IMG/VR virus record: IMGVR_UViG_3300029796_000300
Strand: one strand, 5' to 3'
DNA length: 64,000 bases
Origin: a virus
Shown: piece by piece, positions 1-64,000 of the stretch
Layout of the letters: the number at the start of each line of letters is the position of its first letter
Numbering within the stretch: the stretch's first letter is position 1
Notes under the pieces: generated by a model
What the model was told of the DNA's origin: nothing
Seen by the model: only the letters and a program-made list of their open reading frames with translations
Databases searched by the model: none
Translations under genes and position numbers: made by a program

Positions 1-187
1 AGTAGCTGCGTGCAAAATCCCGGTAAGCGTTGATACTCATTTCACAGTCATCGACCAGTCGATTGATGACGGAGATTTCGTCCTCGGCAACACCGGAATC
101 CTGAAGCTGCTTGAGCTTCTCGTTCACTTCCTCTACGGTCTCACAGGTAGTGAACCGGTGAGAATGGAAATCCAAAACATAAAACAT
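1..187 (-). CDS. hypothetical protein, 3' end truncated by window edge (starts MFYVLDFHSHRF...)
   Basis: Open frame to window start; ATG at 185-187 preceded by GGAGAAG RBS. Confidence 0.45.
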   Translation of the reverse strand, partial: MFYVLDFHSHRFTTCETVEEVNEKLKQLQDSGVAEDEISVINRLVDDCEMSINAYRDFARSY

Positions 188-209
188 AGAAATCTTCTCC
201 TTTCGGTTT

Positions 210-440
210 TCAAATGGTTGTGTTGTAATCCTTCGTCTTCACTTGGATGATAATTTGCGTACATTTGACAGTCACGAATGTCACTTTTGCTTCCAGGATA
301 CCTGGCATAGCGACTGCCGGAATCTGGTATAGGCTGCGAAAATGCCCAATCTCCTGCAAGCCGACGCGAACTACGACAGGGATTTCATCGCTGGCGGCAC
401 CGATTTGGCTGCAAAAGTCGAAAACAGTCAGTTTCTTCAT
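210..440 (-). CDS. small hypothetical protein (MKKLTVFDF...)
   Basis: ORF track 210..455; internal Met with GGGGGA RBS; abuts upstream gene stop. Confidence 0.3.
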   Translation of the reverse strand: MKKLTVFDFCSQIGAASDEIPVVVRVGLQEIGHFRSLYQIPAVAMPGILEAKVTFVTVKCTQIIIQVKTKDYNTTI

Positions 441-455
441 AGGGTTATCCCCCAC

Positions 456-1001
456 TCAGTTCCAGCAGAGATTCCTGATTTCGCGGTCAGACAGACCAAT
501 CGTTCCATCCAGCATCTCCGTCAAGAACTCATACTGCTCGTCGCCAGTCATGCGGTCGGCATACTCCAAAACATTGTGGATAATGCGACCCGCCGTGCCG
601 TCGATGTCGAAGTTGTTCAGAAGCCACTCGTAAGTGCCTTCGAGGCCGCAGGCTTCAGTCTCCTCGTCATCTGTGTTGGCGTCGCCATTTTCAAGAGCGT
701 CAGCAAGGTCGTTGAGCATCTCTTGGATGGCGTCAGCGTCTTCCACCAACGTCTTGATGTCTGGCACACCACTCACGCTGCCCTGCGCATCGACCAACAT
801 CTTGACGTGTTCCTCGGTATCGAAGCTGTCCGCGTAAGAACGGACTTCGGCTGCAAGACTCTCGGCGTCAGATGCGTCTTTCGTCAGAACCGTGAAGGAG
901 AAATCTTCCCCCGCCGGACTGCACTGGTTAAATTCGATGCTATCGCTGTCCATATCGACTGCCCATCCGTAGCTTTCTGCAATTTGAATCATTTTTTCCA
1001 T
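456..1001 (-). CDS. highly acidic hypothetical protein (Asp/Glu-rich; possible DNA-mimic / anti-restriction-like, inference only)
   Basis: 181-aa ORF; many D/E runs; preceded by conserved leader copy 1 and AAAGGAG RBS. Confidence 0.6.
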   Translation of the reverse strand: MEKMIQIAESYGWAVDMDSDSIEFNQCSPAGEDFSFTVLTKDASDAESLAAEVRSYADSFDTEEHVKMLVDAQGSVSGVPDIKTLVEDADAIQEMLNDLADALENGDANTDDEETEACGLEGTYEWLLNNFDIDGTAGRIIHNVLEYADRMTGDEQYEFLTEMLDGTIGLSDREIRNLCWN

Positions 1002-1034
1002 TTTTTAATTCTCCTTTTTTGAAATTTTTTTGAT

Positions 1035-1171
1035 ATATAAAAGCCAGCATCCGTATGGACGCTGACTGAATTTTCTTTGTGTTTGTGATACTTCTTTTGT
1101 ATGGTCTCAGCATACCGGCAGGCACGGAAAACTCCGCATTTTGCAAATTGGAACCTAAGAACCGAGGAACC
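1035..1171 (-). promoter_or_regulatory. conserved intergenic leader element (type B) copy 1: GAACC x3 at 8-bp period, conserved core, covarying hairpin + T-tract
   Basis: Shared sequence with 5 other copies (5037, 8218, 10258, 54764, 59167); hairpin GCCAGCATCC-GTAT-GGACGCTGAC. Confidence 0.6.
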
Positions 1172-1194
1172 TCAAATCTGGAGTGTGAAAAGAC

Positions 1195-1229
1195 AAAAAG
1201 AAAAAGCGCCGCCCACAAAGGGGCGGCGC
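1195..1229 (-). terminator. rho-independent terminator (GC hairpin GCGCCGCCCC..GGGCGGCGC + T-tract on minus strand)
   Basis: Inverted GC-rich repeat followed by T-run in gene sense. Confidence 0.6.
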
Positions 1230-1235
1230 TCAGGT

Positions 1236-1448
1236 TTAAGACTTGGGAATGGCCTCCAGAAAGGGTTCGACCTTCCGGAACACCTTCTCAGAGCAGAGAA
1301 CATTATTTCCGTTGCCAAGGTGCAGTTCCACGCGGTCGCCGATTCTGTTCCAGACCTTCTCCCCGTGCAGTGTATAGACGGGTAGGCTGCCGTATCTGCC
1401 GGCTTCCACGGTATGCAGCAGAGACGTCAGGTTCTTGATTTTATACAA
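1236..1448 (-). CDS. small hypothetical protein (TTG start)
   Basis: 70-aa ORF between upstream gene stop and terminator; GAGGTGA RBS. Confidence 0.35.
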   Translation of the reverse strand: MYKIKNLTSLLHTVEAGRYGSLPVYTLHGEKVWNRIGDRVELHLGNGNNVLCSEKVFRKVEPFLEAIPKS

Positions 1449-2202
1449 GGGCCGTCACCTCTGTCATTTCCCCGTCGCAGCGGAGAATCTTGAAGACTGC
1501 CATATCCACATTGGGATATGCCTCGGCAATCTTCTGGGCGACCTCGGCCTTGGAGGCTGCGTATACGTCCATGATGAGCATGGGACCACCGCAGTCCGCC
1601 CAGTTGCCCTCCTGGGATTCATCCATCGGGTCAGCATCCTCGGACAGCTGCTGGGGGAAGTAGCCCTGCGCGTCGCGCACATACGAGCTATTAAGGAACA
1701 CAAGATAGCGGCATTCCGCAACCTTGTCCCTGACTCGCTCAAAGAAGGCGCTGGCATCGAAGAGCTTTACCGCTTCCTCAAAGTGACTCGCACACTCCTG
1801 CGCAGGGACAAACAGGGCAATTTCGTCACCCTCCGGGTCGGTATCCTCGCCGAACAGAACGGTCCCCCACGGCTTGCACTGTCTGGTCAGTTCCGTTGCA
1901 ATGCTGCGGAGCGCTTTCCTCGCCTTCTGTTTGGCGTCCTTGACAGCAGGGACATCCATCCAGTTACTGTTGAACATCGTCGTGAGGAGCATCCCATCCT
2001 CGCCGCTGTAAGTGACCGTATAGAGATTTGCGTCGCAGCCGGGGCTGAACTGATAGTGTTCGTACAGTTCCTTCACCGCAGCGGGAAGCCGCTCAGAGTC
2101 ACCTGTCGAAAACCCAGAACCGGGATAGTTTACCTCGCCCTCGGCGTTACACCAGTAATACATGGAATCGGTCTGATATGCTTTGTTCAAACTTTTAATC
2201 AT
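1441..2202 (-). CDS. hypothetical acidic protein
   Basis: 253-aa ORF, good RBS context, operon with neighbours. Confidence 0.6.
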   Translation of the reverse strand: MIKSLNKAYQTDSMYYWCNAEGEVNYPGSGFSTGDSERLPAAVKELYEHYQFSPGCDANLYTVTYSGEDGMLLTTMFNSNWMDVPAVKDAKQKARKALRSIATELTRQCKPWGTVLFGEDTDPEGDEIALFVPAQECASHFEEAVKLFDASAFFERVRDKVAECRYLVFLNSSYVRDAQGYFPQQLSEDADPMDESQEGNWADCGGPMLIMDVYAASKAEVAQKIAEAYPNVDMAVFKILRCDGEMTEVTALV

Positions 2203-2232
2203 TTTTCATTTCTCCTTTGTTCCGTATTTTTC

Positions 2233-2778
2233 TTATTCATTGCCCGCCCGGATAACCGCAGCGACGGCCTCTGGCGTCGCGCCGATGGCATCCGTATAGT
2301 TGATGAACTCGTCCTCGGCATAGTCGCGTCCGCCCACGATGTAGGCAGAAACTACCATAGTCCAGAGGTGTTTGAAATCCTCAACGGACATATCGGCTGG
2401 CCGCTTAGCCAGCAGCCTTGGATGGGTCTTGGCAACAATGTCCAGCAGGGCATCTTCGTCGATGGTCTTGCTGTACGCATAGGTCTCCTTGTCGTTCAGG
2501 AGTCGTTCGACCTGTGCGGCCAGGATTTCGACGCGCTCATAAGCGGTCAGCTCCCCGGCACCGTCGTCAGGACCGCAGCCGTTGTCCAGCTGGGCCTGGA
2601 ATGCGGCCAAGTCCTCGTCCCAACAGGCGGTGTGTGCCAAGTAATAATAGGCGTTCTCGGCAGCCACATTGACGTCGAACCTGGAGTCATACTCCAGCTC
2701 GTCCAGTGCCCTGTCGATGACCTCCCGAACCCGTTTAAGGGTGAGAGAGGAGGATTCGTAGTCTTTCAGCAATTTCAT
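2233..2778 (-). CDS. hypothetical acidic protein
   Basis: 181-aa ORF. Confidence 0.6.
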   Translation of the reverse strand: MKLLKDYESSSLTLKRVREVIDRALDELEYDSRFDVNVAAENAYYYLAHTACWDEDLAAFQAQLDNGCGPDDGAGELTAYERVEILAAQVERLLNDKETYAYSKTIDEDALLDIVAKTHPRLLAKRPADMSVEDFKHLWTMVVSAYIVGGRDYAEDEFINYTDAIGATPEAVAAVIRAGNE

Positions 2779-2806
2779 GCTTCTGTCTCCTTTCGAGTCA
2801 AGAAAA

Positions 2807-4237
2807 TCAGTTGTTGGGCTTCAGAATATCGGGTATCCAGTTTTCAGCAGATGGCCTGCGGAGACTCTCCGGCACGCAATCATAGAACGCTGAATTTTCC
2901 GCCACAGCCATGTCGATAATCCAGAAATCGTCACCATTCTGCATCACGTCGATGCTCCACTGGCCTTGCAGGTCAAGCGCCGGCAGGAATTCCCGAATGT
3001 GTTCCACCACGGAATCGACATTCTCATGGTAGCGCCGCATCAAGGTCGCTTCGTGACTTTTGAAAATCACATAATCGTGCATCTGATGCGGACTGTTTGC
3101 GTCCGAGCATGAACCAAAGCGATTGAGCATAGTCTTCGGCTCCCAATAGGGAGAGACACCGATGACAGCATCGCTGTCACAGTCAACAAATACGCGATAT
3201 TCCGTATGAAGCGGCAAACCATGATAGATACAGGGATTTCCCTCTTTATCTGGAATGAATTCCCGCACGACCCACTCATTTGTCGTTGAGACCCCATAAA
3301 TGCAGGGAAAGCTAAGGGGACCGGCCATCTGTAACGCCTGATGGTGGATGTAGAGCAAATACTCGCCAAGCTCTCGAACCTCTTTTTCTCCGTGTACCAG
3401 ACAATTCCGGAAGTCGAACTTCGATGAATAGGTGCCGGTTTTCACGAAGTAATCCCGCTCGTCATTCAGGCGAAATACAGCGTGCGCCCAGTTATCGACG
3501 ATTTGGATGGTCGAAGGCGTTAGGCTGTGATAGTCCAGACGAGTCAGCTGTAAGAGCGTCAGGGGGACCTTGGCTATCGTCGTTGCCGGAATCCGGAAGA
3601 ATCCAGAATCCCGGTAGGCACTCACAAGCTCCGGGAACCAATGTCCGATGGAGTTGCGATTCTGCCCGATGATGCGGTAGGCCAGCGCATCAAGGTCAAG
3701 GATGTCCAGTCCCTGCCGAAAGCGGTTATACGCATCCCGACGGTCCTTCGGCGTCTTCCCGTTCTGCATCTTGTCGTAGTAGAACAGGAACACAGCTGAG
3801 GCGGTGATGTCAAGGTCTCGCTTCATCAGTTCCCCACTCAGCTGCGGTCGCAGCGAAGCGGGAATTCGCAGCAGGTCCTGATTGGTGACAGGAGCATTTT
3901 TCTCCGGTGCGTTGGAAAGCGATTTTTCAATTTTGCCTGTTTTCCCATCATAAGTGTAGGTCAGCGTCTGCCAGATAAGCTCCTTCACGATGCGTTCCGT
4001 AAGAGCTTTCAGCTCTTCCGGGCTGTCGTCGCCGAGCCGCTCGTTTTTCGCCGCTGCCTGCCTGGAATTGACCTCGAAAATGCTTTCTGGCTCAGTCTGC
4101 AACGCAGCTTTGGAATAAGCCTTCTCGAAGGCATCCAGTGCATCAGGACTGACGCGCAGGATTTCCGCGATTCGGTCTCTGCTAATGTAGAATTTCTGTG
4201 CGGATGTCTGAGCAAACAGATTGTCTAAACCAAACAT
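2807..4237 (-). CDS. putative ATP-grasp-like enzyme (C-terminal ...YRVFVDCD...WIIDMAVAENSAFY resembles ATP-grasp fold)
   Basis: 476-aa ORF; motif resemblance only, no database check possible. Confidence 0.55.
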   Translation of the reverse strand: MFGLDNLFAQTSAQKFYISRDRIAEILRVSPDALDAFEKAYSKAALQTEPESIFEVNSRQAAAKNERLGDDSPEELKALTERIVKELIWQTLTYTYDGKTGKIEKSLSNAPEKNAPVTNQDLLRIPASLRPQLSGELMKRDLDITASAVFLFYYDKMQNGKTPKDRRDAYNRFRQGLDILDLDALAYRIIGQNRNSIGHWFPELVSAYRDSGFFRIPATTIAKVPLTLLQLTRLDYHSLTPSTIQIVDNWAHAVFRLNDERDYFVKTGTYSSKFDFRNCLVHGEKEVRELGEYLLYIHHQALQMAGPLSFPCIYGVSTTNEWVVREFIPDKEGNPCIYHGLPLHTEYRVFVDCDSDAVIGVSPYWEPKTMLNRFGSCSDANSPHQMHDYVIFKSHEATLMRRYHENVDSVVEHIREFLPALDLQGQWSIDVMQNGDDFWIIDMAVAENSAFYDCVPESLRRPSAENWIPDILKPNN

Positions 4238-4249
4238 CTTCAGCCCTCC

Positions 4250-4998
4250 TTATGAGATTTGAGAATCGGCGTTCTTCACATAGTCTTTCACTTTCTTCTG
4301 AAGCTGGTTGACCTTGCAAATCACGTTCTCCTCGTCGTCGATATCCTCGTAACTGCTGTCACAGCCGTCTACCACATTACCGTTTGCGGCAATGTAGAGC
4401 GTATCGAAGGCAATGCTGTTGTACTCTGTGGAGTAATCCGTTACCAGCTCGTCCATGTCGGTCCTGAGCACCTCCGGTGCTCTTACGCCGATGCCGTTCT
4501 TGTTGGCACGTCCGGTATTTAACAGCCAATTCAAATCGTCATCCTTGACCGAATGCTGTTTACCCTGGCCGAAGAAGGACAAGCCGCTCAGAATTTTCGC
4601 GTTGTCATTGTCGCGGAACGCCTCGTGGAACATATCCACAGAGACATCGACCTCGCACATATCCTGCTCTTCCATCTTAGCATACGATTCCAGCAGCGTC
4701 AGCGCGAGGTCGCGCATCTGCTCCTTCGACGTCGCTCCGTTGGTGGCGACATAGAAAGCAGCCGGCATCGTGTCATAACGCTCCGCAAGCTCAAAGTACC
4801 GCTTGATGGCCGGAACATTCAAAGACGGCTCGCCGCCCGTGAAAATGACGGAAGCAGGGTGGATATGCTTAGCGATGCCCGACAGAACTGCTGTTGAGAT
4901 GTCAAGATTTTGCGCATCTCCGCGCAGGCAGTGGTTGCATTTCATGTTGCAGCGACGAGTGACCTCAATGGCGAGGTAATTTACATAAATCTCCATTT
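4250..4998 (-). CDS. radical SAM domain protein (CNMKCNHC = CxxxCxxC; TGGEP motif), small single-cluster type
   Basis: Cys triad 13 aa from N-terminus; ATG at 4996-4998 downstream of leader copy 2 with AAAGGAGAAATG RBS. Confidence 0.8.
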
Positions 4999-5036
4999 TC
5001 ATTTCTCCTTTTTTGTGATGGTTATGTGATATATAA

Positions 5037-5176
5037 AAGCCAGCACCCACGCGGGCGCTGACTGAACTTTCTCTTTTGTTTGTGATACTTCTTTGGTATG
5101 GTCTCAGCATACCGGCGGAAGTGGAAATTGCCGCATTCACCTTCCAAGAACCTGAGAACTGGAGAACCGGAGAACT
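5037..5176 (-). promoter_or_regulatory. conserved leader element (type B) copy 2; hairpin GCCAGCACCC-ACGC-GGGCGCTGAC (compensatory changes); GAACC/GAACT x4 at 8-bp period
   Basis: Alignment with other copies. Confidence 0.6.
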
Positions 5177-5182
5177 GCAAAG

Positions 5183-5216
5183 AAAAAGCGCCGTCCATTA
5201 CGGGCGGCGCTTTTTC
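5183..5216 (-). terminator. bidirectional-looking intrinsic terminator (GCGCCGTCC...GGGCGGCGC flanked by A/T runs)
   Basis: GC-rich palindrome with flanking T/A tracts. Confidence 0.55.
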
Positions 5217-5217
5217 A

Positions 5218-6135
5218 TCAAATTTTGTGGGTGCAGTACGGGCAGCGCTCGTCTGTCGCGTAGCAGATGCACTCGGTATCATCCTGCCAGGGGTGGCAGG
5301 TATTGATGCGGAACCGTGCGGAAAGCGCGGTTTCCAGATAGTCGGCCACAGGACCAATGGCGGCCATATCCCAGCGAAGCGGAAGCCCGTCGTCGGCATC
5401 CTCCTGTAAGGAGTGTTCGCCGGCGGCTTCCTTCGCCTCGTCCGTAGCGTCAGACAGGAGGCCCTCCGGAAGCGCGTTGACGTGTTCCACGGAAAGCTCA
5501 TTCACAGCTGCGAGAAGAGCCTCTTTCGGCGCTTCCCCGTTTACGCTGTGGCCTGTGACAACCGCGCAGATGAAGTCGAACACTGCGTTGTCGATGCGGT
5601 CGCCGGCCTCGGCGAGGAGGTCGTTGTCCTTGACAGGCTCCCTGCGGATGGTGCCATGCGTCCACGGCCCCGTGTAGGTGCCGATGCTTGGCAGGCGCTC
5701 CAGCAGGGCTGCTTTCATGCCGTCAAGGTACGCCTTGTAGTGCTTCCTCTGGAAACCCTCCGAACAGGGGTTATCCTTCTGAAGCAGTTCCACGGCATAG
5801 GCCCAGTCGCTGTCCTCAATGCCGATGTAAAACAGGCTGCTTTCGAGGATGACGCGCACATTGCGGCCAAGCCACTTGTCCTGCTTGACACGCGCAAAGC
5901 TGGGATACCTGTGCGTGAAGTTCTCCACAAAGCACTCCAGCACATCCTCCAGCTCGTTCGCACTGCCTTCGTCATCGAAGAGCCAGCCGTTGCCGGACAA
6001 ATCCTTGGCGCTGAGGTCTTTCTGGAGGATGGTATCCTCACAGTCATCCTCGCGGCGAAGCACTGTGGTATAGTCGCTGTCGATATAGAACAGGCCCTCA
6101 TACGGACCGCTCACACAAACATTACCTTTTCCCAT
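5218..6135 (-). CDS. hypothetical acidic protein with C-terminal Cys cluster (CHPWQDDTECICYATDERCPYCTH)
   Basis: 305-aa ORF. Confidence 0.6.
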   Translation of the reverse strand: MGKGNVCVSGPYEGLFYIDSDYTTVLRREDDCEDTILQKDLSAKDLSGNGWLFDDEGSANELEDVLECFVENFTHRYPSFARVKQDKWLGRNVRVILESSLFYIGIEDSDWAYAVELLQKDNPCSEGFQRKHYKAYLDGMKAALLERLPSIGTYTGPWTHGTIRREPVKDNDLLAEAGDRIDNAVFDFICAVVTGHSVNGEAPKEALLAAVNELSVEHVNALPEGLLSDATDEAKEAAGEHSLQEDADDGLPLRWDMAAIGPVADYLETALSARFRINTCHPWQDDTECICYATDERCPYCTHKI

Positions 6136-6173
6136 TTTTTCATTTCTCCTTATTGTTAAAAAATCGTAGATTC

Positions 6174-6377
6174 TCAGATGTCGTCATCACCGACATCGAA
6201 CCCCAAATGACAGAATCCAAACTCGTCGGACAGCCAGTTGGAAATCGTGTCGAGCCATTCTTCCCTACTTGCAAAATGGGATTGGTCGAATCTGCTTGGC
6301 AGCTCAACTTCCTTCGGCAGGGAGGCTCTTGCCTCCCTGTCGCCGTCGGTGTCCCAAAGGATATTGCGGATTTTCAT
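6174..6377 (-). CDS. small hypothetical protein (MKIRNILWDTDGD...)
   Basis: Internal Met of ORF 6174..6410 with AAAGGAGAAATAATG RBS. Confidence 0.5.
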   Translation of the reverse strand: MKIRNILWDTDGDREARASLPKEVELPSRFDQSHFASREEWLDTISNWLSDEFGFCHLGFDVGDDDI

Positions 6378-6388
6378 TATTTCTCCTT

Positions 6389-6793
6389 TCAGTCGGCGGA
6401 CACATACCACCAGCCGGTGTATCTGTCTTCTTCGTGATTTCTTTCGTCCTCCTTGTGGTCGTAGTAGCCGGTGTGGAGGTCAAAGGCCTCCCCTCGTTCG
6501 TTGTAAAGCTGCCACAGGAGGTCGCACAGCGCGTTCGCGGCAGATTCTGTCTTGCACAGAATCTGGTCCCCATCGCTCCAGACTTCGCCATCGGAATAGT
6601 CGCGAACCCGCGCACAGATGAACGAAAAGAAATCCTTTTCTGCATAGCTGTCGCAGTTCACGGAGATATCGAGCGTTTTGCTGACATTCTCAATCTCGTC
6701 GTAGTGTCCTTTGACGAGATAGTTGTTCACGATGAACTGCATCCGCTTGGAGCACACGCCCACATGAGTGCAGTTGAGACAAGTCTTCTGCAT
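6389..6793 (-). CDS. hypothetical Cys-containing protein
   Basis: 134-aa ORF in operon. Confidence 0.55.
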   Translation of the reverse strand: MQKTCLNCTHVGVCSKRMQFIVNNYLVKGHYDEIENVSKTLDISVNCDSYAEKDFFSFICARVRDYSDGEVWSDGDQILCKTESAANALCDLLWQLYNERGEAFDLHTGYYDHKEDERNHEEDRYTGWWYVSAD

Positions 6794-6794
6794 A

Positions 6795-7460
6795 TCAGCA
6801 ATCCTCCTTCATCATGAAATCCTTCATAGCGTAGTCCTGGCAGCCGTCATCGCCCAGTCTCGGAGCCTTTCCGGTGACGAAGGGCAGCTTGCAGATGCCG
6901 TGCGGATTGAAGACACAGAACTCCGTGTCGCATTCCGTACACAGCTTCTCCAGTTCGGCGTAGTTATCCCGTTCCTGGTCGGAACTGCACTCAATCTTCG
7001 TCAGATATTTCAGGCTGGCATTCATGGTATTCCCGGTTTTGAGCAGGTAGTTGAACATACCGTTTCCGGTATCGTCCCTCTCCACGCTCAGGAACCTCAC
7101 GGTTGCAGCCTCAGAACGAGGCAGCAGCTCGACGATTTTGACCGTGGCACGGGAAGCATTCTCCGTTCCAAAGCCATAGGTACAGACATCGCCGGCCTTC
7201 AGCTCCTGTGCAGGCTGATTGTGACGGCAGGTATCGGCCTCGGAGTTGTAATCGCAGTTCTCCACGCACTTGTCCTCCGGATGCTGGCAGGCGTCACAGA
7301 GCATCAGCCGCTTGCCGCAATGAGGGCAGAACGCCTTGTAGCCGTCTGCGGCCACATTCCATCGCATCTCAACCTCTGCTTCGCAATGCGGGCAGACCTC
7401 TGTCACGATATACTCGCGGTCTTTGCAGGAACCGGTGGTTTTCTCACTAATATTAGTCAT
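6795..7460 (-). CDS. Cys-rich (multiple CxxC) putative zinc-binding protein
   Basis: CPHCEAE...CPHCGKR...CTECDTEFC motifs; second ATG has better RBS spacing. Confidence 0.6.
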   Translation of the reverse strand: MTNISEKTTGSCKDREYIVTEVCPHCEAEVEMRWNVAADGYKAFCPHCGKRLMLCDACQHPEDKCVENCDYNSEADTCRHNQPAQELKAGDVCTYGFGTENASRATVKIVELLPRSEAATVRFLSVERDDTGNGMFNYLLKTGNTMNASLKYLTKIECSSDQERDNYAELEKLCTECDTEFCVFNPHGICKLPFVTGKAPRLGDDGCQDYAMKDFMMKEDC

Positions 7461-7484
7461 AATTCTCATTCTCCTTCTTTTTTG

Positions 7485-8183
7485 TCAGTCACGCCAGTAT
7501 GCGCCGTCTTTCGCTTCGCCCTTCGGGAAAACGGTATACTCTGTTCCGTGCAGCACGATGTACTCATGGTTCAGAACATTGACAGAATCTCCAACGTCAA
7601 TGGTCTGAATGTTGAATACCTGCTTTGTGTCCAGACAGACGTCTGCCTTTGTCGCCGCAATGCAATTTCCGCCGTCCCAAACGGAGACATAAGGGATGTT
7701 GCGAACGATGGAAGGCTCTTCCTCAGTGCTCTGCTCAGCTTTCTCCAGAGCTGCCCGTACCTCGCCAATCTGCCAAGAAGGCATCAACGGGAATCCGGCT
7801 CTCGTATAGAGACCGCCGCCCGCCTCCGCCTTCTCCAAGGCGGCCTTTGCGGCGTCCTCGGATGCGAAGATGGTGTACTGGCTGACCTCGATACCGGGCA
7901 AGTAGGAAAACGTCTTCGTTTTACCATCAGAGCATTCGACTTCGGTCATTCCCGAATAGGCAACGCCCGTCCAGCCAAACCAACCGGGTTCCACAAATTC
8001 GGAGAAGGTCACAGTAGACACCGTTACTTTTACGACCGCCAACTCTCTCGTGGACGGACGATACAGCCGACCGTATTTGTTGACTTTCTGCTTAAAGGTG
8101 ATTGCGTACACCTCGGAGCCAATGCCGATGGGAACGCCGTCAGCAGTCTTGCACGCTGGTAAGAGATATGCCTTGTTCTTCAT
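7485..8183 (-). CDS. hypothetical protein
   Basis: 232-aa ORF, first gene after leader copy 3. Confidence 0.6.
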   Translation of the reverse strand: MKNKAYLLPACKTADGVPIGIGSEVYAITFKQKVNKYGRLYRPSTRELAVVKVTVSTVTFSEFVEPGWFGWTGVAYSGMTEVECSDGKTKTFSYLPGIEVSQYTIFASEDAAKAALEKAEAGGGLYTRAGFPLMPSWQIGEVRAALEKAEQSTEEEPSIVRNIPYVSVWDGGNCIAATKADVCLDTKQVFNIQTIDVGDSVNVLNHEYIVLHGTEYTVFPKGEAKDGAYWRD

Positions 8184-8217
8184 TTTTTTCGTTTCTCCTT
8201 TTTGTTTATGAAATTTT

Positions 8218-8359
8218 TATATATAAAAGCCAGCATCCGCAACGGACGCTGACTGAACTTTCTTTGTGTTTGAGATACTTCTTTTGTATGATTTCAGCAT
8301 ACCGGCAGAAGAGAAAAAATCACCTATTTCCTGATGGAGAACCTAAGAATATGAGAACT
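8218..8359 (-). promoter_or_regulatory. conserved leader element (type B) copy 3; hairpin GCCAGCATCC-GCAAC-GGACGCTGAC
   Basis: Alignment with other copies; GAACC/GAATA/GAACT at 8-bp period. Confidence 0.6.
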
Positions 8360-8378
8360 CGATTGTGGCAAAACATGG

Positions 8379-8413
8379 AAAAAGCGCCGGCGGATATTTT
8401 CATCCACCGACGC
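8379..8413 (-). terminator. intrinsic terminator downstream of 8422..9417 gene
   Basis: Hairpin GCGCCGGCGGAT..ATCCACCGACGC followed by T-tract in gene sense. Confidence 0.55.
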
Positions 8414-8421
8414 TTCAGTTG

Positions 8422-9417
8422 TTAAGTCGCGTGGAGCTTCCACTCGCTCTTCTCGCGGTCCACCGTATAGATGAATGGCAGCGTGCCAGCCATCTCCCAG
8501 TTGATATACTTGCTGGGTTCCTGCGTTGTGACGACGCGATTGATGACGATGTGGCCTTCCCTGTCGGACTCGACATACTTGCCGTCACCGTCCTCGATAA
8601 AGGAGTTGACGCTGAAATCCTGACCGGAACGGTACTGCTTCAGCTCAATCGCCATCCAGATGACCTCATGGAAGCCAGCCTTAGCGGCCTCAATGGTATC
8701 GGCAGCGAATTTGTACCCGTAGCAGCCATCGCCGTCTTCCAGCATGATGCTGTTCACATATTTCTGCTCTTCCGCATCCCACTCCTTCAGGAGCTTCTTG
8801 TAGTCCATCTTCTCGTAGGTAGGACGGATGATGCGAAGCACTGCTTCCTGCTCGTCCTTTGATAAGGGGCGCACTGCCTCTACACAGACATCACCGAGCC
8901 ACAGAGATACCGTGAGGTATGGCTTTGCGAGCTTGGTGCAGTATTCGTCTACATCCGCATAGATGTTACAGTAGGAATCGTTCTGCTCCGTTTCAAAAAA
9001 GGTTCCGAATAGTCGGTCCACATCGGAAATGCCTTCCAGCATGACGTTCCACGTCTGCGTTTCATCGTCAAATAGGAAAGCCTCGTTATTATAACGGTCA
9101 ACGCAGAAATCAGAGTCGGTGATTTCTGCTCCCATGAGCTTCAGGGAGTCGATTTTTGCCAGTGACTTTCCCTTCTCTTCCTCTGAGCTTTCAACGAGAC
9201 GAAGAGATGACGTAAGGAAATTTGACCGCTTCTCGTCCTGAAACAGCACCTCTACCATCTGGAGGTAAGGCTTGGTCTTCAGAAGGGCCATGATTCTGCC
9301 CGTCTGGTTATGGCGCTTGTTGCCGGAGGTGATGACCTGTACGGCGTCGAACAGGTGAAGGTTGATGCCATTGACATCCTTTACTTCGCTCCACTTCGGC
9401 ATGATTCTATTATTCAT
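8422..9417 (-). CDS. hypothetical protein
   Basis: 331-aa ORF. Confidence 0.6.
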   Translation of the reverse strand: MNNRIMPKWSEVKDVNGINLHLFDAVQVITSGNKRHNQTGRIMALLKTKPYLQMVEVLFQDEKRSNFLTSSLRLVESSEEEKGKSLAKIDSLKLMGAEITDSDFCVDRYNNEAFLFDDETQTWNVMLEGISDVDRLFGTFFETEQNDSYCNIYADVDEYCTKLAKPYLTVSLWLGDVCVEAVRPLSKDEQEAVLRIIRPTYEKMDYKKLLKEWDAEEQKYVNSIMLEDGDGCYGYKFAADTIEAAKAGFHEVIWMAIELKQYRSGQDFSVNSFIEDGDGKYVESDREGHIVINRVVTTQEPSKYINWEMAGTLPFIYTVDREKSEWKLHAT

Positions 9418-9434
9418 GTTTCATTTCTCCTTTT

Positions 9435-9848
9435 TTAAGTCCACATCAAATTTATGCCGCCAACCTGCTCCACACGCTCTGTGATTTTCTGCGCGTCCTT
9501 CATACCGGGAATCGCGAATCTTGCGTTCCAAGCACGAATCAAATCCGACAAGGTTTTATCCTTGACGGGCACGGCAAAATCACAGCAGAAGTTGTATAGG
9601 GGCTGGTCCAGCATTTCCTCGTACACATCTTCGGTTCCTTCCACAATACGAATCCGCTTGGCTGTATCGTGGATGTTGATGCGTCCGAGGTAGAGATGTC
9701 CGTGCAGTTCCTTCAGAGCCTTCAGCTTTTCTCGGTTCAGGTCGTTCAGAACACTGTCGGCCTCCGGCAGATTCAAAATGCCGCCGACGGAACGGATATG
9801 CTCCATCTCGGCTTGCATAAGCTGGTCGATTTTTTCCTGTGCGTTCAT
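9435..9848 (-). CDS. hypothetical protein (MNAQEKIDQLMQ...)
   Basis: Internal Met with GGAGAAAAC RBS. Confidence 0.5.
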   Translation of the reverse strand: MNAQEKIDQLMQAEMEHIRSVGGILNLPEADSVLNDLNREKLKALKELHGHLYLGRINIHDTAKRIRIVEGTEDVYEEMLDQPLYNFCCDFAVPVKDKTLSDLIRAWNARFAIPGMKDAQKITERVEQVGGINLMWT

Positions 9849-9861
9849 GTTTTCTCCTTTC

Positions 9862-10227
9862 TCAAGCTGCCATCTGGTACAGCCATGCTTCAAAGTCTTC
9901 ATAGTCCATCAGCCGTCCATCCACCTCGACGAATCCAGGCTGCGTTGTGCCGCGAACAACGGAAAAGGAATCTCCGCCGCCACAGAAAACGCGAATGTTC
10001 GTTCTGGAGATGCTCTCGCAGCGCAAGAAATACGAGCCGAGGCGTTCCCAAATTCGGGACATCTCCTCGTCGGTCGCTTCCCAACTGCGGTTTTGGCTGG
10101 TACGGACCTTTGTTGCGGATACGGACAACTCAACCTGCTCCGTATCTTCCGGCAGCCCAAGCTCCGCGCAGACCTCTTTCCACTTTGTTTCGTCGCTGAA
10201 ATCCCACTTAAACAGCATTGCTTCCAT
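9862..10227 (-). CDS. hypothetical protein (MEAMLFKWDF...)
   Basis: Internal Met with AAAAAGGAGAAATAAAC RBS; first gene after leader copy 4. Confidence 0.55.
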   Translation of the reverse strand: MEAMLFKWDFSDETKWKEVCAELGLPEDTEQVELSVSATKVRTSQNRSWEATDEEMSRIWERLGSYFLRCESISRTNIRVFCGGGDSFSVVRGTTQPGFVEVDGRLMDYEDFEAWLYQMAA

Positions 10228-10257
10228 GTTTATTTCTCCTTTTTCGTGTTTTTTTGA

Positions 10258-10398
10258 TATATAAAAAGCCAGCGGCATGATAAAACCGCTGACTGAACTT
10301 TCTTTGTGTATGTGATACTTCCTTTGTATGCTCTGAGCATACCGGCAAATATGGAAACACGCCTATTTTAATGTTGGGAACCTGAGAACCGAAGAATA
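10258..10398 (-). promoter_or_regulatory. conserved leader element (type B) copy 4; hairpin stem CAGCGG / CCGCTG with 10-nt loop
   Basis: Alignment; GAACC GAACC GAATA at 8-bp period. Confidence 0.6.
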
Positions 10399-10465
10399 CA
10401 TATCGTCACGCGCAATGTCCGCTTCACGCTGGCGGAACTGCTCGATTGGATTTAAGAAACGGAGA

Positions 10466-10500
10466 ATAGCAAAAAACGCCGCCCATCTGGGCGGCGTTTC
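10466..10500 (-). terminator. intrinsic terminator after sigma factor gene (GCCGCCCAGATGGGCGGC + TTTTTT)
   Basis: Perfect GC hairpin followed by T6. Confidence 0.7.
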
Positions 10501-11622
10501 TCATTCAAGAAAGTCCTGAAGCATCTTCCCTGCCTTTCCGTTGCGTAGCTTATCGAGTGTTTTATCTGTAACCTGACGGACACGCTCTCGCGTTAAGTCC
10601 ATTTCGTCCCCGATTTCTTTGAGGGTATAAGCACAACCATCCTCCAATCCGAATCGTAAGCGAAGCACACAGGCGTCTCGTGCGGGCATATCGTGCAGGA
10701 TTTTGTCCATCGTTTCCCATAGTGCCTTCCCTGACGTTGAAATTTCCGGGTTATCCCACTCGTTATGGCTTGGGATGAATTCCGAAAGCGGTGTGTTGGA
10801 ATCGCTTGCGGCGTCCGAATTGACGGGCGCATCCAACGAGTCCGGCTTCCGGTACTGGAGCGAGTGTTGGATGATGCGCAGTTTTTTCTGCTGCTCCCTT
10901 TTTGAAAGGGAATCCCACGCATCCCCCTCCATGTATTTTGCGATTTCTAAAGGGTCATCACAAGGTAAGCCTTTTTGTTGCATTTGTTCTTTTGCATTAT
11001 TGACGCTCCGCCTGCCCTCCGCAACATAGATGGGCTTGCGAATGGCTGGGTCCGTCGTGGCAAGCGCTCTTGTGATGTTTTGCCTTATCCAGAAGGTTGC
11101 GTAGGTGGAAAACTTCACATTCCTCGAAATGTCAAAAGAGTCGATGGAACGCATGAGGCCAATGTTGCCCTCCTGAATGAGGTCCATGAACACCATAGAA
11201 TCGGCTGAGTTTATATATTTCTTTGCGATGGACACAACAAGCCGAAGATTGCCCTCAACAACCTTATCTTTCGCCCGTCTTCCTGCTTCTATGGCCTTCA
11301 TCAGGTCTTTCTTGATTTCGGGGTCAACTGCATTCCCGCTCTCCTCGGCAATTACCCGCAGCGTTTCGAGCTGTTCGGCAGCGGCATTCCCCTTCTGCAC
11401 TTTTTCAATGCAGCGATTCGCTTCCACCTGCGGCATAATGGGAATGCTGCCAATTTGGCTGAGATACATCGCCACATGGTCGCCGATATTTCCCGGCTGC
11501 TTCGCTTCGGTCTCCTGTTCATTCGAAGCTGTGATTTCTTCTGTTTCAGGCTGCCTTTCAATGGCTTCATAGGCAAGCGCACGGTCAGCGGCTAAATTAC
11601 TGGTATTCGTGATGTCAACCAC
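10501..11622 (-). CDS. RNA polymerase sigma-70 family sigma factor (regions 1.2-4; housekeeping-like paralog carried on element); start codon uncertain (GTG at 11622 or ATG at 11472)
   Basis: Region 2 motif LIQEGNIGLMRSIDSFD...FSTYATFWIRQ; region 4 HTH LKEIGDEMDLTRERVRQV. Confidence 0.8.
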   Translation of the reverse strand: MVDITNTSNLAADRALAYEAIERQPETEEITASNEQETEAKQPGNIGDHVAMYLSQIGSIPIMPQVEANRCIEKVQKGNAAAEQLETLRVIAEESGNAVDPEIKKDLMKAIEAGRRAKDKVVEGNLRLVVSIAKKYINSADSMVFMDLIQEGNIGLMRSIDSFDISRNVKFSTYATFWIRQNITRALATTDPAIRKPIYVAEGRRSVNNAKEQMQQKGLPCDDPLEIAKYMEGDAWDSLSKREQQKKLRIIQHSLQYRKPDSLDAPVNSDAASDSNTPLSEFIPSHNEWDNPEISTSGKALWETMDKILHDMPARDACVLRLRFGLEDGCAYTLKEIGDEMDLTRERVRQVTDKTLDKLRNGKAGKMLQDFLE

Positions 11623-11641
11623 CCCCCTTCACTGAATGCAG

Positions 11642-11670
11642 CAATTATACCACACAATAGCTTACTTGTC
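11642..11670 (-). promoter_or_regulatory. consensus sigma-A type promoter TTGACA-N17-TATAAT with TGTGG extended -10 (type A family)
   Basis: rc reads TTGACAAGTAAGCTATTGTGTGGTATAAT. Confidence 0.6.
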
Positions 11671-11720
11671 AATCAAAAGGCCGCCAGCGATGTGCTGACA
11701 GCCTTCCAGGATGGGAGAGA

Positions 11721-12224
11721 CTATTTTTGCTGTTGTGCGCGGAGTTGCTCCACCTCCGCCCTCCAGCGCGGTGTGGCCGTACTGATTGCCTCAACGGTAC
11801 TTGGCGTGGTGGAGAGAGCCAGAATATCGGCTTTCGTCTTCACTCCTTCCAGACGGCGACACATCTCCTCGTAGGTCGTGCTGTTGTCTGCCGTAATCCA
11901 ACAACCGCAGATGTCGTTTGAGCCGTCATCGTTGTGCCGGCTGGCGGTAGTGGGAATCTCAATGCACCAGAGGGCGAACTCGGAATATTCGGTGCTGCGG
12001 AATACATCCTGCACAAAGGGGTTTGTTTTCTTGAGCTGCTCCACAAGAGGACGCGCGCAGTTTTTTTCCTGTTCATCCCTCCTTTGCGCAAGCCATATAT
12101 TTTGCAATTCGAGAAAATGCGTTTCCTCGCCGCTTAATCTTTTTCCGTCAATTGCCTTCTGAATGAGGTGTTCTCCCCGTTCCAAAAGCTCTTCAATCGT
12201 TGGGAACTTACCGTTTTCAAACAT
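11721..12224 (-). CDS. hypothetical protein
   Basis: 167-aa ORF. Confidence 0.55.
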   Translation of the reverse strand: MFENGKFPTIEELLERGEHLIQKAIDGKRLSGEETHFLELQNIWLAQRRDEQEKNCARPLVEQLKKTNPFVQDVFRSTEYSEFALWCIEIPTTASRHNDDGSNDICGCWITADNSTTYEEMCRRLEGVKTKADILALSTTPSTVEAISTATPRWRAEVEQLRAQQQK

Positions 12225-12229
12225 TGATA

Positions 12230-12757
12230 TTACACCTCCGAAATTTCGATTCCGTACTTTTCCAACATGAGTTTGCGTTTCATAAGATACTTTTCGGTTC
12301 GTTTTCCCTTCGCGTCTTCCACGATGCGTTTACCGTTGCGAAGGTATACGAAATCTGCCTTATAGACCATTGGGCGAACCCGCTTGCCATTTGGCCGTGT
12401 ATAGCCCTCGACCAGCGTGAAGTCCTGCTGGAGCCGCAGGTCCTGGATTGCACCGCCCTTGTACTGCAAATACAGTTCATCGAAGCGCCGTGCCTCCCGC
12501 TTGCTGGGGAATTTCACGGTTTCTCCATCCACCACGCGAATGACCTTTACATTGCGATATTTGGATGGCTCAGCAGCGTCCGCTTCTTTCGGCTGTTTTT
12601 GCCTTTTCTGTGCTTCCGGCTGTTTTTTTGCTTGCTGCTGTTTCTGTTCGCGCTTCTGCTCGTCGAGCTTTGCACGCACCTGAATCTGTGCGGAAAGCGG
12701 CAGGCTATTGATGTCAATACCCACCTTCAGTTCCTCCGCCTGTTTGTGGCGCGGCAT
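12230..12757 (-). CDS. DUF1064-like phage protein (KYRNVKV...YKADFVY...IVEDAKG motifs), basic/Q-rich N-terminus
   Basis: Motif resemblance to DUF1064 family. Confidence 0.6.
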   Translation of the reverse strand: MPRHKQAEELKVGIDINSLPLSAQIQVRAKLDEQKREQKQQQAKKQPEAQKRQKQPKEADAAEPSKYRNVKVIRVVDGETVKFPSKREARRFDELYLQYKGGAIQDLRLQQDFTLVEGYTRPNGKRVRPMVYKADFVYLRNGKRIVEDAKGKRTEKYLMKRKLMLEKYGIEISEV

Positions 12758-13116
12758 TTTGGCTGCTTCCTTCTCGCAGCAGAATCAAATTCATGACCTT
12801 CCATACCGTCCAGATACACAGATGGCGAACTATGCTTCTGCTGGTGCCGTGCAGGTCGGCGATTTGCGAAAACGTCATTCTGTCACGAAAATACTTTTGG
12901 ACGATATCGCGGTTTCGCTCAGGAAGTGTGTCCAGCGCTTCATCGAACATCTCGTTAAAGCCCGGTGTAAATGAAATTTGATTCTTACCCCAGGCTGAAA
13001 TTTGATTCTTACACCAGGCAAAGGATGTATCGTACATAATGGCCGCCTTCCGCCACTCCTCCGGGGCAAACTCAGGCTGGTTAATCTTGTCTGTCGTTTG
13101 TTTCTTTGTCATTTTT
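12714..13116 (-). CDS. small sigma region-4-like HTH DNA-binding protein; contains in-frame tandem repeat (AWCKNQIS AWGKNQIS)
   Basis: RNRDIVQKYFRDRMTFSQIADLHGTSRSIV resembles sigma-70 region 4. Confidence 0.5.
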
Positions 13117-13357
13117 GTTTTTCCTTTCTCCGTCGCTGCAAAAACTATTTGGAAATGTCCGATGCTGCGGCATGAGAGATGTACCACCGCAAACCCAACC
13201 GTCTGATTGCGAAAATACACAGCCCTCACATCGCACCACCGGCACGGCATCCACAGTGGGGGCTTTTTCGAGCAAGCCAAGTAAGCCGTTCCAACCAGCA
13301 CAATACGCCGCAGGGAGAACATCTTTGCTGCACCGCCCCACGCCCAATTTATCAATA

Positions 13358-14614
13358 TCAACCAGATTCATGGTCAGCACCTCCGTCCATCTTGGCCCCG
13401 CAATCCTCGCAGTATTTTTTGGTAGGCTTGTCCCAACTGCCCTCAGTGGTAATGACAAAGCCGCACGCAGGGCAACACCACTCGTCCCCGCCAAGATGCG
13501 CCCAGCTGGTGTGCATTACCGGGGCCACGTCAGTGGTGAGAAAATCTCTTCGTGAGCTGCGCCACAGCATGAGCAGCATCTCGCTGACCGGTCTGGTTCG
13601 GTCCTTCCTCACGGCTTTCCTCACGCATCGCAGATGCCCGCCGTCCGGGCAAAGCACACCGACGCCGTATGGCACAGTATCCTTCACCGCTTCGAAGACG
13701 TCTGCGGGCATAACGTAGTAGTTGTAGTCCGCGATGAAGTTGTGCCCGTTAGGAGATTTGAAATCCTCCACAGAGGACTTGACCTCGTAGGCGTAGAAGT
13801 CCCCCTTCTCAATGCCGGAGGTCGAATTGTTGAGCGGCTGAAAGCGCATATAGTCCACGCGGATTTTGTGGTTCGTAGAGTAGTCGAATGTGACCTCTCT
13901 CGCCCAGTAGATGCGTGGGTCGTTGCGCGGGTCGATGTATCGCTCCAGCATGGCAGAGAGCTGGCGAGTGTGTTCCTTCCGGGTGAAGGCATCACTCGTT
14001 TCCGGACAGAATTGAGCTGGCTTTCCAAGGATGAAATGGAACGGCAGAGCCTTTTCCAGTACGTCGATAATATTCTGAAGGGTCCCCTGCCCGCATTGGC
14101 GCAGATTCTTCAGTTTGCCGCTCTCTATCAGTCGAACAACATCGCCGATACTTTGGGCACCACTGAACATAAGGCAGTTCTTGGTGCGAGTCGAGAAATT
14201 GAGGCACTGAAACGGAACAGAATCGCACAACTCCTCGATTTTTTTCCAGTTGCCATTCTCAATGGCCTCCTTCAAAGTAGAGGCGAGAGGGCTGCCTGCA
14301 AACCGGCGCATTTCTTTCAGGATACCCCCCGCATATTTGGGGTGACGCAGCCTCCTTATGGCGAGGTCGAAGCAAGAGTAGAACTTGCCGATGTCAATTT
14401 CCAGTGCGTTTGCGCATTGTGTTGGTGTAAGACCGTCGCGGTAGCGTTTTAAGATAGCTTCCCGCTCCAACTCAGGGAATGTGGCGATGGCAGCGTCTAC
14501 AGCTGCGTCGAAAGAGTCAGAGAACTCAGCACACGGCATACACAAGCAATCCTGCATCAAATTCTTTCGCCATTCTACTGACGAGCGAAGCAGGAAACGC
14601 TCCTCAGTGTTCAT
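13358..14614 (-). CDS. multidomain protein: N-terminal sigma region-4-like HTH, RpoA alpha-CTD-like HhH segment, C-terminal PD-(D/E)xK-like nuclease motif, C-terminal Cys4 ribbon
   Basis: EREAILKRYRDGLTPTQCANALEI; LNFSTRTKNCLMFSGAQSIGDVVRL; GDFYAYEVKSS; CPACG...CEDCG. Confidence 0.6.
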   Translation of the reverse strand: MNTEERFLLRSSVEWRKNLMQDCLCMPCAEFSDSFDAAVDAAIATFPELEREAILKRYRDGLTPTQCANALEIDIGKFYSCFDLAIRRLRHPKYAGGILKEMRRFAGSPLASTLKEAIENGNWKKIEELCDSVPFQCLNFSTRTKNCLMFSGAQSIGDVVRLIESGKLKNLRQCGQGTLQNIIDVLEKALPFHFILGKPAQFCPETSDAFTRKEHTRQLSAMLERYIDPRNDPRIYWAREVTFDYSTNHKIRVDYMRFQPLNNSTSGIEKGDFYAYEVKSSVEDFKSPNGHNFIADYNYYVMPADVFEAVKDTVPYGVGVLCPDGGHLRCVRKAVRKDRTRPVSEMLLMLWRSSRRDFLTTDVAPVMHTSWAHLGGDEWCCPACGFVITTEGSWDKPTKKYCEDCGAKMDGGADHESG

Positions 14615-14826
14615 TCCGCTCCAACCTCCTCGTCATACTCTTCCGGGGTGATGATTTCTATGTATTCCGCACTGTAGCCCAGTGCGTCAAGACGCAGAAG
14701 TTCCGCGACCTTCTCTTTGTTGATGGATGCAGCAATTTCCTCGTATGAGATATCCCTCTCTGCCGCCTCAAAGCTCAGCTGTACCACAAATGTGGGCAGC
14801 CGAAAACAAACTCTGTAATTTGCCAT
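14611..14826 (-). CDS. small hypothetical protein
   Basis: 71-aa ORF with AAGGAGGGA RBS. Confidence 0.45.
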   Translation of the reverse strand: MANYRVCFRLPTFVVQLSFEAAERDISYEEIAASINKEKVAELLRLDALGYSAEYIEIITPEEYDEEVGAE

Positions 14827-14841
14827 TTTTTGAATCCCTCC

Positions 14842-15339
14842 TTAAAAATCGTGGACGTACTGCCAACTCTGCGGTGCTCTCGCAAGTGCGAAGCAGTCGA
14901 GGCTCTTGGGCCGGTCATAGGTCTGCACATCAGAGATGTGCCATCCGTATCCCACGCGGCCACAGAGGTAGTCCTCTGCTTGCTTCACGGTGAGGCAGGC
15001 GTCCTCATACAGTTTCCCCGCTGGGGTGTAGTTTCCAGGTTGTGCGTTGACACAGTATTGAAGCGGCGCGTTGCTGCCCATATAGCCCACGCGCACCACA
15101 CGGTCAATTTCGGTACAGGTAAACTCCCCTACCACAAGACCGTTTGCCTTGTAGATTTTGCCGCCGCTATGGATTTCAAGAATTTCACCGGGCTTCTTTG
15201 TACCCTTGCAGGAGCAGTAGAGAAATACCATGAAGGGCGGCGTAAGGTTCGGTCTGGACAGGCGCAGCTCCACGGTCTTCTGGCCCGACAGGATTTTCTG
15301 GAGCCACTCAGGTCGGATGCTGAGCATGATGTTTTTCAT
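14842..15339 (-). CDS. ASCH (PUA-like) domain protein
   Basis: N-terminal MLSIRPEWLQKILSGQKTVELR typical of ASCH; GAAAGGAG RBS. Confidence 0.6.
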   Translation of the reverse strand: MKNIMLSIRPEWLQKILSGQKTVELRLSRPNLTPPFMVFLYCSCKGTKKPGEILEIHSGGKIYKANGLVVGEFTCTEIDRVVRVGYMGSNAPLQYCVNAQPGNYTPAGKLYEDACLTVKQAEDYLCGRVGYGWHISDVQTYDRPKSLDCFALARAPQSWQYVHDF

Positions 15340-15380
15340 AGGAAAACTCCTTTCCGACGGCAAAAGCCGCCTTGTCTTGC

Positions 15381-15408
15381 TTGACAAAGCGGCTTGCTGG
15401 TGTATAAT
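15381..15408 (+). promoter_or_regulatory. plus-strand sigma-A-like promoter TTGACA-N16-TATAAT driving a short antisense RNA
   Basis: cTTGACAaagcggcttgctggtgTATAAT. Confidence 0.45.
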
Positions 15409-15415
15409 AAAAGCA

Positions 15416-15505
15416 GAAAGGCGATACCGATAAGCGGTCAGCCTAAGAGAATAGAGTCAAACGAAATGACCGTCTTCCTTTGGCGAGGGGCGGTCATTTT
15501 CGTTT
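15416..15505 (+). ncRNA. candidate ~90-nt antisense sRNA ending at a palindromic terminator shared with the convergent peptide gene
   Basis: Promoter at 15381-15408; hairpin ATGACCG..CGGTCAT + TTTCGTTTG at 15466-15505. Confidence 0.35.
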
Positions 15506-15586
15506 GCAAATCTGAACTATCAGACCCACAAGGCCGATGATAACAAGAGAATACGCAAAAAGCGATTCGTAAGTAACCATTGGCAT
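15494..15586 (-). CDS. 30-aa hydrophobic peptide MPMVTYESLFAYSLVIIGLVGLIVQICKRK (Fst/Ldr-like type I toxin candidate)
   Basis: Strong GGAGGGAGG RBS; minus-strand TTGACA-N17-TAAGAT promoter at ~15664-15698; single TM helix + KRK tail. Confidence 0.5.
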   Translation of the reverse strand: MPMVTYESLFAYSLVIIGLVGLIVQICKRK

Positions 15587-15722
15587 CACCTCCCTCCACA
15601 GGGAAGTGCCGACCGCCTACCGTATATGGTAACGCCTTTCTGGCTCCTTTTGGAGCATTGTTATCTTACCAAAAAGGCCCCGCTTTGTCAATTTCCACCG
15701 CCCACGGTTTATCCGCAGGTGG

Positions 15723-17117
15723 TTATTTTTTTGCCTCGGCTGCTGCATGGGGAAGCCGCACCCAGCCGCCCTTATGACGAACAAGCTGGATTTTCTTCAT
15801 GCTGACCATAAGCGGCTTTCCATCCGTGAGTAGGCTTAATGCCCTGCCATAGCTGGAGCAGCCCTTGGAAACGTATTTGCGATTGCCGTAGACCACGATA
15901 TCTCCCGGCTGCATGGCATATCTCTGCTTTCTGGTCGAGGTTCGGCCCTTTGACTTCTTACAGCCACGGAACCGGCGCAGATTTTCGCCGTCAAGGTTAT
16001 GATTGCGGTTCGTCCTGCCGGAGGACAGCTCGTTGCCAGAACGGATAACTCCCTTTTCCCGTGTGTCGTAATATTTGGCGTCATAGAATTTGGATAGGAC
16101 TCTGTTGTTTCGCCTGTATTTCTGGAAGACCTCTGTTTCGCATCTGGCTTCCGGACGCAGCTCGCCCATGCAGTAGGCATCCGTAGCGCAGGAATACGGG
16201 AGGCCGAGGTTGGTGCGGACGCGCTTGGAGATGACGCCATAGGTCATGTGTACTTCCGCAACACCCTGGAAGCGAGCCATCGCACGCTGATAGAGAATCC
16301 AGCGCACGCTATTCATAAACGCTTCGCCGGTATATTTCCGCAGAGGCTTATCGAAGCCCCACAGCTTCCCGCCCTCCTTGTGATTGGCAGGTGTGTTGCA
16401 CTTCTCGCAGCAGGTCGCAAGCTCCCTCATGCTGTTCCCATGCAGACCTTTCCAGTAGTAGGCGTGATGGACATGAAGGATAGCGCCGTCTTTCAGGCCT
16501 CTCTTGCAATACACACAGGTATAGTGGTCCCGTTCAAAGACCGCTTCCCGCAGCGTATCGTAGCCGTACTGCGGTCCATGCTGATAGTCCTTGCCCTGCG
16601 GGACAGGTTCCCCTGCCTCCAGCGCCGCAAGGAGCTGTGTATCGTATGTCGCGGCCTTGATAAAGACATCCGTGACAGGCATGACAGACAGATAACGGGA
16701 GATAATATCCAGGTGCCGCTCCACCTTGTTGTCCAGAGACGGAGCAATCCAACCGGGCTTTTTGCCTGATACACGGTTATTGAACCGTGCAGCCCGATAC
16801 CGCAGGCGGTTTCTGCGCGTCCGGCGGTACGCTCGGCAGTCGTCATGGCGAGAGCGCTCGTTCGTGAGCATATCATATTGCTGCGATACGACCTCTTTTG
16901 CCTTTGTCTTAATGCTGACGCCGATATGCTCATATCCGGTGCCGACGCACATTTCGATGGGCTGGGTATAGGTACTGGTATCGTAGGTCAGCTGGATGGT
17001 GAACGGGTTCCGCTTCGCAATCACAGCGCGGCCATCCTTCAACAGATGGCGCACTTTGCCGTAATTTTCGGTCGGCATCAGCCGTTCACCGTTTGCACTT
17101 AAAACACATACTGGCAT
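15723..17117 (-). CDS. IscB-family protein (PLMP, bridge helix, HNH zinc finger present) with RuvC catalytic residues substituted (RuvC-I D->T, RuvC-II E->K, RuvC-III H->C) relative to the canonical copy at 29896..31188
   Basis: Pairwise alignment by eye: ILGVDAGSKTIG vs EMCVGTGYEHIG; VVVETAEFD vs VFIKAATYD; HTNDALAIA vs SCATDAYCM; HNH HVHH kept, N->E. Confidence 0.8.
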   Translation of the reverse strand: MPVCVLSANGERLMPTENYGKVRHLLKDGRAVIAKRNPFTIQLTYDTSTYTQPIEMCVGTGYEHIGVSIKTKAKEVVSQQYDMLTNERSRHDDCRAYRRTRRNRLRYRAARFNNRVSGKKPGWIAPSLDNKVERHLDIISRYLSVMPVTDVFIKAATYDTQLLAALEAGEPVPQGKDYQHGPQYGYDTLREAVFERDHYTCVYCKRGLKDGAILHVHHAYYWKGLHGNSMRELATCCEKCNTPANHKEGGKLWGFDKPLRKYTGEAFMNSVRWILYQRAMARFQGVAEVHMTYGVISKRVRTNLGLPYSCATDAYCMGELRPEARCETEVFQKYRRNNRVLSKFYDAKYYDTREKGVIRSGNELSSGRTNRNHNLDGENLRRFRGCKKSKGRTSTRKQRYAMQPGDIVVYGNRKYVSKGCSSYGRALSLLTDGKPLMVSMKKIQLVRHKGGWVRLPHAAAEAKK

Positions 17118-17640
17118 CTTATTTTTTCCTTTCACGCTGCGGGTGCAGTTTCCTGTCATTCGATGGGGGACGTCAACTGCGTGATGCTCCGTTTGCGGGG
17201 GGCTGCGGTATAGCTACCTGTCATTTGGTGGGGGACGTCAACCTGTCAATCCGGATTGCAATTTAATCGTACGGTATAGCTCCCTGTCATTTGGTGGGGG
17301 ACGTCAACTGAAGTTGAGTTTGCCGAGTATATTCCAAACGACAAACCAAAAAGGTAAATCAGCACTTACCGCTCACGCGGCGTTACTGTGGTCCACATCG
17401 CCAAGGATATACCGGGTTTGATGGTACGCACACTTCTCCTTCCCCTCAGAGATGTTTAATACGCACCCGCAGAGCGGCGGACTTGTGGAGTATCCGCCGG
17501 TGCCTATGTATTCCGGCATATCGTAGTCTTGCGGCTGAGGCTTATTGACGAGGCTTACTCTCCTTGCGGGTCATAAGCCACACCAAATGACAGGAGGCTG
17601 AGCCGGAGTTTCCGGCGCACCCGCCCGCCATTCGGCGGGG
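17118..17640 (-). ncRNA. putative IscB omega-RNA region upstream of iscB-like gene (shares conserved core with region 31189-31470)
   Basis: Structured, non-coding, homologous motif ...ctcagag.tgtttaa...ccgcagag...ccgccggtgcctat... shared with second IscB locus. Confidence 0.45.
17139..17313. repeat. three direct copies of 26-bp unit CCTGTCATTTGGTGGGGGACGTCAAC at ~70-bp period; unit is complementary to CACCAAATGACAGG at 17586-17599
   Basis: Direct reading of sequence. Confidence 0.75.
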
Positions 17641-17645
17641 TAAAG

Positions 17646-17984
17646 CTAAAGAGCAGCGTCCTGATTGACAGGACATTCGAGACTCATGTTTTTTCTCTTC
17701 TCACAGGACTCTGCCTGCGACCACAAGCTGTTTGGCAGATTGAGCACCGTTACGAGGACATCCCCGGCAAACAGATAGACGTGCCGGTGATATACTCGAA
17801 TATTGTTGATGGTTTTGTTTTTGAAGCGGATGGATGTAAGGTATCCATTCAGGTGGCCTCTGGTCTCCGAGTGCTTCACGCCAAAGTCAAAGGCTTTCTG
17901 TGCATTGCGCACGGCTGCTCTTTTGCCGAGACCAGCACGCTGTTTTGTACGCTTCCTCGCGTGTTTACTTACCTGCGCTGACAT
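17646..17984 (-). CDS. basic hypothetical protein (MSAQVSKHARKRTKQ...)
   Basis: Internal Met of ORF 17646..18128; weak RBS. Confidence 0.3.
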   Translation of the reverse strand: MSAQVSKHARKRTKQRAGLGKRAAVRNAQKAFDFGVKHSETRGHLNGYLTSIRFKNKTINNIRVYHRHVYLFAGDVLVTVLNLPNSLWSQAESCEKRKNMSLECPVNQDAAL

Positions 17985-18567
17985 GGTTCGTATCATTCTG
18001 ATGGACAGACACCGCGTTGCGATTGGCCTGCCGAATGAGCGACAGGATATCGTCCAGCCTGTTTCCGCCAAAGTACACAAGTAATGGCTGATACAGCGCC
18101 AATACCGCCACAACAAAGCAGACGGCATCAGCAGTACCCGCAGGGAAATCCGCCCGTGCCATAACTACAGAATACAGGCTTGCCAGCAGTACAATCGCCG
18201 CTGTGAGGGAAAGAACGGTATGGAAGAATAAAGCGAGCGCCTTACTCACAGCACCGCAGTTGGCGAACTTCTTCTCCACGAAATACTTCGCAGCCGGCAA
18301 GCCCACCAGGACTGCCAGCAGCACAAGCTGGATACCAAGAGAGACTTTGGGAATCTGGAACTCCCGGCTCTGGAAGAACAGCGTCACGCGGCTGCCGACG
18401 TTCAGGGTTTCAATGAGTAGGAATAGCCACAGAACCGCAAGCACCAGCGGTCTCGGCGCATTGAGCTTGCCCACGGCGAAATCGCACAACACCCATAGCA
18501 CAATGAGTACCGCAAGCTGCGGCATCATGAGCCGCCCTAATTCCAGAGCAAAACTAACAAAAGTCAT
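17965..18567 (-). CDS. polytopic membrane protein (several hydrophobic helices)
   Basis: 200-aa ORF, strongly hydrophobic. Confidence 0.55.
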   Translation of the reverse strand: MTFVSFALELGRLMMPQLAVLIVLWVLCDFAVGKLNAPRPLVLAVLWLFLLIETLNVGSRVTLFFQSREFQIPKVSLGIQLVLLAVLVGLPAAKYFVEKKFANCGAVSKALALFFHTVLSLTAAIVLLASLYSVVMARADFPAGTADAVCFVVAVLALYQPLLVYFGGNRLDDILSLIRQANRNAVSVHQNDTNHVSAGK

Positions 18568-18598
18568 TGTTCATTCCTCCTGAAAAATTTACCGATTC

Positions 18599-18674
18599 CT
18601 GTCATTTGGTGGGGGACGTCAATCCTGCGGGCCAGATGATACTCCCTGTCATTTGCTGTGGCACATCAACGATT
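18599..18674. repeat. two further copies (one degenerate) of the 26-bp CCTGTCATTTGGTGGGGGACGTCAA unit
   Basis: Direct reading. Confidence 0.65.
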
Positions 18675-18699
18675 AAAAAGACGAGAATTCCCCTACTTG

Positions 18700-19010
18700 A
18701 GAAAACCAAAGATTTGGTAAATCAGCACTTACCGCTCACGCGGCGTTACTGTGGTCCACATCGCCAAGGATATACCGGGTTTGATGGTACGCACACTTCT
18801 CCTTCCCCTCAGAGATGTTTAATACGCACCCGCAGAGCAGCGGACTTGTGGAGCATCCACCGGTGCCTATGGATTCCGGCATATCGTAGCCTTGCGGCTG
18901 AGGCTTATTGACGAGGCTTACTCCCCTTGCGGGTCATAAGCCACACCAAATGACAGGAGGCTGGGTCGGAGTTTCCGGCGCACCCGCCCGCCATTCGGCG
19001 GGAGTGCAGA
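18700..19010 (-). ncRNA. orphan near-identical duplicate (~300 bp, a few SNPs) of the omega-RNA-like segment 17341-17640, not adjacent to any iscB
   Basis: Near-identity over ~300 bp incl. CACCAAATGACAGGAGGCTG at 18946. Confidence 0.45.
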
Positions 19011-19382
19011 CTAATTGTTGTAGGAATTGAAGGGGCAAAGCATACACTTTTGCAGGTCCTCGCCGCAGAACTGGCAGAAATCCACCTCGCTTTCCCGCAT
19101 CTTCTCAAAGATGGCGGCGAAGTTCGGCCAGTGGAAGCCCAGCGCCTTTCCGAGACTGTCGAGAAGCACATCCTGTGATAGGGCGGAAAACAATTCCGCG
19201 TCGCACAGCGGTTCGTCTGTCTCCGAATTGATGGGACAGACGATAACAGAGCCGCCGGTGATGTCTTCCCGCCATTGCGGCGGTGTTTCCCGGATGGTGT
19301 TGCCCTCCGTGTCCACAGTTTTTCTGGCCACCGTGTAGACGCCGCGCTGCACTACGACCGTGCTGCTCTTTGCATCCGGCAT
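19011..19382 (-). CDS. hypothetical Cys-containing protein
   Basis: 123-aa ORF directly downstream of helicase. Confidence 0.5.
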   Translation of the reverse strand: MPDAKSSTVVVQRGVYTVARKTVDTEGNTIRETPPQWREDITGGSVIVCPINSETDEPLCDAELFSALSQDVLLDSLGKALGFHWPNFAAIFEKMRESEVDFCQFCGEDLQKCMLCPFNSYNN

Positions 19383-19384
19383 TT

Positions 19385-21385
19385 TCAGTCTCCTTTCCCC
19401 GCCGCCAGCAGGCGCGGCACAAACTCAGATACTTCCAGTTTTTCTTGGTACATCTTCCGGCAGGTGATGATTTCCAGCTCATGCCGTGCCCGCGTCGCTC
19501 CGACGTAGAACGCTCGCGCATCCTCTTCGTCATCCTCCGCGTCGCGGTCATCGCTGTCACCGGGAATGATGCCAGATACCATGTCGATTAAGATGACCTT
19601 ATCGAACTCCAGACCTTTACTGGAATGGATGGTGGTAACGGTCACATTGGAATCCTCGCAGCCCTTATATTCCGTGATGTTTTTGAGTGCGGCAAGAAAG
19701 TCCGGAATGGTCGAATACTTCTCCGCTACCATCTTCAAAATGCTGATACGCAGGCGGATAAACTGCTCGGAAGCACCGGCGTCAATTTTCTTCGTCAGCC
19801 AGTTGCTCCAATAGTCGAGCATGAACAGAATGTAGTCGATAGCCTCAGCAGGCTTCTTCTTCGCAAGGTCGGAAAAGTCCCTCGGCAGGCATTCTATTTT
19901 CCATGCGTATCCCTTGCCGCCTGCAAATTTCATCGCGGCGCTGAATACGTTCCGGCACTCCCCTTCTTCAACCGCCTCGATAATGCGCTTGGCGGTGACG
20001 CCCTTCATGTAAAGGCCCATTTTGTAGTACAGATGCCCAAAAGCGGTGGTGTCAGCAGGGTTCAGGGCCAGAAGCATAAAGTCGAGCAGGTCCCGAATGA
20101 CGTAGTTCGTCATGAAGGTCCCCGTCGCATCTCTGGTTTGAACCTGAATGCCGTTCATCTGGAGCAGATTGATAAGAGGGATGGCAGAGTCGTTATTCCG
20201 ATACAGAATTGCCAGGGATTCATCCGGCTTCTGATTCCGGATGCGCTCCAGCAGAAGCTCCGCCTGCTGTTCCATGCGGTCGATGCAGGTCACGACGATG
20301 GCTCCGTCCTTTTGGGACTGGGCACGCATATTCTTGTCGAGTCGTCTCGTATTCAGTTTGATGAACTGATTGGCCGCTGAGACGATGTTCCTGTCGCTGC
20401 GGTAATTGGTCTCCATACGCAGGATACAGGGTTCGTTATAGTTGCTCTGGAAGTCCAGCAGTGCGGCAGGATACGCGCCTCGGAAGCCGTAGATGCTCTG
20501 GTCTTCGTCTCCGACCATGAAGATATTGCCATTCCGCCCAACCAGCTTCTGGACGATAAGGTGCTGGACATACGAGGTGTCCTGCGCCTCGTCCACACTC
20601 ACATAGCGGAACTTCTCATGCGCCCGCTGTAAGATGTCCTGGTATTCATCCAGCAAATCATTTGCCATGAGAAGCTGGTCATCAAAATCCATTAAATCAT
20701 GCTCGCTCATGTAGAGCTTGTACGCCTGGTAAAAAGCAGAAAAATCAAGGCTGTTTTCTTCGATGGCCTCAATTTCCTGAAAGGTCATGAGCTTGTTTTT
20801 TACTTTGCACACCTTCTGCGCGAGAGACCGCACCTGTGAATCACTGGGATACTCCGGAAGCATCTTAGCCGCAATAGCACGGACGATGCTCTCGTTGTTC
20901 GGCACCAGCTTTGGTACATGAATGTACTTCTCTTTCGCACAGGTATTGATGACGGACAGGCAGAAGCTGTTGATAGTGGAGAATACCGGTATCCGTTCCG
21001 GGGCAAACTTCTTTATGAAACGCTCCTTCATTTCCTTTGCCGCAGCGCGGGTATAAGTGATGGTCAGGATATTCTCCGGCTTTACGCCTGCGACATACAT
21101 GAGATAGCCGGTTCTCGCTACGATGACCGTAGTTTTTCCGCTTCCCGGCACAGCAAGGAGCAGCGTTGCTCCATTCACGCGCCGGACAGCGGCTTCCTGC
21201 TGTTCGTTGAGTCCGCAAATATTGAATTTTTGGCAAAAAGTGTGGTAATCCAATGCAGCGCACCCCCGAACTTTTATATTTACATTATACCACACATTAG
21301 CTTGATTGTCAATTCGTTTCAGAAAAGCTAAGCGCCCCAAGACAAGGAGCGCTTGGCTTGCTGGCTGACGTCTACTGCTTCTCAA
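19385..21385 (-). CDS. UvrD/PcrA/Rep-family SF1 DNA helicase (N-terminal extent uncertain)
   Basis: Motif I AVPGSGKTTV, motif II FRYVSVDEAQDTSY, motif III MVGDEDQSIYGFRGA, motif V/VI TVTTIHSSKGLEFD. Confidence 0.8.
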   Translation of the reverse strand: MRSSRRQPASQALLVLGRLAFLKRIDNQANVWYNVNIKVRGCAALDYHTFCQKFNICGLNEQQEAAVRRVNGATLLLAVPGSGKTTVIVARTGYLMYVAGVKPENILTITYTRAAAKEMKERFIKKFAPERIPVFSTINSFCLSVINTCAKEKYIHVPKLVPNNESIVRAIAAKMLPEYPSDSQVRSLAQKVCKVKNKLMTFQEIEAIEENSLDFSAFYQAYKLYMSEHDLMDFDDQLLMANDLLDEYQDILQRAHEKFRYVSVDEAQDTSYVQHLIVQKLVGRNGNIFMVGDEDQSIYGFRGAYPAALLDFQSNYNEPCILRMETNYRSDRNIVSAANQFIKLNTRRLDKNMRAQSQKDGAIVVTCIDRMEQQAELLLERIRNQKPDESLAILYRNNDSAIPLINLLQMNGIQVQTRDATGTFMTNYVIRDLLDFMLLALNPADTTAFGHLYYKMGLYMKGVTAKRIIEAVEEGECRNVFSAAMKFAGGKGYAWKIECLPRDFSDLAKKKPAEAIDYILFMLDYWSNWLTKKIDAGASEQFIRLRISILKMVAEKYSTIPDFLAALKNITEYKGCEDSNVTVTTIHSSKGLEFDKVILIDMVSGIIPGDSDDRDAEDDEEDARAFYVGATRARHELEIITCRKMYQEKLEVSEFVPRLLAAGKGD
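21283..21311 (-). promoter_or_regulatory. consensus promoter TTGACA-N17-TATAAT with TGTGG extended -10 (type A)
   Basis: rc: TTGACAATCAAGCTAATGTGTGGTATAAT. Confidence 0.6.
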
Positions 21386-21488
21386 TATAGCCGCTGACAG
21401 GCTCTGCGTACATATTGTCGTCTGTGACAGGCTGGTAGCTTTGGGTTTTCAAACACAGTATATCACATAGAATTTTGTGTGCAAATAG

Positions 21489-21686
21489 TTACCGCTGCGA
21501 ATGATGATGCCGCTTGCGTCGTGCAATTTGGTATTCGTCGAATGCTTTAAGCGGTTTCTGAGCCTCGTCAATCATATTCTTTTCCGCCGTCAGCGCCTTC
21601 TGAAACTCCGCCCATGCAGAACAAGCCTCCGGCTTATGGCATCCGGGAGTGCGGTCTGGGCAGTCGAGACAAGGAGAATTAACCAT
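21489..21686 (-). CDS. small Cys-rich protein (MVNSPCLDCPDRTPGCHKPEACSAW...)
   Basis: Internal Met; overlaps stop of upstream gene. Confidence 0.4.
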   Translation of the reverse strand: MVNSPCLDCPDRTPGCHKPEACSAWAEFQKALTAEKNMIDEAQKPLKAFDEYQIARRKRHHHSQR

Positions 21687-23898
21687 GGGCCTGCGCCTCC
21701 TTTCCAAGCGCCGTCGCGAAGCGTTTGGCCTGGTATTCCGTAATGGTTCGGACACCGGCGCGTAACTTCCACTCGGACAGCTTTACCGGCCATTCCGCGT
21801 CCTGGCAGATACTGGTGTCCACGGCGTCCAGAAGCATTTTTTCCTTCGCCTCCCTTTTTCGGATGAAATCCAATGCTGTCTTGAGATAGCGGATGGCGTA
21901 GGCATAGTCCACGGCAATGCCGCCGATGCGCCAGTTACCGAGAGATTTGTTTGTGACCACATATTCCAGCCAGACCGAATTGAGGTAAGTCAGGTTGATG
22001 TACTCGCCATCGTATAGCTCGAAATTCGCACGGGCATTTGCGGCGCTTGTACGGTTCCAATTCCATTCGCCGCTCTTTTCAGCGGACACGAACACATGGC
22101 GCTCCGGCTCTGTCTGATAGTGCCGGAGAATGATTTCGCCCTCTTGCGGCTTGAAGTATTTCGCTTTTGCCGTACCTTTGAACATCGCATTTGGGCGTTC
22201 AAATTCCACCATCTCAACCGGCGGGTCATATTCGACCAGATTCGCTTTATATAGCGCACAATCATCCACAGCACAGTCATGTGTGCGATTACGCTCGCCG
22301 CGTCCACGCACATTCTCCCATGCTCGCGGATAGATAGTGGGGCTGTCCGTTTCAGGAACAAGATGCTGTGTCGTAAGCAGCATATCTCCCTGTTGGACTT
22401 TCTGATTGCATCGAGCGATGATATCCGTAAAGGAGCCGTACTTATTGTCTGAAATCCACTTATCCGCAACGGAGAAGATGACATACTCCGACTGTTTGGC
22501 AAGCGTAACGCCCTTCGGCAGCGGGAGCAGTGCGGAGTGGTCCACGACGCCTTGCAGGATGTTGTAGACGAAGGTGCGGGATACAAGGCCGTCCAGAATT
22601 CGCTTGCGCTGTTCTCTCTGCTCTTTCACATACCGTTTACGCTCTGACTCAAAGATGAATTCCTTCGGCTCCTCCGGCACGGTCTCTGTAACGACCTGCG
22701 CTCTGGTGAGAATCAGGTCGTCACTGATATGGACGCGGTTTTCATCCGTCCAGCCAAGGTAGAGATTTTCACCGTTTCGGATGATGATGCCAACGGTCTT
22801 GCCGTGGTAGTAGTCGTAGCGGTCGAGCATATTGTGGTACGGTCTGCCCTCATTGTCCATCGCGCGTCCGATGGATTTTCCGGTGCGGCTGAGGCGCACG
22901 AGCATGATGCAGCGTTCGTTCGGTGCGAAGGTGTCCAGCGCGTATGGAGAGTGCTTGAGGAAGCTCTCAAACATATCCAGCTCATTCCACTGAATTTCAT
23001 ACAGGGACGCAAGACGGCCAAGGTCTTCGTCCAGGAAACGGAGCTTCTGATGTACGACGATAGGCTCTGTATCCGGTGCGTTTTTCCCTGAGCGGATGCG
23101 GGTGAAATTCACGACTTCTCCGGCATAACAGCGGATGGCATAGATTTGGGAGTCCAGGAGGTAGATTTGTCCCTCCAACTGTTCCTTCTTCTCTTCCAGC
23201 TCCTCCATTTTGCGGCTCAGCTCCGCCATGCGCTTGTTCTTCTTCTGCCAAAGTTCCTGCTTGAGGGTCTCAATTTGCGCTGTCAGTTCCGCAAGTTCGC
23301 CGGTCTTTGCGCCTTCGACATCTTTCATCTCGCTTTTCAGCTTCTCAATTTCGGTCTGGTGAGCACTTAGCTGTTCCTTGACTGTTTTCTGAGACATTGC
23401 GGTTCCTGCTCCAGCCGGAATGATGCTCATATCGCAGACGGCCGCCGAGCCAAGCTCCGCCATCGCCTGTGCAGGCGTCAGGTCGGAGTAGTCCCTGTCC
23501 GGCGTATAGGTCATGTACTTCTCAGGCTCCATGACAATGATGCCCTTCTGCGGATTGCCGATGTATAAAAACGCTGCTTCCTTCGACCAGAGAGCTGCGC
23601 GGATAGGCTGTTCAAACTCCTCCGCGAAGTGGAAGAACTGAAGCATTTTTTCGGAAACCGATGCTCTCTGCTTCTCCCAATTCTCTTCCGTCTGATGGCC
23701 GAAAAAGCTGAAGGTGTTGCGGCCAATATCGTAGAGGTCAACGCCCGCGTTCTTTGCCGCCTCTTTTGTCAGTCTTGAACAGACGTCGGAAATCTCTTTT
23801 GCGTCAGCCATGGAGAGAGTGCGATACCACGCCAAATAGGCGCTCACGCCCTCCTTCGCCACCTTTACGGTGCCGTTGTTGTAAATAGGTTCCTGCAT
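21679..23898 (-). CDS. large hypothetical protein with central coiled-coil segment (739 aa)
   Basis: Long ORF; heptad-like KLKSEMKDVEG...LEEKKEQLEG region; no recognisable catalytic motif. Confidence 0.6.
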   Translation of the reverse strand: MQEPIYNNGTVKVAKEGVSAYLAWYRTLSMADAKEISDVCSRLTKEAAKNAGVDLYDIGRNTFSFFGHQTEENWEKQRASVSEKMLQFFHFAEEFEQPIRAALWSKEAAFLYIGNPQKGIIVMEPEKYMTYTPDRDYSDLTPAQAMAELGSAAVCDMSIIPAGAGTAMSQKTVKEQLSAHQTEIEKLKSEMKDVEGAKTGELAELTAQIETLKQELWQKKNKRMAELSRKMEELEEKKEQLEGQIYLLDSQIYAIRCYAGEVVNFTRIRSGKNAPDTEPIVVHQKLRFLDEDLGRLASLYEIQWNELDMFESFLKHSPYALDTFAPNERCIMLVRLSRTGKSIGRAMDNEGRPYHNMLDRYDYYHGKTVGIIIRNGENLYLGWTDENRVHISDDLILTRAQVVTETVPEEPKEFIFESERKRYVKEQREQRKRILDGLVSRTFVYNILQGVVDHSALLPLPKGVTLAKQSEYVIFSVADKWISDNKYGSFTDIIARCNQKVQQGDMLLTTQHLVPETDSPTIYPRAWENVRGRGERNRTHDCAVDDCALYKANLVEYDPPVEMVEFERPNAMFKGTAKAKYFKPQEGEIILRHYQTEPERHVFVSAEKSGEWNWNRTSAANARANFELYDGEYINLTYLNSVWLEYVVTNKSLGNWRIGGIAVDYAYAIRYLKTALDFIRKREAKEKMLLDAVDTSICQDAEWPVKLSEWKLRAGVRTITEYQAKRFATALGKEAQAHG

Positions 23899-23918
23899 GG
23901 TCGGTCCCTCCCTGTGCT

Positions 23919-24131
23919 TCAGAAAATCAGACTACCCAAGGCGTCGTAGTCTGTGCTGCTTTTGAGTTTGGCGTAGCCGCCGTCCTCGCTAACGCTCCAG
24001 AGCGTGAAGGTTGGTGTATGGCCATCGTCACGCCTCTGTGTGATGGCATAGTGTGCTCCGTCCCGTGCGGTGATGGACACACCAGGGTATCGTGTCTCCT
24101 CCGGAGGAAGACTATTCTGCGCTTTTGCCAT
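23919..24131 (-). CDS. small hypothetical protein
   Basis: Internal Met of ORF 23919..24524. Confidence 0.3.
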   Translation of the reverse strand: MAKAQNSLPPEETRYPGVSITARDGAHYAITQRRDDGHTPTFTLWSVSEDGGYAKLKSSTDYDALGSLIF

Positions 24132-24555
24132 CAGGCTTTCCCTCCTCCGTACTGGTTTTGATAGCACCGCACTCAACCAGAATGCGGTATATCTCATGGA
24201 CAGCCGCATCCGAGACAGTGTATGTTCGCCAGCAACTGAATGGGTCGTATCCGTAAAAATCAGCATCAACGATTTTCTTGATGGCAGAGCGCTCGTCTGC
24301 GGTGCGAACCGCTTCCTCATAGGCTGCCATATCCGGATAGAGCACATAGCCGCCATTGCATTCATTCCGGTCGATGTATTCACCAGTCTTGCGGCTGAAG
24401 GCGTCGTTGCCGATGTAGAAATACTTCTTGCCGACTTTTGTAACGGTTCTTGTGATTGGCGTTCTGCCGCCAGCGGTCCTTGCAAAATTGCCATACGGTA
24501 TGAGCACGAGTTCGCGCCCGACACTAATGGTAGAGAGCCAGAGCTTGTCCTGCAT
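24112..24555 (-). CDS. hypothetical protein
   Basis: 147-aa ORF with protein-like composition. Confidence 0.5.
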   Translation of the reverse strand: MQDKLWLSTISVGRELVLIPYGNFARTAGGRTPITRTVTKVGKKYFYIGNDAFSRKTGEYIDRNECNGGYVLYPDMAAYEEAVRTADERSAIKKIVDADFYGYDPFSCWRTYTVSDAAVHEIYRILVECGAIKTSTEEGKPDGKSAE

Positions 24556-24599
24556 AGTATCGTCCTCCTCTTCGTGGAAAGTTAATCAGCCACTTTTCT

Positions 24600-24795
24600 T
24601 ATGATGATTTCTCCGTCTGAGCACTCAATGACGGAATAGGCTCCCTCACTCGAAATATTGACACTCCCCACGGCTAAAGCCGGGGGATTCCTGGTTCAAC
24701 GACCGCAGCCTGCACGAGCGAGGTCTTACATGGTCTCCCCAGGCGTATCGGTTCGGGCGTGTCCCGCCCTACCATGAGCAAAAAGTCTATCAGGC
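24600..24795 (-). ncRNA. putative TnpB omega-RNA (reRNA) at 3' end of tnpB / right end of IS
   Basis: Structured GC-rich hairpins immediately 3' of tnpB (CCCACGGCTAAAGCCGGGGG etc.). Confidence 0.4.
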
Positions 24796-25911
24796 TGCGG
24801 ACGACCGCTTGCGAAGCCCCTCTTCCAGGATGTTCTGCGCCGCGTTGATGTCGCGGTCATGGAACGCGCCGCACTGCGGACAGGTCCAAAACCGGATACC
24901 GAGGTCTTTGACCTCTTTGTTTTGATATCCGCAACAGCCGCAAGTCTGGCTGGATGGGAAGAACCTGCCGATGATGACGAGTTCCTTGCCATACCAGTCA
25001 GCCTTGTAGGCAAGCTGCCTGCGGATTTCGCCCCATGCGGCGTCCGCAACATGGAGCGCGAGCTTGTGGTTCTTCATCATGTTTTTGGAGGACAAGTCCT
25101 CTATGCAGATGATGTCATTGCTCCGCACAAGCTGCGTCGTCATCTTATGGATGGCGTCATTCCGTTGGTTAGCAATATGCTCATGTAACCGCGCAATTTT
25201 AACGCGAGCTTTCTCACGGTTGCAGCTCCCCTTTGATTTTCGGGAGAGCTGCCGTTGGAGGCGGGCCAGCTTCTTGAGATTGCGGCGGTAGCTATGGAGG
25301 TTGTCGTACTTCACGCCATCCGATGTGATAGCCAAGTCCTTGATGCCGAGGTCTATGCCGACAGCGGCTCCGGTCTTTGGCAGCGACTTGATGTCCACGT
25401 CGGTACAGCAAAGGGAAACATAGTATTTGCCGCTGGCTTCCTGTGACACAGTAGCAGAGAGCACTCGGCCCTCCACCTTGCGGCTGACGCGGCACTTGAC
25501 ATTGCCGAGCTTCGGGAGCTGCATCGCACCGTCCAGCACCTTGATATTGGTGCCGACGCATTTGCTTTTATAGCTGCGGCGGTGCTGGCGCTTGCTCTTG
25601 AAGCATGGAAATCCCGGCTTCTCACCGTGCTTCACACGGCGGAAGAAGTTCTGGTAGGCGGTATCCAAGTCACGCAGGGACGATTGCAGCGCAGTAGAAT
25701 CCACCTCGCCGAGCCACGGACGTTGTTTCTTCAAGGCGGTCATATCGGCGGAGCAGGCCTTATAGCCAAGTGTCGTCTTGTCTGTCTTGTAAGCGTCAAT
25801 ACGCTTGGCGAGATAGTAGTTATAGACGAAGCGGCAGCATCCAAAGGTTCGTTGTATCTGAATCGTTTGCTCTTTCGTAGGGTAGATACGAAATCTGTAA
25901 CTATGCTCCAT
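24790..25911 (-). CDS. tnpB: TnpB (IS200/IS605 family OrfB; RuvC-like nuclease, intact catalytic motifs)
   Basis: [10 protein letters not shown]; [10 protein letters not shown] (D); ICIEDL (E); CGCCG...[18 protein letters not shown]. Confidence 0.85.
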
Positions 25912-25957
25912 GAAATCACCGCCTTTCATACTTGATTATACCATATTTTCGTGGTTT

Positions 25958-26266
25958 TCAACAAAAATTGCACTTTCGGTGCAATTTGGAGTGCCTTATA
26001 TCCCCATGCCTAAAGGCAGGGGTTTTACGGCGAACCCCGATAATATACGCCGCAAGAAGTGCCATAGAATCATTCAGAAAAAAGTGAAAGTCTGAAAGTA
26101 AATCCCACGCGAAGGCCGATGCAACGCACAAAATCGTGGCCGCGACAATACAGCAAAGCGCAAATGCAGCTGATTCGAGTGCGCTGGCGTTTGTCATGTC
26201 CGTATCTGTATCGTCATCAAGCCCCTGCCGCATAAGCCAAAGGGACATGATAATCGGAAAGTTCAA
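25958..26266 (-). pseudogene. small membrane protein gene whose 3' end runs into the IS left end (likely disrupted/fused by insertion)
   Basis: Hydrophobic ORF reading through IS terminal hairpins. Confidence 0.3.
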
Positions 26267-26286
26267 AATGATATCCTCCTGTCCGG

Positions 26287-26967
26287 CTATGGAAGCTCCC
26301 AGTGAATTGGTGTGCTTCCCATCTGTTCCAACAATCTGTTAGTTTGAGAAAAAGGTCTGCTGCCGATGAATGCTTTTACTACATCGTTTCCTTTTCGTGC
26401 TCCAAGGGGGCTTGGATGACTTGAAAATACCACACCCTTATTAGGCAGTTGTGAAATTGGAATTCCGGCAAGAAAAGCTCTCGCCTGTCCGCCCCATGTG
26501 ATGAACACAATCGGCTGCGGCAGCTTCGCACACGCCGCGAATACCGCCTGCGTGAAGTTCTGCCACCCCCAGTTTTTATGGCTGTTTGCGGTCCCATCCT
26601 GTACTGTAAGTACGGTATTGAGCATGAGCACGCCTTGTTCCGCCCAGTGAGTCAGGTCTCCACTTTTCGGATACGGACAACCAATGTCACTGACCAGTTC
26701 CTTGAAGACGTTTTTGAGCGACGGTGGAAAAAGCACACCACGGTTTACTGAAAAGCACAGCCCGTTCGCCTGCCCCGCCTCGTGATATGGGTCTTGCCCG
26801 ACAAGGCATACCTTCACCTTCTCCGGCGTGGTAAGCTCCAACGCACGGAATATCTGCTCCTGCGGCGGGTATATTGTGCGACCCGCTTCGCGCTCACAGG
26901 CAGCCCGCTTGGCAAGCTCAGCTCCAAGCGCCTGTACATCCTGTGGGATTACATCGCTCCACATCAC
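26287..26967 (-). CDS. ung: uracil-DNA glycosylase (family 1 UNG)
   Basis: GQDPYHEAGQANGLCFSV and HPSPLGARKG motifs. Confidence 0.85.
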   Translation of the reverse strand: MMWSDVIPQDVQALGAELAKRAACEREAGRTIYPPQEQIFRALELTTPEKVKVCLVGQDPYHEAGQANGLCFSVNRGVLFPPSLKNVFKELVSDIGCPYPKSGDLTHWAEQGVLMLNTVLTVQDGTANSHKNWGWQNFTQAVFAACAKLPQPIVFITWGGQARAFLAGIPISQLPNKGVVFSSHPSPLGARKGNDVVKAFIGSRPFSQTNRLLEQMGSTPIHWELP

Positions 26968-27002
26968 TGGAAAATCACATCCTCCGTTTACTTTATGCTT
27001 AT

Positions 27003-27031
27003 ATTATACCACACATTAGCTTAAAAGTCAA
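27003..27031 (-). promoter_or_regulatory. type A promoter TTGACT-N17-TATAAT with TGTGG extended -10
   Basis: rc: TTGACTTTTAAGCTAATGTGTGGTATAAT. Confidence 0.6.
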
Positions 27032-27064
27032 TTTAATGCGTAGGGAAAACGGCCTTCGCGTGAT

Positions 27065-27604
27065 TCACGCGAAGTACCACTCCCCATTGCTGAATTCAAC
27101 GAACTCTTCCTCGGCGGCGAAATGCACCTCCAAAAAAAGCTCTCCTTCGCCATTATCTACGACCACCACATCGTAGTCGTCGTCTCCATAGTAGGAGATG
27201 ATATCGTGATGCTTATTCGCTTTCTCGTCGATGATGCACATATCGCGCGGCACCTTGTAGAGCAACGCTCCATCCTTCCGCCGCGTACAGCACGCGGCAT
27301 CGTAGAAAAGGAAAGTCTCTCTGTTGTCTTCGTCGGCGTTTTTGAATTCCCTAATACCGTTCTTTTCTTTCTCCGCAAGTTCGTTAAGCAAAGCTACGAC
27401 CTTCAGCGTTTTTACATTCAACATAGAGTTCCTCCTCAGTAATTCGTACAGCATCCCATAGAGATACTCCGGCGGGCTGCATTTCTCCTGCTCCCAGTTT
27501 CGGACTGTTCCCAGAGGAATTCCGGTGGTAAGGGCAAATTCACGCTGGGACAGCTTAAAATCCTGACGCTGCTTTCGGATGCGGTTCTGCTCGTGTTCAA
27601 TCAT
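27065..27604 (-). CDS. XRE-family HTH transcriptional regulator with C-terminal domain of unknown function
   Basis: LSQREFALTTGIPLGTVRNWEQEK HTH; AAGGGTGG RBS before second Met. Confidence 0.6.
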   Translation of the reverse strand: MIEHEQNRIRKQRQDFKLSQREFALTTGIPLGTVRNWEQEKCSPPEYLYGMLYELLRRNSMLNVKTLKVVALLNELAEKEKNGIREFKNADEDNRETFLFYDAACCTRRKDGALLYKVPRDMCIIDEKANKHHDIISYYGDDDYDVVVVDNGEGELFLEVHFAAEEEFVEFSNGEWYFA

Positions 27605-27777
27605 ACTTATTTCAACCACCCTTAATAATTCGTAGTGCGCAATCTAAGTATTTTTCAATATAGCACCGGCATTCTGGCTTGTCAAGCGCAATATCCAAAA
27701 TGTGTAAAAAATCACTCCCCCGTTGTCGAGGGAGTGATGTGTTCTGTTTGGAAGGGTCTGCCGCAGTCAGCTATGTA

Positions 27778-29271
27778 TTATTCAGCCTTGCCGTCCGCGT
27801 CATTCTTGGCAGGCGGTTCCTGCGGCTGTGTGGGAGCTGCCGTATTGTCCGGCTTGTCCATGACGATGACAGGAGAGGTCTGCTGGGCCGTGAGCTTGCC
27901 GCCGATGGCTCCGGCAATAAGAGACTTAATATCCAACCCCATTCCGGAAGAAAGGCCCTCTGTGACCTGTGTGGTGCCGTTGATGATGTCACCCAGCAGC
28001 TTCGCGCTGTTGCCTTCGCCGTACATCGTGATTTTATCCACCTTGCTGAGAGGTTCAGCGACATTCTTGGCGATTTCCGGCAAAGCGTTCATAATCATCT
28101 CAACGATGGCCGCGTCGCCGTATTTCTTCATAGCTTCTGCCTTCTTGTCGATACCTTCTGCTTCAGCAACGGCCTTGGCACGAATGACATTGGCTTCCGC
28201 CTCACCGACGGCAGCAATACCAGCAGCTTCCTGCTCGCGGGCGTACTTTACGGCGTCGGCTTCCGCTCTCTTTGCATCCGCCTCACGTTGGCGCTCGAAA
28301 AGCTGCGCCTCCGCGTCCTTCTGACGTCGGTAGAGGTCGGCATCCGCCTGTGCGCGGACCTCCGCATCCAGAGACTGCTTCTTAACTTCGACCTCTTTGT
28401 TTTTCAGCTCCGCTTCGCGTTCCGCCTTGGCGATTTGCGCATTGACGGTAGCCGTCTCAATGGAGCGCTGCTGTTCCTGCTGCTGGATGGTATACGCGGC
28501 ATCGGCCTCGGCCTTCTTCGTATCCTCCTGAACCTTGAGTTCAGCTTTGCGGATGGAGAGGTCATTCAGCTTCTGAGCGATTTGCATTTCGGACTCGACT
28601 TTGGCATCGTTAGACGCCTTGGCCGCCTGCGCCTGAGCGATAGCCACGTCACGCTCCGCCTCAGCTTTGGCGATGGCAGCATCCTTCTGGATTTTGCTCA
28701 TATTGTCCTGACCGAGGGAGTTGATTAAGCTGTTTTCGTCCGTGACACGCTGGATATTGCAGGAGATGATTTCGATACCGAGCGCACTCATATCTGTCTG
28801 TGCTTTTGACTGTACCTCGTCACCGAATTTCTTTCGGTCATTGCAGATTTCCTTGAGAGAGATGGTGCCGATGATTTCGCGCATATTGCCCTGGAGAGAA
28901 TCCGCGATGGCGCAGCTGAAATCCGCTTCTCGCATATTCAGAAAGTTCTTCATGGCGAGCTGGATGCCTTCCGGGTCCGTCTTGACTCTGACCTTGGCAA
29001 CCGCGTCCACATCGACGCCGATGAAGTCGTTGGTCGGGATATAGCCTTCCGACTTGATGTCGATGGAGATTTGCCGGACAATGAGCTTATCTACACGCTC
29101 CAGAAACGGAATTCGGATACCCGCTCGCCCAATCAGAACGCGGGGCCTTTTTCGTATACCGGAAATGATGTAGGCCACATCGGGCGGAGCCTTTACATAG
29201 CCAAGAAGAAAGATAATCACCACAAGGGCCACTACTGCAATTACAGGCAGCAGCTTCACGAGATTTTCCAT
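27778..29271 (-). CDS. flotillin / SPFH (band 7) family membrane protein (FloT/YqiK-like) with Ala/Glu/Lys-rich coiled region
   Basis: N-terminal TM, SPFH core, long AEAERDVAIAQAQA... repeats. Confidence 0.8.
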   Translation of the reverse strand: MENLVKLLPVIAVVALVVIIFLLGYVKAPPDVAYIISGIRKRPRVLIGRAGIRIPFLERVDKLIVRQISIDIKSEGYIPTNDFIGVDVDAVAKVRVKTDPEGIQLAMKNFLNMREADFSCAIADSLQGNMREIIGTISLKEICNDRKKFGDEVQSKAQTDMSALGIEIISCNIQRVTDENSLINSLGQDNMSKIQKDAAIAKAEAERDVAIAQAQAAKASNDAKVESEMQIAQKLNDLSIRKAELKVQEDTKKAEADAAYTIQQQEQQRSIETATVNAQIAKAEREAELKNKEVEVKKQSLDAEVRAQADADLYRRQKDAEAQLFERQREADAKRAEADAVKYAREQEAAGIAAVGEAEANVIRAKAVAEAEGIDKKAEAMKKYGDAAIVEMIMNALPEIAKNVAEPLSKVDKITMYGEGNSAKLLGDIINGTTQVTEGLSSGMGLDIKSLIAGAIGGKLTAQQTSPVIVMDKPDNTAAPTQPQEPPAKNDADGKAE

Positions 29272-29304
29272 TATTTATTACCTCCAGTTTTATTTTGTAA
29301 ATAT

Positions 29305-29333
29305 ATTATACCACATAACACCTCACGAGTCAA
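29305..29333 (-). promoter_or_regulatory. type A promoter TTGACT-N17-TATAAT with TGTGG
   Basis: rc: TTGACTCGTGAGGTGTTATGTGGTATAAT. Confidence 0.55.
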
Positions 29334-29426
29334 TTTAGCGTAGAGGCAGACAGGTGAGACGCTGAACACGTCCCACCTGTCTGCCCAAACTATATAACTT
29401 CAATCATGTGCGGCCTTTTGCACGTC

Positions 29427-29831
29427 TCACTCAATAGAGTCTTCCGGCTCTAAGGCTGCTCCGCAATGCACACAACGGTTCGACATGGTAGCGCAGTATC
29501 CACAGAGGACATCAGCCGGAGTATCAGCGCAGGTGATATGCCTGCCGCAGACCTGACAAAAGCCGTCTGAGAAAGCGTGGAGAACGATGCGGTTTTTACA
29601 CTTGCGGCATTCCTGCGGACCGGCAAAGCGCTGGACCCGTCCGACTTGCCCATCCTCCAGCATGACCTTAATACCGCGTGGATGTGTTGGACTGTTGGTG
29701 AGAATCCGCTTCACGACGCCGCGTGTGAGTTTACCTGTCGGCTGGTCTGCTTTGAGTACGATATCTACTGGCATACCTGGGTGAATGGACGCCCGTTTGG
29801 TACAGGTTGGTTCAGGGATTTTATTTGTCAT
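29427..29831 (-). CDS. YwbE-like (DUF2196) domain fused to C-terminal Cys-rich zinc-ribbon
   Basis: PGMPVDIVLKADQPTGKLTRGVVKRILTNSPTHPRGIKVMLEDGQVGRVQ matches B. subtilis YwbE pattern; then CRKC...CQVCG...CGYC...CVHCG. Confidence 0.5.
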   Translation of the reverse strand: MTNKIPEPTCTKRASIHPGMPVDIVLKADQPTGKLTRGVVKRILTNSPTHPRGIKVMLEDGQVGRVQRFAGPQECRKCKNRIVLHAFSDGFCQVCGRHITCADTPADVLCGYCATMSNRCVHCGAALEPEDSIE

Positions 29832-29895
29832 CGAATTGTCGCTGCGGATACCCCTTGCTTTAGCTATGGGGAGGAGCAGCGTCCCTCCTCTCGTA

Positions 29896-31188
29896 CTATG
29901 CAACCAAATAACTTTGGCTGCGTTCCAATAGTTTTAAGTGTTTGTAGCTCACGCCGTCTTTGACCTTTTCTCCGTTGAGCTGCCGCAGCAGGAAGGAGCC
30001 GCTGGTGCGTCTCCCCCAGACAAAGCACTCGATACCGTTGTAGAGCACCTTGTCGTAGAGGCGGAAGCCGCAGATGTACTTCTCTGCCTGATTGGCCTTC
30101 CGCACACCGCCCTTCAGGATGGTCGCCTTGTGCAGCTGACGGTTGTGATGTCTCACAGGGCAGATGGTGTAAAGTTGGTCCGCCTGACGGATATTTGGCA
30201 GGTATTCTGCGCGAAAGCCCTGCGGGCCGTGCGCGATTGCCAGCGCGTCGTTGGTATGGCTCTTCGGCAGCACCAGCAGATTCTCCCGCGTAGCCTTGGT
30301 GATGTAGCCCCTGGTCTCCACAACGGGGACAGGAAGCTGCTCCCGCAGCCTCCGCAGCAGCGTCATGCGCATGATGCCCATGAAGGTTGCGTCGCGGGTG
30401 GAGCGGCGCTTGCGCTTCTTGATGTCCGCTGCCATGATAATGCCCTTGTGGAGCTTATCGTGACAGGCGGTACAGAGCGTTACCAGATTGTCCGGAGCGT
30501 CACCGCCTACCCTGCGGCTCTCAAGATGATGCACATGGAGCGGGACGCCCTTCCTGACGGAGCCATGCACCCCGCAGATGCGGCAGGTATAGCTGTCGCG
30601 CCACAGGACGTACTGGCGCACGTTGTAGTGGCCGTACATCTCGCCCTTCTGGTAGTCCTCGCCCTGCGGAACAGGCTTCCCTTCCGCAACGGCCTTGAGG
30701 AGCTGCAAGTCGAACTCGGCGGTCTCTACAACCACCTTGCTGACAGGCAGGATGGCGCAGGCACGCCGGATGGCGGTCATGTGCTCCTGAATCTTGACCT
30801 CCACGGAGGGCGCAAGCCAGCCTTTGTGCTTGCTCCGCACGCGATTGTCGAAGCGTGGCTTGCGATACCGGGTGGTACGATTGCGCCGCGCACGGCGGAA
30901 TTGCCTGCGTGCGGACATCAGCTCGACTACATCGTTGCGCGGCTTGACCTCTGCGGAGAACAGTTCCTCCGTTTCGGTGGCAGCTGAAAGACCAATGGTT
31001 TTGCTGCCGGCGTCCACACCGAGGATGACCTCCTGCGTATAGCCGGTACTGCCGTAGAGCAGCTGAATGGTAAATGGTGTTCTGTGTCTCACTTTTGCCT
31101 TGCCCGCATCCAGAAGATGACGGGCCTTCGCCGGTGTGCAGGGCATCAGCGGACGCCCGTGCCGATTGAGAACATAGACCTTTGGCAT
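29896..31188 (-). CDS. iscB: IscB (OMEGA RNA-guided nuclease; PLMP, RuvC-I/II/III, bridge helix, HNH all intact)
   Basis: RPLMPCTP; ILGVDAGSKTIG; RRARRNRTTRYRKPRFDNR; VVVETAEFD; CRICG...HVHH...DNLVTLCTACHDKLH; HTNDALAIA. Confidence 0.85.
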   Translation of the reverse strand: MPKVYVLNRHGRPLMPCTPAKARHLLDAGKAKVRHRTPFTIQLLYGSTGYTQEVILGVDAGSKTIGLSAATETEELFSAEVKPRNDVVELMSARRQFRRARRNRTTRYRKPRFDNRVRSKHKGWLAPSVEVKIQEHMTAIRRACAILPVSKVVVETAEFDLQLLKAVAEGKPVPQGEDYQKGEMYGHYNVRQYVLWRDSYTCRICGVHGSVRKGVPLHVHHLESRRVGGDAPDNLVTLCTACHDKLHKGIIMAADIKKRKRRSTRDATFMGIMRMTLLRRLREQLPVPVVETRGYITKATRENLLVLPKSHTNDALAIAHGPQGFRAEYLPNIRQADQLYTICPVRHHNRQLHKATILKGGVRKANQAEKYICGFRLYDKVLYNGIECFVWGRRTSGSFLLRQLNGEKVKDGVSYKHLKLLERSQSYLVA

Positions 31189-31470
31189 ACGTTGATGCCT
31201 CCTTTCTTTGGGTGCGGCTAAAAATTAAGCCGCTCAGCCTTTCGGCTGTCAGGTATCCGTACCCAATGTTATCCCAGGGTTTTGTGTATGCAGCACTGCT
31301 CCTTACCCTCAGAGCTGTTTAACCACACACCGCAGAGTGGCAGATTCGGATTCACGTCCGCCGGTGCCTATCTATTCCTGGGTAACGTAGTGTTCGAAAC
31401 ACTTAGGGTAGTCAATCAGGCTCGTGGTTCGCACCACAAGCCCCCGGCTTTAGCCGTGGGGTTACATTGA
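31189..31470 (-). ncRNA. putative IscB omega-RNA immediately upstream of iscB
   Basis: Non-coding structured region homologous to 17400-17560 core; terminal hairpin CCCCCGGCTTTAGCCGTGGGG. Confidence 0.5.
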
Positions 31471-33200
31471 CTTTGAGGGACCCCTCTCACTTTGGCCTTT
31501 TCGATTTTTCCAATCACTTCTGTTACCTTCTGTGCAGTCAGAGGGCTGGCGGTGGATTTATCCAGTGCGTCCAGCAGTTCCGGCAGCTCGCCGAGTTTTA
31601 CGACCGGGATTTCGCTGTTGTCCGCATCCTGCAATTTTACATTTGGGTTGGCAAGGCAGATGATGCCGCATACCGGAACATCCTCACCAACGATTTTCGA
31701 CAGTAAGGCAGCGTGACGCTTAACTTGGAAAGCTGGGCTTTCCGTTGTGGTGAAATGCCCTGCATTTCGCATATCCCGGTCCCAATAGTTCGTGTCATCG
31801 ACGCGGATGGTTCCAACGTAGTTTTTTGTCTCAATATGAATGACGCCGGCAGGTCCTACGAGGAGGTGGTCGATTTCCTGTGGCTCTTTCATATAGTCCC
31901 ACGCGGCGATACGGATACATCCTCCGCTGTACTTGCTCACGCAGTCTGCCGCGATGCTGCGGTATGCGCTGTGCTCTGCAAGCCACCACTTGAGTTTGTA
32001 ATTCACTTCCCTCTCACCGGCTTCGCCCAGTTCTCGTGCTTTGCGCTCCCGCTCCTCCTGCTCTTGCTCCACACGAGCGGCTTCCGCCGCCGCGCTGGCG
32101 ATTTGATTGCGGTAGTTCGAGCACACGCTTTCCGCGAGACCAGTCACGCCTTCCAGTATCAGATTAAGCTGACTATTGAGTTGAAAATGTTTGGCCGCTA
32201 TTTCGCTGCGCAAGTGCAAGATGTTTTTCGATTTTTCGAGAAGCACACACTCACCGAGCGTAAGGTCGGAGTAAGCGTCGCAGAAGGCATCTGGGATATT
32301 GAGCCTGCACTTCTCCATTATCCAGCTTTTTACTTCCGCTCTCTTCTGTGCTCTGACACAGCAATACTCCGGATGCGTCCGCTCCAACGTGTCGATGTAC
32401 TGTCGCGCATGGGCGATGATGCCGCTTCGCTCCGCAGCAATCGCTGCTTCCTCGGCCTGCTTCGCCTCCGCTTCCCGGCATCTGGCCTCTTCCTGCCTGC
32501 GTTGCCGCTCCTCACGGATATGCTGCGCGGTCTTCCCGCTTACGCCAGGTTTGAACTCGTACATCTTTCCGGTCGCAAACAGGGCTTTCAGCAGGACGGA
32601 GACATAATAGGCGCTGTACGGAATCAGCAGGACAATGCCAAGGTAGCAGAACACATAGGATACGACGCCGAGAGCCTTCCACAACGAGACGACCAGGACG
32701 AAGGCCGCAACGTAGGCGGCCAGATAGATAAGGCATTTTGTCCTCTGATTTTTGTCGCGAGTCATGGTCAAGAATTTGCTCTGCTCCACATAATCCGCAT
32801 ACTGTTCATCCGATACGACTTTCTGCCACTCGTCCGCCATGCTGCGGTTTGCAAAGAAGAAGGTTCGGAGCATTAACAACAAACCGATAACCGCCAGCAA
32901 AATGAAGGCCACAATGCAGACACAAAGGAGTGCGAGCACAGCGCTAATCACCTTGAGGATACCGTGACCGAGCAGTTCGGCGAGCCATCCGCACAGCTGG
33001 GTCGCCAGAATTCCGCCCATGCCGATGCAGAAGGTCTTAGTGAGCAGTGCAGCTTCCTTTTTCAGTGTTGCCTTGACTGTACTGTAGTATGTTTCCGCAG
33101 ACCTTATCCCCTCGTTGTTCTCCACAATTTCCCGTGCGGCATCCATGTACTTATGAAGCCGGTCAACAAACCAATCTTTGATGGAATCCAACATAAGCAA
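31416..33200 (-). CDS. membrane-anchored NERD (nuclease-related) domain protein
   Basis: N-terminal TM helices; C-terminal ...NYKLKWWL...DHLLVGPAGVIHIETKNYVG NERD pattern; 3' end overlaps omega-RNA region. Confidence 0.65.
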   Translation of the reverse strand: MLMLDSIKDWFVDRLHKYMDAAREIVENNEGIRSAETYYSTVKATLKKEAALLTKTFCIGMGGILATQLCGWLAELLGHGILKVISAVLALLCVCIVAFILLAVIGLLLMLRTFFFANRSMADEWQKVVSDEQYADYVEQSKFLTMTRDKNQRTKCLIYLAAYVAAFVLVVSLWKALGVVSYVFCYLGIVLLIPYSAYYVSVLLKALFATGKMYEFKPGVSGKTAQHIREERQRRQEEARCREAEAKQAEEAAIAAERSGIIAHARQYIDTLERTHPEYCCVRAQKRAEVKSWIMEKCRLNIPDAFCDAYSDLTLGECVLLEKSKNILHLRSEIAAKHFQLNSQLNLILEGVTGLAESVCSNYRNQIASAAAEAARVEQEQEERERKARELGEAGEREVNYKLKWWLAEHSAYRSIAADCVSKYSGGCIRIAAWDYMKEPQEIDHLLVGPAGVIHIETKNYVGTIRVDDTNYWDRDMRNAGHFTTTESPAFQVKRHAALLSKIVGEDVPVCGIICLANPNVKLQDADNSEIPVVKLGELPELLDALDKSTASPLTAQKVTEVIGKIEKAKVRGVPQSQCNPTAKAGGLWCEPRA

Positions 33201-33204
33201 TCAC

Positions 33205-33240
33205 CCCCCAAAAAGCTATGTCTTCATTCTACCGTATATC
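33205..33240 (-). promoter_or_regulatory. sigma-A-like promoter TTGTCA-N17-TAGAAT upstream of NERD gene
   Basis: rc: TTGTCAGAAACCGAGATATACGGTAGAAT. Confidence 0.4.
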
Positions 33241-33287
33241 TCGGTTTCTGACAAGCTGACTTTTTGGCTTCGCAGCTTCGCATTCGC

Positions 33288-33773
33288 TCAGCAGAATTCG
33301 GGAACGAGGACACGGACATCTTCCAGATTTTTATTGAACATTTTTGCGACCATTTCACCTTGGCCGCTGAACAGCACCTTGGAAATTGCGTACTTTGCGT
33401 ATTTGCCACCCCATGCGTGGGAGAACGGATAGGTATAGCAGATTTCAGATTTTCCTTCGTCTTCCTCAAAACCGTCCCACACCACATTCGTTTCCAGCAT
33501 AACAACGGGCAGGTTCGTTTCGACTTCTTTGATGACCTCCGGGATACTACCCCACAGAACAATCCACTTATAGAGCATATTGGAGTTCATAGGGCTGTCA
33601 TCGTTCTCATAGATGTGTGCATCCATTACTTCCCCATGTCCACTATTCGGGTTTGCCTTCAGGTAGCGGAGTGATTTCAGTCTTACGCTCGTACACACTC
33701 CGTTCTCGCCGGTCACATCGAACTCGGCTTCCCTGACATCGCTTTTGATTCGTACTAAATATTTCTGTTCCAT
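33288..33773 (-). CDS. hypothetical protein
   Basis: 161-aa ORF. Confidence 0.55.
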   Translation of the reverse strand: MEQKYLVRIKSDVREAEFDVTGENGVCTSVRLKSLRYLKANPNSGHGEVMDAHIYENDDSPMNSNMLYKWIVLWGSIPEVIKEVETNLPVVMLETNVVWDGFEEDEGKSEICYTYPFSHAWGGKYAKYAISKVLFSGQGEMVAKMFNKNLEDVRVLVPEFC

Positions 33774-33793
33774 GCTGTATCCTCCTCATGCAG

Positions 33794-35182
33794 TTAAGAG
33801 ACTGTCATGTATTTGACATCCTGCTCCATTGCTTCATAGTACGGTATCTGCCATTCTTCGCACAGAATTCCATACTCTACCTGCGTCTTTTCCGAGACTG
33901 CTTTCAATGTATCGACTCGCCGGATATCCATAATGGTTCCCACGGATATCAACAAGCCGTCTTTGGTCTTGAGCGGAAATAGCTTCGCACTCACATCGGT
34001 GTTCTTCGTATAGATGCCGCTCTCGACCGCCGCCTCTATAATGTCCATTTCCTCCGCATCGACGTCAGTCTCTGCCAGCGTCCGCATCTGTGCAACGCCC
34101 TTTCTATCCAGCGTCAGCACATAAAGGTGGTCTAAGCCCTTTCCGAGATACTCTTTCCGCTTTCGCCTTTTCAACTTATCGCTGTAAATGTCGGCCAGGT
34201 CTTTTGCGTTCTTTACAATGAGTATTCCGTTGTTTTGCTGAGAGATGGTTCCGGCTCTGTTCGCGTTTCTGGAAAAGCCGTTTTTCAGTGTGATTTCCTT
34301 GGATACAATGTGCTCGTGCCAATCCATGCCGTTCGCGTTTGCGAGATAGACAATGTAGCTATGAAAACAGCCGATTAAAAGACCGCTGAGCCTGCACATC
34401 ATAAGCCCGCGTGCTGCCTGCTTCTTCCGCTCCTCGGACAGCGTTGACAGCTCGACCCGTTTAACTTCATCGGACGAATAGAATATGGGGCCATCTTTCT
34501 TTTCCCCTCTGTTCCGAATCGTTATATTTCCGTTAGTTGCTTCCATTATCATCTTCATCAATGGCGTTCCGTCATCTGCTGCGCAGGTCACGACTTCGTA
34601 CTCGGCTTCGCATTCATCCTCCTCGTAATCGTCCTCGTCGTTGTCCGCACCATCTTCCCCAAGAATGCTCTCAATGTCGTCGAGCCACCAGCGGTCGGAT
34701 TGCTCGTCGGTGTTCATCTTCTGTTTGGAGGCTAAAACACTCTTCTCCATTTCCTCCTCGCTCCTGACTATAAACATCATCTTTCCGCTGATGCCAGCTT
34801 CCACCGCCATCTGCATTGATACTGTTGACCGAAGGAACCGTTCCGCGTAATTCGTTGAAAAGCGCGTGCCTTTGATTTGCACTCTTTCGGAGTCCTCGAC
34901 GCTGAGATTGGAAAGCCATTGGATTTTATGTGAGCATTTCTGCTTGAGGTATTCAATGCCGATTGATGTTATAGTGAGATACGTCAGTTGATGTTTGCGA
35001 GATACGCCTTTGATGTTGTATGTCATTCGCCCATCACTGATGGTTCGTTCTTCCAACCCGCGTTCAACAGCACGATAGATGGCATCTTTTGAAAAGTTGA
35101 GCAAGAGAAGGGATTTCTTGGTCGCATAATTGAACACAAGCAGTTGGTATAGGATGCTTTCATAGCAGGTCAATCGCTCCAT
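33794..35182 (-). CDS. hypothetical protein (462 aa) at upstream edge of conjugation block
   Basis: Long ORF; acidic central stretch; no recognised motif. Confidence 0.6.
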   Translation of the reverse strand: MERLTCYESILYQLLVFNYATKKSLLLLNFSKDAIYRAVERGLEERTISDGRMTYNIKGVSRKHQLTYLTITSIGIEYLKQKCSHKIQWLSNLSVEDSERVQIKGTRFSTNYAERFLRSTVSMQMAVEAGISGKMMFIVRSEEEMEKSVLASKQKMNTDEQSDRWWLDDIESILGEDGADNDEDDYEEDECEAEYEVVTCAADDGTPLMKMIMEATNGNITIRNRGEKKDGPIFYSSDEVKRVELSTLSEERKKQAARGLMMCRLSGLLIGCFHSYIVYLANANGMDWHEHIVSKEITLKNGFSRNANRAGTISQQNNGILIVKNAKDLADIYSDKLKRRKRKEYLGKGLDHLYVLTLDRKGVAQMRTLAETDVDAEEMDIIEAAVESGIYTKNTDVSAKLFPLKTKDGLLISVGTIMDIRRVDTLKAVSEKTQVEYGILCEEWQIPYYEAMEQDVKYMTVS

Positions 35183-35473
35183 CTTTGAGACCTCCTCTCT
35201 TTCATTCTTTTACAGGCTCTTTTACCGAGCCGCTCAGCGGCTGTTATCGACCTCTGCCTATGCGGAAATAAGCGCCTGATTTCTCTGACAGTTACCAAGA
35301 TGGCAGCAGATGGCTTAAAAGTCCAAAAAATGATTGCTTTCTCCGCTGACTCCTGAGCATGACGGAAAATTCCGCTGACCGTGCTTTGGAGCCTTTGCAA
35401 AATCACGGTTTTTACGGCTTTTTTGTATACAAATAAACCGTTTTTGCGAATGTCGATTTTTTTGTATGCTTTT

Positions 35474-36292
35474 TCAGCCTTTTTTCGCCGGTGAATCAGC
35501 AAAATTCTGATGGAAAATTTGAATGATTTCGTGCGGATTTGCGGACGAAAATTTGTCCGGACAGACGCAAATGTAGGTTCCTCGTGGAACATCATCGGAG
35601 CGAAAACCCGTCATGTGAAAGCTGGTTTTTTCTGCGGAGTCATCGCAAAAAGTATGCAGGCAAATGGTGTCTGTGATTGCTTTTGTGTCGAAATTATCGC
35701 AGTCAACAACGATATTTTCCGAGCAAGGAAACACAAAAATATAGTTGATGCTTTGACTTGGGAACGGGGGAATTTCGTTGTCAAGAAGCATCAGGCTCTC
35801 GTGCAAAGACTGCGTAAAAAAGGAGAAGAACCGCTTCAAAGCAGAGGCCTTTTCGATATGTGTAAGTGCGTAACTTCGGCTCCAAATGACAGGCAACATC
35901 GGCAACTTTATTAGCAGCTTTCCCTCCGAGAGGAAAGTGCGGATTCCCTCGATTTCAGCGCCAAATGCAAGATAGTTTTCCCTCTGAACAGCTGCTTGCG
36001 AAAGAAGTCCGCCTGCGGTATTCGGTGCGATGATTGCTTGATACAGCGAGTGTGTGTGGACGAGTCCTGAAACGTAGAAGGACTTCACAATTTTCTGTGC
36101 GTCGATTTGATTTGCTTCGCGTTCAAGAAAGCCGTGGTCGTGCTCCACTTTTTCAGACAGCTTCAACACACTTCCTGCAAGGTTATTCAGCGCATTTGCT
36201 TCCCCTGCAACTTCCTCTGCCACGGACTTTGCCTCGTCGATTTGCATGAGCGTCAACACGAATTCTTCATCCGGCAAAGTTGAATTCACCAT
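35474..36292 (-). CDS. hypothetical protein
   Basis: 272-aa ORF. Confidence 0.55.
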   Translation of the reverse strand: MVNSTLPDEEFVLTLMQIDEAKSVAEEVAGEANALNNLAGSVLKLSEKVEHDHGFLEREANQIDAQKIVKSFYVSGLVHTHSLYQAIIAPNTAGGLLSQAAVQRENYLAFGAEIEGIRTFLSEGKLLIKLPMLPVIWSRSYALTHIEKASALKRFFSFFTQSLHESLMLLDNEIPPFPSQSINYIFVFPCSENIVVDCDNFDTKAITDTICLHTFCDDSAEKTSFHMTGFRSDDVPRGTYICVCPDKFSSANPHEIIQIFHQNFADSPAKKG

Positions 36293-36906
36293 GAGACATA
36301 CCTCGGAATATTGTTATTATCCAGCGTACAGAAACAGTCAAACCCACGGTAAAGGCGGCTATTTTCGTCCAGGCATTCTTTCATAATTGCCTCGCCGGTT
36401 TCCTTATTATTTACCAGTGCGATGTGCGTAGCTTCCTCCTCAATGGCGCTCCGTTCGCATTTGCTTCGCTTGTAAACAACAGCCTTTGCGATGTCAACGG
36501 TGTTGCAGACGGCAATATCATACGGAATATACCGCTCCTCACCGTTCTCGTCCAACGTGTTCGCGATGAAGGAGAACTGCATCGGATGGTCCAGCGAGGT
36601 TACATCCAGAATAGCGTCGCATCCGACACGAGCAATCACCCAAAACGCACGGATTTTCGCCTTCACATATTCAGGTCTCAGCCTCGATGTTTTCAGGCCC
36701 ATCCGGTGAAACCAAATCAGCTCGTAGTCCTGTTCGTCGATGTCAAGGACTCGTTGGCTTGCCAGCGCATTGATAAGAAAATCAACCTGCGCTTGCGTAA
36801 GCTGCGAAGAGAAAAAGCGATACAACCCGCTTCGACTCAGCACAGTACATGACCTCATGAGACATTTCAAATTGTCAACAGGAGCTTCATATAACATAGT
36901 CAGCAC
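36286..36906 (-). CDS. hypothetical protein
   Basis: 206-aa ORF immediately upstream of VirB4-like gene. Confidence 0.55.
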   Translation of the reverse strand: MLTMLYEAPVDNLKCLMRSCTVLSRSGLYRFFSSQLTQAQVDFLINALASQRVLDIDEQDYELIWFHRMGLKTSRLRPEYVKAKIRAFWVIARVGCDAILDVTSLDHPMQFSFIANTLDENGEERYIPYDIAVCNTVDIAKAVVYKRSKCERSAIEEEATHIALVNNKETGEAIMKECLDENSRLYRGFDCFCTLDNNNIPRYVSW

Positions 36907-36936
36907 CTCTCTTGTAAATAGTTTTTTCCATTGAAA

Positions 36937-39429
36937 TCAGCGCCTGAAGGCAGCGCAAGTACGCTTCTGCTCAATTCGGCGCTTCGCAGCGGCTCTTGCT
37001 TTTGGGTCAGTCGTTATCAGGTATTCTTCCGTATCCGTCGCCTTAACATTGATGAAAATGTGGTTCTCATTTGCGGTCAGGAGACAGGTTCCACGGTCCA
37101 TGGTTTTTACACGCTTGAGTTCCTCGTCGGTCAGACCAATCGCATCCGCAATCGCGTTTGCTTCCTCTTTTTCACTGCGCAAAATCATTTTGATTTTGGC
37201 GTTTCCGATGATGGCGGTGCCAATTCCCGCAGAGAAGAAGTCTGCGATATTCTGCGTGGCAGCGACGGCGCTTCCACCGAAGCCTCGGATAGTACGGAAG
37301 ATTTCGACCACGAAATTGGCGGCTTCGATAGGTGCATCGGAGCAGACCAAGCGCCAAGTCTCGTCAATGAAAACACACTTGTTGACGTTCCGATTTTCTT
37401 TGCATTTATCCCAAACATAATCCAATGCAAGGAACATAGCAACAGGAAGAAAGTCTTTCTGCGCATCGGAAACATCCAGCACTACGAACTTGTTGTTAAG
37501 GTTCACATTGGTTTGCGCGTTGAACGAAGATGCAGAACCTGTGGTGTATCGCGTCAGCAAACGGCACAAACGATTTGCTGGTGCGCCCATCTTTTCCAGT
37601 TCAGAATATACATCCGAAAGGATAGGCATTTTACGGTATTTCTTCTTGTCGTTGGGGTCCAACAGGCTCTTGTTCTTATGGGTAATTCCGAAATTGCCGT
37701 AAGTTTTCAGCAGCGCGTCATCCACATACTGCACCTCTTCTGGCGTCATGTCCGGGATAATCAGCTTAAAGAAAATGAGAAGCTGCTGGATTTTCTGTGC
37801 CAAAATCGAGCCGGAAGTGACCAACGCACCATCGTCATCGTAGACGTTGCCCTCTTCCTTCTTGCGTATCTCCATGATATTGATATTCTGTCCGGAGCCA
37901 GGTTTGATTTCAATGAAACTGCCCCCGACCTTCTCACAAAGCGGCAGGAACTCCTTGCCTTTCAGCGGCGCGATAATGAAGGTTTGAACCCCCTTCTCCC
38001 GCATTCTCAATGCCAGAACCTGTGTGGTGAAGGTCTTACCGGAGCCAGAGGAGCCGACAATATTGATGTTGGCATTGATGTATTGCTGGCGGTCGAAGAA
38101 GTTGACCAGAACCGGTGATTTGAACACATCATCCACGCCCAGCATCACGCCGTCCTTATCGCACAGCTCCGAAGATGTGAACATATAGGTGGACGCAAAA
38201 TCGGAACACAGAATATTTCTGCGGCTCTTACGGAATAGGTTTTTGTCATACTCACATACGGGAATGGTGGAGCGAAACGCTTCTGCTTGCTGGAAAGTAC
38301 AAGGCTTGAGAGTCAATTCTCTCTCAATGAAAATGCGCCGGATTTCCTTGAATTTGTAGTCAATTTCTCGCTCGCTTTCGCCTGTAATAGTGAGCATTGT
38401 AGACATATAGGCAAATTCGTCGCCGGCCGAGAGAGAGCTTTTCAGATAGTATCCTGCGTCCACCGCAGCCTTCACATCATCGTAGTCACTACTGGTGGTT
38501 TCTGTGTTGCGGAAGCGCATTGCATTGAACCGCAGGCCATGATGCAGTGCCGTTTGAATTTTCTCCGGTGAAATCTTCTGAAGCCAAACATCCACATCAA
38601 TCCCCTCTCCCAGCCCTGCCAGCAGCTGCATCCAGCCGCCAAGAACGCGCACAGGATAGGCATTGCTCGGAAGATAGCAGCACATATAGTAGATGCCATC
38701 CACGATGATATATCGGGGACTTGACTCCGTATCAATACAGTACGGAGCAAGCACATCATTGACAGGAAGATGCGCCGCGCTATCTCGCGTGAAGTCGATG
38801 TTTGCCGCCGTATATCGGGCAACAACATCCGCCATTCTCTCGTCAAACGGGTGGTTCGCGCTCTGTGCTCTGGACATGATATCGTAAAGCGTGGAAAGCA
38901 CATAGACGTCATCGTGAGGCCTTGAAATCATAATGTTGCCGCAGGCCCGAAGGTTGCTTCTGATGGCGTCCTCCTGTCTCGTAATGGTGCTTCTGATTTC
39001 ATTCCATGATGGTGAACGATGTGCGAATCCCTCTTCTTCCTCATACTGGAATGCGAGAAAGAAGCGACGGGATACGCCTTGCGACGCGCCAAATTCTGAC
39101 ATCATGTTGATTTGCTCCCGCATCAGTTCACGGGTTCCTTCATTCTTTTCATGGCGCACGCTTTCCACCATGCCGGAAATATAGTGTTCGACATTTGCGC
39201 GATTGGACAGAACTTTGATTTGGACAACGCTTGGAAACGAGCGGATTGCAGCCGCATATTGTGCCGTAATCATGTTCTTATCCTCGTTTGACCGTAAGCC
39301 GTAGTTGATAGGAGAGAACTCCATCAACTTCACAAATTTCCCGTCTTTCGTGACGATGATGCCGTCACGGACATCACTTATGGGCGAGAAAGATTGGCAG
39401 CTTATTACTTGTTTCAGTTTTCTGGACAT
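36937..39429 (-). CDS. VirB4/TraE/TcpF-like type IV secretion ATPase
   Basis: Walker A GSSGSGKTF, Walker B VFIDETWRL, size ~830 aa. Confidence 0.85.
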   Translation of the reverse strand: MSRKLKQVISCQSFSPISDVRDGIIVTKDGKFVKLMEFSPINYGLRSNEDKNMITAQYAAAIRSFPSVVQIKVLSNRANVEHYISGMVESVRHEKNEGTRELMREQINMMSEFGASQGVSRRFFLAFQYEEEEGFAHRSPSWNEIRSTITRQEDAIRSNLRACGNIMISRPHDDVYVLSTLYDIMSRAQSANHPFDERMADVVARYTAANIDFTRDSAAHLPVNDVLAPYCIDTESSPRYIIVDGIYYMCCYLPSNAYPVRVLGGWMQLLAGLGEGIDVDVWLQKISPEKIQTALHHGLRFNAMRFRNTETTSSDYDDVKAAVDAGYYLKSSLSAGDEFAYMSTMLTITGESEREIDYKFKEIRRIFIERELTLKPCTFQQAEAFRSTIPVCEYDKNLFRKSRRNILCSDFASTYMFTSSELCDKDGVMLGVDDVFKSPVLVNFFDRQQYINANINIVGSSGSGKTFTTQVLALRMREKGVQTFIIAPLKGKEFLPLCEKVGGSFIEIKPGSGQNINIMEIRKKEEGNVYDDDGALVTSGSILAQKIQQLLIFFKLIIPDMTPEEVQYVDDALLKTYGNFGITHKNKSLLDPNDKKKYRKMPILSDVYSELEKMGAPANRLCRLLTRYTTGSASSFNAQTNVNLNNKFVVLDVSDAQKDFLPVAMFLALDYVWDKCKENRNVNKCVFIDETWRLVCSDAPIEAANFVVEIFRTIRGFGGSAVAATQNIADFFSAGIGTAIIGNAKIKMILRSEKEEANAIADAIGLTDEELKRVKTMDRGTCLLTANENHIFINVKATDTEEYLITTDPKARAAAKRRIEQKRTCAAFRR

Positions 39430-40301
39430 TAAAACAAATCCTCCTCGTCAAGTTCTTCATCTTCCCCATCCGCGTCGCCTTCGGCGTCAGAATTATCCTC
39501 TGCCGCAGGCTCCAGTTGCGTTTCACACGCGGGGGGATTATCGTCAGATTCCTCGGCGTCAGGCATCTCGTTAGCGTCATCGTTGCTCAATTCCACATCG
39601 TCGGCCCCGCCCAAATCCGGCAACGGCAGGCCAGATTCCTCAACGGTGCTGCTGTCGATATCCTCCGTAAATCCGTCCAGTTCCAACGAGGTATCGTCAT
39701 CCTCTTCCAGGACTTCCACTTCAACGAAGGATTGGTTGTGCTTTGATTTATGGCGATTGCCGGCGGTGCCGCTCGGCGTTCCATCGCCATCGTCATCTTC
39801 ATCAATGTAGTTGCCCTCAAGTGAACTGTCAGGTGCAAACTCGAATGTTTTGCCTTCAACCATCTCCTGACTCGCCCGTTCGGCGGCCTTCTTTTCCTTT
39901 CTGGTATCCAGAAAATCCCTGAGTTTGTCGCCCATGCCATCTTCCGACATCATGAGCTTAATGGGGGCTTCCTTCAACGCTCGTGCTTCGTTGTTGAACA
40001 GCATCAGCCCCCGTTTTCTTCGCCATGAAAAGAAAATCTTGATAAAGGTGGACAGCGGGTCGCCGTTCACTCCAAACAAGCCAAGCAGGCCAAGTGGTGC
40101 GGAAAGGAATATGACCAGGGATATTTTTGTAGTGATAGGAACTGAAATGACATTCCAAAAGAAAATTGCCAATACCCCCGAAATCAATCCTCCTTCCACT
40201 ACATTGCGTGTCTTTAACTGCCCTTGAAATAGTCTGGATTCTCCCATAAAATTTTCTGGAATAATGAACTGTTTCAAGTCCTCGTTACGCTTATCGCTCA
40301 C
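39429..40301 (-). CDS. VirB3/TcpE-like small membrane protein with long acidic C-terminal tail
   Basis: Two TM segments N-terminal; position directly upstream of VirB4. Confidence 0.45.
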   Translation of the reverse strand: MSDKRNEDLKQFIIPENFMGESRLFQGQLKTRNVVEGGLISGVLAIFFWNVISVPITTKISLVIFLSAPLGLLGLFGVNGDPLSTFIKIFFSWRRKRGLMLFNNEARALKEAPIKLMMSEDGMGDKLRDFLDTRKEKKAAERASQEMVEGKTFEFAPDSSLEGNYIDEDDDGDGTPSGTAGNRHKSKHNQSFVEVEVLEEDDDTSLELDGFTEDIDSSTVEESGLPLPDLGGADDVELSNDDANEMPDAEESDDNPPACETQLEPAAEDNSDAEGDADGEDEELDEEDLF

Positions 40302-40389
40302 GAGAATGCAAGCCTCCTTTCAAAAAAGCCGTTTCAAAGAAAAGCGCGGCTCCGACTCCGGGTGGAGGGGAGCCGCACCGAAACGGTCG

Positions 40390-41643
40390 TCAGGCGTTGG
40401 GGAAATTCATGGGGCCTTGGGTGCCGATGCACCGGCACAGAATCATCCCGTTGTCCAAATAATTAAGAACCTTCAGCCGGACGGTCGAACCACGCGGAGG
40501 CTCGCTCCCAAGGAATTTCGCAGGCATATTGTTCACGAGTACGGGTAAATCGTACATCTTGATATACGCCAACACATTGATATTCCCAGGCTGCTTCTTA
40601 CTCGCTGCCACGGAAGATACGATGCCAAACACGATGGAGCCGATTGGAAGAGCACTGCGCATTTGCTTCGCACGCTCCAACTCAGGCTGCTTACAGTTCA
40701 CCTCGACGATGTGGTGGCCATCTTTCTCTTTGATGATTTGCTCTACCTGAACCATAATTTCCTGCCCCACCTTGTATTTGGTTCTCGCGTCAACAAGGTA
40801 CTCGAAAGTCAGGGCGTGGAGCGACACCCGCGTATCGACTCCGCCAACCACAACGGCAATGCTGTCGCGTGCCACAGAGGTAATCTGAGCACGAACAAAA
40901 TCGCCTTCCTGAATGCGCGGGCCATCACCGTTAGGTCGGTCTCCGTAATTTGCCTCCTCAATAATGTCGAGCGCAGCCTTACGGGACGCGACAATGACAT
41001 AAGCCGGAACTCCGGCTTCAGCATCGGTGCTTTCATCGACCTGGATAGTCGTAATCACCATCGGCACATTCAGGGAATACAACTTTGCCGCCATCGTAGC
41101 GCAGCGGTTGACGTACTCTTCACGACCGGCCTTAGTTTCCATATTTACCGTCGCCATATCAATGGGATTCTTCTGATAGAACTCGTCAAAGGGAATGGAA
41201 ACCTTGTAGCGGCCCTCTACGAGCGCGATAATCATGACACAGGGAACTTCCGAATCCACATCGTTTCGCTGCTCAATATGAGAGACGAGACCGTTTACGA
41301 TGCTGTGGTTTTTGGCTGCGACCGTCAACGAAGAAAGCCCGATAAGAAACTCCTGATAAGCACGGACAGACTCACTTCTTTCCGCTCTCCGCCGTCTTGC
41401 CTCCCTCAGTACATCAGCACGGGTAGGCTTCCCTTTGGGAGCGGTTTCCTCCGCGCCGGACTGCTCAGGTTCGTTTCCATCAAGCCCTTCAAAGAGTGCC
41501 TGCATCTCTGCGTCCTCCTCATTGGGGGCCTGCGTTTCAACGCTCTCTGCGGTGGAGGATTGGACGTTGCTCTGTTCCTCAGCGGGAGCCTGCACTTCAG
41601 CGTTTTCCTCGATTGAAGCAGCTGCTCCATCTTTTTTGACCAT
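40390..41643 (-). CDS. hypothetical protein with acidic N-terminus and S1/OB-like segment
   Basis: GDFVRAQITSVARDSIAVVVGGVDTRVSL resembles S1 domain; inference. Confidence 0.5.
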   Translation of the reverse strand: MVKKDGAAASIEENAEVQAPAEEQSNVQSSTAESVETQAPNEEDAEMQALFEGLDGNEPEQSGAEETAPKGKPTRADVLREARRRRAERSESVRAYQEFLIGLSSLTVAAKNHSIVNGLVSHIEQRNDVDSEVPCVMIIALVEGRYKVSIPFDEFYQKNPIDMATVNMETKAGREEYVNRCATMAAKLYSLNVPMVITTIQVDESTDAEAGVPAYVIVASRKAALDIIEEANYGDRPNGDGPRIQEGDFVRAQITSVARDSIAVVVGGVDTRVSLHALTFEYLVDARTKYKVGQEIMVQVEQIIKEKDGHHIVEVNCKQPELERAKQMRSALPIGSIVFGIVSSVAASKKQPGNINVLAYIKMYDLPVLVNNMPAKFLGSEPPRGSTVRLKVLNYLDNGMILCRCIGTQGPMNFPNA

Positions 41644-41719
41644 TGCTATTGCCTCCTTTGCGTTATTTTGGGCATCTTAATGCCCTACGCTTTTATTATT
41701 ACAACCTTTCATTCAAAAG

Positions 41720-42331
41720 TCAATTTTTTCGCGGATTTTCAAAAGTAAAAGACCTATGAACGGAATCCCGCTCATAGGCCTTCTTCTTGTTTTTCAATGA
41801 TAACCCGATGATAGTGAGTACATAGGACGACTCGATGTCCGTTCTCGGAATCAATCCGACAATGGAGCTGCGGCTGTCAAGGCTGTTGTTTCGATTATCC
41901 CCCAGCACAAAGTAATAGTCCTCCTCCACGGTGAGAGGAAACGATATGCCATCGTCATATTCGATGTTGGTCGGGGTATTCGTGTACGGTTCACTCAGCG
42001 CGATTCCGTTGCGATAGACCACCCCCTGTTCGAAATCAATGTCGATGGTATCACCGGGGCAACCAATAATACGCTTAACGATATTTTCATCCAGACCGCT
42101 CGAATTGCAAACAACAATGCTCTCAAACTCCAGATTCGGCTTAATGTGATTTGTCAGAATCACACTATTGTCCGCAAGCGTCGGCACCATAGAAGGGCCG
42201 GACACCACAACAACATTGAACAGGATTCGGAACAAAAGAAGAGCGATAATAAGCCCCTCCATGGAACCCTTGAGCACTTCACGGCTCCATACAGTGCGGT
42301 TGGTGAGATTTTGTTCTTTCATTGGAATCAC
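41720..42331 (-). CDS. lepB: signal peptidase I (S26 family)
   Basis: SGPSMVPTL (Ser box) and GDNRNNSLDSR motifs. Confidence 0.8.
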   Translation of the reverse strand: MIPMKEQNLTNRTVWSREVLKGSMEGLIIALLLFRILFNVVVVSGPSMVPTLADNSVILTNHIKPNLEFESIVVCNSSGLDENIVKRIIGCPGDTIDIDFEQGVVYRNGIALSEPYTNTPTNIEYDDGISFPLTVEEDYYFVLGDNRNNSLDSRSSIVGLIPRTDIESSYVLTIIGLSLKNKKKAYERDSVHRSFTFENPRKN

Positions 42332-42348
42332 CTCTTCTTTACGCTTAT

Positions 42349-42377
42349 ATTATACCACACTTTATCTTATTTGTAAA
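42349..42377 (-). promoter_or_regulatory. type A promoter TTTACA-N17-TATAAT with TGTGG
   Basis: rc: TTTACAAATAAGATAAAGTGTGGTATAAT. Confidence 0.55.
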
Positions 42378-42464
42378 GTATCGAATGAAGTGACCTTACA
42401 TACAACGGCGCAAGCAAAAAGGCACGTCAACGAAATGTTGGCGTGCCTGTGGCCTGTGCTGATA

Positions 42465-44741
42465 TTACCGCATCCCCGGCAGCTTCCCCGACATTCTCGG
42501 TTTCCCTGTAGTCGGCGTAGAACTGAAGCTGCGCTTCGGCGGTGCTGGGCGCTTCCCACCCTGCGCTACATCTTTTGCTTCGGCAGGCGTGGGGGCTTCC
42601 TTCGGTTTGCTTATGTCTTCCTGCTGCGGTTCTGTTTCGTCCTCGGCGCTTTCCAAGTCGATATCTGCGTTCGGCTTTGCGTCAACGGACAGTACCGGCT
42701 CCTGCTGTGCAGGTGGTGCTGAAGGTTCGACCGCCTGCTCCTCGTCTGTCTCGTCTACCTCGATGTATTCATCACCGCAGTCCTCGACCTCTATCACATC
42801 GTCATCGGAGCCTTTCTTATTTATCTCCTTGACGTATGCAATAACGGCATCCTTGCTCTCTTCCCAAATGCTTTGTACTGGTATCGAGTTGCACATCCCC
42901 GTGTACGAACGGTCTACCTCGTTGATGTGCGGATGCGTGATATTGAAAGTGTCCAGAATATTTTGCTGACGCTGATAAAACAGCTCTCGCCCCTCTTTGT
43001 CGGTGATGGGTGGGATTTCACGGAAGTCAAAATTGCTGAGTTTCTTGGCGTCCGTATGAAGCGTGTGGGGGTATTTTTTCGCAAGTATAGGGTTATGCCC
43101 CTGAAAGATAATGATGCTGTCGTTCTTCCCCATCTTAAATGCTTCATCCAGCCCCACCAGCGCACGCTTACCTTCGCCAGATGACCAGTTGTGAAGGAAC
43201 TCGTTGTTTTTCAGCAGCGTTTCCATCGCCTTATGCTGGTTGGTCCGGACGTTTACGGTCGTATCACCGATACGAGAGGACACCATTTTCGCGGTAAATT
43301 CGTCGTTGATACCAAGGCTCACTAATGTCGAGCAGTTACTCAGGAGGGTTGCCCAGGTTGTCTGGTAGTTGTTCTGAAGCTGGGTGATGTCCTGAAATAT
43401 CATGCAGACATTCATGGCACGCTTTCGAATCGTCGCCATTTTTCGGTCAAAATCCGGAATCGTGCCGATGGACGGAAACTCGTCCAGCAGGAAATCAACA
43501 GGGACATCGAGCTTACGGTCCTTGCCGTTATTATCCGCGTCGTTGATAAGGGTAATGAACAGCATGGAGAAGAACAGGGATACGATGAATTTGTAGGTGT
43601 CATGGCTATCAGGGAAAATGCAGAAATAAGCGCAAGGCTGCTTTCCGGGCAGAGACATATCAATGCAGGGGGTGGAGAGCAGCGTCCGCACTTTTGCGTC
43701 ATCCATAACCCCGATATCTGCCGCAAGGTTCACAATGAGGTTGCCGCGAAGATTCGGTGAGGACTGCTTGAAGGTCATGTACGGTCCGACGCAGGGTTGT
43801 TCCTCCGGCGTAAGACTGTCCGGGTCAAACATCATATCCAGATATGTCTCTCCCCCTGGGTTCTTGAGCATCTGATGGACAGAGTTGATATTTTTCTTCT
43901 CAGGCGGGTAGTCATGTCCAAGCGCAACGCGCAGAAGGAGCGCCTTCAGAAGAGATTTCGGCCCGCTCTCGTAAATGCCAGCACTCCCTCCGGCGTTGGA
44001 AATAATAACATTTGCAAAAATCTCTGCATTTTCGCCAATACGTTCCGGGTCTGCCAAAAGTGAGTCCATACAGTTCCAGCCGTCGCTCTTGCTGATATTG
44101 TGCAGGTCGAAGCGTCGCACGACATATCCGTTGTCCATGAAGTACCTTGCCATATCTGCGTAAAGACCGCCGTCCGGGTCTGTGAATATCAGGGATTCCC
44201 GGCGTTTTACCGCCTGGAAAGCGTAGTTCTTTGTAAAGGTATAGGTCTTGCCGCAGCCTGACGCGCCGATGACGGCGATGTGCCGGTTCGCACGGTTCAT
44301 TTTATCCTCTCGGAATACAATGGGGTAGCGGCCTGTCTCGTCCAGCTGTCCGAGGATAGTGCCAACTGCCTGCGGCTCATGCTGGATGATGGCGACATCC
44401 TCGTATTCTTTCGGGTCCTCAAAGTGCGCTTCTCCGTATGTCTTGCGGCCAATCGCCATGGAAAACAAGCGACCCATCTTATCGACGCCCGCTTCCTCGG
44501 AAGCGGAGTATGCCATCAGGATGGAAATGCCAATACCGATGAAAAGAAAACAGCCGAGGAACATCTTCCACGGAAAGCCGTACTCACCGAAGAGGCGAAT
44601 TAAACGGAACGGGTTGAGCGTGGACTTCACTACGGAAATGCTGAGAACAATCCCCGTCATGTAAATAGACAATATGAGGACTACCAGCAATGCGATTTTC
44701 AGTCTGCGAATCAGATTCTGCTGTTGTTGAGTCATGGTCAC
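42465..44741 (-). CDS. VirD4/TraG/TcpA-like type IV coupling protein
   Basis: N-terminal TM helices; Walker A GASGCGKT; Walker B-like FLLDEFPSIG; size 758 aa. Confidence 0.75.
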   Translation of the reverse strand: MTMTQQQQNLIRRLKIALLVVLILSIYMTGIVLSISVVKSTLNPFRLIRLFGEYGFPWKMFLGCFLFIGIGISILMAYSASEEAGVDKMGRLFSMAIGRKTYGEAHFEDPKEYEDVAIIQHEPQAVGTILGQLDETGRYPIVFREDKMNRANRHIAVIGASGCGKTYTFTKNYAFQAVKRRESLIFTDPDGGLYADMARYFMDNGYVVRRFDLHNISKSDGWNCMDSLLADPERIGENAEIFANVIISNAGGSAGIYESGPKSLLKALLLRVALGHDYPPEKKNINSVHQMLKNPGGETYLDMMFDPDSLTPEEQPCVGPYMTFKQSSPNLRGNLIVNLAADIGVMDDAKVRTLLSTPCIDMSLPGKQPCAYFCIFPDSHDTYKFIVSLFFSMLFITLINDADNNGKDRKLDVPVDFLLDEFPSIGTIPDFDRKMATIRKRAMNVCMIFQDITQLQNNYQTTWATLLSNCSTLVSLGINDEFTAKMVSSRIGDTTVNVRTNQHKAMETLLKNNEFLHNWSSGEGKRALVGLDEAFKMGKNDSIIIFQGHNPILAKKYPHTLHTDAKKLSNFDFREIPPITDKEGRELFYQRQQNILDTFNITHPHINEVDRSYTGMCNSIPVQSIWEESKDAVIAYVKEINKKGSDDDVIEVEDCGDEYIEVDETDEEQAVEPSAPPAQQEPVLSVDAKPNADIDLESAEDETEPQQEDISKPKEAPTPAEAKDVAQGGKRPAPPKRSFSSTPTTGKPRMSGKLPGMR

Positions 44742-44749
44742 TTACCTCC

Positions 44750-46075
44750 TCACCGTCCGCCGTAAGCGGGCCAGTATGTATTTTGCGCGAGATTGCCTCG
44801 CTCCACAGAATCTCCGACGCCATCACGCGGACGCTCAAATTTCAGGCACCACAGGAGTCCGGCCTCATACGCGCCATCTGATGTATTAGGCAGGTCCTTG
44901 ATGGCGTTCCACGCTGTACGCTCCGAAGATTCGATTTCGGTCTTGAAAAACCAGAGCTGTCCTTCTATAGAGTCTTCAGCAAAACCGTTTTCCTGCAAAA
45001 AGCTCAGTAGTGCTGTCTTTCTGCTATAGGACCACTGGCATAAACCATAACCTTCTCCCAGTCCATCTCCGTATGCGTTTTTATCCTCATGTCTTGCCGG
45101 GTTAAAACCAGATTCATTTTGGATATTTGCCATAACCCCGCAGGCGGCAGCATTGTTCAGGCCAAGTTCTTCTGTCAGGAAGGAGAACACCTTCTCCTTG
45201 TTGGTGCCGCCCTGGATTTCCGAAAATGCTGTTTCAGGATATTCTACATGAACGATATAGCCGTTTTTCGCGGCTTTGTATGTGGTCGATGCTGTATAGT
45301 GGTTTTTTGCAACACCGCCGCCTGGGATTTGACCGCCGCCAGTTGTGTTGCCCTCGACCGTGTACCATCCAGTTTCATCCACCTCAACAATGATACCGAT
45401 GTGATTAAAAGGCTTAGCCAGCCTTAGATTACCAGTCTCTGAAAAAAACATAAGGTCGCCCGGAACTGGTGTATAAGAACCACCGAACGGGGTTGTGCTT
45501 CGAACGGGATAGTATGCGTAGCCGTATCTTCCCGTGAGTTTCTTGAACATACTTGAGCAACTGGCATCCTTTGGAATTGTATTTTCCAAAAGGTCACATT
45601 CATTTGCGCACCAAGAGACAAACGCCGCGCACCACTGTCCGGAACGGTGGCTGCCATAGTACCAGTCGTTGTATTTGACATAATTCGAGTTCGGCGGGAT
45701 TTCAATGGAATCATCCAAGCCGAGTTGGCTGAGCGCGACTTCAACGATATTGCTGCCATTTCCGCCTTCTCCAGTCGAAACACCAAGGTATTGCTTTGTG
45801 GTCAGAATGTTATTCCGATACCACTCTTCCTGATACCCTGCTTGCCGCTCATATTCGTTTCCGGTGTCGTCATCCGTCCAGTCCTTCTCAAGATACTTAT
45901 TATAGTCCCAGCCGAAGGAGGTTTCATACGATTCCTGGACTTCATCCCAATGCTCACCAAATGCGCCGCTTACGCTCTTGCCGTCAATGGCAAATACGGT
46001 AGCTGTCATGCAGGATACCGAGAGAATACCGCACAGCAGTGAGGAAAGCATCTTTTTCCAGATATGGGTAGTCAT
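44750..46075 (-). CDS. secreted bifunctional peptidoglycan hydrolase: CHAP domain + lysozyme-like domain (CwlT/TcpG-like)
   Basis: Signal peptide; GQWCAAFVSWCANE (CHAP Cys); CGVMANIQNESGFNP...GYGLCQW lysozyme-like. Confidence 0.7.
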   Translation of the reverse strand: MTTHIWKKMLSSLLCGILSVSCMTATVFAIDGKSVSGAFGEHWDEVQESYETSFGWDYNKYLEKDWTDDDTGNEYERQAGYQEEWYRNNILTTKQYLGVSTGEGGNGSNIVEVALSQLGLDDSIEIPPNSNYVKYNDWYYGSHRSGQWCAAFVSWCANECDLLENTIPKDASCSSMFKKLTGRYGYAYYPVRSTTPFGGSYTPVPGDLMFFSETGNLRLAKPFNHIGIIVEVDETGWYTVEGNTTGGGQIPGGGVAKNHYTASTTYKAAKNGYIVHVEYPETAFSEIQGGTNKEKVFSFLTEELGLNNAAACGVMANIQNESGFNPARHEDKNAYGDGLGEGYGLCQWSYSRKTALLSFLQENGFAEDSIEGQLWFFKTEIESSERTAWNAIKDLPNTSDGAYEAGLLWCLKFERPRDGVGDSVERGNLAQNTYWPAYGGR

Positions 46076-46096
46076 GCAGAGCCTCCTTTCCTCGCG

Positions 46097-47422
46097 TTAT
46101 GCTGCGGGTTCTTCTTCAAGTTCATCTTCGGGTTCTTGAGCAGTATCGTCTTCCGACTGCGAAACTCCAATGCCACTCAAATCTCCACTCCAGAAGCCCA
46201 TGATATCTGTTGCCAATTCATCTATGGAACGCATGGAGATAGATACTGAAAAATAAGCAGAATAATGTGTAATACCATCATCATCAACATACGATGTTAA
46301 ATTGATGGCGGAAGAGTCAGAAAAATCAGGGGACGTTACAACAAACAGCAGGTCTGCTGCCGGAGCCATGTGGTTCTCATATTCCTCACGAATATCTCTT
46401 GCATAGTCTTCATTGCTGCTCAGAGTCCCCGCCTGTGCAAGCTCCAGGCTCTTTGCCGTAATATCCTGTTTCATCTGTTCCTCCAGATACTGCGGCATAA
46501 AAGTGCCGCACCACGTCTTTGCGTAGCCATTGACGCCGCTTGCGCCTCCAATATTGAAGGAAACGCCGTTTCCGGCAAAGGTCTTATAGTAGCCAAGCCA
46601 TTTCATGAAATCTGACAACTTCTGATTATCCAGGGAGCCGGCTTTCATGACGGTGTAGGCGGAGAGCAGCTTAATGGCATCGCTCTTGGTGGTCGGCGAT
46701 TTCACTACGCAGACAGTTGCCCCGTCCCAAACACCGCTTCCGGCATACATCTGAGCGAGCTTTGTGTTGATGCTTAGCTCTGCATTGTGTATCGCCGTCT
46801 CAATTTGGTCGGCCCGTTTGTCCAGCTTTTTCTGCGCAGCAGAAACCTTTTCATCAAGAGTTGTTTTTTCGTTTGCTTCGTTCATTGTGACGTACAATTC
46901 ATATCCATCTTCAGTCAGAATGTCTGATTCATCGTCAACGGCATCATCTTTTGTGAACCAAGATTGTAAGCCATTCCAGATACTGCGGAACCAACCGGAA
47001 ACAGCGTCCCCAATACGGGACAGCCCTTCTCCAGACAATCTTACGCCTGCCTTCAGCGTTGCCTCGACTCCGGCCACAAAGGTGCTTTTGTCAGAGCCGT
47101 AGACGTCAGATTCCCACTGCTCTTCGATATCCGCAAAATAAGTCGATACACCCTCGTAAATGGAGATAGGCAACGCATACAGGAACATGGTCGTAATCAG
47201 CACGAAAGATATGACAGGTATCAACAAGATAAGGAGAATTTTTTTGAGCGTTTCCGGGTCCTTTACTACTTCTGCTGCCGCTCCTGCCACATCGCCAGCC
47301 GCAGCGTGTGCAGCGGCTTTACCTAATGTTTTGGCGGTTCTCGCGGCATCCGCACCCATTTTTACCGCTCCTTGTATATCCCGTTCTACGGAATCGGAGA
47401 CTTTTTCGTTTCTGTCATCCAT
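46097..47422 (-). CDS. membrane protein of conjugation block (single TM after Ala-rich N-terminus)
   Basis: 441-aa ORF with hydrophobic segment LILLIPVISFVLITTMFLYALPI. Confidence 0.6.
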   Translation of the reverse strand: MDDRNEKVSDSVERDIQGAVKMGADAARTAKTLGKAAAHAAAGDVAGAAAEVVKDPETLKKILLILLIPVISFVLITTMFLYALPISIYEGVSTYFADIEEQWESDVYGSDKSTFVAGVEATLKAGVRLSGEGLSRIGDAVSGWFRSIWNGLQSWFTKDDAVDDESDILTEDGYELYVTMNEANEKTTLDEKVSAAQKKLDKRADQIETAIHNAELSINTKLAQMYAGSGVWDGATVCVVKSPTTKSDAIKLLSAYTVMKAGSLDNQKLSDFMKWLGYYKTFAGNGVSFNIGGASGVNGYAKTWCGTFMPQYLEEQMKQDITAKSLELAQAGTLSSNEDYARDIREEYENHMAPAADLLFVVTSPDFSDSSAINLTSYVDDDGITHYSAYFSVSISMRSIDELATDIMGFWSGDLSGIGVSQSEDDTAQEPEDELEEEPAA

Positions 47423-47522
47423 AAAATCACTCCTTTCCGTGTTGTAATGAGCCTCATGATTGTGTCCTATACCGCCACCCGCCGCCCGGTGAAAATGCTG
47501 GACGGCGGGTGGGTTTGTGGTG

Positions 47523-50168
47523 TTACTTTCGCTTATCGCGCAAGGGACCTACGCGAGGAGGCTTCTTGCCCTTGCTCTGTTCCTCCGGCTTGGGGCCTCC
47601 TCCGCCATTGCGGGAGCCGTCATCCCGCTGCCTGCCTTCGCTGCGCGGGGCAGATTCCGGAGAAGAAGGTGTCTGCGGCGTACCGGAAGCCGGCGTACCG
47701 GACGACTGGTCGTTGATAACCTCGATACGCTGTGCAGGCGTATAGCTGGGGGGCTGATTGATGATGGTGTTTTGTGTGACCGTCCGAGGTTCACCGCCGC
47801 TTCCGCCCGAAGCAGCACCCGCATCTCTGGCGGAAGGTTCGTAAGAGTGGGCTTCTCCACCGCCGGAGGGAGTCTCGTAAGTATGACGCTCACCGCCTGC
47901 GGCACCACCTGCGTCTTCGGAACGACGCTCATAAGTGCGCGTCTCTCCGCCGCTGGAAGGAGTCTCGTGAGTACGGGAACTTTCTGTTCCTCTGCCGGTA
48001 TTCGGCAGAGAATCGTCCGTACGAGGCTCATACCGCGTACTTGCAGCAATATTCTGTGCGACAGGTCTGCCCTGCTCAAATCTGGGGTTCTCGATATCCT
48101 GAAGTCCGCCGCCTTCCTGAACAGCGCGAGACCAATCTTCGACGCTACCCTGAGTCTGGTCCACATCCATTGCTCTCGCATAGAAAATCTCCCCGTTCTT
48201 CGAGGGAATCTGCTGCATCTGAGCCTGCTGGATAGAGGACATCTGCTTATAGGCAGTCTCGTCCATGATTTCCAGACGCTTGAACTTCGGGACTTCCGTT
48301 CCGTCCTCATAGGTGCGGCCGGAACTGCCGGGAACGGCGCAGAGACCGCTGACCACTCGGCCGCCGCCCCACTGATTCCCTGCTTCATCAGTGTATAGGG
48401 GCTGTGTCTCTGCACGGATATTGCTGAGGCGACTGGCCGCCGCCGTGCCGGACTGGTCGCCTACGCGGAGATTTTCTCCGAAAGTATTGGAGAGTGCTGC
48501 CTGCGCAAGCGTATCGTTGCCAGAAATATTCTTTCTGTCGTTGAAGAGGACTTCCTGCGCGACAACAGGCGAGCCATGCGCGAGCGTATTCGCAAGCGTG
48601 CTCTGATACGCATTGGTCGAGTCTTCCTGCTGCGCCTTCATATTTTCCAGATTTTCCGGAGATAGGCTGGCGGGATTGACGTCATGGAACTCCGTGTCCG
48701 GAGCAAAATCAGTCAATTCGGTCTTATCAAAGTTATCCTGAATATGCGCGGCCACAGCGCTGTCCGGGCCAACCAGCATTCCGTCCTTGTCATCCCCAAA
48801 CGGGAACGAGGTCATCAGGCCGGCATTTTTGGCTTCCGGAGACAGTTCGAAATTGGCTTTGTTGTCGCCGTCGGGTCCAATCAAGGCACAACCTGCACCG
48901 TTTGTCTCCAAATTCATGCGGGCAAACTGCTGTGCAGACATACCCATCTTCTTGGCATTGTCCTGGAAATCCTGTTGACCTGTACGGCCTCCGCCGTTCT
49001 CTCCGACGGGTCCGCTCTGCCGCTGGACCTTCTCCTGCCATGCGGCGGCACTTTCCTGAGAGCGTTTTGCCGTTGCCACAGCGTTTGCATTGCGGGGGGT
49101 GAACTGGTTCATGCCCCAGTCTCCAGCAGGAGTTTTCGCGTAATCCCTGGCCGCCTTTCTCGCGGCACGGCTGTCCGCCGGACTATTCCCCTGAGCGAAT
49201 GCGTCATTGTACGCTCGCTTCCCACGAAAGAGATTGCCGAACGTGCTGTTGTTGCCGGAAAGAGCGTCTCCTTTGGATGCCTTCTGAGCTGCACCGCCAA
49301 ATGCGTGCTTGAGTGCATAGCCGACTGCCATAGCGTTTCCAAGAATGCCTTCTCCGGTCGTCGGAACACCGATGCCGAGTTGCTGCATATAGGAATCCAC
49401 CCGCTGTGCGATTTTGCACATGGTCAGGCACATAATCAGCTTTGCAATAACGGAGTTTCCTCCGCTCGTTGAACTGAGTGCGGAAATAGATAGTTTGGTA
49501 AAGAGTACGGAGAGCGACATCAGGGCGCATTCACCGCAGAACATTCCTACCCATCGTTGAAATACAGTAGCCGTCGCGGCAGAGGACAGGAACGGGTAAA
49601 TGAGAGGCGATGTATAAACAAGAACGCCGACCATCAGGTATCGCTCAACACACTCCAGCAACAGCTTGATAAGGTTCCATGCAATCGCAATGATTAGAAC
49701 GAGTGAGACAAGCAGCCCAGCAGCTCCGACACCTACGGCAGCGGACAAGTCTGTTAAGAGGCTGTCAGGTATGCCAAAATGATGGGTGATAGCGTCAGAC
49801 CCAACAAAGATGTCGTATGGGACTTTCGCGATGCCCACAACTGCGGAAAGAAGATAGCCGCCGAGATAAATGAGAACCGTGGCGAGTGCGGCTCGAACAA
49901 GGATTTGCGTGGGAGTATCCTGCGCTTTGGACAGGCTGCCGAGGAATACTTTGAACAAATTGACAGCCGCAATGGCAAGGACCAATCCCAGACCGCAGGC
50001 TTGTAGAATTGCATAGGCTGTGCCGAAATATGGAAAATTCTGATAAAGGTCTCCCAGGGTAAAGTTCAGGAGACCCCCATCGTTTCCATTGCCGAAGAAG
50101 AAATTGACAAACAACTGCAATCCTTCTCCGACCGCACTGAGCAGCCAGGAAAATATAGTTTCGAGCAT
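47523..50168 (-). CDS. large polytopic membrane protein, TrbL/VirB6-like (TcpH-like) with Gly/Ser/Pro-rich C-terminal tail
   Basis: Multiple TM helices in first ~300 aa; low-complexity C-terminus. Confidence 0.6.
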   Translation of the reverse strand: MLETIFSWLLSAVGEGLQLFVNFFFGNGNDGGLLNFTLGDLYQNFPYFGTAYAILQACGLGLVLAIAAVNLFKVFLGSLSKAQDTPTQILVRAALATVLIYLGGYLLSAVVGIAKVPYDIFVGSDAITHHFGIPDSLLTDLSAAVGVGAAGLLVSLVLIIAIAWNLIKLLLECVERYLMVGVLVYTSPLIYPFLSSAATATVFQRWVGMFCGECALMSLSVLFTKLSISALSSTSGGNSVIAKLIMCLTMCKIAQRVDSYMQQLGIGVPTTGEGILGNAMAVGYALKHAFGGAAQKASKGDALSGNNSTFGNLFRGKRAYNDAFAQGNSPADSRAARKAARDYAKTPAGDWGMNQFTPRNANAVATAKRSQESAAAWQEKVQRQSGPVGENGGGRTGQQDFQDNAKKMGMSAQQFARMNLETNGAGCALIGPDGDNKANFELSPEAKNAGLMTSFPFGDDKDGMLVGPDSAVAAHIQDNFDKTELTDFAPDTEFHDVNPASLSPENLENMKAQQEDSTNAYQSTLANTLAHGSPVVAQEVLFNDRKNISGNDTLAQAALSNTFGENLRVGDQSGTAAASRLSNIRAETQPLYTDEAGNQWGGGRVVSGLCAVPGSSGRTYEDGTEVPKFKRLEIMDETAYKQMSSIQQAQMQQIPSKNGEIFYARAMDVDQTQGSVEDWSRAVQEGGGLQDIENPRFEQGRPVAQNIAASTRYEPRTDDSLPNTGRGTESSRTHETPSSGGETRTYERRSEDAGGAAGGERHTYETPSGGGEAHSYEPSARDAGAASGGSGGEPRTVTQNTIINQPPSYTPAQRIEVINDQSSGTPASGTPQTPSSPESAPRSEGRQRDDGSRNGGGGPKPEEQSKGKKPPRVGPLRDKRK

Positions 50169-50197
50169 GAGCTATTTCACCTCCACTTCCGCTGCCG

Positions 50198-50608
50198 TCA
50201 CCAGGTAAAATCTGGATGTGCGGGGTCCCATTTGACCCCGTTCAACGAGTTGTATGCTGCTGAAATGACCAGCGGCAATAAGTACAACGCCATGAGCGCA
50301 ATCAGGGACATCTTTATCATGGAGAAGCCCCTTTCCGCATCTTTCTCAGACCCCAAAAAAGCAATAAGGCCCCCGACAGTAATCGTGACAAGTGCGAATG
50401 GGGCTGCCATGCTGAGAATAAACTTGTAGGTTGCGCTGATGCGGTCCCGATACTCCCGCATAGACGAGTCGGATACATTCGTACCAAACTCTACATCCGG
50501 GGACCACGGGTCTGCCGCAAACACAGGCGCAGAAAGCGTCAGGCTGACCGACACGATGCAGAGAGCTACTAAAATGGGAATCAAAAATCTATGAATTCGT
50601 TCATCCAT
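50198..50608 (-). CDS. small secreted/membrane protein (signal peptide + hydrophobic segments)
   Basis: 136-aa ORF. Confidence 0.5.
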   Translation of the reverse strand: MDERIHRFLIPILVALCIVSVSLTLSAPVFAADPWSPDVEFGTNVSDSSMREYRDRISATYKFILSMAAPFALVTITVGGLIAFLGSEKDAERGFSMIKMSLIALMALYLLPLVISAAYNSLNGVKWDPAHPDFTW

Positions 50609-50794
50609 AAAAAACAGGGCAAGGATACCCCCGCCCTACAAAGCCGGCGGAAGAACTGCCCGTCCTCCTTTCCGAAAATAGAAAATAAAAGAGGGCTTGC
50701 GGAATCCGGTGTGGGCCGGACTCCTGACAAGCTCTCTGTATATTGACACCCACAAAACAAGAGCGATGGATGACTGGCTCAGAAGCCTGAGCCA

Positions 50795-51205
50795 TCAGCC
50801 AAAGATTTGGTTTGTGGAGTTGTCAGCGATATTGCCAATCGCGCCGGTAACGGTCGTAACGAACAGCGGAGCAAGGAAGATAACACCGACAACAAAAAGA
50901 ATCTTAACGATGTTGTCCTTGCACTTCTCCATGCCTTTCTCCGTACCAATCAGAGCCTTGACGACATTGAAGCCGATACCAACCAGCGCCAGAGGCGCGG
51001 TAATCGCTTGCAGCATATCCCAGAGGCCCTTCAGAATACTCTTACCGGCCGTCGTGATTTGCTGGAAGCCCTGCGCGGTGTCCGTATTCGCCGCAAAAGC
51101 GGTGACGGTAAACATAGCAGCCGTCAGGCACACGACCGTTGCTAAAGAAACGATGCGGGCGCGGACGCGCTGTCTCTCTTGAATTTGTTCGAGATTGCTA
51201 TTCAT
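50795..51205 (-). CDS. small hydrophobic protein with signal peptide, possibly VirB2/pilin-like
   Basis: MNSNLEQIQ start with AGGAG RBS; signal peptide ...VTAFAAN; two hydrophobic helices. Confidence 0.4.
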   Translation of the reverse strand: MNSNLEQIQERQRVRARIVSLATVVCLTAAMFTVTAFAANTDTAQGFQQITTAGKSILKGLWDMLQAITAPLALVGIGFNVVKALIGTEKGMEKCKDNIVKILFVVGVIFLAPLFVTTVTGAIGNIADNSTNQIFG

Positions 51206-51412
51206 TATAGAAAAATCGCTCCTGTCTCGCGCCCAGAATATTTTTCGCTCAAAGTCAAATCCCTCACCCACATGGGGAATCCAGCTCCGGGCCAGAGGTG
51301 CTTGACGCGGCGCTCCTCTTAGTCTAACTTTCCCACCCTTTCTCAAAAAGTCAAAATTCAGGCCCCTCCTTATACCACACATGGGCAACACTTTAAGAAG
51401 GCCGTGAGCGCA

Positions 51413-51441
51413 AAAAAAGAGCCTCTGCGTTAAGCAGAGGC
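51413..51441 (-). terminator. intrinsic terminator after primase gene (GCCTCTGC..GCAGAGGC + T7)
   Basis: Hairpin + TTTTTTT in gene sense. Confidence 0.6.
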
Positions 51442-52914
51442 CCCTTCACCGCCTGTGGCGGTTCTGATAGACAACAGATAGTCGTCAATTCCCTTGGTCT
51501 TATCAGACCAGTAGTGTTTCTCTTCCAGCCCATCTGCGTTCTTGACGCGGCTGTGCCGGATATTTCGCTTTGCAAGCTCCTGAGAAACATTTGCAAGGTC
51601 TGTGAACACGTTGAAGGTGGTCGGAACGAAAATGCCATGCTCACAACAGATTGCATTCAGTTCGCTGAGTTTCTGTTGTGCATATTCCGCATCCCAGCAT
51701 TTCTCTGCGAGTTTGATGCCGCATCCTGCGGCGATAGCTCGAACACGCTTTCCCGCCTTTGCGACATTGACATTTGTGACCTTATCCATGTCAAATACAT
51801 TGAATACCGTTTCAACACCTTTGCCTTTCAGCCATGCGAAAATTGCTGGCAAGGTTTTGGTATTGGACGTTCCGTGCAGCGCAATGAAAAACATCTTTCG
51901 ATTGCCCTTTAATTCAACTGCCGCATCCGCCTTGAGAGGGCCTTCCGTAATGCAGACAGCGGTTTCCGGGTCATCCAGGCTATCGTTCCCAAGTGGGAAA
52001 TGCGCCTGACTGATATCCGTGGTAACGCCGTCTGGCAGGCCCTTCGCGGAGATGGTCATGTACCGAAGAAACTCCTTGTTCTGACCGGTACGTTTGCAGT
52101 AATCGTTCCAGTCGGACGGTTTATCCCGCCGTACTTGCAGGGCAACGATTTGACCTACCGCATTTCGTGTTGGAATCAGCATCCCCGGTTCAAGGTTGAA
52201 GCACCACACGCCGTCTATCCGGAAAAAACCGGGTACGCCTCGCAGCTCGCATCCGCATTTGGCAAGGATGGAGGCCGCAATGAGACCTGCGATAAGCCGT
52301 TCTGGGGTACGGCGCTTGAGGATATTGTCCTTGCGAATAGACGGAATCAGCTTCTGATACTGCTCCTTCGCTTTCCGGTAACGGTTGACCCACGGAAAAT
52401 CGGCCGAAATGCTTCGATACCCGTTTCGCTCAATCGTTTCATCGGAAAAGCCGCGCCTGTGCAGGTTCTCACGGTGCAGGTCAGAAAGCTGAAAGAACTT
52501 GATGTCCAAGAGCTTCCGATACGCCTTATCCACCACCTCGTCGCTGGCGCGGTGGATTTCCACGACCTCCGGGAGTTGTGCTTTCTGTACGCGGCTGCGA
52601 ACTGGGGCTTCGATGTGCAGGTCGTCGCAGAGCTTTCGGTACATTTCCCTGCTGTTCTGTCCCTTGACACAGCGAACGCCATGTGCAACGCGGGCATACA
52701 GGTCCAACGCTCCTTGCCCCTTCTCACCTCCGGAGCACTTCACACACGAATACGCATTCTTGACGGTATTGATATTCATGTGATATTTGGTGTCATTGCA
52801 AAACGGACAACGAACGTTGAAAGACGTCCCATTAAAATCCGATTGCGGAGACACCTTTAAGCCAAGCAGTTTGACAACCTCTCGGATGTCAATGCTGAAT
52901 TTATCGTAGCCCAT
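51430..52914 (-). CDS. DNA primase-like protein (CHC2 zinc finger N-terminal + TOPRIM-like region)
   Basis: CPFCNDTKYHMNINTVKNAYSCVKCSGG zinc finger. Confidence 0.65.
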   Translation of the reverse strand: MGYDKFSIDIREVVKLLGLKVSPQSDFNGTSFNVRCPFCNDTKYHMNINTVKNAYSCVKCSGGEKGQGALDLYARVAHGVRCVKGQNSREMYRKLCDDLHIEAPVRSRVQKAQLPEVVEIHRASDEVVDKAYRKLLDIKFFQLSDLHRENLHRRGFSDETIERNGYRSISADFPWVNRYRKAKEQYQKLIPSIRKDNILKRRTPERLIAGLIAASILAKCGCELRGVPGFFRIDGVWCFNLEPGMLIPTRNAVGQIVALQVRRDKPSDWNDYCKRTGQNKEFLRYMTISAKGLPDGVTTDISQAHFPLGNDSLDDPETAVCITEGPLKADAAVELKGNRKMFFIALHGTSNTKTLPAIFAWLKGKGVETVFNVFDMDKVTNVNVAKAGKRVRAIAAGCGIKLAEKCWDAEYAQQKLSELNAICCEHGIFVPTTFNVFTDLANVSQELAKRNIRHSRVKNADGLEEKHYWSDKTKGIDDYLLSIRTATGGEGASA

Positions 52915-52984
52915 CCGAGCAGGCTCCTTTCTTCATTTTTGCGCGGCGGGGGTAGAAACCCCCGCCGTTGTGTGTTTGATACGC

Positions 52985-53773
52985 TCAACCGGCTTTGCTC
53001 TGCGTAATGACCTGTGCAGCCTCATGCAGCTGCGGGTAAGTATCCCTGCGGGAGAAGCGGTCGCTTGCGTAGAACTCCACCAGACTGCGGTCAATCGTCA
53101 TCAGCTCACCAAGCGTCTTCTTGGCGTAGTTGCCGAACGGAACGATGACCTGTCTCGCTGCGTCAAGAGACATCTGCATATTCGCAGCCGCCTTTGCCGG
53201 AGCCTGTGTGGGCTGGGTGACAGGGGTGCTGGCCGCCGGACTGGTCGCCGGAATCATGGGGTTATTCTTGGAGGACGGAATCAGGGGATTCGTCTCCACG
53301 AAAGCAACGCCTTCATCGGGAGACGGAATGGAATCCGGGTCATTGGCTATGCCGGTGCTGATTTTGTACGTCTTCATCAAAGCGTACTTATCGGCGTAGG
53401 TCATAGCCTTACCGGGAGCCTTATCTCCGGAATCCATACCCGTGCCGAAGCTGACGGTCTCCAGACAGTCTGTCGGCTCGTCAACGTTGACAAAACGGTA
53501 GACCTCAGTTACCGTCGCCATAACCAAGCGGACCAAACGCTGCTCACCGTTCCACATATACGGCTTCTCGACGATTTTCTGGTCGAGGGTGCGGCTGACC
53601 GCGTAAGAAAAGACGCCGTGCTTCTCTTCCAGCGGCTTGACTGCCGCAAGAATCGTAGCCTCGGAGGTTGCGCTGTACGCCTTATCCCCCTCACCAACGG
53701 TCAGGTCCTTGGCAATAGCGCCCAGTTCTGCGGTGATTGCCGCCACACGCTGAAAAATATTCTTATTGCTCAT
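52985..53773 (-). CDS. ERF-family single-strand annealing protein
   Basis: IFQRVAAI...GKAMTYADKYALMKTY pattern; Pro/Ala-rich linker. Confidence 0.6.
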   Translation of the reverse strand: MSNKNIFQRVAAITAELGAIAKDLTVGEGDKAYSATSEATILAAVKPLEEKHGVFSYAVSRTLDQKIVEKPYMWNGEQRLVRLVMATVTEVYRFVNVDEPTDCLETVSFGTGMDSGDKAPGKAMTYADKYALMKTYKISTGIANDPDSIPSPDEGVAFVETNPLIPSSKNNPMIPATSPAASTPVTQPTQAPAKAAANMQMSLDAARQVIVPFGNYAKKTLGELMTIDRSLVEFYASDRFSRRDTYPQLHEAAQVITQSKAG

Positions 53774-53779
53774 ATTCGA

Positions 53780-54727
53780 TTAAACTCCTTCCTTCTGCCG
53801 TGCCAGATACTCCTGACGTTCGGCCTCCTTTTTGTTCTCTCCTTCGATGATGACGGGGATGCACATGGCATTCTCCCACGTTTCGATGAAGCGTGTTACG
53901 CGATACATCATGCGGTACATATCGCGGTCAGAAACCTGGATAAATACCTCCACCTTGTTTCGCATGGATTTTCCGTCGAATGTCGTGGCCCCGGTCGCCT
54001 GCTCAATCACCTTGGCATCGCCGTTGGTGATTTTCAGGACCCAAGGATACATTGCAAGGTCTCCGTCCTGACGAACGCTGTCATGCGTGACTGTCAGCAT
54101 AGACACCGGCGCAAATCCGTCCGTGCCTTTCTTGTAGGTATTGACCTTGGACATGGCATACTGGTAGTCCATTCGGTGCGGAAATTTGAGCGCAGTCCCA
54201 ATGTCCGCATCCGCGATAGCAGTGCGGGCTTCTTTCAGAACTGTGCCGGCTGCCATGAGGATATCCTTCTTTTCTGCTCCCTTAACGGCCTTGGCCACAA
54301 TGCTTACGCTCTTGCTCAGAAGACTGCCATAAGCCTTCGCAACGCTGGCAGTGCGATGAATCGACTTCATCAGACCATTGACAGCATTGGGGGCCAAAAC
54401 AGTCTCCCATGGCTTCTGCGCATCCTTCGCGACACGTCCAATCAGCGGAACAGCCATCGTACCGACATTGCAGCGGCAAACGGTGAGCCATTCGTCGAAC
54501 ATGGTCGGGTCAATATTCACGGAACAGGTGACACTTTTATCGCCCGTTCCCTTCGTGAAATCACAGATGACCATTTCGATGACAGAGGGAAAGGTCTTTC
54601 CTCCATTTTTCTTGCCGCCAGACTGGTGCATCATCGCATACTCGTCAGGCAGCGACCGGCTCAGCTTGTCGCGAAAGTCAACGACTTTATCCTTGCCGTT
54701 ACACTTGGTAATCACATTTGTTACCAT
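53780..54727 (-). CDS. hypothetical protein cotranscribed with ERF
   Basis: 315-aa ORF after leader copy 5. Confidence 0.6.
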   Translation of the reverse strand: MVTNVITKCNGKDKVVDFRDKLSRSLPDEYAMMHQSGGKKNGGKTFPSVIEMVICDFTKGTGDKSVTCSVNIDPTMFDEWLTVCRCNVGTMAVPLIGRVAKDAQKPWETVLAPNAVNGLMKSIHRTASVAKAYGSLLSKSVSIVAKAVKGAEKKDILMAAGTVLKEARTAIADADIGTALKFPHRMDYQYAMSKVNTYKKGTDGFAPVSMLTVTHDSVRQDGDLAMYPWVLKITNGDAKVIEQATGATTFDGKSMRNKVEVFIQVSDRDMYRMMYRVTRFIETWENAMCIPVIIEGENKKEAERQEYLARQKEGV

Positions 54728-54763
54728 TTTTTCTGATTCTCCTTACTTGTTATTTTTTTGATT

Positions 54764-54917
54764 TATATAAAAGCCTGCGCCCGTTGGGTGCAGACTGAAC
54801 TTTCATTATGTTTGTGATACTTCCTTTGTATGGTCTCAGCATACCGACTTTTTTCTCGCTTACAGAATTGCGCTGTGCAGGAATATAGGTTCTTAGGAAT
54901 AGAAGTACCCAAGAACC
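54764..54917 (-). promoter_or_regulatory. conserved leader element (type B) copy 5; hairpin CTGCGCCC-GTT-GGGTGCAG
   Basis: Alignment with other copies. Confidence 0.6.
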
Positions 54918-54922
54918 AAAGA

Positions 54923-54960
54923 AGGGCAAAAAGAAATCCGGGCCAGAAGGCCCGGATTAT
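54923..54960 (-). terminator. intrinsic terminator after zincin-vWA gene (ATCCGGGCC..GGCCCGGAT + T-tract)
   Basis: Perfect 9-bp GC stem + TTCTTTTT. Confidence 0.65.
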
Positions 54961-54961
54961 C

Positions 54962-57103
54962 TCAAATATTGCGCAGAATCCTCTTCTTCACCATCCCTGT
55001 GAGCATCTTCGGAAATTTGCTCAGGTCGGTGATGTCGAGAAAGCCGTCACCGTAAATTGCCTGGATGTGCTCCTTGTCGTTGCCAATAGCTGCCGCAAAA
55101 ACCTCGATACCGTTCCGTCGTGCGGATTTCACGATATTCTGGATATCTGCTCTGGCACTACTGCCGGAATAGTTTCCGTCATTAGGCTGTCCATCGCTGA
55201 TGACAAACATCAGCTTGACCTCCTCCGGCCTCTTTGCAAGAAGGCCAACGGAGGCTGCGATGGCAGCGCCATCACGGTTACAGCCCCCTGTGCTCAGTTT
55301 GGCAAGCCGGAAGGCATCCTGCTTCCCGATGGCATCAAAGCGGGAGAACACATAGTATTCGGCACATCCCCTTGTCTGGGTATTGTGGCCGGCAACCATG
55401 ACTGGAATGCCCAGTCCCGTCGCAAAGTCATAGAGCAGCATGGCCGCCCGCATTGCGGAGTTCATCCGTGCGCCCTGCATGGAGCCGGACATATCAACCA
55501 AAACGCTGACCGCCATAGACGGATAGTCCTGCGGCAGCTTCTTGCTGGCATAGAACTTCTGGTCCGGACGATAGGCATTCTTGATTTCAAGACGGTTGCC
55601 AATGATGCGGTGATGAAGGATAGAACCCTGCTGGATATCAGCCAGAGCTTCCCGAATGAGTTTCTGAAGCCTGCGGGAATATCCCTTCAGGTCAGCCATC
55701 TGCCGCTCATACAGCTTTTTGTCCTGCTCTGTAACGCCTAAGATGCGATGGGGCCTGATATGGCCTCGATGCGTGGGGCCAAGCTCCAACTGGGGGATTT
55801 CTGCCATCAGGTCGGACGTAATGTCCGCCTCCAGCTTTTCCTCCGCCTTCTGGTCGCTGATGCCCCGTGCGATAGCTTCCAAGGCCTCTTTGATTTGCTT
55901 GTCCGTCCCATTCGTATTCGCCGAAGCCTTCGTTTGGGGGGAAGTTTTCTGTCCGCCTTGCGCCTGCTGACCCTTTTGGGCCTGCTTGCGATTTGCGGAA
56001 GCAACTTTGGACGTAGACTGGTTCTGCGGGGCGGCGTTCGCACCGGTATTCGATGCGGTCTGAGCAAGGCCGTTTACAACAGCCTGAATAGCAGCGGCAG
56101 AATGATTCATCGACTGAGTGTTGCCGGAGCTGTTCGGATTCCCGCTTCCAGGATTTCCGTTCGAGCCGGTCTGCCCATCGCTGGAATCGCCGTTGCTGTT
56201 GCTCTGGGGATTTCCCGCTCCCGTCTGATTCTGTTGCTGTTCCGCTTCATCCAGGGCCTCTTTGATGATGGGCCACATGATAAGAAAGATTTCGTTGATT
56301 TGCGTAAAACGATATGCAACGTCATCTGTCCATCTGGCCTGACTCAAGGGCTTTGCCATGTCAATGACCATCTTCATGATGTCGTTGTCACGCACGCACT
56401 GTTCAAGGTCTCTTGCGAAGACATCCTCGAATCGGGCAAACTCAAGCATCAGGGCATAGAGCTTTTGCAGCTTGGTTGCCTTATCATTTGCGAGGATGTT
56501 TTCCGCATAATCGAAACTGCGGAACAGAGCCTCACGCGATGTTGCGATTCCCTTTTCCACTATGCCGCCGAACTCGTCGATGATTTTGCCTTCATCGTGC
56601 GGGTCATCAATGGTGTTGGTCACATCGTTGAAAATCTGCTGAAACAGCGGCCGGTACGCACTGTTCTGAAGCGCGTCCTTCATTTCAGTCAATGCGTCAA
56701 CCTCTGCCTGAGTCTTCGGCACCGGCAGTTCTCCGTAGAACTCTCCGGCCTTGATTTTATCAATGGCCTTCTGCTCCTCCGCAAAATCGCAATAGATGAT
56801 ATGTGCAATTTCGTGGAAATGGATACCCAGCAGAGCCGTAAACTTGGCATAGATGTCATTGTACGCCTCCGTGATGGTATTTTCAGGTACGAGATACTCC
56901 TTCTTTCCGTCCGTCCAACCTGGTGCAATGCCTGTCGGCAGAATTGTCAGGGACAGTCGCTTAGTGATGCCGCAATGCCGCAACAGCGTCTCCCCCATCT
57001 TTTGCAGATAGCTGGAAAACTCAGCGGAGTGGAAGAGTTCTTCGGACCTCAAGTTCTTGCGCTCTTCAGAACTCAGCTTCCTGAGCTGGTGTTCGTATTT
57101 CAT
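54962..57103 (-). CDS. von Willebrand factor A (vWA) domain protein with N-terminal HExxH zincin-like segment and Gly/Ser/Asn-rich linker
   Basis: FHEIAHII; VLVDMSGSM (MIDAS-like DxSxS), ISDGQPND. Confidence 0.75.
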   Translation of the reverse strand: MKYEHQLRKLSSEERKNLRSEELFHSAEFSSYLQKMGETLLRHCGITKRLSLTILPTGIAPGWTDGKKEYLVPENTITEAYNDIYAKFTALLGIHFHEIAHIIYCDFAEEQKAIDKIKAGEFYGELPVPKTQAEVDALTEMKDALQNSAYRPLFQQIFNDVTNTIDDPHDEGKIIDEFGGIVEKGIATSREALFRSFDYAENILANDKATKLQKLYALMLEFARFEDVFARDLEQCVRDNDIMKMVIDMAKPLSQARWTDDVAYRFTQINEIFLIMWPIIKEALDEAEQQQNQTGAGNPQSNSNGDSSDGQTGSNGNPGSGNPNSSGNTQSMNHSAAAIQAVVNGLAQTASNTGANAAPQNQSTSKVASANRKQAQKGQQAQGGQKTSPQTKASANTNGTDKQIKEALEAIARGISDQKAEEKLEADITSDLMAEIPQLELGPTHRGHIRPHRILGVTEQDKKLYERQMADLKGYSRRLQKLIREALADIQQGSILHHRIIGNRLEIKNAYRPDQKFYASKKLPQDYPSMAVSVLVDMSGSMQGARMNSAMRAAMLLYDFATGLGIPVMVAGHNTQTRGCAEYYVFSRFDAIGKQDAFRLAKLSTGGCNRDGAAIAASVGLLAKRPEEVKLMFVISDGQPNDGNYSGSSARADIQNIVKSARRNGIEVFAAAIGNDKEHIQAIYGDGFLDITDLSKFPKMLTGMVKKRILRNI

Positions 57104-57169
57104 ATTCTTTCTCCTTTTTCAGAGAATGGGGACCATGCGGCCCCCATTCTCAGTGTGTTGTGTGGAAAA

Positions 57170-58921
57170 TCAGAGATACAGGTCCACAACGGAACCCATA
57201 ATCTCCTCCTGCTCCTCTACGACAGAAGTTGCCTTCGACACGACGCAGCAGCGGCAGTTCTCACGGACATTACTCATGCCATCGACCTGTACCGTCTGTG
57301 CCCACATCTCAAGCTCCGTCGCAGAGATAGAGCCTTCCGTAATATCGTTCTCCTTGCAGTGCTTGGAAATTGCCAGCCAGACCGTATACATCTTCTCCAG
57401 CAAATCCTTGTCAGGGAAACCGGTGTTATACCGAACACGGGCCAACAGCGTCTCCTTCGTCAGCTCATAAGAGTCAATGACGAAAGCACAGCGACGGATT
57501 ACAGACGGGTCAACCGGACGACAGGAAGCATAGCCGACGTTATCGGTATAAACAACCATCGCATCCGGATGACGGCGCACGAAGCGCCCATCAACCAGCG
57601 GAATCATCGCCCCTGCGCGGTCGTATTCGTTCAGACCGACGAGCACGCCAGCGTCGCGGATACGGGAAATCTCCTGTACCTCAACGATGTAGCCGTGTTC
57701 CAGCGCCTTGACATAGTTCGACTCAACGAACTTGTAGCGCGCCACAGAGCCGTTACTCGCCGCCGCCTTGCCATACGCCTCAAGGGCCATCTGGCAGGTC
57801 GCGTCTTCGTCCTCCACGCCGGTGAGCTTGAAGTAAGCACTGGCGGGGTCCGCCGCGATTTCCGCGAAGTCAGGCAGTTCCGCTGTGTGCGCCCCATCCG
57901 TATCGGGAATGATATCGGAGAGGAAGTTCTGCGTCTCCATCGTGGAATTGCACGGCATACGCAGCAGCGGGATATTCAGGAACCCAGCCATCAGTTCAAC
58001 ACCCGTGGACTTACCATAGGAGGTAATGCCGCGCCACATGAAGTTATTCATGGGACGCTTATCCTTTCTGGTATTCACGAACTTTTTGGCAATGTCGATT
58101 GCCTCCGGCGCGACGGGATAATCGTCTGGGAACTGAGGAATGAGCGCCCGCTCCGCCGCTGACCAGCTGTGACTGGCTGCGAACGCGGAAAACAGCTTCT
58201 TTGCGCTTGCGAATGTGTGCGCCTTTGTTGCTGTTACGCGGATACTGCCGCACAGGACACACGCCTTGCCGCACAGCTCCGTGCCGGACAGAGAACCGCT
58301 TTTGACGCTGGTTCCCGTGAGGATATCAATATTCCCACCGGGAACCTTGACCTCGACCTCGTTGTTGTTCAGCATCACCACCAGCGTGTCGCAGATGCGG
58401 CGGAAACAGCCCTCGTCAAAAGGCGTTCCCGCGTTATACTGCTGCGTGATAGCGTTGAGGTCCGTACCAACACCGTTCCAAATGGAAGTGGCGATAGGCA
58501 ACAGGCACAGATAGATAGGTGCGAGGTTGACCTCGCAGCTTCGGTCAATCGTGGGGAGCGACGTAAAGGTATAGTCCGCAGTTCCCACAACCGGCTTCGC
58601 AATGGCCGCACGAAGGCGGACCGTCTTGCCGTTCGGGTCCGGACGGTTCACCGTCGCAATCAGGACCGTACCATCCGCCTGCGGAAGCTCCGCTGCGTAG
58701 GTAGAGCCGCCGACATCGACCAGCGCCATATCAGCGTGTTCGCCCTTCATCCATGCCACAACCGCCTGTGCGGCGTATGCGTTCAACGCGACATTGCCGC
58801 CACCGTTTCGGAGTGCCGAGAACATAGCTGGCTCCTTTACTGTCGGAGCATAGTTCTGAACCTCTTTCGGGAATCTGGCAACTGACCAACTGGCAGACGG
58901 CGTATTCAAAGTGTGATTCAT
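57170..58921 (-). CDS. MoxR/CbbQ-like AAA+ (AAA_5) ATPase with ~280-aa N-terminal extension
   Basis: Walker A RGITSYGKST; Walker B-like GYIVEVQE; partner of vWA gene. Confidence 0.7.
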   Translation of the reverse strand: MNHTLNTPSASWSVARFPKEVQNYAPTVKEPAMFSALRNGGGNVALNAYAAQAVVAWMKGEHADMALVDVGGSTYAAELPQADGTVLIATVNRPDPNGKTVRLRAAIAKPVVGTADYTFTSLPTIDRSCEVNLAPIYLCLLPIATSIWNGVGTDLNAITQQYNAGTPFDEGCFRRICDTLVVMLNNNEVEVKVPGGNIDILTGTSVKSGSLSGTELCGKACVLCGSIRVTATKAHTFASAKKLFSAFAASHSWSAAERALIPQFPDDYPVAPEAIDIAKKFVNTRKDKRPMNNFMWRGITSYGKSTGVELMAGFLNIPLLRMPCNSTMETQNFLSDIIPDTDGAHTAELPDFAEIAADPASAYFKLTGVEDEDATCQMALEAYGKAAASNGSVARYKFVESNYVKALEHGYIVEVQEISRIRDAGVLVGLNEYDRAGAMIPLVDGRFVRRHPDAMVVYTDNVGYASCRPVDPSVIRRCAFVIDSYELTKETLLARVRYNTGFPDKDLLEKMYTVWLAISKHCKENDITEGSISATELEMWAQTVQVDGMSNVRENCRCCVVSKATSVVEEQEEIMGSVVDLYL

Positions 58922-58943
58922 AGTTTCTTTCTCCTTTCACTCA

Positions 58944-59129
58944 TTAACGGGCGTTTGCAGCAGACAGATTCCGCCACACGCGAAACAGATGCGCGAGATA
59001 ACTCTCCGCTTCCTGTCTCTCCATGAAACCGGAACCCGTCAGGTACTTCATTGCACTTTCCTTGCTGCCACGGGATTCGCCGTCGATGACATAACCCATT
59101 GCTTTCGTAAAGTAGTCGTTTGTAAACAT
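58944..59129 (-). CDS. small hypothetical protein (MFTNDYFTKAMGYVIDG...) first gene after leader copy 6
   Basis: AAAGGAGAA RBS 11 nt upstream. Confidence 0.45.
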   Translation of the reverse strand: MFTNDYFTKAMGYVIDGESRGSKESAMKYLTGSGFMERQEAESYLAHLFRVWRNLSAANAR

Positions 59130-59166
59130 TTTTTCATTTCTCCTTTTTGTTTTGTGTGATTTGGGA

Positions 59167-59310
59167 TATATAAAAAGCCAGTATCCGTAAAGGATGCTGA
59201 CTGAACTTTCTTTATGTTTGCGATACTTCTTTTGTATGGTCACAGCATACCGGCCTTTTTGCCATTTGCAGAATTGTGATAAACAGGAATACAGGTTCCT
59301 GAGTTCCGAG
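59167..59310 (-). promoter_or_regulatory. conserved leader element (type B) copy 6; hairpin GCCAGTATCC-GTAAA-GGATGCTGAC
   Basis: Alignment with other copies. Confidence 0.6.
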
Positions 59311-59379
59311 GTGCCTGAGTGTTTCGGCAAAAAACAGCAGCACCCATCCGGTATGGATAGATGCCGCTGGAAGATGTAC

Positions 59380-59943
59380 TCACATCTGCAAATAGGCATA
59401 TAACAGATGCGGTGTTTTTTCGTTGATGTAGACGAGATATGGGCAATTCGGATAAAACGTCACCTTGCGGGGAAGTGTAAAGGTGAAATAAGACGGAACA
59501 TCATCGTCTGTCCGGAAACACACTTTCGTGGAGCCTTTCAATCCGTTGGAAATTGCGTTTGTCTGTACGCTGTAGCAAATCATCGGCAGTTCCCTAATAG
59601 TGCCGTCCTTAAAATCCAACCGCAGAGAAACCGCACAGTATAGAAGATAGACGGGGAAAAGAAGAAACATGAGCAGCCGCACGGATAGAAGCGTGATGGA
59701 CAACACGATGACTGTCAGCGTCATCAGTACCGCGACCGTACAGAGCATGACTTCCTTGGACTGCAAGGCGGTCGGCAGCTCGATGTCCCGCAGCTCCTGC
59801 CAGATAGATTTCTTCTCCCCCTCCGGTTCCGGTGCCGAGTCCGAAGCCTGTTTCCCTGCGGCATTTTCGGCCCGATTGGCGTCATCCTGCTCCAGCAGGG
59901 CACGGAGATGCGGGAATTCAATAATTTTTGACTTCTTCGGCAT
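59380..59943 (-). CDS. membrane protein (two TM helices)
   Basis: MPKKSKIIEF start; hydrophobic core. Confidence 0.5.
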   Translation of the reverse strand: MPKKSKIIEFPHLRALLEQDDANRAENAAGKQASDSAPEPEGEKKSIWQELRDIELPTALQSKEVMLCTVAVLMTLTVIVLSITLLSVRLLMFLLFPVYLLYCAVSLRLDFKDGTIRELPMICYSVQTNAISNGLKGSTKVCFRTDDDVPSYFTFTLPRKVTFYPNCPYLVYINEKTPHLLYAYLQM

Positions 59944-61024
59944 GACTACCTCCCAAAAGCGGTTCACCGTTTATCGTGAGTGAGTGGAAATATTCGTATG
60001 TTTTGGGCGTGCTTTTTTTCAGAAGCTGCATGGACTTGCTGCCATCCGAATGTGTCAGCAGATAAGCGAAATAATCTGCAAAATATTCGTTGCTGCTTGT
60101 TTTGGCATAGCTGCGGAAGGGTGCATCTTTTGCTTCTGCGTTGAAGAGTTCCTGACTTCTGGCAGGAAAGCTGAGCAGTTCCCCTTCTATAAAATGCCCG
60201 AACTCATGCAGGACTGCCCCCGCTTCCGAAACATAAATGGTTCGCTCCTGATAGCTGGTGACGCCGGTGCAGGACACATTATACAGCTTGCCCATTTTCG
60301 CCGTATACGCATGGTCGATAACGAGCTTCCATCCGTGCTCATTGAACGCATTGAGGACGGTATCCGGAAGATAGCGCAGTTCCATAAGATAATCGTTGAG
60401 ATTCGCGTCAGAGCGATTTTCGCACACGACCGGAGATTTAGGCGCTTCGACCACAAATTGATGTGTCAATGTCTCATATAGATAGACAGCCGCCTCTCCC
60501 CTCGTTACTCTTTCACCTACGGTCGAGGACGCAGAACATAAGCCCAGCTCTTGTCCAACACGCAGGACATTTTCCTCACGGCTAAGTGCCTTCCCTCCAT
60601 AGAGTACATTGTCGTAGACCGGTATCTGTGCGGCATCGAACGCACTTTCCAGAACCGCACTCCGGCAGAGTTGTGTTTCTGGTGAGACGACAGCAGTCTC
60701 ACTCAGCCAACCGTTGCCGTAAGCAGCATCCACGCCGCTCTGACTCTGCTCCATCCATCCATTGCCTTTCATTTGGACACCATAGGCTCGGCAGAGCATG
60801 ACCGCCCATTGCCGAACGGTAATGGGGGCGTCCGGGGAGAACTGGCCGACGCCAGTCCCTGTGACGATTTGCCGTTCTGAGAGATAGACAACGCTATCAT
60901 GATACGGTGCCGTTTCTGGCACATCGGAAAAGCCGGCGTCAGTGGCAGACGCTGTAACGGGAAAAGTCAGTATCAGCGCCAGAGTAAGAATTGCCAGCGC
61001 TGTCCTTCGCAGACCTCGAAACAT
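59918..61024 (-). CDS. secreted zinc metalloprotease, anthrax-lethal-factor-like (ATLF/M34-like) catalytic region with N-terminal SLH-like module
   Basis: Signal peptide; FSDVP...WAV (SLH-like); HEFGHFIEGE + NEYFADYFAYLL...KTYEYF resembles LF HEFGHAV...NEAEFFAEAF...KTFQFI. Confidence 0.6.
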   Translation of the reverse strand: MFRGLRRTALAILTLALILTFPVTASATDAGFSDVPETAPYHDSVVYLSERQIVTGTGVGQFSPDAPITVRQWAVMLCRAYGVQMKGNGWMEQSQSGVDAAYGNGWLSETAVVSPETQLCRSAVLESAFDAAQIPVYDNVLYGGKALSREENVLRVGQELGLCSASSTVGERVTRGEAAVYLYETLTHQFVVEAPKSPVVCENRSDANLNDYLMELRYLPDTVLNAFNEHGWKLVIDHAYTAKMGKLYNVSCTGVTSYQERTIYVSEAGAVLHEFGHFIEGELLSFPARSQELFNAEAKDAPFRSYAKTSSNEYFADYFAYLLTHSDGSKSMQLLKKSTPKTYEYFHSLTINGEPLLGGSHAEEVKNY

Positions 61025-62388
61025 CAGTCACCGCCTCCTTCCGCAGCCGTCTCAGCGTTTGCGTGGATGGCATCCCGAATCGTCTCCGCCAGCGCCCTTG
61101 CCTGCGCTGCGTATTCGCGCTTTGCGTCGGTCGTCGTGTCAATGTCGGAATTGTCGTGGAGCTTATATTTGATGGAAATGGACTTATCGGACAAGTCGCC
61201 GATTGCGTCCGATTGGTCGATGCCGATTTTGATACGAATATAGGCGGGCGTCAAGGTATCTGCCAGCGTTTCATCTTCCAAAAGCGCCGCACGGAGGTAA
61301 TTGAGCTGTTCACCAGCAGGAATCTCCATCAGCTTGGTATATTCGTCGTAGATGCTGACCTGCTCCGCGTTCAGGATATCGCACACAATGACATTCTGCA
61401 TTTCGTAGGTGTCAATGGAAACACTTTGATAGATGGTCGTCTGATGCGTCATTCCGGGAATGTCCGGAGAATCATCCGGGGCTTCCGTCTGCCGGACAGT
61501 CTCCTTTTTAATCGTCATATCAACTTTCGCGCCAAAATTGAGGAGAACGCTGGTCGCGGTTTCATCGTCCAGAGGGGCAGTCACATAGACCTTCCCCTGT
61601 TGCTCATTCACCCACGGATTCTTCGGCGGCGTGTATGCACTCGCCACATTGTTGTATGCGAGATACTGGCCGGTCGGGATATATGCGGTAGCATACTTGC
61701 CGATAAGGCTGGAAGCACGGTTATACTGGTAGATATTCGTTCCGCCCAGAGTAATTTGATTGTAGCTCTCTGCGCTGATGGTGGCGCTCTGAATGACGTC
61801 TTCCGTGATAACATCTCCCGGAATCAGGTCCTGCTTGACCTGAATGACCTGTATCGTGTTCAAGGACGGGTCTGGTTCATCCACGGGTTCCTGATTTTCA
61901 ATCGGCGTAGGGTTGGACGGTGTATCATTGCCGCCGAAAAGCACACTGCTCGCAATGGAGCCGATGATGAACAACACCATCATCCCGCCGATGATGACAA
62001 GCAGCTTCTTCCTGGTCAGCGGAATTTTCTCAAATAGCGGCTGCTCCAAAGATTCCTTCAAGGCGTCCAACCTGCTCCTACCGTCCTCAGATTCATCCTC
62101 AACATCGGATTTGGCCTTCCTGCGCAGCCACCTCCTTTTCCCACTTTCCTCTTCCTCACCGTTCTCTTCTGCCGGAGCCTCCTCTTCCTGGGGCTTTTCC
62201 GGTTCTCTCTTCTTGACCCGCGCACGCTTAACCATCCAGTTTCCTTCCGAATCGAGATAGTAAATTTTCTCGTTGACTTTATCAAAAAAACCGGTCTGCG
62301 GCGTGCCGCCGAGCATGAACTGGCAGGATGGCAGTTTCTTGATTTCCTCTAACTCCTGCGCAGTAATTTTCACAGGTTCATTTGGCAT
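61024..62388 (-). CDS. single-pass membrane protein with large extracytoplasmic domain
   Basis: GAAGGAGGG RBS; TM LLVIIGGMMVLFIIGSIASSVLF. Confidence 0.55.
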   Translation of the reverse strand: MPNEPVKITAQELEEIKKLPSCQFMLGGTPQTGFFDKVNEKIYYLDSEGNWMVKRARVKKREPEKPQEEEAPAEENGEEEESGKRRWLRRKAKSDVEDESEDGRSRLDALKESLEQPLFEKIPLTRKKLLVIIGGMMVLFIIGSIASSVLFGGNDTPSNPTPIENQEPVDEPDPSLNTIQVIQVKQDLIPGDVITEDVIQSATISAESYNQITLGGTNIYQYNRASSLIGKYATAYIPTGQYLAYNNVASAYTPPKNPWVNEQQGKVYVTAPLDDETATSVLLNFGAKVDMTIKKETVRQTEAPDDSPDIPGMTHQTTIYQSVSIDTYEMQNVIVCDILNAEQVSIYDEYTKLMEIPAGEQLNYLRAALLEDETLADTLTPAYIRIKIGIDQSDAIGDLSDKSISIKYKLHDNSDIDTTTDAKREYAAQARALAETIRDAIHANAETAAEGGGD

Positions 62389-62415
62389 CTGAATCCCTCC
62401 TTCTGTGCGCATTTT

Positions 62416-62444
62416 ATTATACCACTCAAATGTTTAATAGTCAA
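62416..62444 (-). promoter_or_regulatory. type A promoter TTGACT-N17-TATAAT
   Basis: rc: TTGACTATTAAACATTTGAGTGGTATAAT. Confidence 0.55.
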
Positions 62445-62525
62445 TTTTTACACAGCAGGTAAATTCATGCTTGTATTGCAAGCAGAAGCCAAATCCGTTA
62501 CTCAAGCAATATTTATTCATAGCAG

Positions 62526-62555
62526 TTGATTTTTCTCGACAATGTGTGGTATAAT
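62526..62555 (+). promoter_or_regulatory. plus-strand promoter TTGATT-N18-TATAAT with CAATGTGTGG extended -10, divergent from 62416 promoter
   Basis: ttgatttttctcgacaatgtgtggtataat. Confidence 0.55.
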
Positions 62556-62581
62556 GTCCCGGCATGAAAGGAGGGAGTTTT

Positions 62582-63457
62582 TTGAACGAAGAAGAGAAGT
62601 TGAAAAACAAAGAGGTCTGCGATAAACTGACTGAGCTTTTTTCGAGAGACGTCCGGTCTATGACCAGACTCGGCGAGGCTTTTTTCAAGAAAGGGCGTAA
62701 ACACAGCGGCCTTGGGAAATACTCCGACCTGTATGGCAAAAGCTATCCCCTTGCCGCAGATACCGAGACGAATTTCCGCTGTTCGCTGGACCGATTCTCA
62801 GAGGATGACAGCAATCGAATTTTTAACTTCCTTGCTGTCAGATACGGATTCAACTCTGACAGCCTGCGTCGAAAGCGCATTGTGTGGGCCAAAGGTGAGA
62901 TTGAAGGATTGCTTCAAATTACCGGTCTGTCTTATCAGGAGTTCTTCCGGGATGTTCTGGGTATCTCCATTCCAATGCCGTCCTCCCAGGAGCATCAGTT
63001 GATAGACCGGATGGACAACATAGGCGATGCGTCCCTTGCAAAGCTGAAAGCTATCGTGGAAGACCTCGACCCGCATCTGGAGCGTGCGGAGGATGGCAGC
63101 GTTTACTCCATCCCCTCCGCCAGAATCAAATCTCTCGTGCGGTATAGGAAGGCTGCAACGGAAACCAACCGAGAGTTCATTCGGAAGCTGCACGGCGACA
63201 CGGAGGGCACGATGCAGACCCTCTCTGTCCGCAGAACCGCCTTTAATATTCAGCAAGTCGTTGAGGCTGCGGAACTTATGGATGCGCCCCTGTTTTGGGT
63301 GCTGTGCTGTGAGAACTTCCCGCTGTATGCGAAGCGCATCGAAACCGACTATGTGTTTGCACTTTACAAATTTCTTTCTCTGAATAACCGTAAGCTGTTT
63401 CAGACAGCAGTGGAGTGTATTTCCGCCGCTGAAAGTGAGGTGACATCCAATGTCTGA
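62582..63457 (+). CDS. hypothetical protein (TTG start after AAAGGAGGGAG RBS)
   Basis: ORF 62564..63457; RBS spacing favours TTG at 62582. Confidence 0.5.
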   Translation: MNEEEKLKNKEVCDKLTELFSRDVRSMTRLGEAFFKKGRKHSGLGKYSDLYGKSYPLAADTETNFRCSLDRFSEDDSNRIFNFLAVRYGFNSDSLRRKRIVWAKGEIEGLLQITGLSYQEFFRDVLGISIPMPSSQEHQLIDRMDNIGDASLAKLKAIVEDLDPHLERAEDGSVYSIPSARIKSLVRYRKAATETNREFIRKLHGDTEGTMQTLSVRRTAFNIQQVVEAAELMDAPLFWVLCCENFPLYAKRIETDYVFALYKFLSLNNRKLFQTAVECISAAESEVTSNV

Positions 63458-64000
63458 AGAAAAGGCCCTTTCGTCAGAAAAAAAAACCGCAGAGCGCCCC
63501 GCTCCCTTCGCTGCCATGAAAAATGAGGTCGAATTCACAAGCGGAATGGAGTCTGCCTCCGAACAGGAGCAGAAAAAAGTCAAATCTATTCTATTGGAAA
63601 TTGAATCCGAGCTAAACGCCTACGACCGGGCAACCGGCTTAAAAAAAATAGCCTTCAGCAGAAACTTTCATATCCGTCCCGACCTTCTCGAAAAAATCCG
63701 CAGCATCAGCGATATCCGCATCCAGCGGGGCATCATCAATTATTACATTGATTCTGCGGTTCATATCAAGACCTCATATATCGCCAATATGATGGACGTC
63801 AAGAAGCGCGAGAACGGTCTGACGGCGAAGGAAATCGCGAGGACGTGCAGCATCACAGCATCCCTGCTGTCACGGGGCATTAAAGACGGAGCGATTCTGC
63901 TGCCGCCCGCTTCGATTGCCGCCTTCTGCGATATCGTAACCGGGCAGTCTGTGGCGGAAACCTTTTTCGGGATGCCGCCGAAAATCATGCTCCCCCTCAA
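63450..64000 (+). CDS. HTH (XRE-like) regulator, 3' end beyond window
   Basis: Open frame from ATG 63450 to window end; LTAKEIARTCSITASLLSRGIKDG HTH-like. Confidence 0.5.
   Translation, partial: MSEEKALSSEKKTAERPAPFAAMKNEVEFTSGMESASEQEQKKVKSILLEIESELNAYDRATGLKKIAFSRNFHIRPDLLEKIRSISDIRIQRGIINYYIDSAVHIKTSYIANMMDVKKRENGLTAKEIARTCSITASLLSRGIKDGAILLPPASIAAFCDIVTGQSVAETFFGMPPKIMLPL

Follow-up and report, generated by a model that had tools for sequence, protein, structure and literature searches.

The window, as we call the whole 64,000-nt stretch of DNA analysed here, contained an iscB gene on the minus strand (15723–17117) that encodes a 464-aa protein from the ATG at 17117, beginning with MPVCVLSANGERLMP. 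The product scored 243.8 bits against the NCBIfam guided_IscB model NF040563 (cut-off 175), which placed it in the IscB family; it also carried the PLMP/RRXRR N-terminal region (Pfam RRXRR, 6.2e-41) and matched IscB chains in the PDB at 1e-30. The original prediction had called this IscB RuvC-dead, and each of the three RuvC motifs bore this out: Asp was replaced by Gly in motif I (CVGTGYE), Glu by Lys in motif II (FIKAATYD) and His by Cys in motif III (SCATDA), leaving the motif III Asp as the sole RuvC catalytic residue. Among 118 relatives, the Asp, Glu and His were found in 113, 112 and 114 proteins, respectively. In the HNH domain, the histidines of HxHH, the two CxxC pairs and the final His were retained, and the C-x2-C-H motif carried Asn in place of His. 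Retention of this last residue among relatives fell in the same range as that of the RuvC residues (112–114 of 118). This Asn after the second CxxC was confined to the window IscB lineage, and an Asn-to-Glu change in the HNH was common to 117 of the 118 relatives. Cas9 has Asn at the equivalent HNH metal site. HNH activity of the window IscB, in which one metal-ligand His is Asn, appears possible from this set of residues.

All 14 iscB alleles kept the substitutions in motifs I and II, the reading frame was uninterrupted in 12 of the 14 distinct full-length alleles, and comparison of the more diverged alleles gave pN/pS values of 0.07–0.15. By these substitution patterns, the window IscB was shown to be maintained under purifying selection despite its lost RuvC residues. 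A stop at codon 11 in one contig (L004/L010) counted against a functional reading. The protein cluster that includes the window IscB comprised ~2,100 member sequences and was common in human-gut metagenomes.

The carrier, from a human-gut Oscillospiraceae bacterium, is a conjugative element, judged from proteins that included VirD4-like, VirB4-like and CHAP hydrolase matches. Its assignment as a phage was set aside on the VirD4-like and VirB4-like matches, though IMG/VR lists related contigs as viral; searches of phage and plasmid collections returned no near-identical DNA. The position of the locus within the element was constant wherever flanks were available, and a UvrD-like helicase gene (19385–21385) lay two genes upstream. 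Neither Cas1/Cas2 nor other Cas domains were detected in 27 window ORFs (Pfam) or in 7 neighbouring proteins (PADLOC). The ORFs scanned yielded no TnpA domain, and the earlier remark that the layout is unlike a standard IS200/605 element was upheld.

Omega-RNA scaffolds, repeat arrays and cassette genes

A duplicated omega-RNA-like segment of ~300 bp had been predicted, and the two copies proved to be direct repeats of 287 nt (17353–17639 and 18716–19002) with 97% identity. On the minus strand, both exceeded the gathering score of the Rfam HEARO model RF02033 (83), copy 1 with 86.6 bits and copy 2 with 93.7 bits, placing a HEARO omega-RNA a short way upstream of iscB on the same strand. The HEARO alignment of copy 1 began only at the 3′ strand of stem P1, and the P1 5′ strand was missing from both copies in their HEARO alignments and in the alignment to one-piece relatives. 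A one-piece omega-RNA with a 5′ guide and P1 closed in cis was thus absent from this locus, and we annotated the copies as tracrRNA-like omega-RNAs at 17353–17645 and 18716–19010. The 5′ ends of the copies, suggested at first as the place to look for differing guides, were near-identical hairpins with no guides; the 5′ extension of copy 1 (17595–17645) contained two hairpins, and copy 2 began directly after the stop codon of a 123-aa ORF. At the level of sequence and alignment, both 287-nt modules were shown to be omega-RNA scaffolds minus the 5′ strands of stem P1 and hairpin 1. As predicted, no iscB accompanied copy 2: a tblastn search with both window IscBs against 17600–19400 gave only short, scattered matches at chance level (best E = 0.08), and a decayed second iscB beside this copy, which the original prediction had named as its refutation, was rejected.

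The repeat unit first described as 26 bp was confirmed in five copies, and its length was revised to 36 nt. Read on the minus strand, its core was GTTGACGTCCCCCACCAAATGACAGG; exact copies lay at 17283–17308 and 17217–17242, and copies with two, one and four mismatches at 17152–17177, 18598–18623 and 18645–18670, respectively, with none found in 100 shuffles. Array 1 (17142–17308) consisted of the three 36-nt repeats R1 (17273–17308), R2 (17207–17242) and terminal R3 (17142–17177), separated by the two spacers w1 (17243–17272, 30 nt) and w2 (17178–17206, 29 nt), and its period was therefore 65/66 nt rather than the ~70 bp proposed before. Leader 1 (17309–17352) joined the scaffold 3′ end to the first repeat, and R3 preceded the start codon of iscB by 24 nt, just ahead of the RBS. 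Array 2 (18588–18670), preceded by leader 2 (18671–18715), comprised RA (18635–18670), an 11-nt gap (18624–18634) and RB (18588–18623), the last preceding the start codon of the membrane gene by 20 nt, again just ahead of the RBS. The second repeat pair was thus present as predicted, with a period of 47 and a degenerate first, leader-proximal member. The arrays had regular direct repeats of 36 nt and unique spacers of uniform length (29–31 nt), with three and two repeats in the window, and the scaffolds, repeats and arrays all read on the minus strand. A 13/14 match of spacer w1 to 17659–17672 was discarded as either chance or repeat-related; it fell where the basic-protein gene ends in a hairpin, and this hairpin and the repeat have CCTGTCA in common.

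Two minus-strand genes lay between the modules. The first (17965–18567) encodes a 200-aa hydrophobic protein of an orphan family, which by eye we judged to be a polytopic membrane protein and which had no match in Pfam, PHROGs, PADLOC or NCBIfam. Its family gave 39 matches, each with at least 81% identity, and the long contigs examined were the same element; the gene showed pN/pS of 0.34–0.45 and nucleotide identity of 94–95%, compared with ~99% for flanking genes. The second gene (17646–17996) encodes a basic protein of 112–116 aa (start codon uncertain) that matched phrog_16724, of unknown function, at 1.2e-16; its segment occurred in relatives as two alleles with ~17% nucleotide difference.

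Pairing between repeats and scaffolds

The proposal that the repeat is the reverse complement of a scaffold segment proved correct. The 14-mer CACCAAATGACAGG occurred five times in the window, in three repeats on the minus strand and in the two scaffolds on the plus strand (17581–17594 and 18944–18957; the starts had been given as 17586 and 18946), with no matches expected by chance. Copy 1 carried CCUGUCAUUUGGUG at the first of these positions and a second anti-repeat segment, CGUCAAU, at 17544–17550, which in copy 2 lay at 18907–18913. Each 36-nt repeat contained GUUGACG, a C-rich junction and CACCAAAUGACAGG, supplying exactly the strands missing from the scaffold, and the anti-repeat in the neighbouring scaffold was complementary to it over 14 + 7 bases. 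Cofolding of repeat and scaffold gave P1 (7 bp) and hairpin 1 (14 bp) as trans duplexes and H2 as a cis stem, with a ddG of −25 kcal/mol compared to −7.4 ± 2.8 kcal/mol for shuffled repeats, the best of which reached −15.7. The complete two-stem junction was obtained with R2, R3, RA and RB; with R1, the hairpin-1 duplex was present, but in the structure of lowest energy the P1 strand was taken up by the leader, the 3′ end of leader 1 pairing with the start of R1. The long-range pairing suggested earlier thus took the form of a repeat:anti-repeat duplex that restored the 5′ junction of the omega-RNA in the cofold. Among 30 repeat variants, paired positions had a minor-allele fraction of 0.043, junction positions one of 0.107 and tail positions one of 0.19; of 27 substitutions at paired positions, 20 left pairing intact, and the anti-repeat was identical in 36 of 36 scaffold copies.

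We consider it likely that the locus encodes a CRISPR-associated IscB with a split omega-RNA that would bind or nick DNA. With no working RuvC site, we infer that it makes no double-strand break.

Spacer variation, target searches and alternative readings

Arrays in ~35 related contigs contained 1–10 repeats of 36 nt with unique 30-nt spacers, in agreement with the repeat/spacer-like mini-array that the original prediction had listed among its options, and always adjoined the same dead IscB. IscB was 98–100% identical among these contigs, yet their spacer content differed, with more than 25 distinct spacers that the contigs shared in blocks and in mosaic order. By this comparison of contigs, the arrays were shown to differ between strains. 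The array 2 homologue held two extra 30-nt spacers in L020 and L046, indicating that both modules can hold spacers; two leader types recombined across the loci, and in L032 a repeat of one array had recombined with a repeat of the other. A first comparison had suggested that spacer diversity is strictly polarised towards the leader; L046, in which the spacer order was mosaic and lacked strict polarity, weakened this, and ongoing acquisition does not follow from it. Since all array-bearing loci belonged to one closely related element lineage, the conservation of their layout is not independent evidence. Small indels were also found in spacers beside the repeats (w1 lacked 4 nt in L004/L005; w2 showed an added CA and a variable poly-C run), which is not expected for guides under strict selection.

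Such indels would suit a decaying IscB insertion, in which the omega-RNA was duplicated and scrambled and the repeats are functionless leftovers of partial duplications. The loss of the RuvC catalytic residues, the tiny arrays of the window (two and 0–1 spacers), the premature stop in one allele and the lack of targets in the spacer searches below point the same way. This reading is nevertheless quite unlikely, because the 12 intact alleles and the low pN/pS indicate a maintained protein, the paired repeat positions and the anti-repeat were conserved while junction and tail varied, the many unique spacers were regularly spaced, and the protein cluster is large.

In BLAST searches, ~26 spacers gave no non-array match of at least 15 nt in the window and all related loci (~50), and 19 spacers gave none in INPHARED phages and PLSDB plasmids save a chance match (E = 0.4) to a Methanobacterium virus. 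Six exact 20-mers from spacers returned from IMG/VR either the arrays themselves or nothing, and no match to a promoter target of a guide, as in TldR, was present in the 64-kb window or related loci. The repeat itself, scanned against one genome per species (185,579 species), was found only in the element itself, on one Oscillospiraceae contig, and all 20 metagenome repeat matches examined were the same element. This confinement argues against anti-CRISPR mimicry, in which the dead IscB and the tracr-like scaffold would titrate crRNAs produced by a host CRISPR system of IscB or Cas9 type. The location on a mobile element, the dead RuvC combined with a retained HNH, and the UvrD-like helicase two genes upstream do resemble the SNF2-associated case (PMC10910872), but the published case is without an array, and the present element has its own arrays with diverse spacers. 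The locus thus did not combine the lack of an array with a tracrRNA matching host repeats, and we regard mimicry as quite improbable.

Consensus scans for promoters and terminators gave counts no different from shuffles and were uninformative in themselves, and none convincing was found inside the one-strand feature block. Together with the last repeat of both modules being placed 20–24 nt upstream of the next start codon, before the RBS, this would accord with a cis-regulatory leader, in which repeat/anti-repeat pairing within one long transcript sets the stability or translation of iscB and the cassette, with spacers that have no role of their own. Arrays reaching 10 regular repeats, unique 30-nt spacers and strain-to-strain spacer turnover would remain unexplained, and such regulation is compatible with the split omega-RNA as its side effect; as a full account of the locus it has a similarly small chance of being right.

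Least probable of all, and in our view very nearly dismissed, are tandem omega-RNAs each with its own 5′ guide, or duplicated modules acting as ends that mobilise the cassette: two direct-orientation scaffolds do surround two genes, L048 has a genuine tandem omega-RNA array and L032 recombined between its arrays, but the guide-free 5′ hairpins without the P1 5′ strand, the absence of TnpA among the scanned ORFs, and a cassette whose homologs were restricted to the element lineage and occupied one identical position in every contig examined speak against both, the composite cargo structure of the original prediction included.

Proposed mechanism and comparison with known systems

In the favoured reading of a CRISPR-associated IscB with a split omega-RNA, minus-strand array transcripts would pair with the scaffold in the manner of a crRNA:tracrRNA duplex. 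The three-way junction that an ordinary omega-RNA has would thereby be restored, and the preceding spacer would present its 3′ end at the usual guide position. Host RNases would probably trim the array and scaffold transcripts. IscB would then load the two-part RNA and find spacer-matching DNA beside a target-adjacent motif, where, being RuvC-dead, it may only bind or may nick the target strand by HNH. New spacers may arrive via host Cas1–Cas2 acting in trans or when arrays recombine. Scaffold copy 2 and array 2 would together be a duplicated guide-producing module, which also serves the two cassette genes as their 5′ leader. Thus, of the proposed tandem omega-RNAs giving one effector two guides, two scaffolds for one effector probably holds, and guides at the scaffold 5′ ends do not, as the spacers would supply them. 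Location on a conjugative element and the lack of adaptation genes make a role in gene silencing or in competition among mobile elements most likely (compare type IV-A3 and Cas12m), and the commonness of the ~2,100-member cluster in the human gut means that the system may influence how plasmids and ICEs move in Oscillospiraceae.

Seven relatives (L001, L003, L039, L041, L049, L050 and L051), all RuvC-intact or single-mutant, had a one-piece omega-RNA whose P1 closes in cis, and neither repeats nor an array; the same held for the window's own canonical IscB copy. L048, a phylogenetically separate and independently RuvC-dead relative, carried tandem whole omega-RNAs; the P0067 lineage was a singleton. 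A multi-guide layout was thus present in two of two RuvC-dead lineages and in none of the seven RuvC-intact or single-mutant relatives. The locus looks like a natural step between transposon guide RNAs and CRISPR. A broader proposal, which we offer tentatively and hold to be somewhat less probable than its negation, is that it represents a present-day case, on the side of IscB and Cas9, of the passage from an omega-RNA to a tracrRNA and CRISPR array, independent of Cas9 and coupled to RuvC loss. It would serve the conjugative element as a programmable, updatable binder or nickase against rival mobile elements, with two independent RuvC-dead lineages of one IscB clade each having become multi-guide, by a split scaffold and arrays here and by tandem omega-RNAs in L048, which would suggest that nuclease loss itself favours guide multiplexing.

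The protein family, the PLMP/RRXRR N-terminus and the HNH insertion are shared with canonical OMEGA IscB/HEARO systems, as is the part of the scaffold that extends from hairpin 2 as far as the 3′ end, pseudoknot segments included. Unlike these systems, the present locus lacks a P1 5′ strand in cis, a 5′ guide, an active RuvC and signs of IS200/605 mobility, and it has arrays. Altae-Tran et al. in 2021 reportedly found 31 CRISPR-associated IscB loci, among which the present lineage may be. Closest in layout is the CRISPR-associated IscB termed DelIscB, as described in PMC12660989, in which an upstream ncRNA with CRISPR-like repeats, spacers and an anti-repeat is joined to an omega-RNA-like scaffold, and adaptation genes in cis are not needed. 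DelIscB is an active double-strand nuclease, whereas the present IscB lacks three RuvC catalytic residues; also different from that description are the order of scaffold, array and gene, the duplication of scaffold and array, the bipartite anti-repeat (P1 3′ strand and hairpin-1 3′ strand) and the conjugative carrier.

Several nuclease-deficient RNA-guided systems of mobile elements (type IV, Cas12m/c, TldR, CASTs) are known, to which the locus would add an IscB-derived member. Like type IV-A3 and Cas12m/Cas12c, it is borne by a mobile element without an adaptation module, is predicted to make no double-strand cut and has a helicase gene near. Type IV-A3 on conjugative plasmids was shown to silence, take up spacers in trans and have plasmid targets (10.1101/2023.06.23.546257), all of which are only inferred here, and it is a multi-subunit complex as opposed to a single IscB effector. 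TldR is a TnpB-derived nuclease-dead repressor with one fixed guide and a known promoter target (10.1101/2023.11.30.569447); the window IscB resembles it as a transposon-derived RNA-guided nuclease with an inactivated RuvC, its substitutions fixed and kept by selection on a mobile element, and differs in its IscB origin, its variable multi-spacer arrays and the lack of a target match. A phage RuvC-dead, HNH-active Cas9 with an SNF2 helicase and a tracrRNA matching host repeats, for which anti-CRISPR mimicry was proposed, and a RuvC-dead IscB beside an inactivated Cas12 (PMC10910872) likewise combine a dead RuvC with a retained HNH on mobile elements, the Cas9 case with a helicase near. Those systems have no array of their own (Cas9) or ride with a Cas12 array, in contrast to the dedicated arrays and split omega-RNA described here.

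The compact 464-aa protein is a candidate natural nickase or DNA binder with a multiplexed guide array. Very few natural intermediates between a one-piece guide RNA and the Cas9 crRNA:tracrRNA are known; here the cut point of the omega-RNA, the hairpin 1 loop, which leaves a bipartite anti-repeat, can be seen against close one-piece relatives. TranC, summarised in PMC13565253 as transposon–CRISPR intermediates on the TnpB-to-Cas12 route, similarly splits a one-piece transposon guide RNA functionally into tracrRNA-like and crRNA-like parts. Unlike TranC so described, which belongs to the TnpB/Cas12 lineage, the split proposed here lies on the IscB/Cas9 side and appears coupled to nuclease loss.

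Array layout and a probable two-part omega-RNA

The locus lies entirely on the minus strand, where its features run 5′→3′ in the order scaffold copy 2 (a tracrRNA-like omega-RNA module; 19010→18716), repeats RA and RB of array 2 (18670→18588), the gene for a 200-aa hydrophobic protein (18567→17965), the gene for a 112–116-aa basic protein (about 17996→17646), scaffold copy 1 (17645→17353), the three repeats R1–R3 of array 1 (17308→17142) and iscB (17117→15723). The duplication of an omega-RNA-like segment, first noticed from the sequence alone, was borne out: 17353–17639 and 18716–19002 formed a 287-nt direct repeat at 97% identity, and both scaffolds matched Rfam HEARO, the IscB omega-RNA family, above its gathering score of 83 (86.6 bits for copy 1 and 93.7 bits for copy 2). 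The five copies of a shorter repeat were also present (0 expected by chance, 100 shuffles), with a unit of 36 nt instead of the predicted 26 bp, a period of 65/66 nt instead of ~70 bp, and a few coordinates 2–5 nt off. TRF detected no other arrays in the window; two short tandem repeats at 12972–13019 (24 nt × 2.0) and 34963–35017 (22 nt × 2.3) were unrelated to them.

Rfam alignments revealed that the P1 5′ strand was absent from both scaffolds. At seven relatives, six of them RuvC-intact (L001, L003, L039, L041, L050, L051) and one with a single E→K substitution (L049), a full-length one-piece HEARO RNA in which P1 is closed in cis (GUCAAUAA...CGAUUGAC, with variants) lay directly before the gene, and the repeats were absent from all seven; the canonical IscB copy in the window had the same one-piece omega-RNA build. 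When aligned with these relatives (alignment A1), scaffolds of the dead-IscB lineage were well matched over hairpin 2, the P1 3′ strand and everything downstream of them, with GUCAAYAACCCCG of the relatives replaced by an unrelated self-pairing segment. The repeat, structured as GUUGACG-UCCCCC-ACCAAAUGACAGG-UAGCUAUACC, is complementary through nt 1–7 to CGUCAAU, the P1 3′ strand of the scaffold, and through nt 13–26 to CCUGUCAUUUGGUG, the hairpin 1 3′ strand. Repeat/scaffold complementarity, as proposed in the original prediction, was thus confirmed, the 14-mer occurring three times in the repeats and its complement once per scaffold, with 0 expected by chance.

Cofolding of scaffold and repeat in ViennaRNA recovered a three-way junction with a ddG of −25 kcal/mol, compared with −7.4 ± 2.8 for shuffled repeats (best shuffle, −15.7). 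With native upstream sequence, the full junction was predicted for R2, R3, RA and RB. The minimum-energy fold of R1 contained the hairpin-1 duplex, but its P1 strand was paired with the leader, suggesting that the leader may not itself serve as a guide. The end of leader 1 (17309–17330, minus strand; CUCAACUUCA) can pair with GUUGA at the start of the first repeat. Among 30 repeat variants, the minor-allele fraction was lowest at paired positions (0.043) and reached 0.107 at the junction and 0.19 in the tail; a standard or G-U pair was kept in 20 of the 27 substitutions at predicted paired positions, and the anti-repeat segments showed zero variation in 36 scaffold copies. Under the predicted topology, each spacer would have its 3′ end exactly at the guide position of the one-piece omega-RNA. 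Pairing between scaffold and array needs same-strand transcription, which the gene order fits. We regard this split omega-RNA and array architecture as highly probable.

CRISPR-like arrays and spacer turnover

Related loci were collected by repeat scans of IMG/VR, one genome per species and metagenomes, together with a protein search, and further loci were added through homologs of the membrane protein, giving ~35 contigs in total. The repeat adjoined the same dead IscB wherever the gene was on the contig. Arrays comprised between one and ten 36-nt repeats separated by 29–31-nt spacers (for example, in L007), and the contigs held more than 25 distinct spacers in blocks common to several loci. 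The order was w1-w2 in window-type loci, x1-w2 in L009, x1-s5-s6 in L012, x1-s5-s8 in L019, s1...s8 in L007 and a-b-w2-s8 in L015, with novel spacer sets in L017 and L046. The iscB-proximal spacers w2 and s8 were the most widely shared, strict polarity being broken by L046. The upstream module is an array too, carrying two further 30-nt spacers in L020 and L046. The repeats of the two arrays may have recombined in L032: at 880–1060 of this contig, the type-1 leader and one repeat were joined directly to the ribosome-binding site of the membrane gene, a junction that indicates either recombination between the two arrays' repeats or a chimeric low-coverage assembly.

Spacers w2 (17178–17206) and s8 had a common central motif, CCGCAAACG, and co-occurred in L015 and L027; across loci, w2 varied at its repeat-proximal end in a poly-C run (6–8 C) and a variable CA. 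These two spacers are possibly guides against variants of one site. Outside the arrays, no spacer matched the window or the related loci retrieved; cultured phages and PLSDB plasmids also gave no match, and a search of IMG/VR with six exact 20-mers returned no spacer targets. The window ORFs scanned contained no Cas1, Cas2 or other Cas domain.

The last repeat lies 20–24 nt upstream of each start codon, and regulation in cis may therefore be a side effect of the arrangement; a purely cis-regulatory leader would leave the spacer diversity unexplained.

RuvC loss and maintenance of the IscB protein

By its sequence, the 464-aa product is an IscB, matching NCBIfam guided_IscB at 243.8 bits (cut-off 175), Pfam RRXRR at 6e-41 and solved IscB chains at 1e-30. 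Alignment with 118 homologs and the window's own canonical IscB identified substitutions of RuvC-I Asp by Gly, RuvC-II Glu by Lys and RuvC-III His by Cys, as well as Asn in place of the HNH His after the second CxxC; D, E, H and H were retained in 112–114 of the 118 relatives (50–59% identity). HNH activity may persist, since the HxHH histidines and zinc cysteines are retained. The RuvC loss is fixed and the protein maintained: the motif I and II substitutions were found in all 14 distinct full-length iscB alleles, and the more diverged alleles differed from the window allele by 20 synonymous vs 9 nonsynonymous, 16 vs 4 and 25 vs 12 changes (pN/pS 0.07–0.15). Two of the 14 alleles were damaged, one by a premature stop (L004/L010) and one by an apparent frameshift on a 0.9x-coverage contig (L031). 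The stop, GAA→TAA at codon 11 (L004:301–312, on a contig shared with L010), could mark a pseudogene or a sequencing error.

Purifying selection on iscB and conservation of the repeat make it unlikely that the locus is a decayed, non-functional fossil. An anti-CRISPR mimic, as proposed for phage dead Cas9 (PMC10910872), is unlikely as well: this element carries its own arrays, and the one-genome-per-species scan found no host array with the same repeat.

A second IscB homolog, P0067, carried Ser for RuvC-I Asp and Gly for RuvC-II Glu. In a neighbour-joining tree, the sequences neighbouring P0067 and those neighbouring the query were all RuvC-intact, and their common ancestor spanned 111 of 116 tips, which points to RuvC loss in P0067 independent of that in the window IscB. 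Its gene was preceded on L048:1–956 (ena ERZ27293309 k141_1054384) by at least three complete tandem omega-RNAs (118.5 and 120.6 bits; period 338 nt) and by additional 14-nt copies of the P1 5′ segment, every one following a distinct 17–20-nt sequence, a tandem multi-guide layout known from this one contig. Multi-guide layouts thus occurred in 2/2 RuvC-dead lineages vs 0/7 intact or single-mutant relatives (Fisher p about 0.03 by our own arithmetic, for a small sample in which P0067 is a single contig).

Carrier element, proposed role and known systems

The carrier is best read from its gene content as a conjugative element, although related contigs are listed as viral in IMG/VR: the window encodes a VirB4/TraG-type ATPase, a VirD4-type coupling protein (1e-49) and a CHAP/lysozyme hydrolase (36937–46075, minus strand), and the analysis detected neither a capsid or portal protein nor a credible terminase in it. 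Related contigs of up to 571 kb in an Oscillospiraceae genome suggest chromosomal integration. Two genes upstream of the arrays, a UvrD/PcrA-like helicase (19385–21385, minus strand; best PADLOC matches, GajB-type helicases) recalls the helicases that accompany other nuclease-poor RNA-guided systems; it could equally serve element replication, and all loci represent one lineage, so any link to the system is putative. Within the same element, 29896–31471 (minus strand) is an ordinary IscB insertion encoding a canonical-looking 430-aa protein with an unchanged GVDAGS motif and 35% identity to the dead IscB. Its omega-RNA, in one piece and scoring 118.6 bits against HEARO, overlaps a NERD-domain gene (31416–33200) at that gene's 3′ end. 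Together with a 379-aa TnpB (24790–25929, minus strand; OrfB_IS605, Cas12f1-like TNB and HTH_OrfB domains), the two IscBs place three RNA-guided-nuclease relatives within 16 kb.

The cassette (17646–18567, minus strand) diverges much faster than its flanks and, compared with L043/L046, marks a local hotspot for variation or recombination, nucleotide identity being 94–95% in the membrane gene (pN/pS 0.34–0.45), about 83% in the basic-protein segment and about 99% in the flanks. The search for families gave no informative one for either protein, the membrane protein being an orphan restricted to the dead-IscB element lineage and the basic protein matching phrog_16724, a family with no assigned function. 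The suggestion that the modules around the cassette form a composite mobilising it as cargo was not supported.

A role in RNA-guided DNA binding or nicking is our tentative functional reading, held at slightly less than even confidence. Scaffold and array would be co-transcribed, the scaffold:repeat duplex would form and be processed by RNase, and the resulting two-part RNA would be loaded into IscB, which would bind DNA beside a target-adjacent motif and at most nick the target strand.

Our literature search found no report of an array-associated, RuvC-dead IscB that has a duplicated split scaffold and is carried by a conjugative element, the 2021 list of CRISPR-associated IscB loci being outside the comparison. 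Known already are CRISPR-associated IscBs with repeat and anti-repeat (PMC12660989) and RuvC-dead, HNH-retaining Cas9 and IscB on mobile elements (PMC10910872). By analogy with type IV-A3 systems, and with TldR (10.1101/2023.11.30.569447) as a second analogue, the locus may contribute to silencing or to conflicts among mobile elements; type IV-A3 systems have neither adaptation genes nor a nuclease, gain spacers in trans and silence plasmids (10.1101/2023.06.23.546257).

Follow-up and report, generated by a model that had tools for sequence, protein, structure and literature searches.

In the 64,000-nucleotide stretch of DNA analysed here (the window), ORF calling placed three ORFs on the minus strand, at 58944-59129, 57170-58921 and 54962-57103. 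They follow a leader and encode, in this order, a 61-aa protein, a predicted 583-aa MoxR-class AAA+ ATPase and a 713-aa HExxH/linker/VWA protein, below called the adaptor. The features of this unit and its borders are:

59335..59369, minus strand: intrinsic terminator closing the upstream gene (59380-59967); 15-pair stem, then TTTTTT
59131..59334, minus strand: leader cassette, one of six copies in the window (repeat families D1, D3, D5, D7)
58944..59129, minus strand: conserved 61-aa protein, third component of the unit (ORF; homologues in related elements)
58172..58921, minus strand: ATPase N-terminal domain, residues 1-250; confidently folded, fast-evolving
57170..58171, minus strand: predicted MoxR-class (CbbQ/NorQ/CobS-like) AAA+ module (CbbQ/NorQ structure matches, hhalign to Vcrx089, invariant residues)
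56249..57103, minus strand: zincin (M48-like) N-domain of the adaptor, with HExxH at 56801-56815
55784..56248, minus strand: low-complexity Q/N/S/G/A linker of the adaptor (composition; 38% mean identity and variable length among homologues, alignment A1)
54965..55528, minus strand: C-terminal VWA domain with intact MIDAS (Pfam CobT_C and VWA; DxSxS at 55481-55495)
54935..54958, minus strand: intrinsic terminator ending the three-gene unit; 10-pair stem (7 G-C), then TCTTTTT, beginning 4 nt past the stop codon

The ATPase gene stops at 57170 and the adaptor gene starts at 57103, which makes the two adjacent, and intrinsic terminators stand on both sides of the three-gene unit. An earlier note had proposed a leader-controlled operon of three genes. 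Its coordinates were confirmed, with all three ORFs on the minus strand in one terminator-bounded unit behind a leader, as was the clean terminator after the last gene (10-bp stem at 54958-54935, past the stop). The small protein, listed there with 62 aa, is a real ORF, but its length is 61 aa plus the stop codon. When called mechanically this small ORF extends to 59399; the extra stretch is non-coding leader.

The leader core, GGTATGCTGNGACCATACAAAAGAAGTATC, is conserved and has 6 occurrences in the window against 0 expected. The leader ends in a terminator-like hairpin with a U-run at approximately 59171-59201, and the leader hairpin contains compensatory pairs (alignment A7, RNAalifold). 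A search of the leader gave no Rfam match. In relatives, a TTGACC-N17-TACAAT promoter is found at the position equivalent to the leader. The start codon of the small protein is preceded by AAGGAGAA, which is proposed, by eye, to be the RBS.

Judging from its sequence, the 583-aa protein appears to be a MoxR-class AAA+ ATPase of the CbbQ/NorQ/CobS subgroup. It matched the PDB entries 5c3c (CbbQ/NirQ/NorQ, E 2e-8) and 6l1q (CbbQ, E 6e-6), and hhalign aligned its family with Vcrx089 of IncC over 270 columns spanning all of Vcrx089 (probability 88.8%, E 2.5e-6). The AAA+ assignment rests on these matches because the Pfam AAA_5 score of 15.3 bits lies below the gathering score of 22 (the L006 relative passes with 49.4 bits). 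The earlier label of an AAA_5-type ATPase needs this correction. The Walker A motif GITSYGKST occupies residues 298-306 (58004-58030); among 25 homologues G303, K304 and S305 are invariant, and conservation at G298 and T306 is 90% or more. Walker B reads IVEVQE, with Q416 and E417 (57671-57676) both invariant in the same homologues. Q416 replaces the Walker B Asp, and the catalytic E417 is kept. N461, R476 and R477 are also invariant in the homologue alignment, and the sensor-1 Asn and Arg are kept. The N-terminal domain (residues 1-250) had no structural match in the PDB, and this fast-evolving domain is the new feature of the unit.

The 713-aa protein is a CobT-family VWA adaptor with a zincin-like N-domain. 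Both of its Pfam matches are above threshold (CobT_C 39.4 bits with a cut-off of 21, VWA 31.8 bits), and structure matches of the VWA domain, which ends the protein at residue 713, are NorD (9qhd_G, E 4e-6) and CobT (9uka_G). Invariant VWA/MIDAS residues in the homologue alignment are D537, S539, S541, N609, D611 and D637. The motif FHEIAHII covers residues 96-103; H97, E98 and H101 lie within helix 84-104 and do not vary even in homologues with as little as 16% identity. Helix 148-178 holds the invariant D167 and E171, of which E171 (56591-56593) is proposed as the third zinc ligand. HExxH on one helix with an acidic residue on a later one agrees with a gluzincin-like zincin. The zincin fold comes from the structure model (pLDDT 92), and the succession of an M48-like N-terminal domain (helix, three-stranded sheet, helical bundle) and a disordered linker, 72% Q/A/N/S/G over residues 286-400, agrees with the CobT-family plan. 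Among full-length representatives of the adaptor family clustered at 50% identity, HExxH is present in 138 of 138 and DxSxS in 136 of 138. The ATPase-adaptor pairing is retained in all loci examined.

The N-terminal HExxH, Gly/Ser/Asn-rich linker and C-terminal vWA/MIDAS domain of the earlier description are all present. The fusion of a peptidase-like domain to vWA is not, however, peculiar to this element: chelatase CobT, phage CobT-like proteins and the IncC VWA protein have the same N-domain/linker/VWA plan, and Iyer et al. 2021 already noted the metallopeptidase-vWA arrangement in jumbo phages. The zincin-VWA architecture is the standard, already known plan of CobT-family adaptors.

Homologues of the 61-aa protein (26-44% identity) were found directly upstream of the ATPase gene in the related loci L002, L003, L004, L007 and L010. 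The protein has no Pfam, NCBIfam, PHROG or PADLOC match.

The three genes are linked to a next unit on the same strand:

51430..54934, minus strand: linked next unit (second leader copy, 315-aa protein, ERF, primase-like gene)
54730-54934, minus strand: second leader copy, start of the next unit
53780-54727, minus strand: 315-aa protein (p315), with a homologue encoded next after VWA in L006
52985-53773, minus strand: ERF single-strand annealing protein (Pfam ERF)
51430-52914, minus strand: primase-like protein (Pfam CHC2 zinc finger, DUF3854)

In L002 and L004 these genes keep a colinear order with the trio, and in L007 they are still adjacent though rearranged. The order trio-p315-ERF-primase-...-CHAP-T4CP is colinear in elements of only 35-54% identity, and in an Oscillospiraceae ICE family the trio belongs to the syntenic backbone and not to variable defence cargo. 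The host element is a conjugative element (ICE) of a gut Clostridia bacterium and belongs to this family. T4CP, a VirB4-like ATPase and CHAP/lysozyme are encoded in the window, in agreement with the conjugative setting given earlier; neither a relaxase nor oriT was found within the window. In relatives SSB, YqaJ, ParB_N, DpnD/PcfM and an Apyc1-like gene occur near the trio. The ATPase-VWA pair of L006/L011 and L010 is accompanied by SSB, YqaJ, ParB_N and PcfM, with no T4SS genes within 10 kb. A consistent link of homologues to metalloenzyme maturation was the observation that the earlier note had named as speaking against its proposal. In the related loci this objection does not arise, because the homologues sit in mobile contexts and not in metalloenzyme maturation operons.

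The trio shares its architecture and probable mechanics with CobST(N), NorQD and CbbQO: an AAA+ ring, an M48-like N-domain on the ATPase lid, a disordered linker and a client-contacting VWA/MIDAS domain. In the solved CobST the linker is disordered, and CobT_N, described as M48C-like, binds to the lid of CobS. The present unit differs from all three systems in its mobile-element context, its extra ATPase N-domain and its small partner protein, and near the trio there is no gene for a client such as CobN, NorB or Rubisco. Genuine chelatase CobT has lost HExxH (the solved sequences 9uka_G and 21vu_H read ...ARHNPRIHAAL...), whereas the present adaptor family always keeps it.

The same adaptor plan is seen in the 'CobS/CobT' clusters of phages and archaeal viruses, among them the MoxR + metallopeptidase-vWA pair of jumbo phages (Iyer et al. 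2021; Liu et al. 2021). The functions proposed in phages are virion assembly (Iyer et al. 2021) or cobalamin synthesis (Liu et al. 2021). The fold of the adaptor N-domain matched 13 phage proteins of 222-784 aa, most of them 607-784 aa, with BFVD probability 1.0, and HExxH is kept in CRP-810 and ICP2 CobT as in the present adaptor. The ATPase gene adjoins the adaptor gene in phage clusters (in CRP-810 the ATPase gene precedes the adaptor gene, and its product is likewise long, 617 aa). However, BLAST similarity of phage adaptors to the present adaptor is confined to the VWA part, the N-extensions of the present ATPase and of CRP-810 CobS are not homologous, and the present element, unlike the phage clusters, lacks a virion context.

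The closest tested analogue of the trio is the IncC hde operon, with the order ATPase-vcrx090-ssb-bet-exo-DUF3150-VWA. There vcrx089-090, an anti-restriction pair in AntiDefenseFinder, counters type I R-M in the recipient cell (PMC7498323), and its deletion raises EcoKI/EcoBI restriction 400-900-fold (PMC11602122). This anti-restriction phenotype is known from IncC genes only, those of pVCR94 and pKAZ3 (PMC7498323, PMC11602122). The five genes that the Tn-seq screen hit do not include the IncC VWA gene (PMC7498323), and a share of the adaptor in anti-restriction is therefore unproven even for IncC. IncC/SXT-R391 hde and the present element both combine a conjugative-element backbone with a MoxR/CbbQ-class ATPase and a CobT-like protein. 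The IncC VWA protein and the present adaptor (hhalign probability 97.8%) both have the motifs HExxH-xxx-DF and N..ED...E, a Q/N/G-rich linker and a C-terminal VWA domain; both loci are clustered with a single-strand annealing recombinase module; and both ATPases have an amide in place of the Walker B Asp (INE in Vcrx089, VQE here).

The similarity to IncC is nevertheless remote, at 22-24% identity; the ATPase and Vcrx089 share 24% over 197 aa by BLASTP, which denotes superfamily level and not orthology. The ATPase and VWA genes are five genes apart in IncC but adjacent here, and the 250-aa N-terminal domain and an insertion of the present ATPase are absent from the 322-aa Vcrx089 (hhalign). 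The recombinase is ERF here and RecT/Bet in IncC, and the present host is Gram-positive, unlike that of IncC. No Vcrx090 homologue was found, with an hhalign probability of 0.2% against the ATPase family and no BLASTP match to the 61-aa protein or p315. Instead, the unit has the 61-aa protein.

The trio is tentatively read as a CobS/CobT-type remodelling/protease machine of mobile elements, serving establishment or counter-defence in the recipient; we place this reading somewhat short of an even chance. The MoxR-class ATPase, expected to be a hexamer, would be the motor and would work with one adaptor protein. By analogy with the solved CobST and NorQD, we infer that the M48-like N-domain of the adaptor docks on the ATPase lid. 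The flexible linker would supply reach, the C-terminal VWA/MIDAS domain would grip an acidic residue of the target protein, and ATP hydrolysis would remodel that target. Because the intact HExxH...E zinc site is kept, unlike in chelatase CobT, the adaptor is probably also a protease that cleaves the held target, an activity predicted from motif and fold only. Specificity or regulation is likely to lie with the fast-evolving ATPase N-domain and the 61-aa protein. The module is expressed as a separate unit, behind a leader that lies near the promoter and ends in the terminator-like hairpin. It travels with genes for ssDNA handling: the ERF annealase and primase here, and SSB or YqaJ exonuclease in relatives. 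Most likely it would neutralise host proteins, e.g. restriction complexes, and in this way establish the transferred DNA in the recipient, as Vcrx089 with Vcrx090 does in the IncC hde operon. Against this reading stand the remote homology to Vcrx089, the missing homologue of Vcrx090, the partner that Vcrx089 requires, the absence of the IncC VWA gene among the Tn-seq hits, and the Walker B Gln. The module type is already known from phages and resistance plasmids, and the one tested motor of this type helps DNA that enters the cell to escape restriction.

Alternatively, the module could act in the donor as an assembly chaperone and processing protease of the element's own machinery, which folds, inserts or proteolytically matures a component of the conjugation apparatus or relaxosome. 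As a rule, MoxR-VWA pairs serve as chaperones in maturation; for the jumbo-phage pair, virion assembly/processing is predicted by Iyer et al. 2021, who cite the Acidianus two-tailed virus tail as precedent; and the colinear block extends from the trio to TrbC/pilin-like genes, the CHAP lysozyme and T4CP. We regard this as unlikely, as the pair in L006/L011 and L010 has no nearby T4SS genes, the module occurs in both phages and plasmids, which have no structural proteins in common, and the sole experimental datum on a plasmid relative favours action in the recipient (PMC7498323).

As an accessory of the recombination/replication genes, the module could clear or cleave covalently bound relaxase or other DNA-bound proteins on the transferred strand, so that ERF, SSB and primase can work. 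The probability of such a role is judged to be rather low.

The earlier note had considered a possible vWA-MoxR conflict or chaperone system. As defence cargo of the conflict type, the module would guard the host against phages or rival plasmids with the zincin as effector. The pairing of a MoxR ATPase with vWA is common to the trio and the core of the conflict systems of Kaur, Burroughs, Iyer and Aravind (Kaur et al. 2020), in which a metallopeptidase is occasionally the effector. A conflict setting is possible for the trio, and the fast evolution of the ATPase N-domain is as expected of a conflict protein. These systems, which derive from CoxD/CoxE-type pairs, need VMAP or iSTAND and carry variable effectors C-terminal to vWA (Kaur et al. 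2020). The unit contains neither VMAP nor iSTAND (its third gene encodes the 61-aa protein, without a domain match), no effector domain follows VWA in the adaptor, and PADLOC gave no match for any of the five proteins tested. In addition, the trio lies in a conserved, colinear element backbone and not in a variable island, and the zincin represents the ancestral docking domain CobT_N and no effector that was added. Membership in the vWA-MoxR NTP-dependent conflict systems is therefore rejected, and defence of the host is very improbable. What survives is a MoxR + vWA unit with a zincin-like N-domain on a mobile element; by analogy with IncC, a conflict role could be retained only if inverted, as counter-defence for the element.

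The reading of the module as a true CobS/CobT cobaltochelatase, whose two auxiliary metabolic genes would exploit host CobN to raise cobalamin synthesis, is scarcely credible despite the Pfam CobT_C and PHROG 'CobT' matches and the cobalamin role that Liu et al. 2021 propose for viral cobST, as neither CobN nor any cobalamin gene turned up in the scanned window ORFs or related loci, the HExxH absent from solved CobT is always kept in the adaptor clade, the ATPase has its extra domain and insertion, and the related IncC ATPase has an anti-restriction phenotype (PMC7498323, PMC11602122).

The trio and its flanking signals lie on the minus strand, which is the transcribed strand of this region:

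59369-59335 (-), intrinsic terminator ending the upstream gene
about 59334-59131 (-), repeated leader before the small ORF
59129-58944 (-), 61-aa ORF
58921-57170 (-), 583-aa ORF (ATPase)
57103-54962 (-), 713-aa ORF (CobT-like adaptor)
54958-54935 (-), strong terminator after the 713-aa ORF

The unit that follows this last terminator begins with a second copy of the leader. The operon order and motifs described in the earlier note were borne out, except that the small protein has 61 aa, not 62. The Walker A sequence GITSYGKST was found at ATPase residues 298-306 and FHEIAHII at residues 96-103 of the 713-aa protein, which also has the Q/N/S/G/A-rich linker and the C-terminal VWA domain. The terminator after its gene was likewise confirmed. 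Pfam AAA_5 scores the ATPase at 15.3 bits, below the 22-bit threshold. In sum, what the note had observed is confirmed and what it made of the observation is supported in part.

In tailed phages and on large resistance plasmids, few unexplained genes are commoner than CobS/CobT-like pairs, which are usually annotated as vitamin B12 genes. The 713-aa protein matches CobT_C and VWA in Pfam and NorD and CobT in the PDB, and its MIDAS residues are invariant in homologues. In a 2026 structural preprint on cobalt chelatase, CobT_N resembles peptidase M48C (a helix, a three-stranded sheet, and eight helices), is separated from the C-terminal VWA domain by a disordered linker of ~90 residues, and has the CobS lid and CobN as its docking sites. 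The zincin-vWA fusion is no peculiarity of this element: the solved chelatase CobT has the same arrangement, and N-domain, linker, and VWA domain in one protein is the normal plan of the CobT family.

The solved CobT (9uka_G, 21vu_H) has no HExxH in its N-domain, and the aligned region reads ARHNPRIH. An exhaustive profile search with the adaptor family matched 1083 clusters (50% identity) at E<=1e-30. Among the 138 full-length proteins within the best 146 of these clusters, HExxH is present in all 138 and DxSxS in 136. Longer family members (800-1150 aa) were scanned for extra domains and contain longer linkers only. When the N-domain model was compared with predicted viral structures, 13 phage and archaeal-virus proteins matched with probability 1.0; these are mostly 607-784 aa long, and the named ones are called 'VWFA' or 'CobT-like'. 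The motif set of the ICE adaptor family is common to all three mobile-element examples that were read: CobT of Roseobacter phage CRP-810 (HEAGH...SDF...NALEDIWLE), CobT of Vibrio phage ICP2 (HECYH...NMVVDHNIE), and the IncC plasmid VWA protein (HEAAH...TDF...NVLEDCRIE, then a Q/N/G linker and VDMSSSM). With the zincin N-domain alone as query, TBLASTN matched no plasmid and, among phages, only two faecal contigs that lack annotation, and the profile of the domain had no match among PDB sequences. The connection of the N-domain with CobT_N and phage CobT is thus based on structure and motifs. An intact HExxH was located in these genes:

L015 (IncC pKpn47), 8959-10755, backbone 'VWA domain-containing protein'
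L014 (phage locus), 2714-4666, phage 'cobaltochelatase CobT'
L013 (phage locus), 2804-4546, phage 'cobaltochelatase CobT'

Because these genes keep the motif that solved CobT lacks, their chelatase annotation appears doubtful.

The C-terminal 330 residues of the ATPase match CbbQ/NirQ/NorQ structures (5c3c, E 2e-8). Invariant positions across 25 homologues are the Walker A Lys, E417 (catalytic Glu), N461 (sensor-1 Asn), and two arginines (R476 and R477), and in place of the Walker B Asp there is an invariant Gln. The ATPase N-domain is fast-evolving and has no structural match. Five other elements conserve the 61-aa protein, encoded right before the ATPase, and it and the N-domain are candidates for client choice or regulation. 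TBLASTN of the ATPase against plasmids uncovered solely a fused AAA-VWA protein on an Enterococcus faecium megaplasmid, which sits among housekeeping genes and is uninformative. On E. faecium plasmid p114-2 (L005, 10675-12903), a related AAA+ module and a related VWA domain are joined in a single 742-aa protein that lacks the N-terminal domains; its gene is preceded by a DUF6530 gene and has housekeeping-type neighbours.

The window is a conjugative element encoding a T4CP, a VirB4-like ATPase, CHAP/lysozyme, an ERF recombinase, and a primase-like protein. Chromosomal contigs that carry it come from Oscillospiraceae bacterium CM18GR_63 (99% identity) and, with only about 49% identity, from Pseudoflavonifractor sp. 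Marseille-P3106. The order trio-p315-ERF-primase-...-CHAP-T4CP is colinear in two relatives that are only 35-54% identical. In a third (L007) the p315, ERF-like, and primase genes are rearranged to upstream of the trio, still adjacent. The gene for p315, a 315-aa protein (53780-54727 (-)), also follows the VWA gene in L002, L004, and L006, the L006 version having 228 aa. It shifts together with ERF and primase in L007, and p315 may be a fourth functional partner. In distant branches the ATPase-adaptor pair adjoins SSB and NAD ligase, and in others YqaJ exonuclease, ParB_N, DpnD/PcfM, and an Apyc1-like gene. In L010, for example, the trio homologue has a gene for a metallo-beta-lactamase-fold protein that weakly matches Anti-Pycsar Apyc1 (6376-7284) 2.7 kb upstream and DpnD/PcfM and ParB_N genes downstream, surroundings that resemble a region for anti-defence or establishment. 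A relaxase or oriT that would place the trio in a leading region was sought in 30 window ORFs without success. Megablast with the operon found nothing among plasmids and phages, NCBIfam and PADLOC searches returned nothing, and the PHROGs matches were an unknown-function family and 'CobT' only. Just upstream of the unit are genes for an SLH protein with an anthrax-lethal-factor-like (ATLF) zincin and for a SAF/CpaB-like protein (59918-61024 (-) and 61024-62412 (-)), whose order and strand vary in relatives.

The nearest precedent is the IncC hde operon. On an IncC plasmid the gene order was confirmed as AAA ATPase (vcrx089), vcrx090, ssb, bet, exo, DUF3150, and the VWA gene at the vcrx095 position, and according to the literature a MoxR-like/CbbQ ATPase and a VWA protein are also kept in the backbones of pCAR1, R478, Rts1, SXT, and R391. 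Type I restriction is countered by vcrx089-090 from within the recipient, and CRISPR-Cas breaks are repaired by ssb/bet/exo; the Tn-seq screen did not point to the VWA gene itself (Roy et al. 2020, PMC7498323). Deletion of vcrx089-090 raises EcoKI/EcoBI restriction 400-900-fold (Dimitriu et al. 2024, PMC11602122), and AntiDefenseFinder includes the pair. The ICE ATPase family aligns with the full length of Vcrx089 (hhalign 88.8%, E 2.5e-6; a similarity at superfamily level) and the ICE adaptor with the IncC VWA protein (hhalign 97.8%). A Vcrx090 homologue is absent from the ICE unit. Literature searches for what VWA/MoxR proteins do in leading regions of plasmids or in phage CobST brought up nothing direct.

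The possible roles were ranked on the linkage to ssDNA-handling genes and on the phenotype seen in IncC. Establishment or counter-defence, acting in the recipient, comes first and is proposed tentatively. A module that helps to assemble or process the element's own machinery, as a chaperone or protease, is unlikely, and one acting on protein-DNA complexes of the transferred strand slightly more so. The earlier note had suggested a possible vWA-MoxR conflict or chaperone system, but there is no PADLOC match and no VMAP, iSTAND, or effector domain, which together with the conserved context indicates a backbone module, not defence cargo; a defence system of the ternary type (Kaur et al. 2020) was therefore rejected as improbable. 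A genuine cobaltochelatase CobS/CobT was rejected as very improbable, since the adaptor family keeps the HExxH absent from solved CobT.

As for the mechanism, the M48-like N-domain would dock the adaptor onto the motor ring as in CobST, the linker would give it reach, and the MIDAS site would hold an acidic residue of the client, which would be remodelled through ATP hydrolysis and probably cleaved by the retained zinc site. It is conceivable, if rather unlikely, that the whole mobile-element CobT-like clade (phage 'CobT', the IncC/SXT VWA protein, and the ICE family; >1000 clusters at 50% identity) consists of widespread AAA+-coupled metalloproteases, whose MIDAS captures host defence proteins for destruction in the newly entered cell, with the Clostridial ICE ATPase N-domain and 61-aa protein recognising the targets. 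Type I restriction complexes would be examples of such targets.

A mobile-element module of CobS/CobT kind is already known, and a MoxR and metallopeptidase-vWA pair has been noted in jumbo phages (Iyer et al. 2021). For viral cobST clusters, a contribution to host cobalamin synthesis has been proposed (Liu et al. 2021). The Clostridial ICE setting, the ATPase N-domain without structural match, and the small partner protein are new. The zinc-protease site lost in true chelatase is intact in all ICE-family representatives examined and in the three phage/IncC proteins read, the pair is linked to ssDNA recombination genes from Gammaproteobacteria to Clostridia, and the gut-Clostridia ICE family gained a new N-domain and small partner. 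These three points argue against the chelatase annotation and lead to a testable hypothesis of an ATP-driven protease for counter-defence or establishment. If it is true, a factor that sets the host range of gene transfer in the gut microbiome would have been identified; the AAA+-coupled metalloprotease reading, if true, would explain the long-puzzling phage 'cobST' and how vcrx089-type anti-restriction works.

The leader core motif occurs 6 times in the window against 0 expected, in six copies of roughly 190 nt each:

about 59334-59131 (-), leader copy
54934-54730 (-), leader copy
10440-10200 (-), leader copy
8400-8186 (-), leader copy
5210-4996 (-), leader copy
1210-1000 (-), leader copy

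Each is preceded by the previous gene's terminator, contains an invariant GUAUG/CAUAC hairpin and a conserved AAGAAGTATC box, and ends in a terminator-like hairpin that shows compensatory changes and is followed by a U-run; AAGGAGAA (the proposed RBS) and the start codon come right after. The -35 region is not conserved across the six copies, and an Rfam search gave no match at E<=1. In relatives, upstream of the small ORF and of the p305 gene alike, a canonical sigma-70-type promoter (TTGACC-N17-TACAAT) at the position equivalent to the leader comes first, followed by a conserved AAGGAAGTATC box, a hairpin with U-run, a conserved TATATACACAAA box, and the RBS; the stem sequence differs between elements. 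By this order the leader is a 5'UTR cassette that lies close to the promoter and carries a terminator-like hairpin. The architecture is compatible with conditional read-through. The leader is a candidate attenuator or antitermination cassette, and leader-mediated control of the unit is plausible. The element also encodes a sigma-70-family factor with regions 2 and 4 (10501-11622 (-)) and a protein with an RNA polymerase alpha C-terminal domain (13358-14614 (-)), which may drive leader-type units. Distinct from the leader cassettes are seven near-consensus extended -10 promoters, TTGACT-N17-TGGTATAAT (repeat families D4 and D6, minus-strand reading):

62447-62407 (-), extended -10 promoter
42380-42340 (-), extended -10 promoter
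41726-41686 (-), extended -10 promoter
29336-29296 (-), extended -10 promoter
27034-26994 (-), extended -10 promoter
21315-21275 (-), extended -10 promoter
11675-11635 (-), extended -10 promoter

Elsewhere in the window, three HEARO (IscB omega) RNAs score above the Rfam gathering score (31248-31471, 18749-18968, 17386-17549 (-)), and two of the three are adjoined by RRXRR(+HNH) IscB-like ORFs (29896-31188 and 15723-17159 (-)). These and a TnpB/Cas12f-like ORF (24790-25929 (-)) represent transposon-associated nucleases of the OMEGA type within the ICE.
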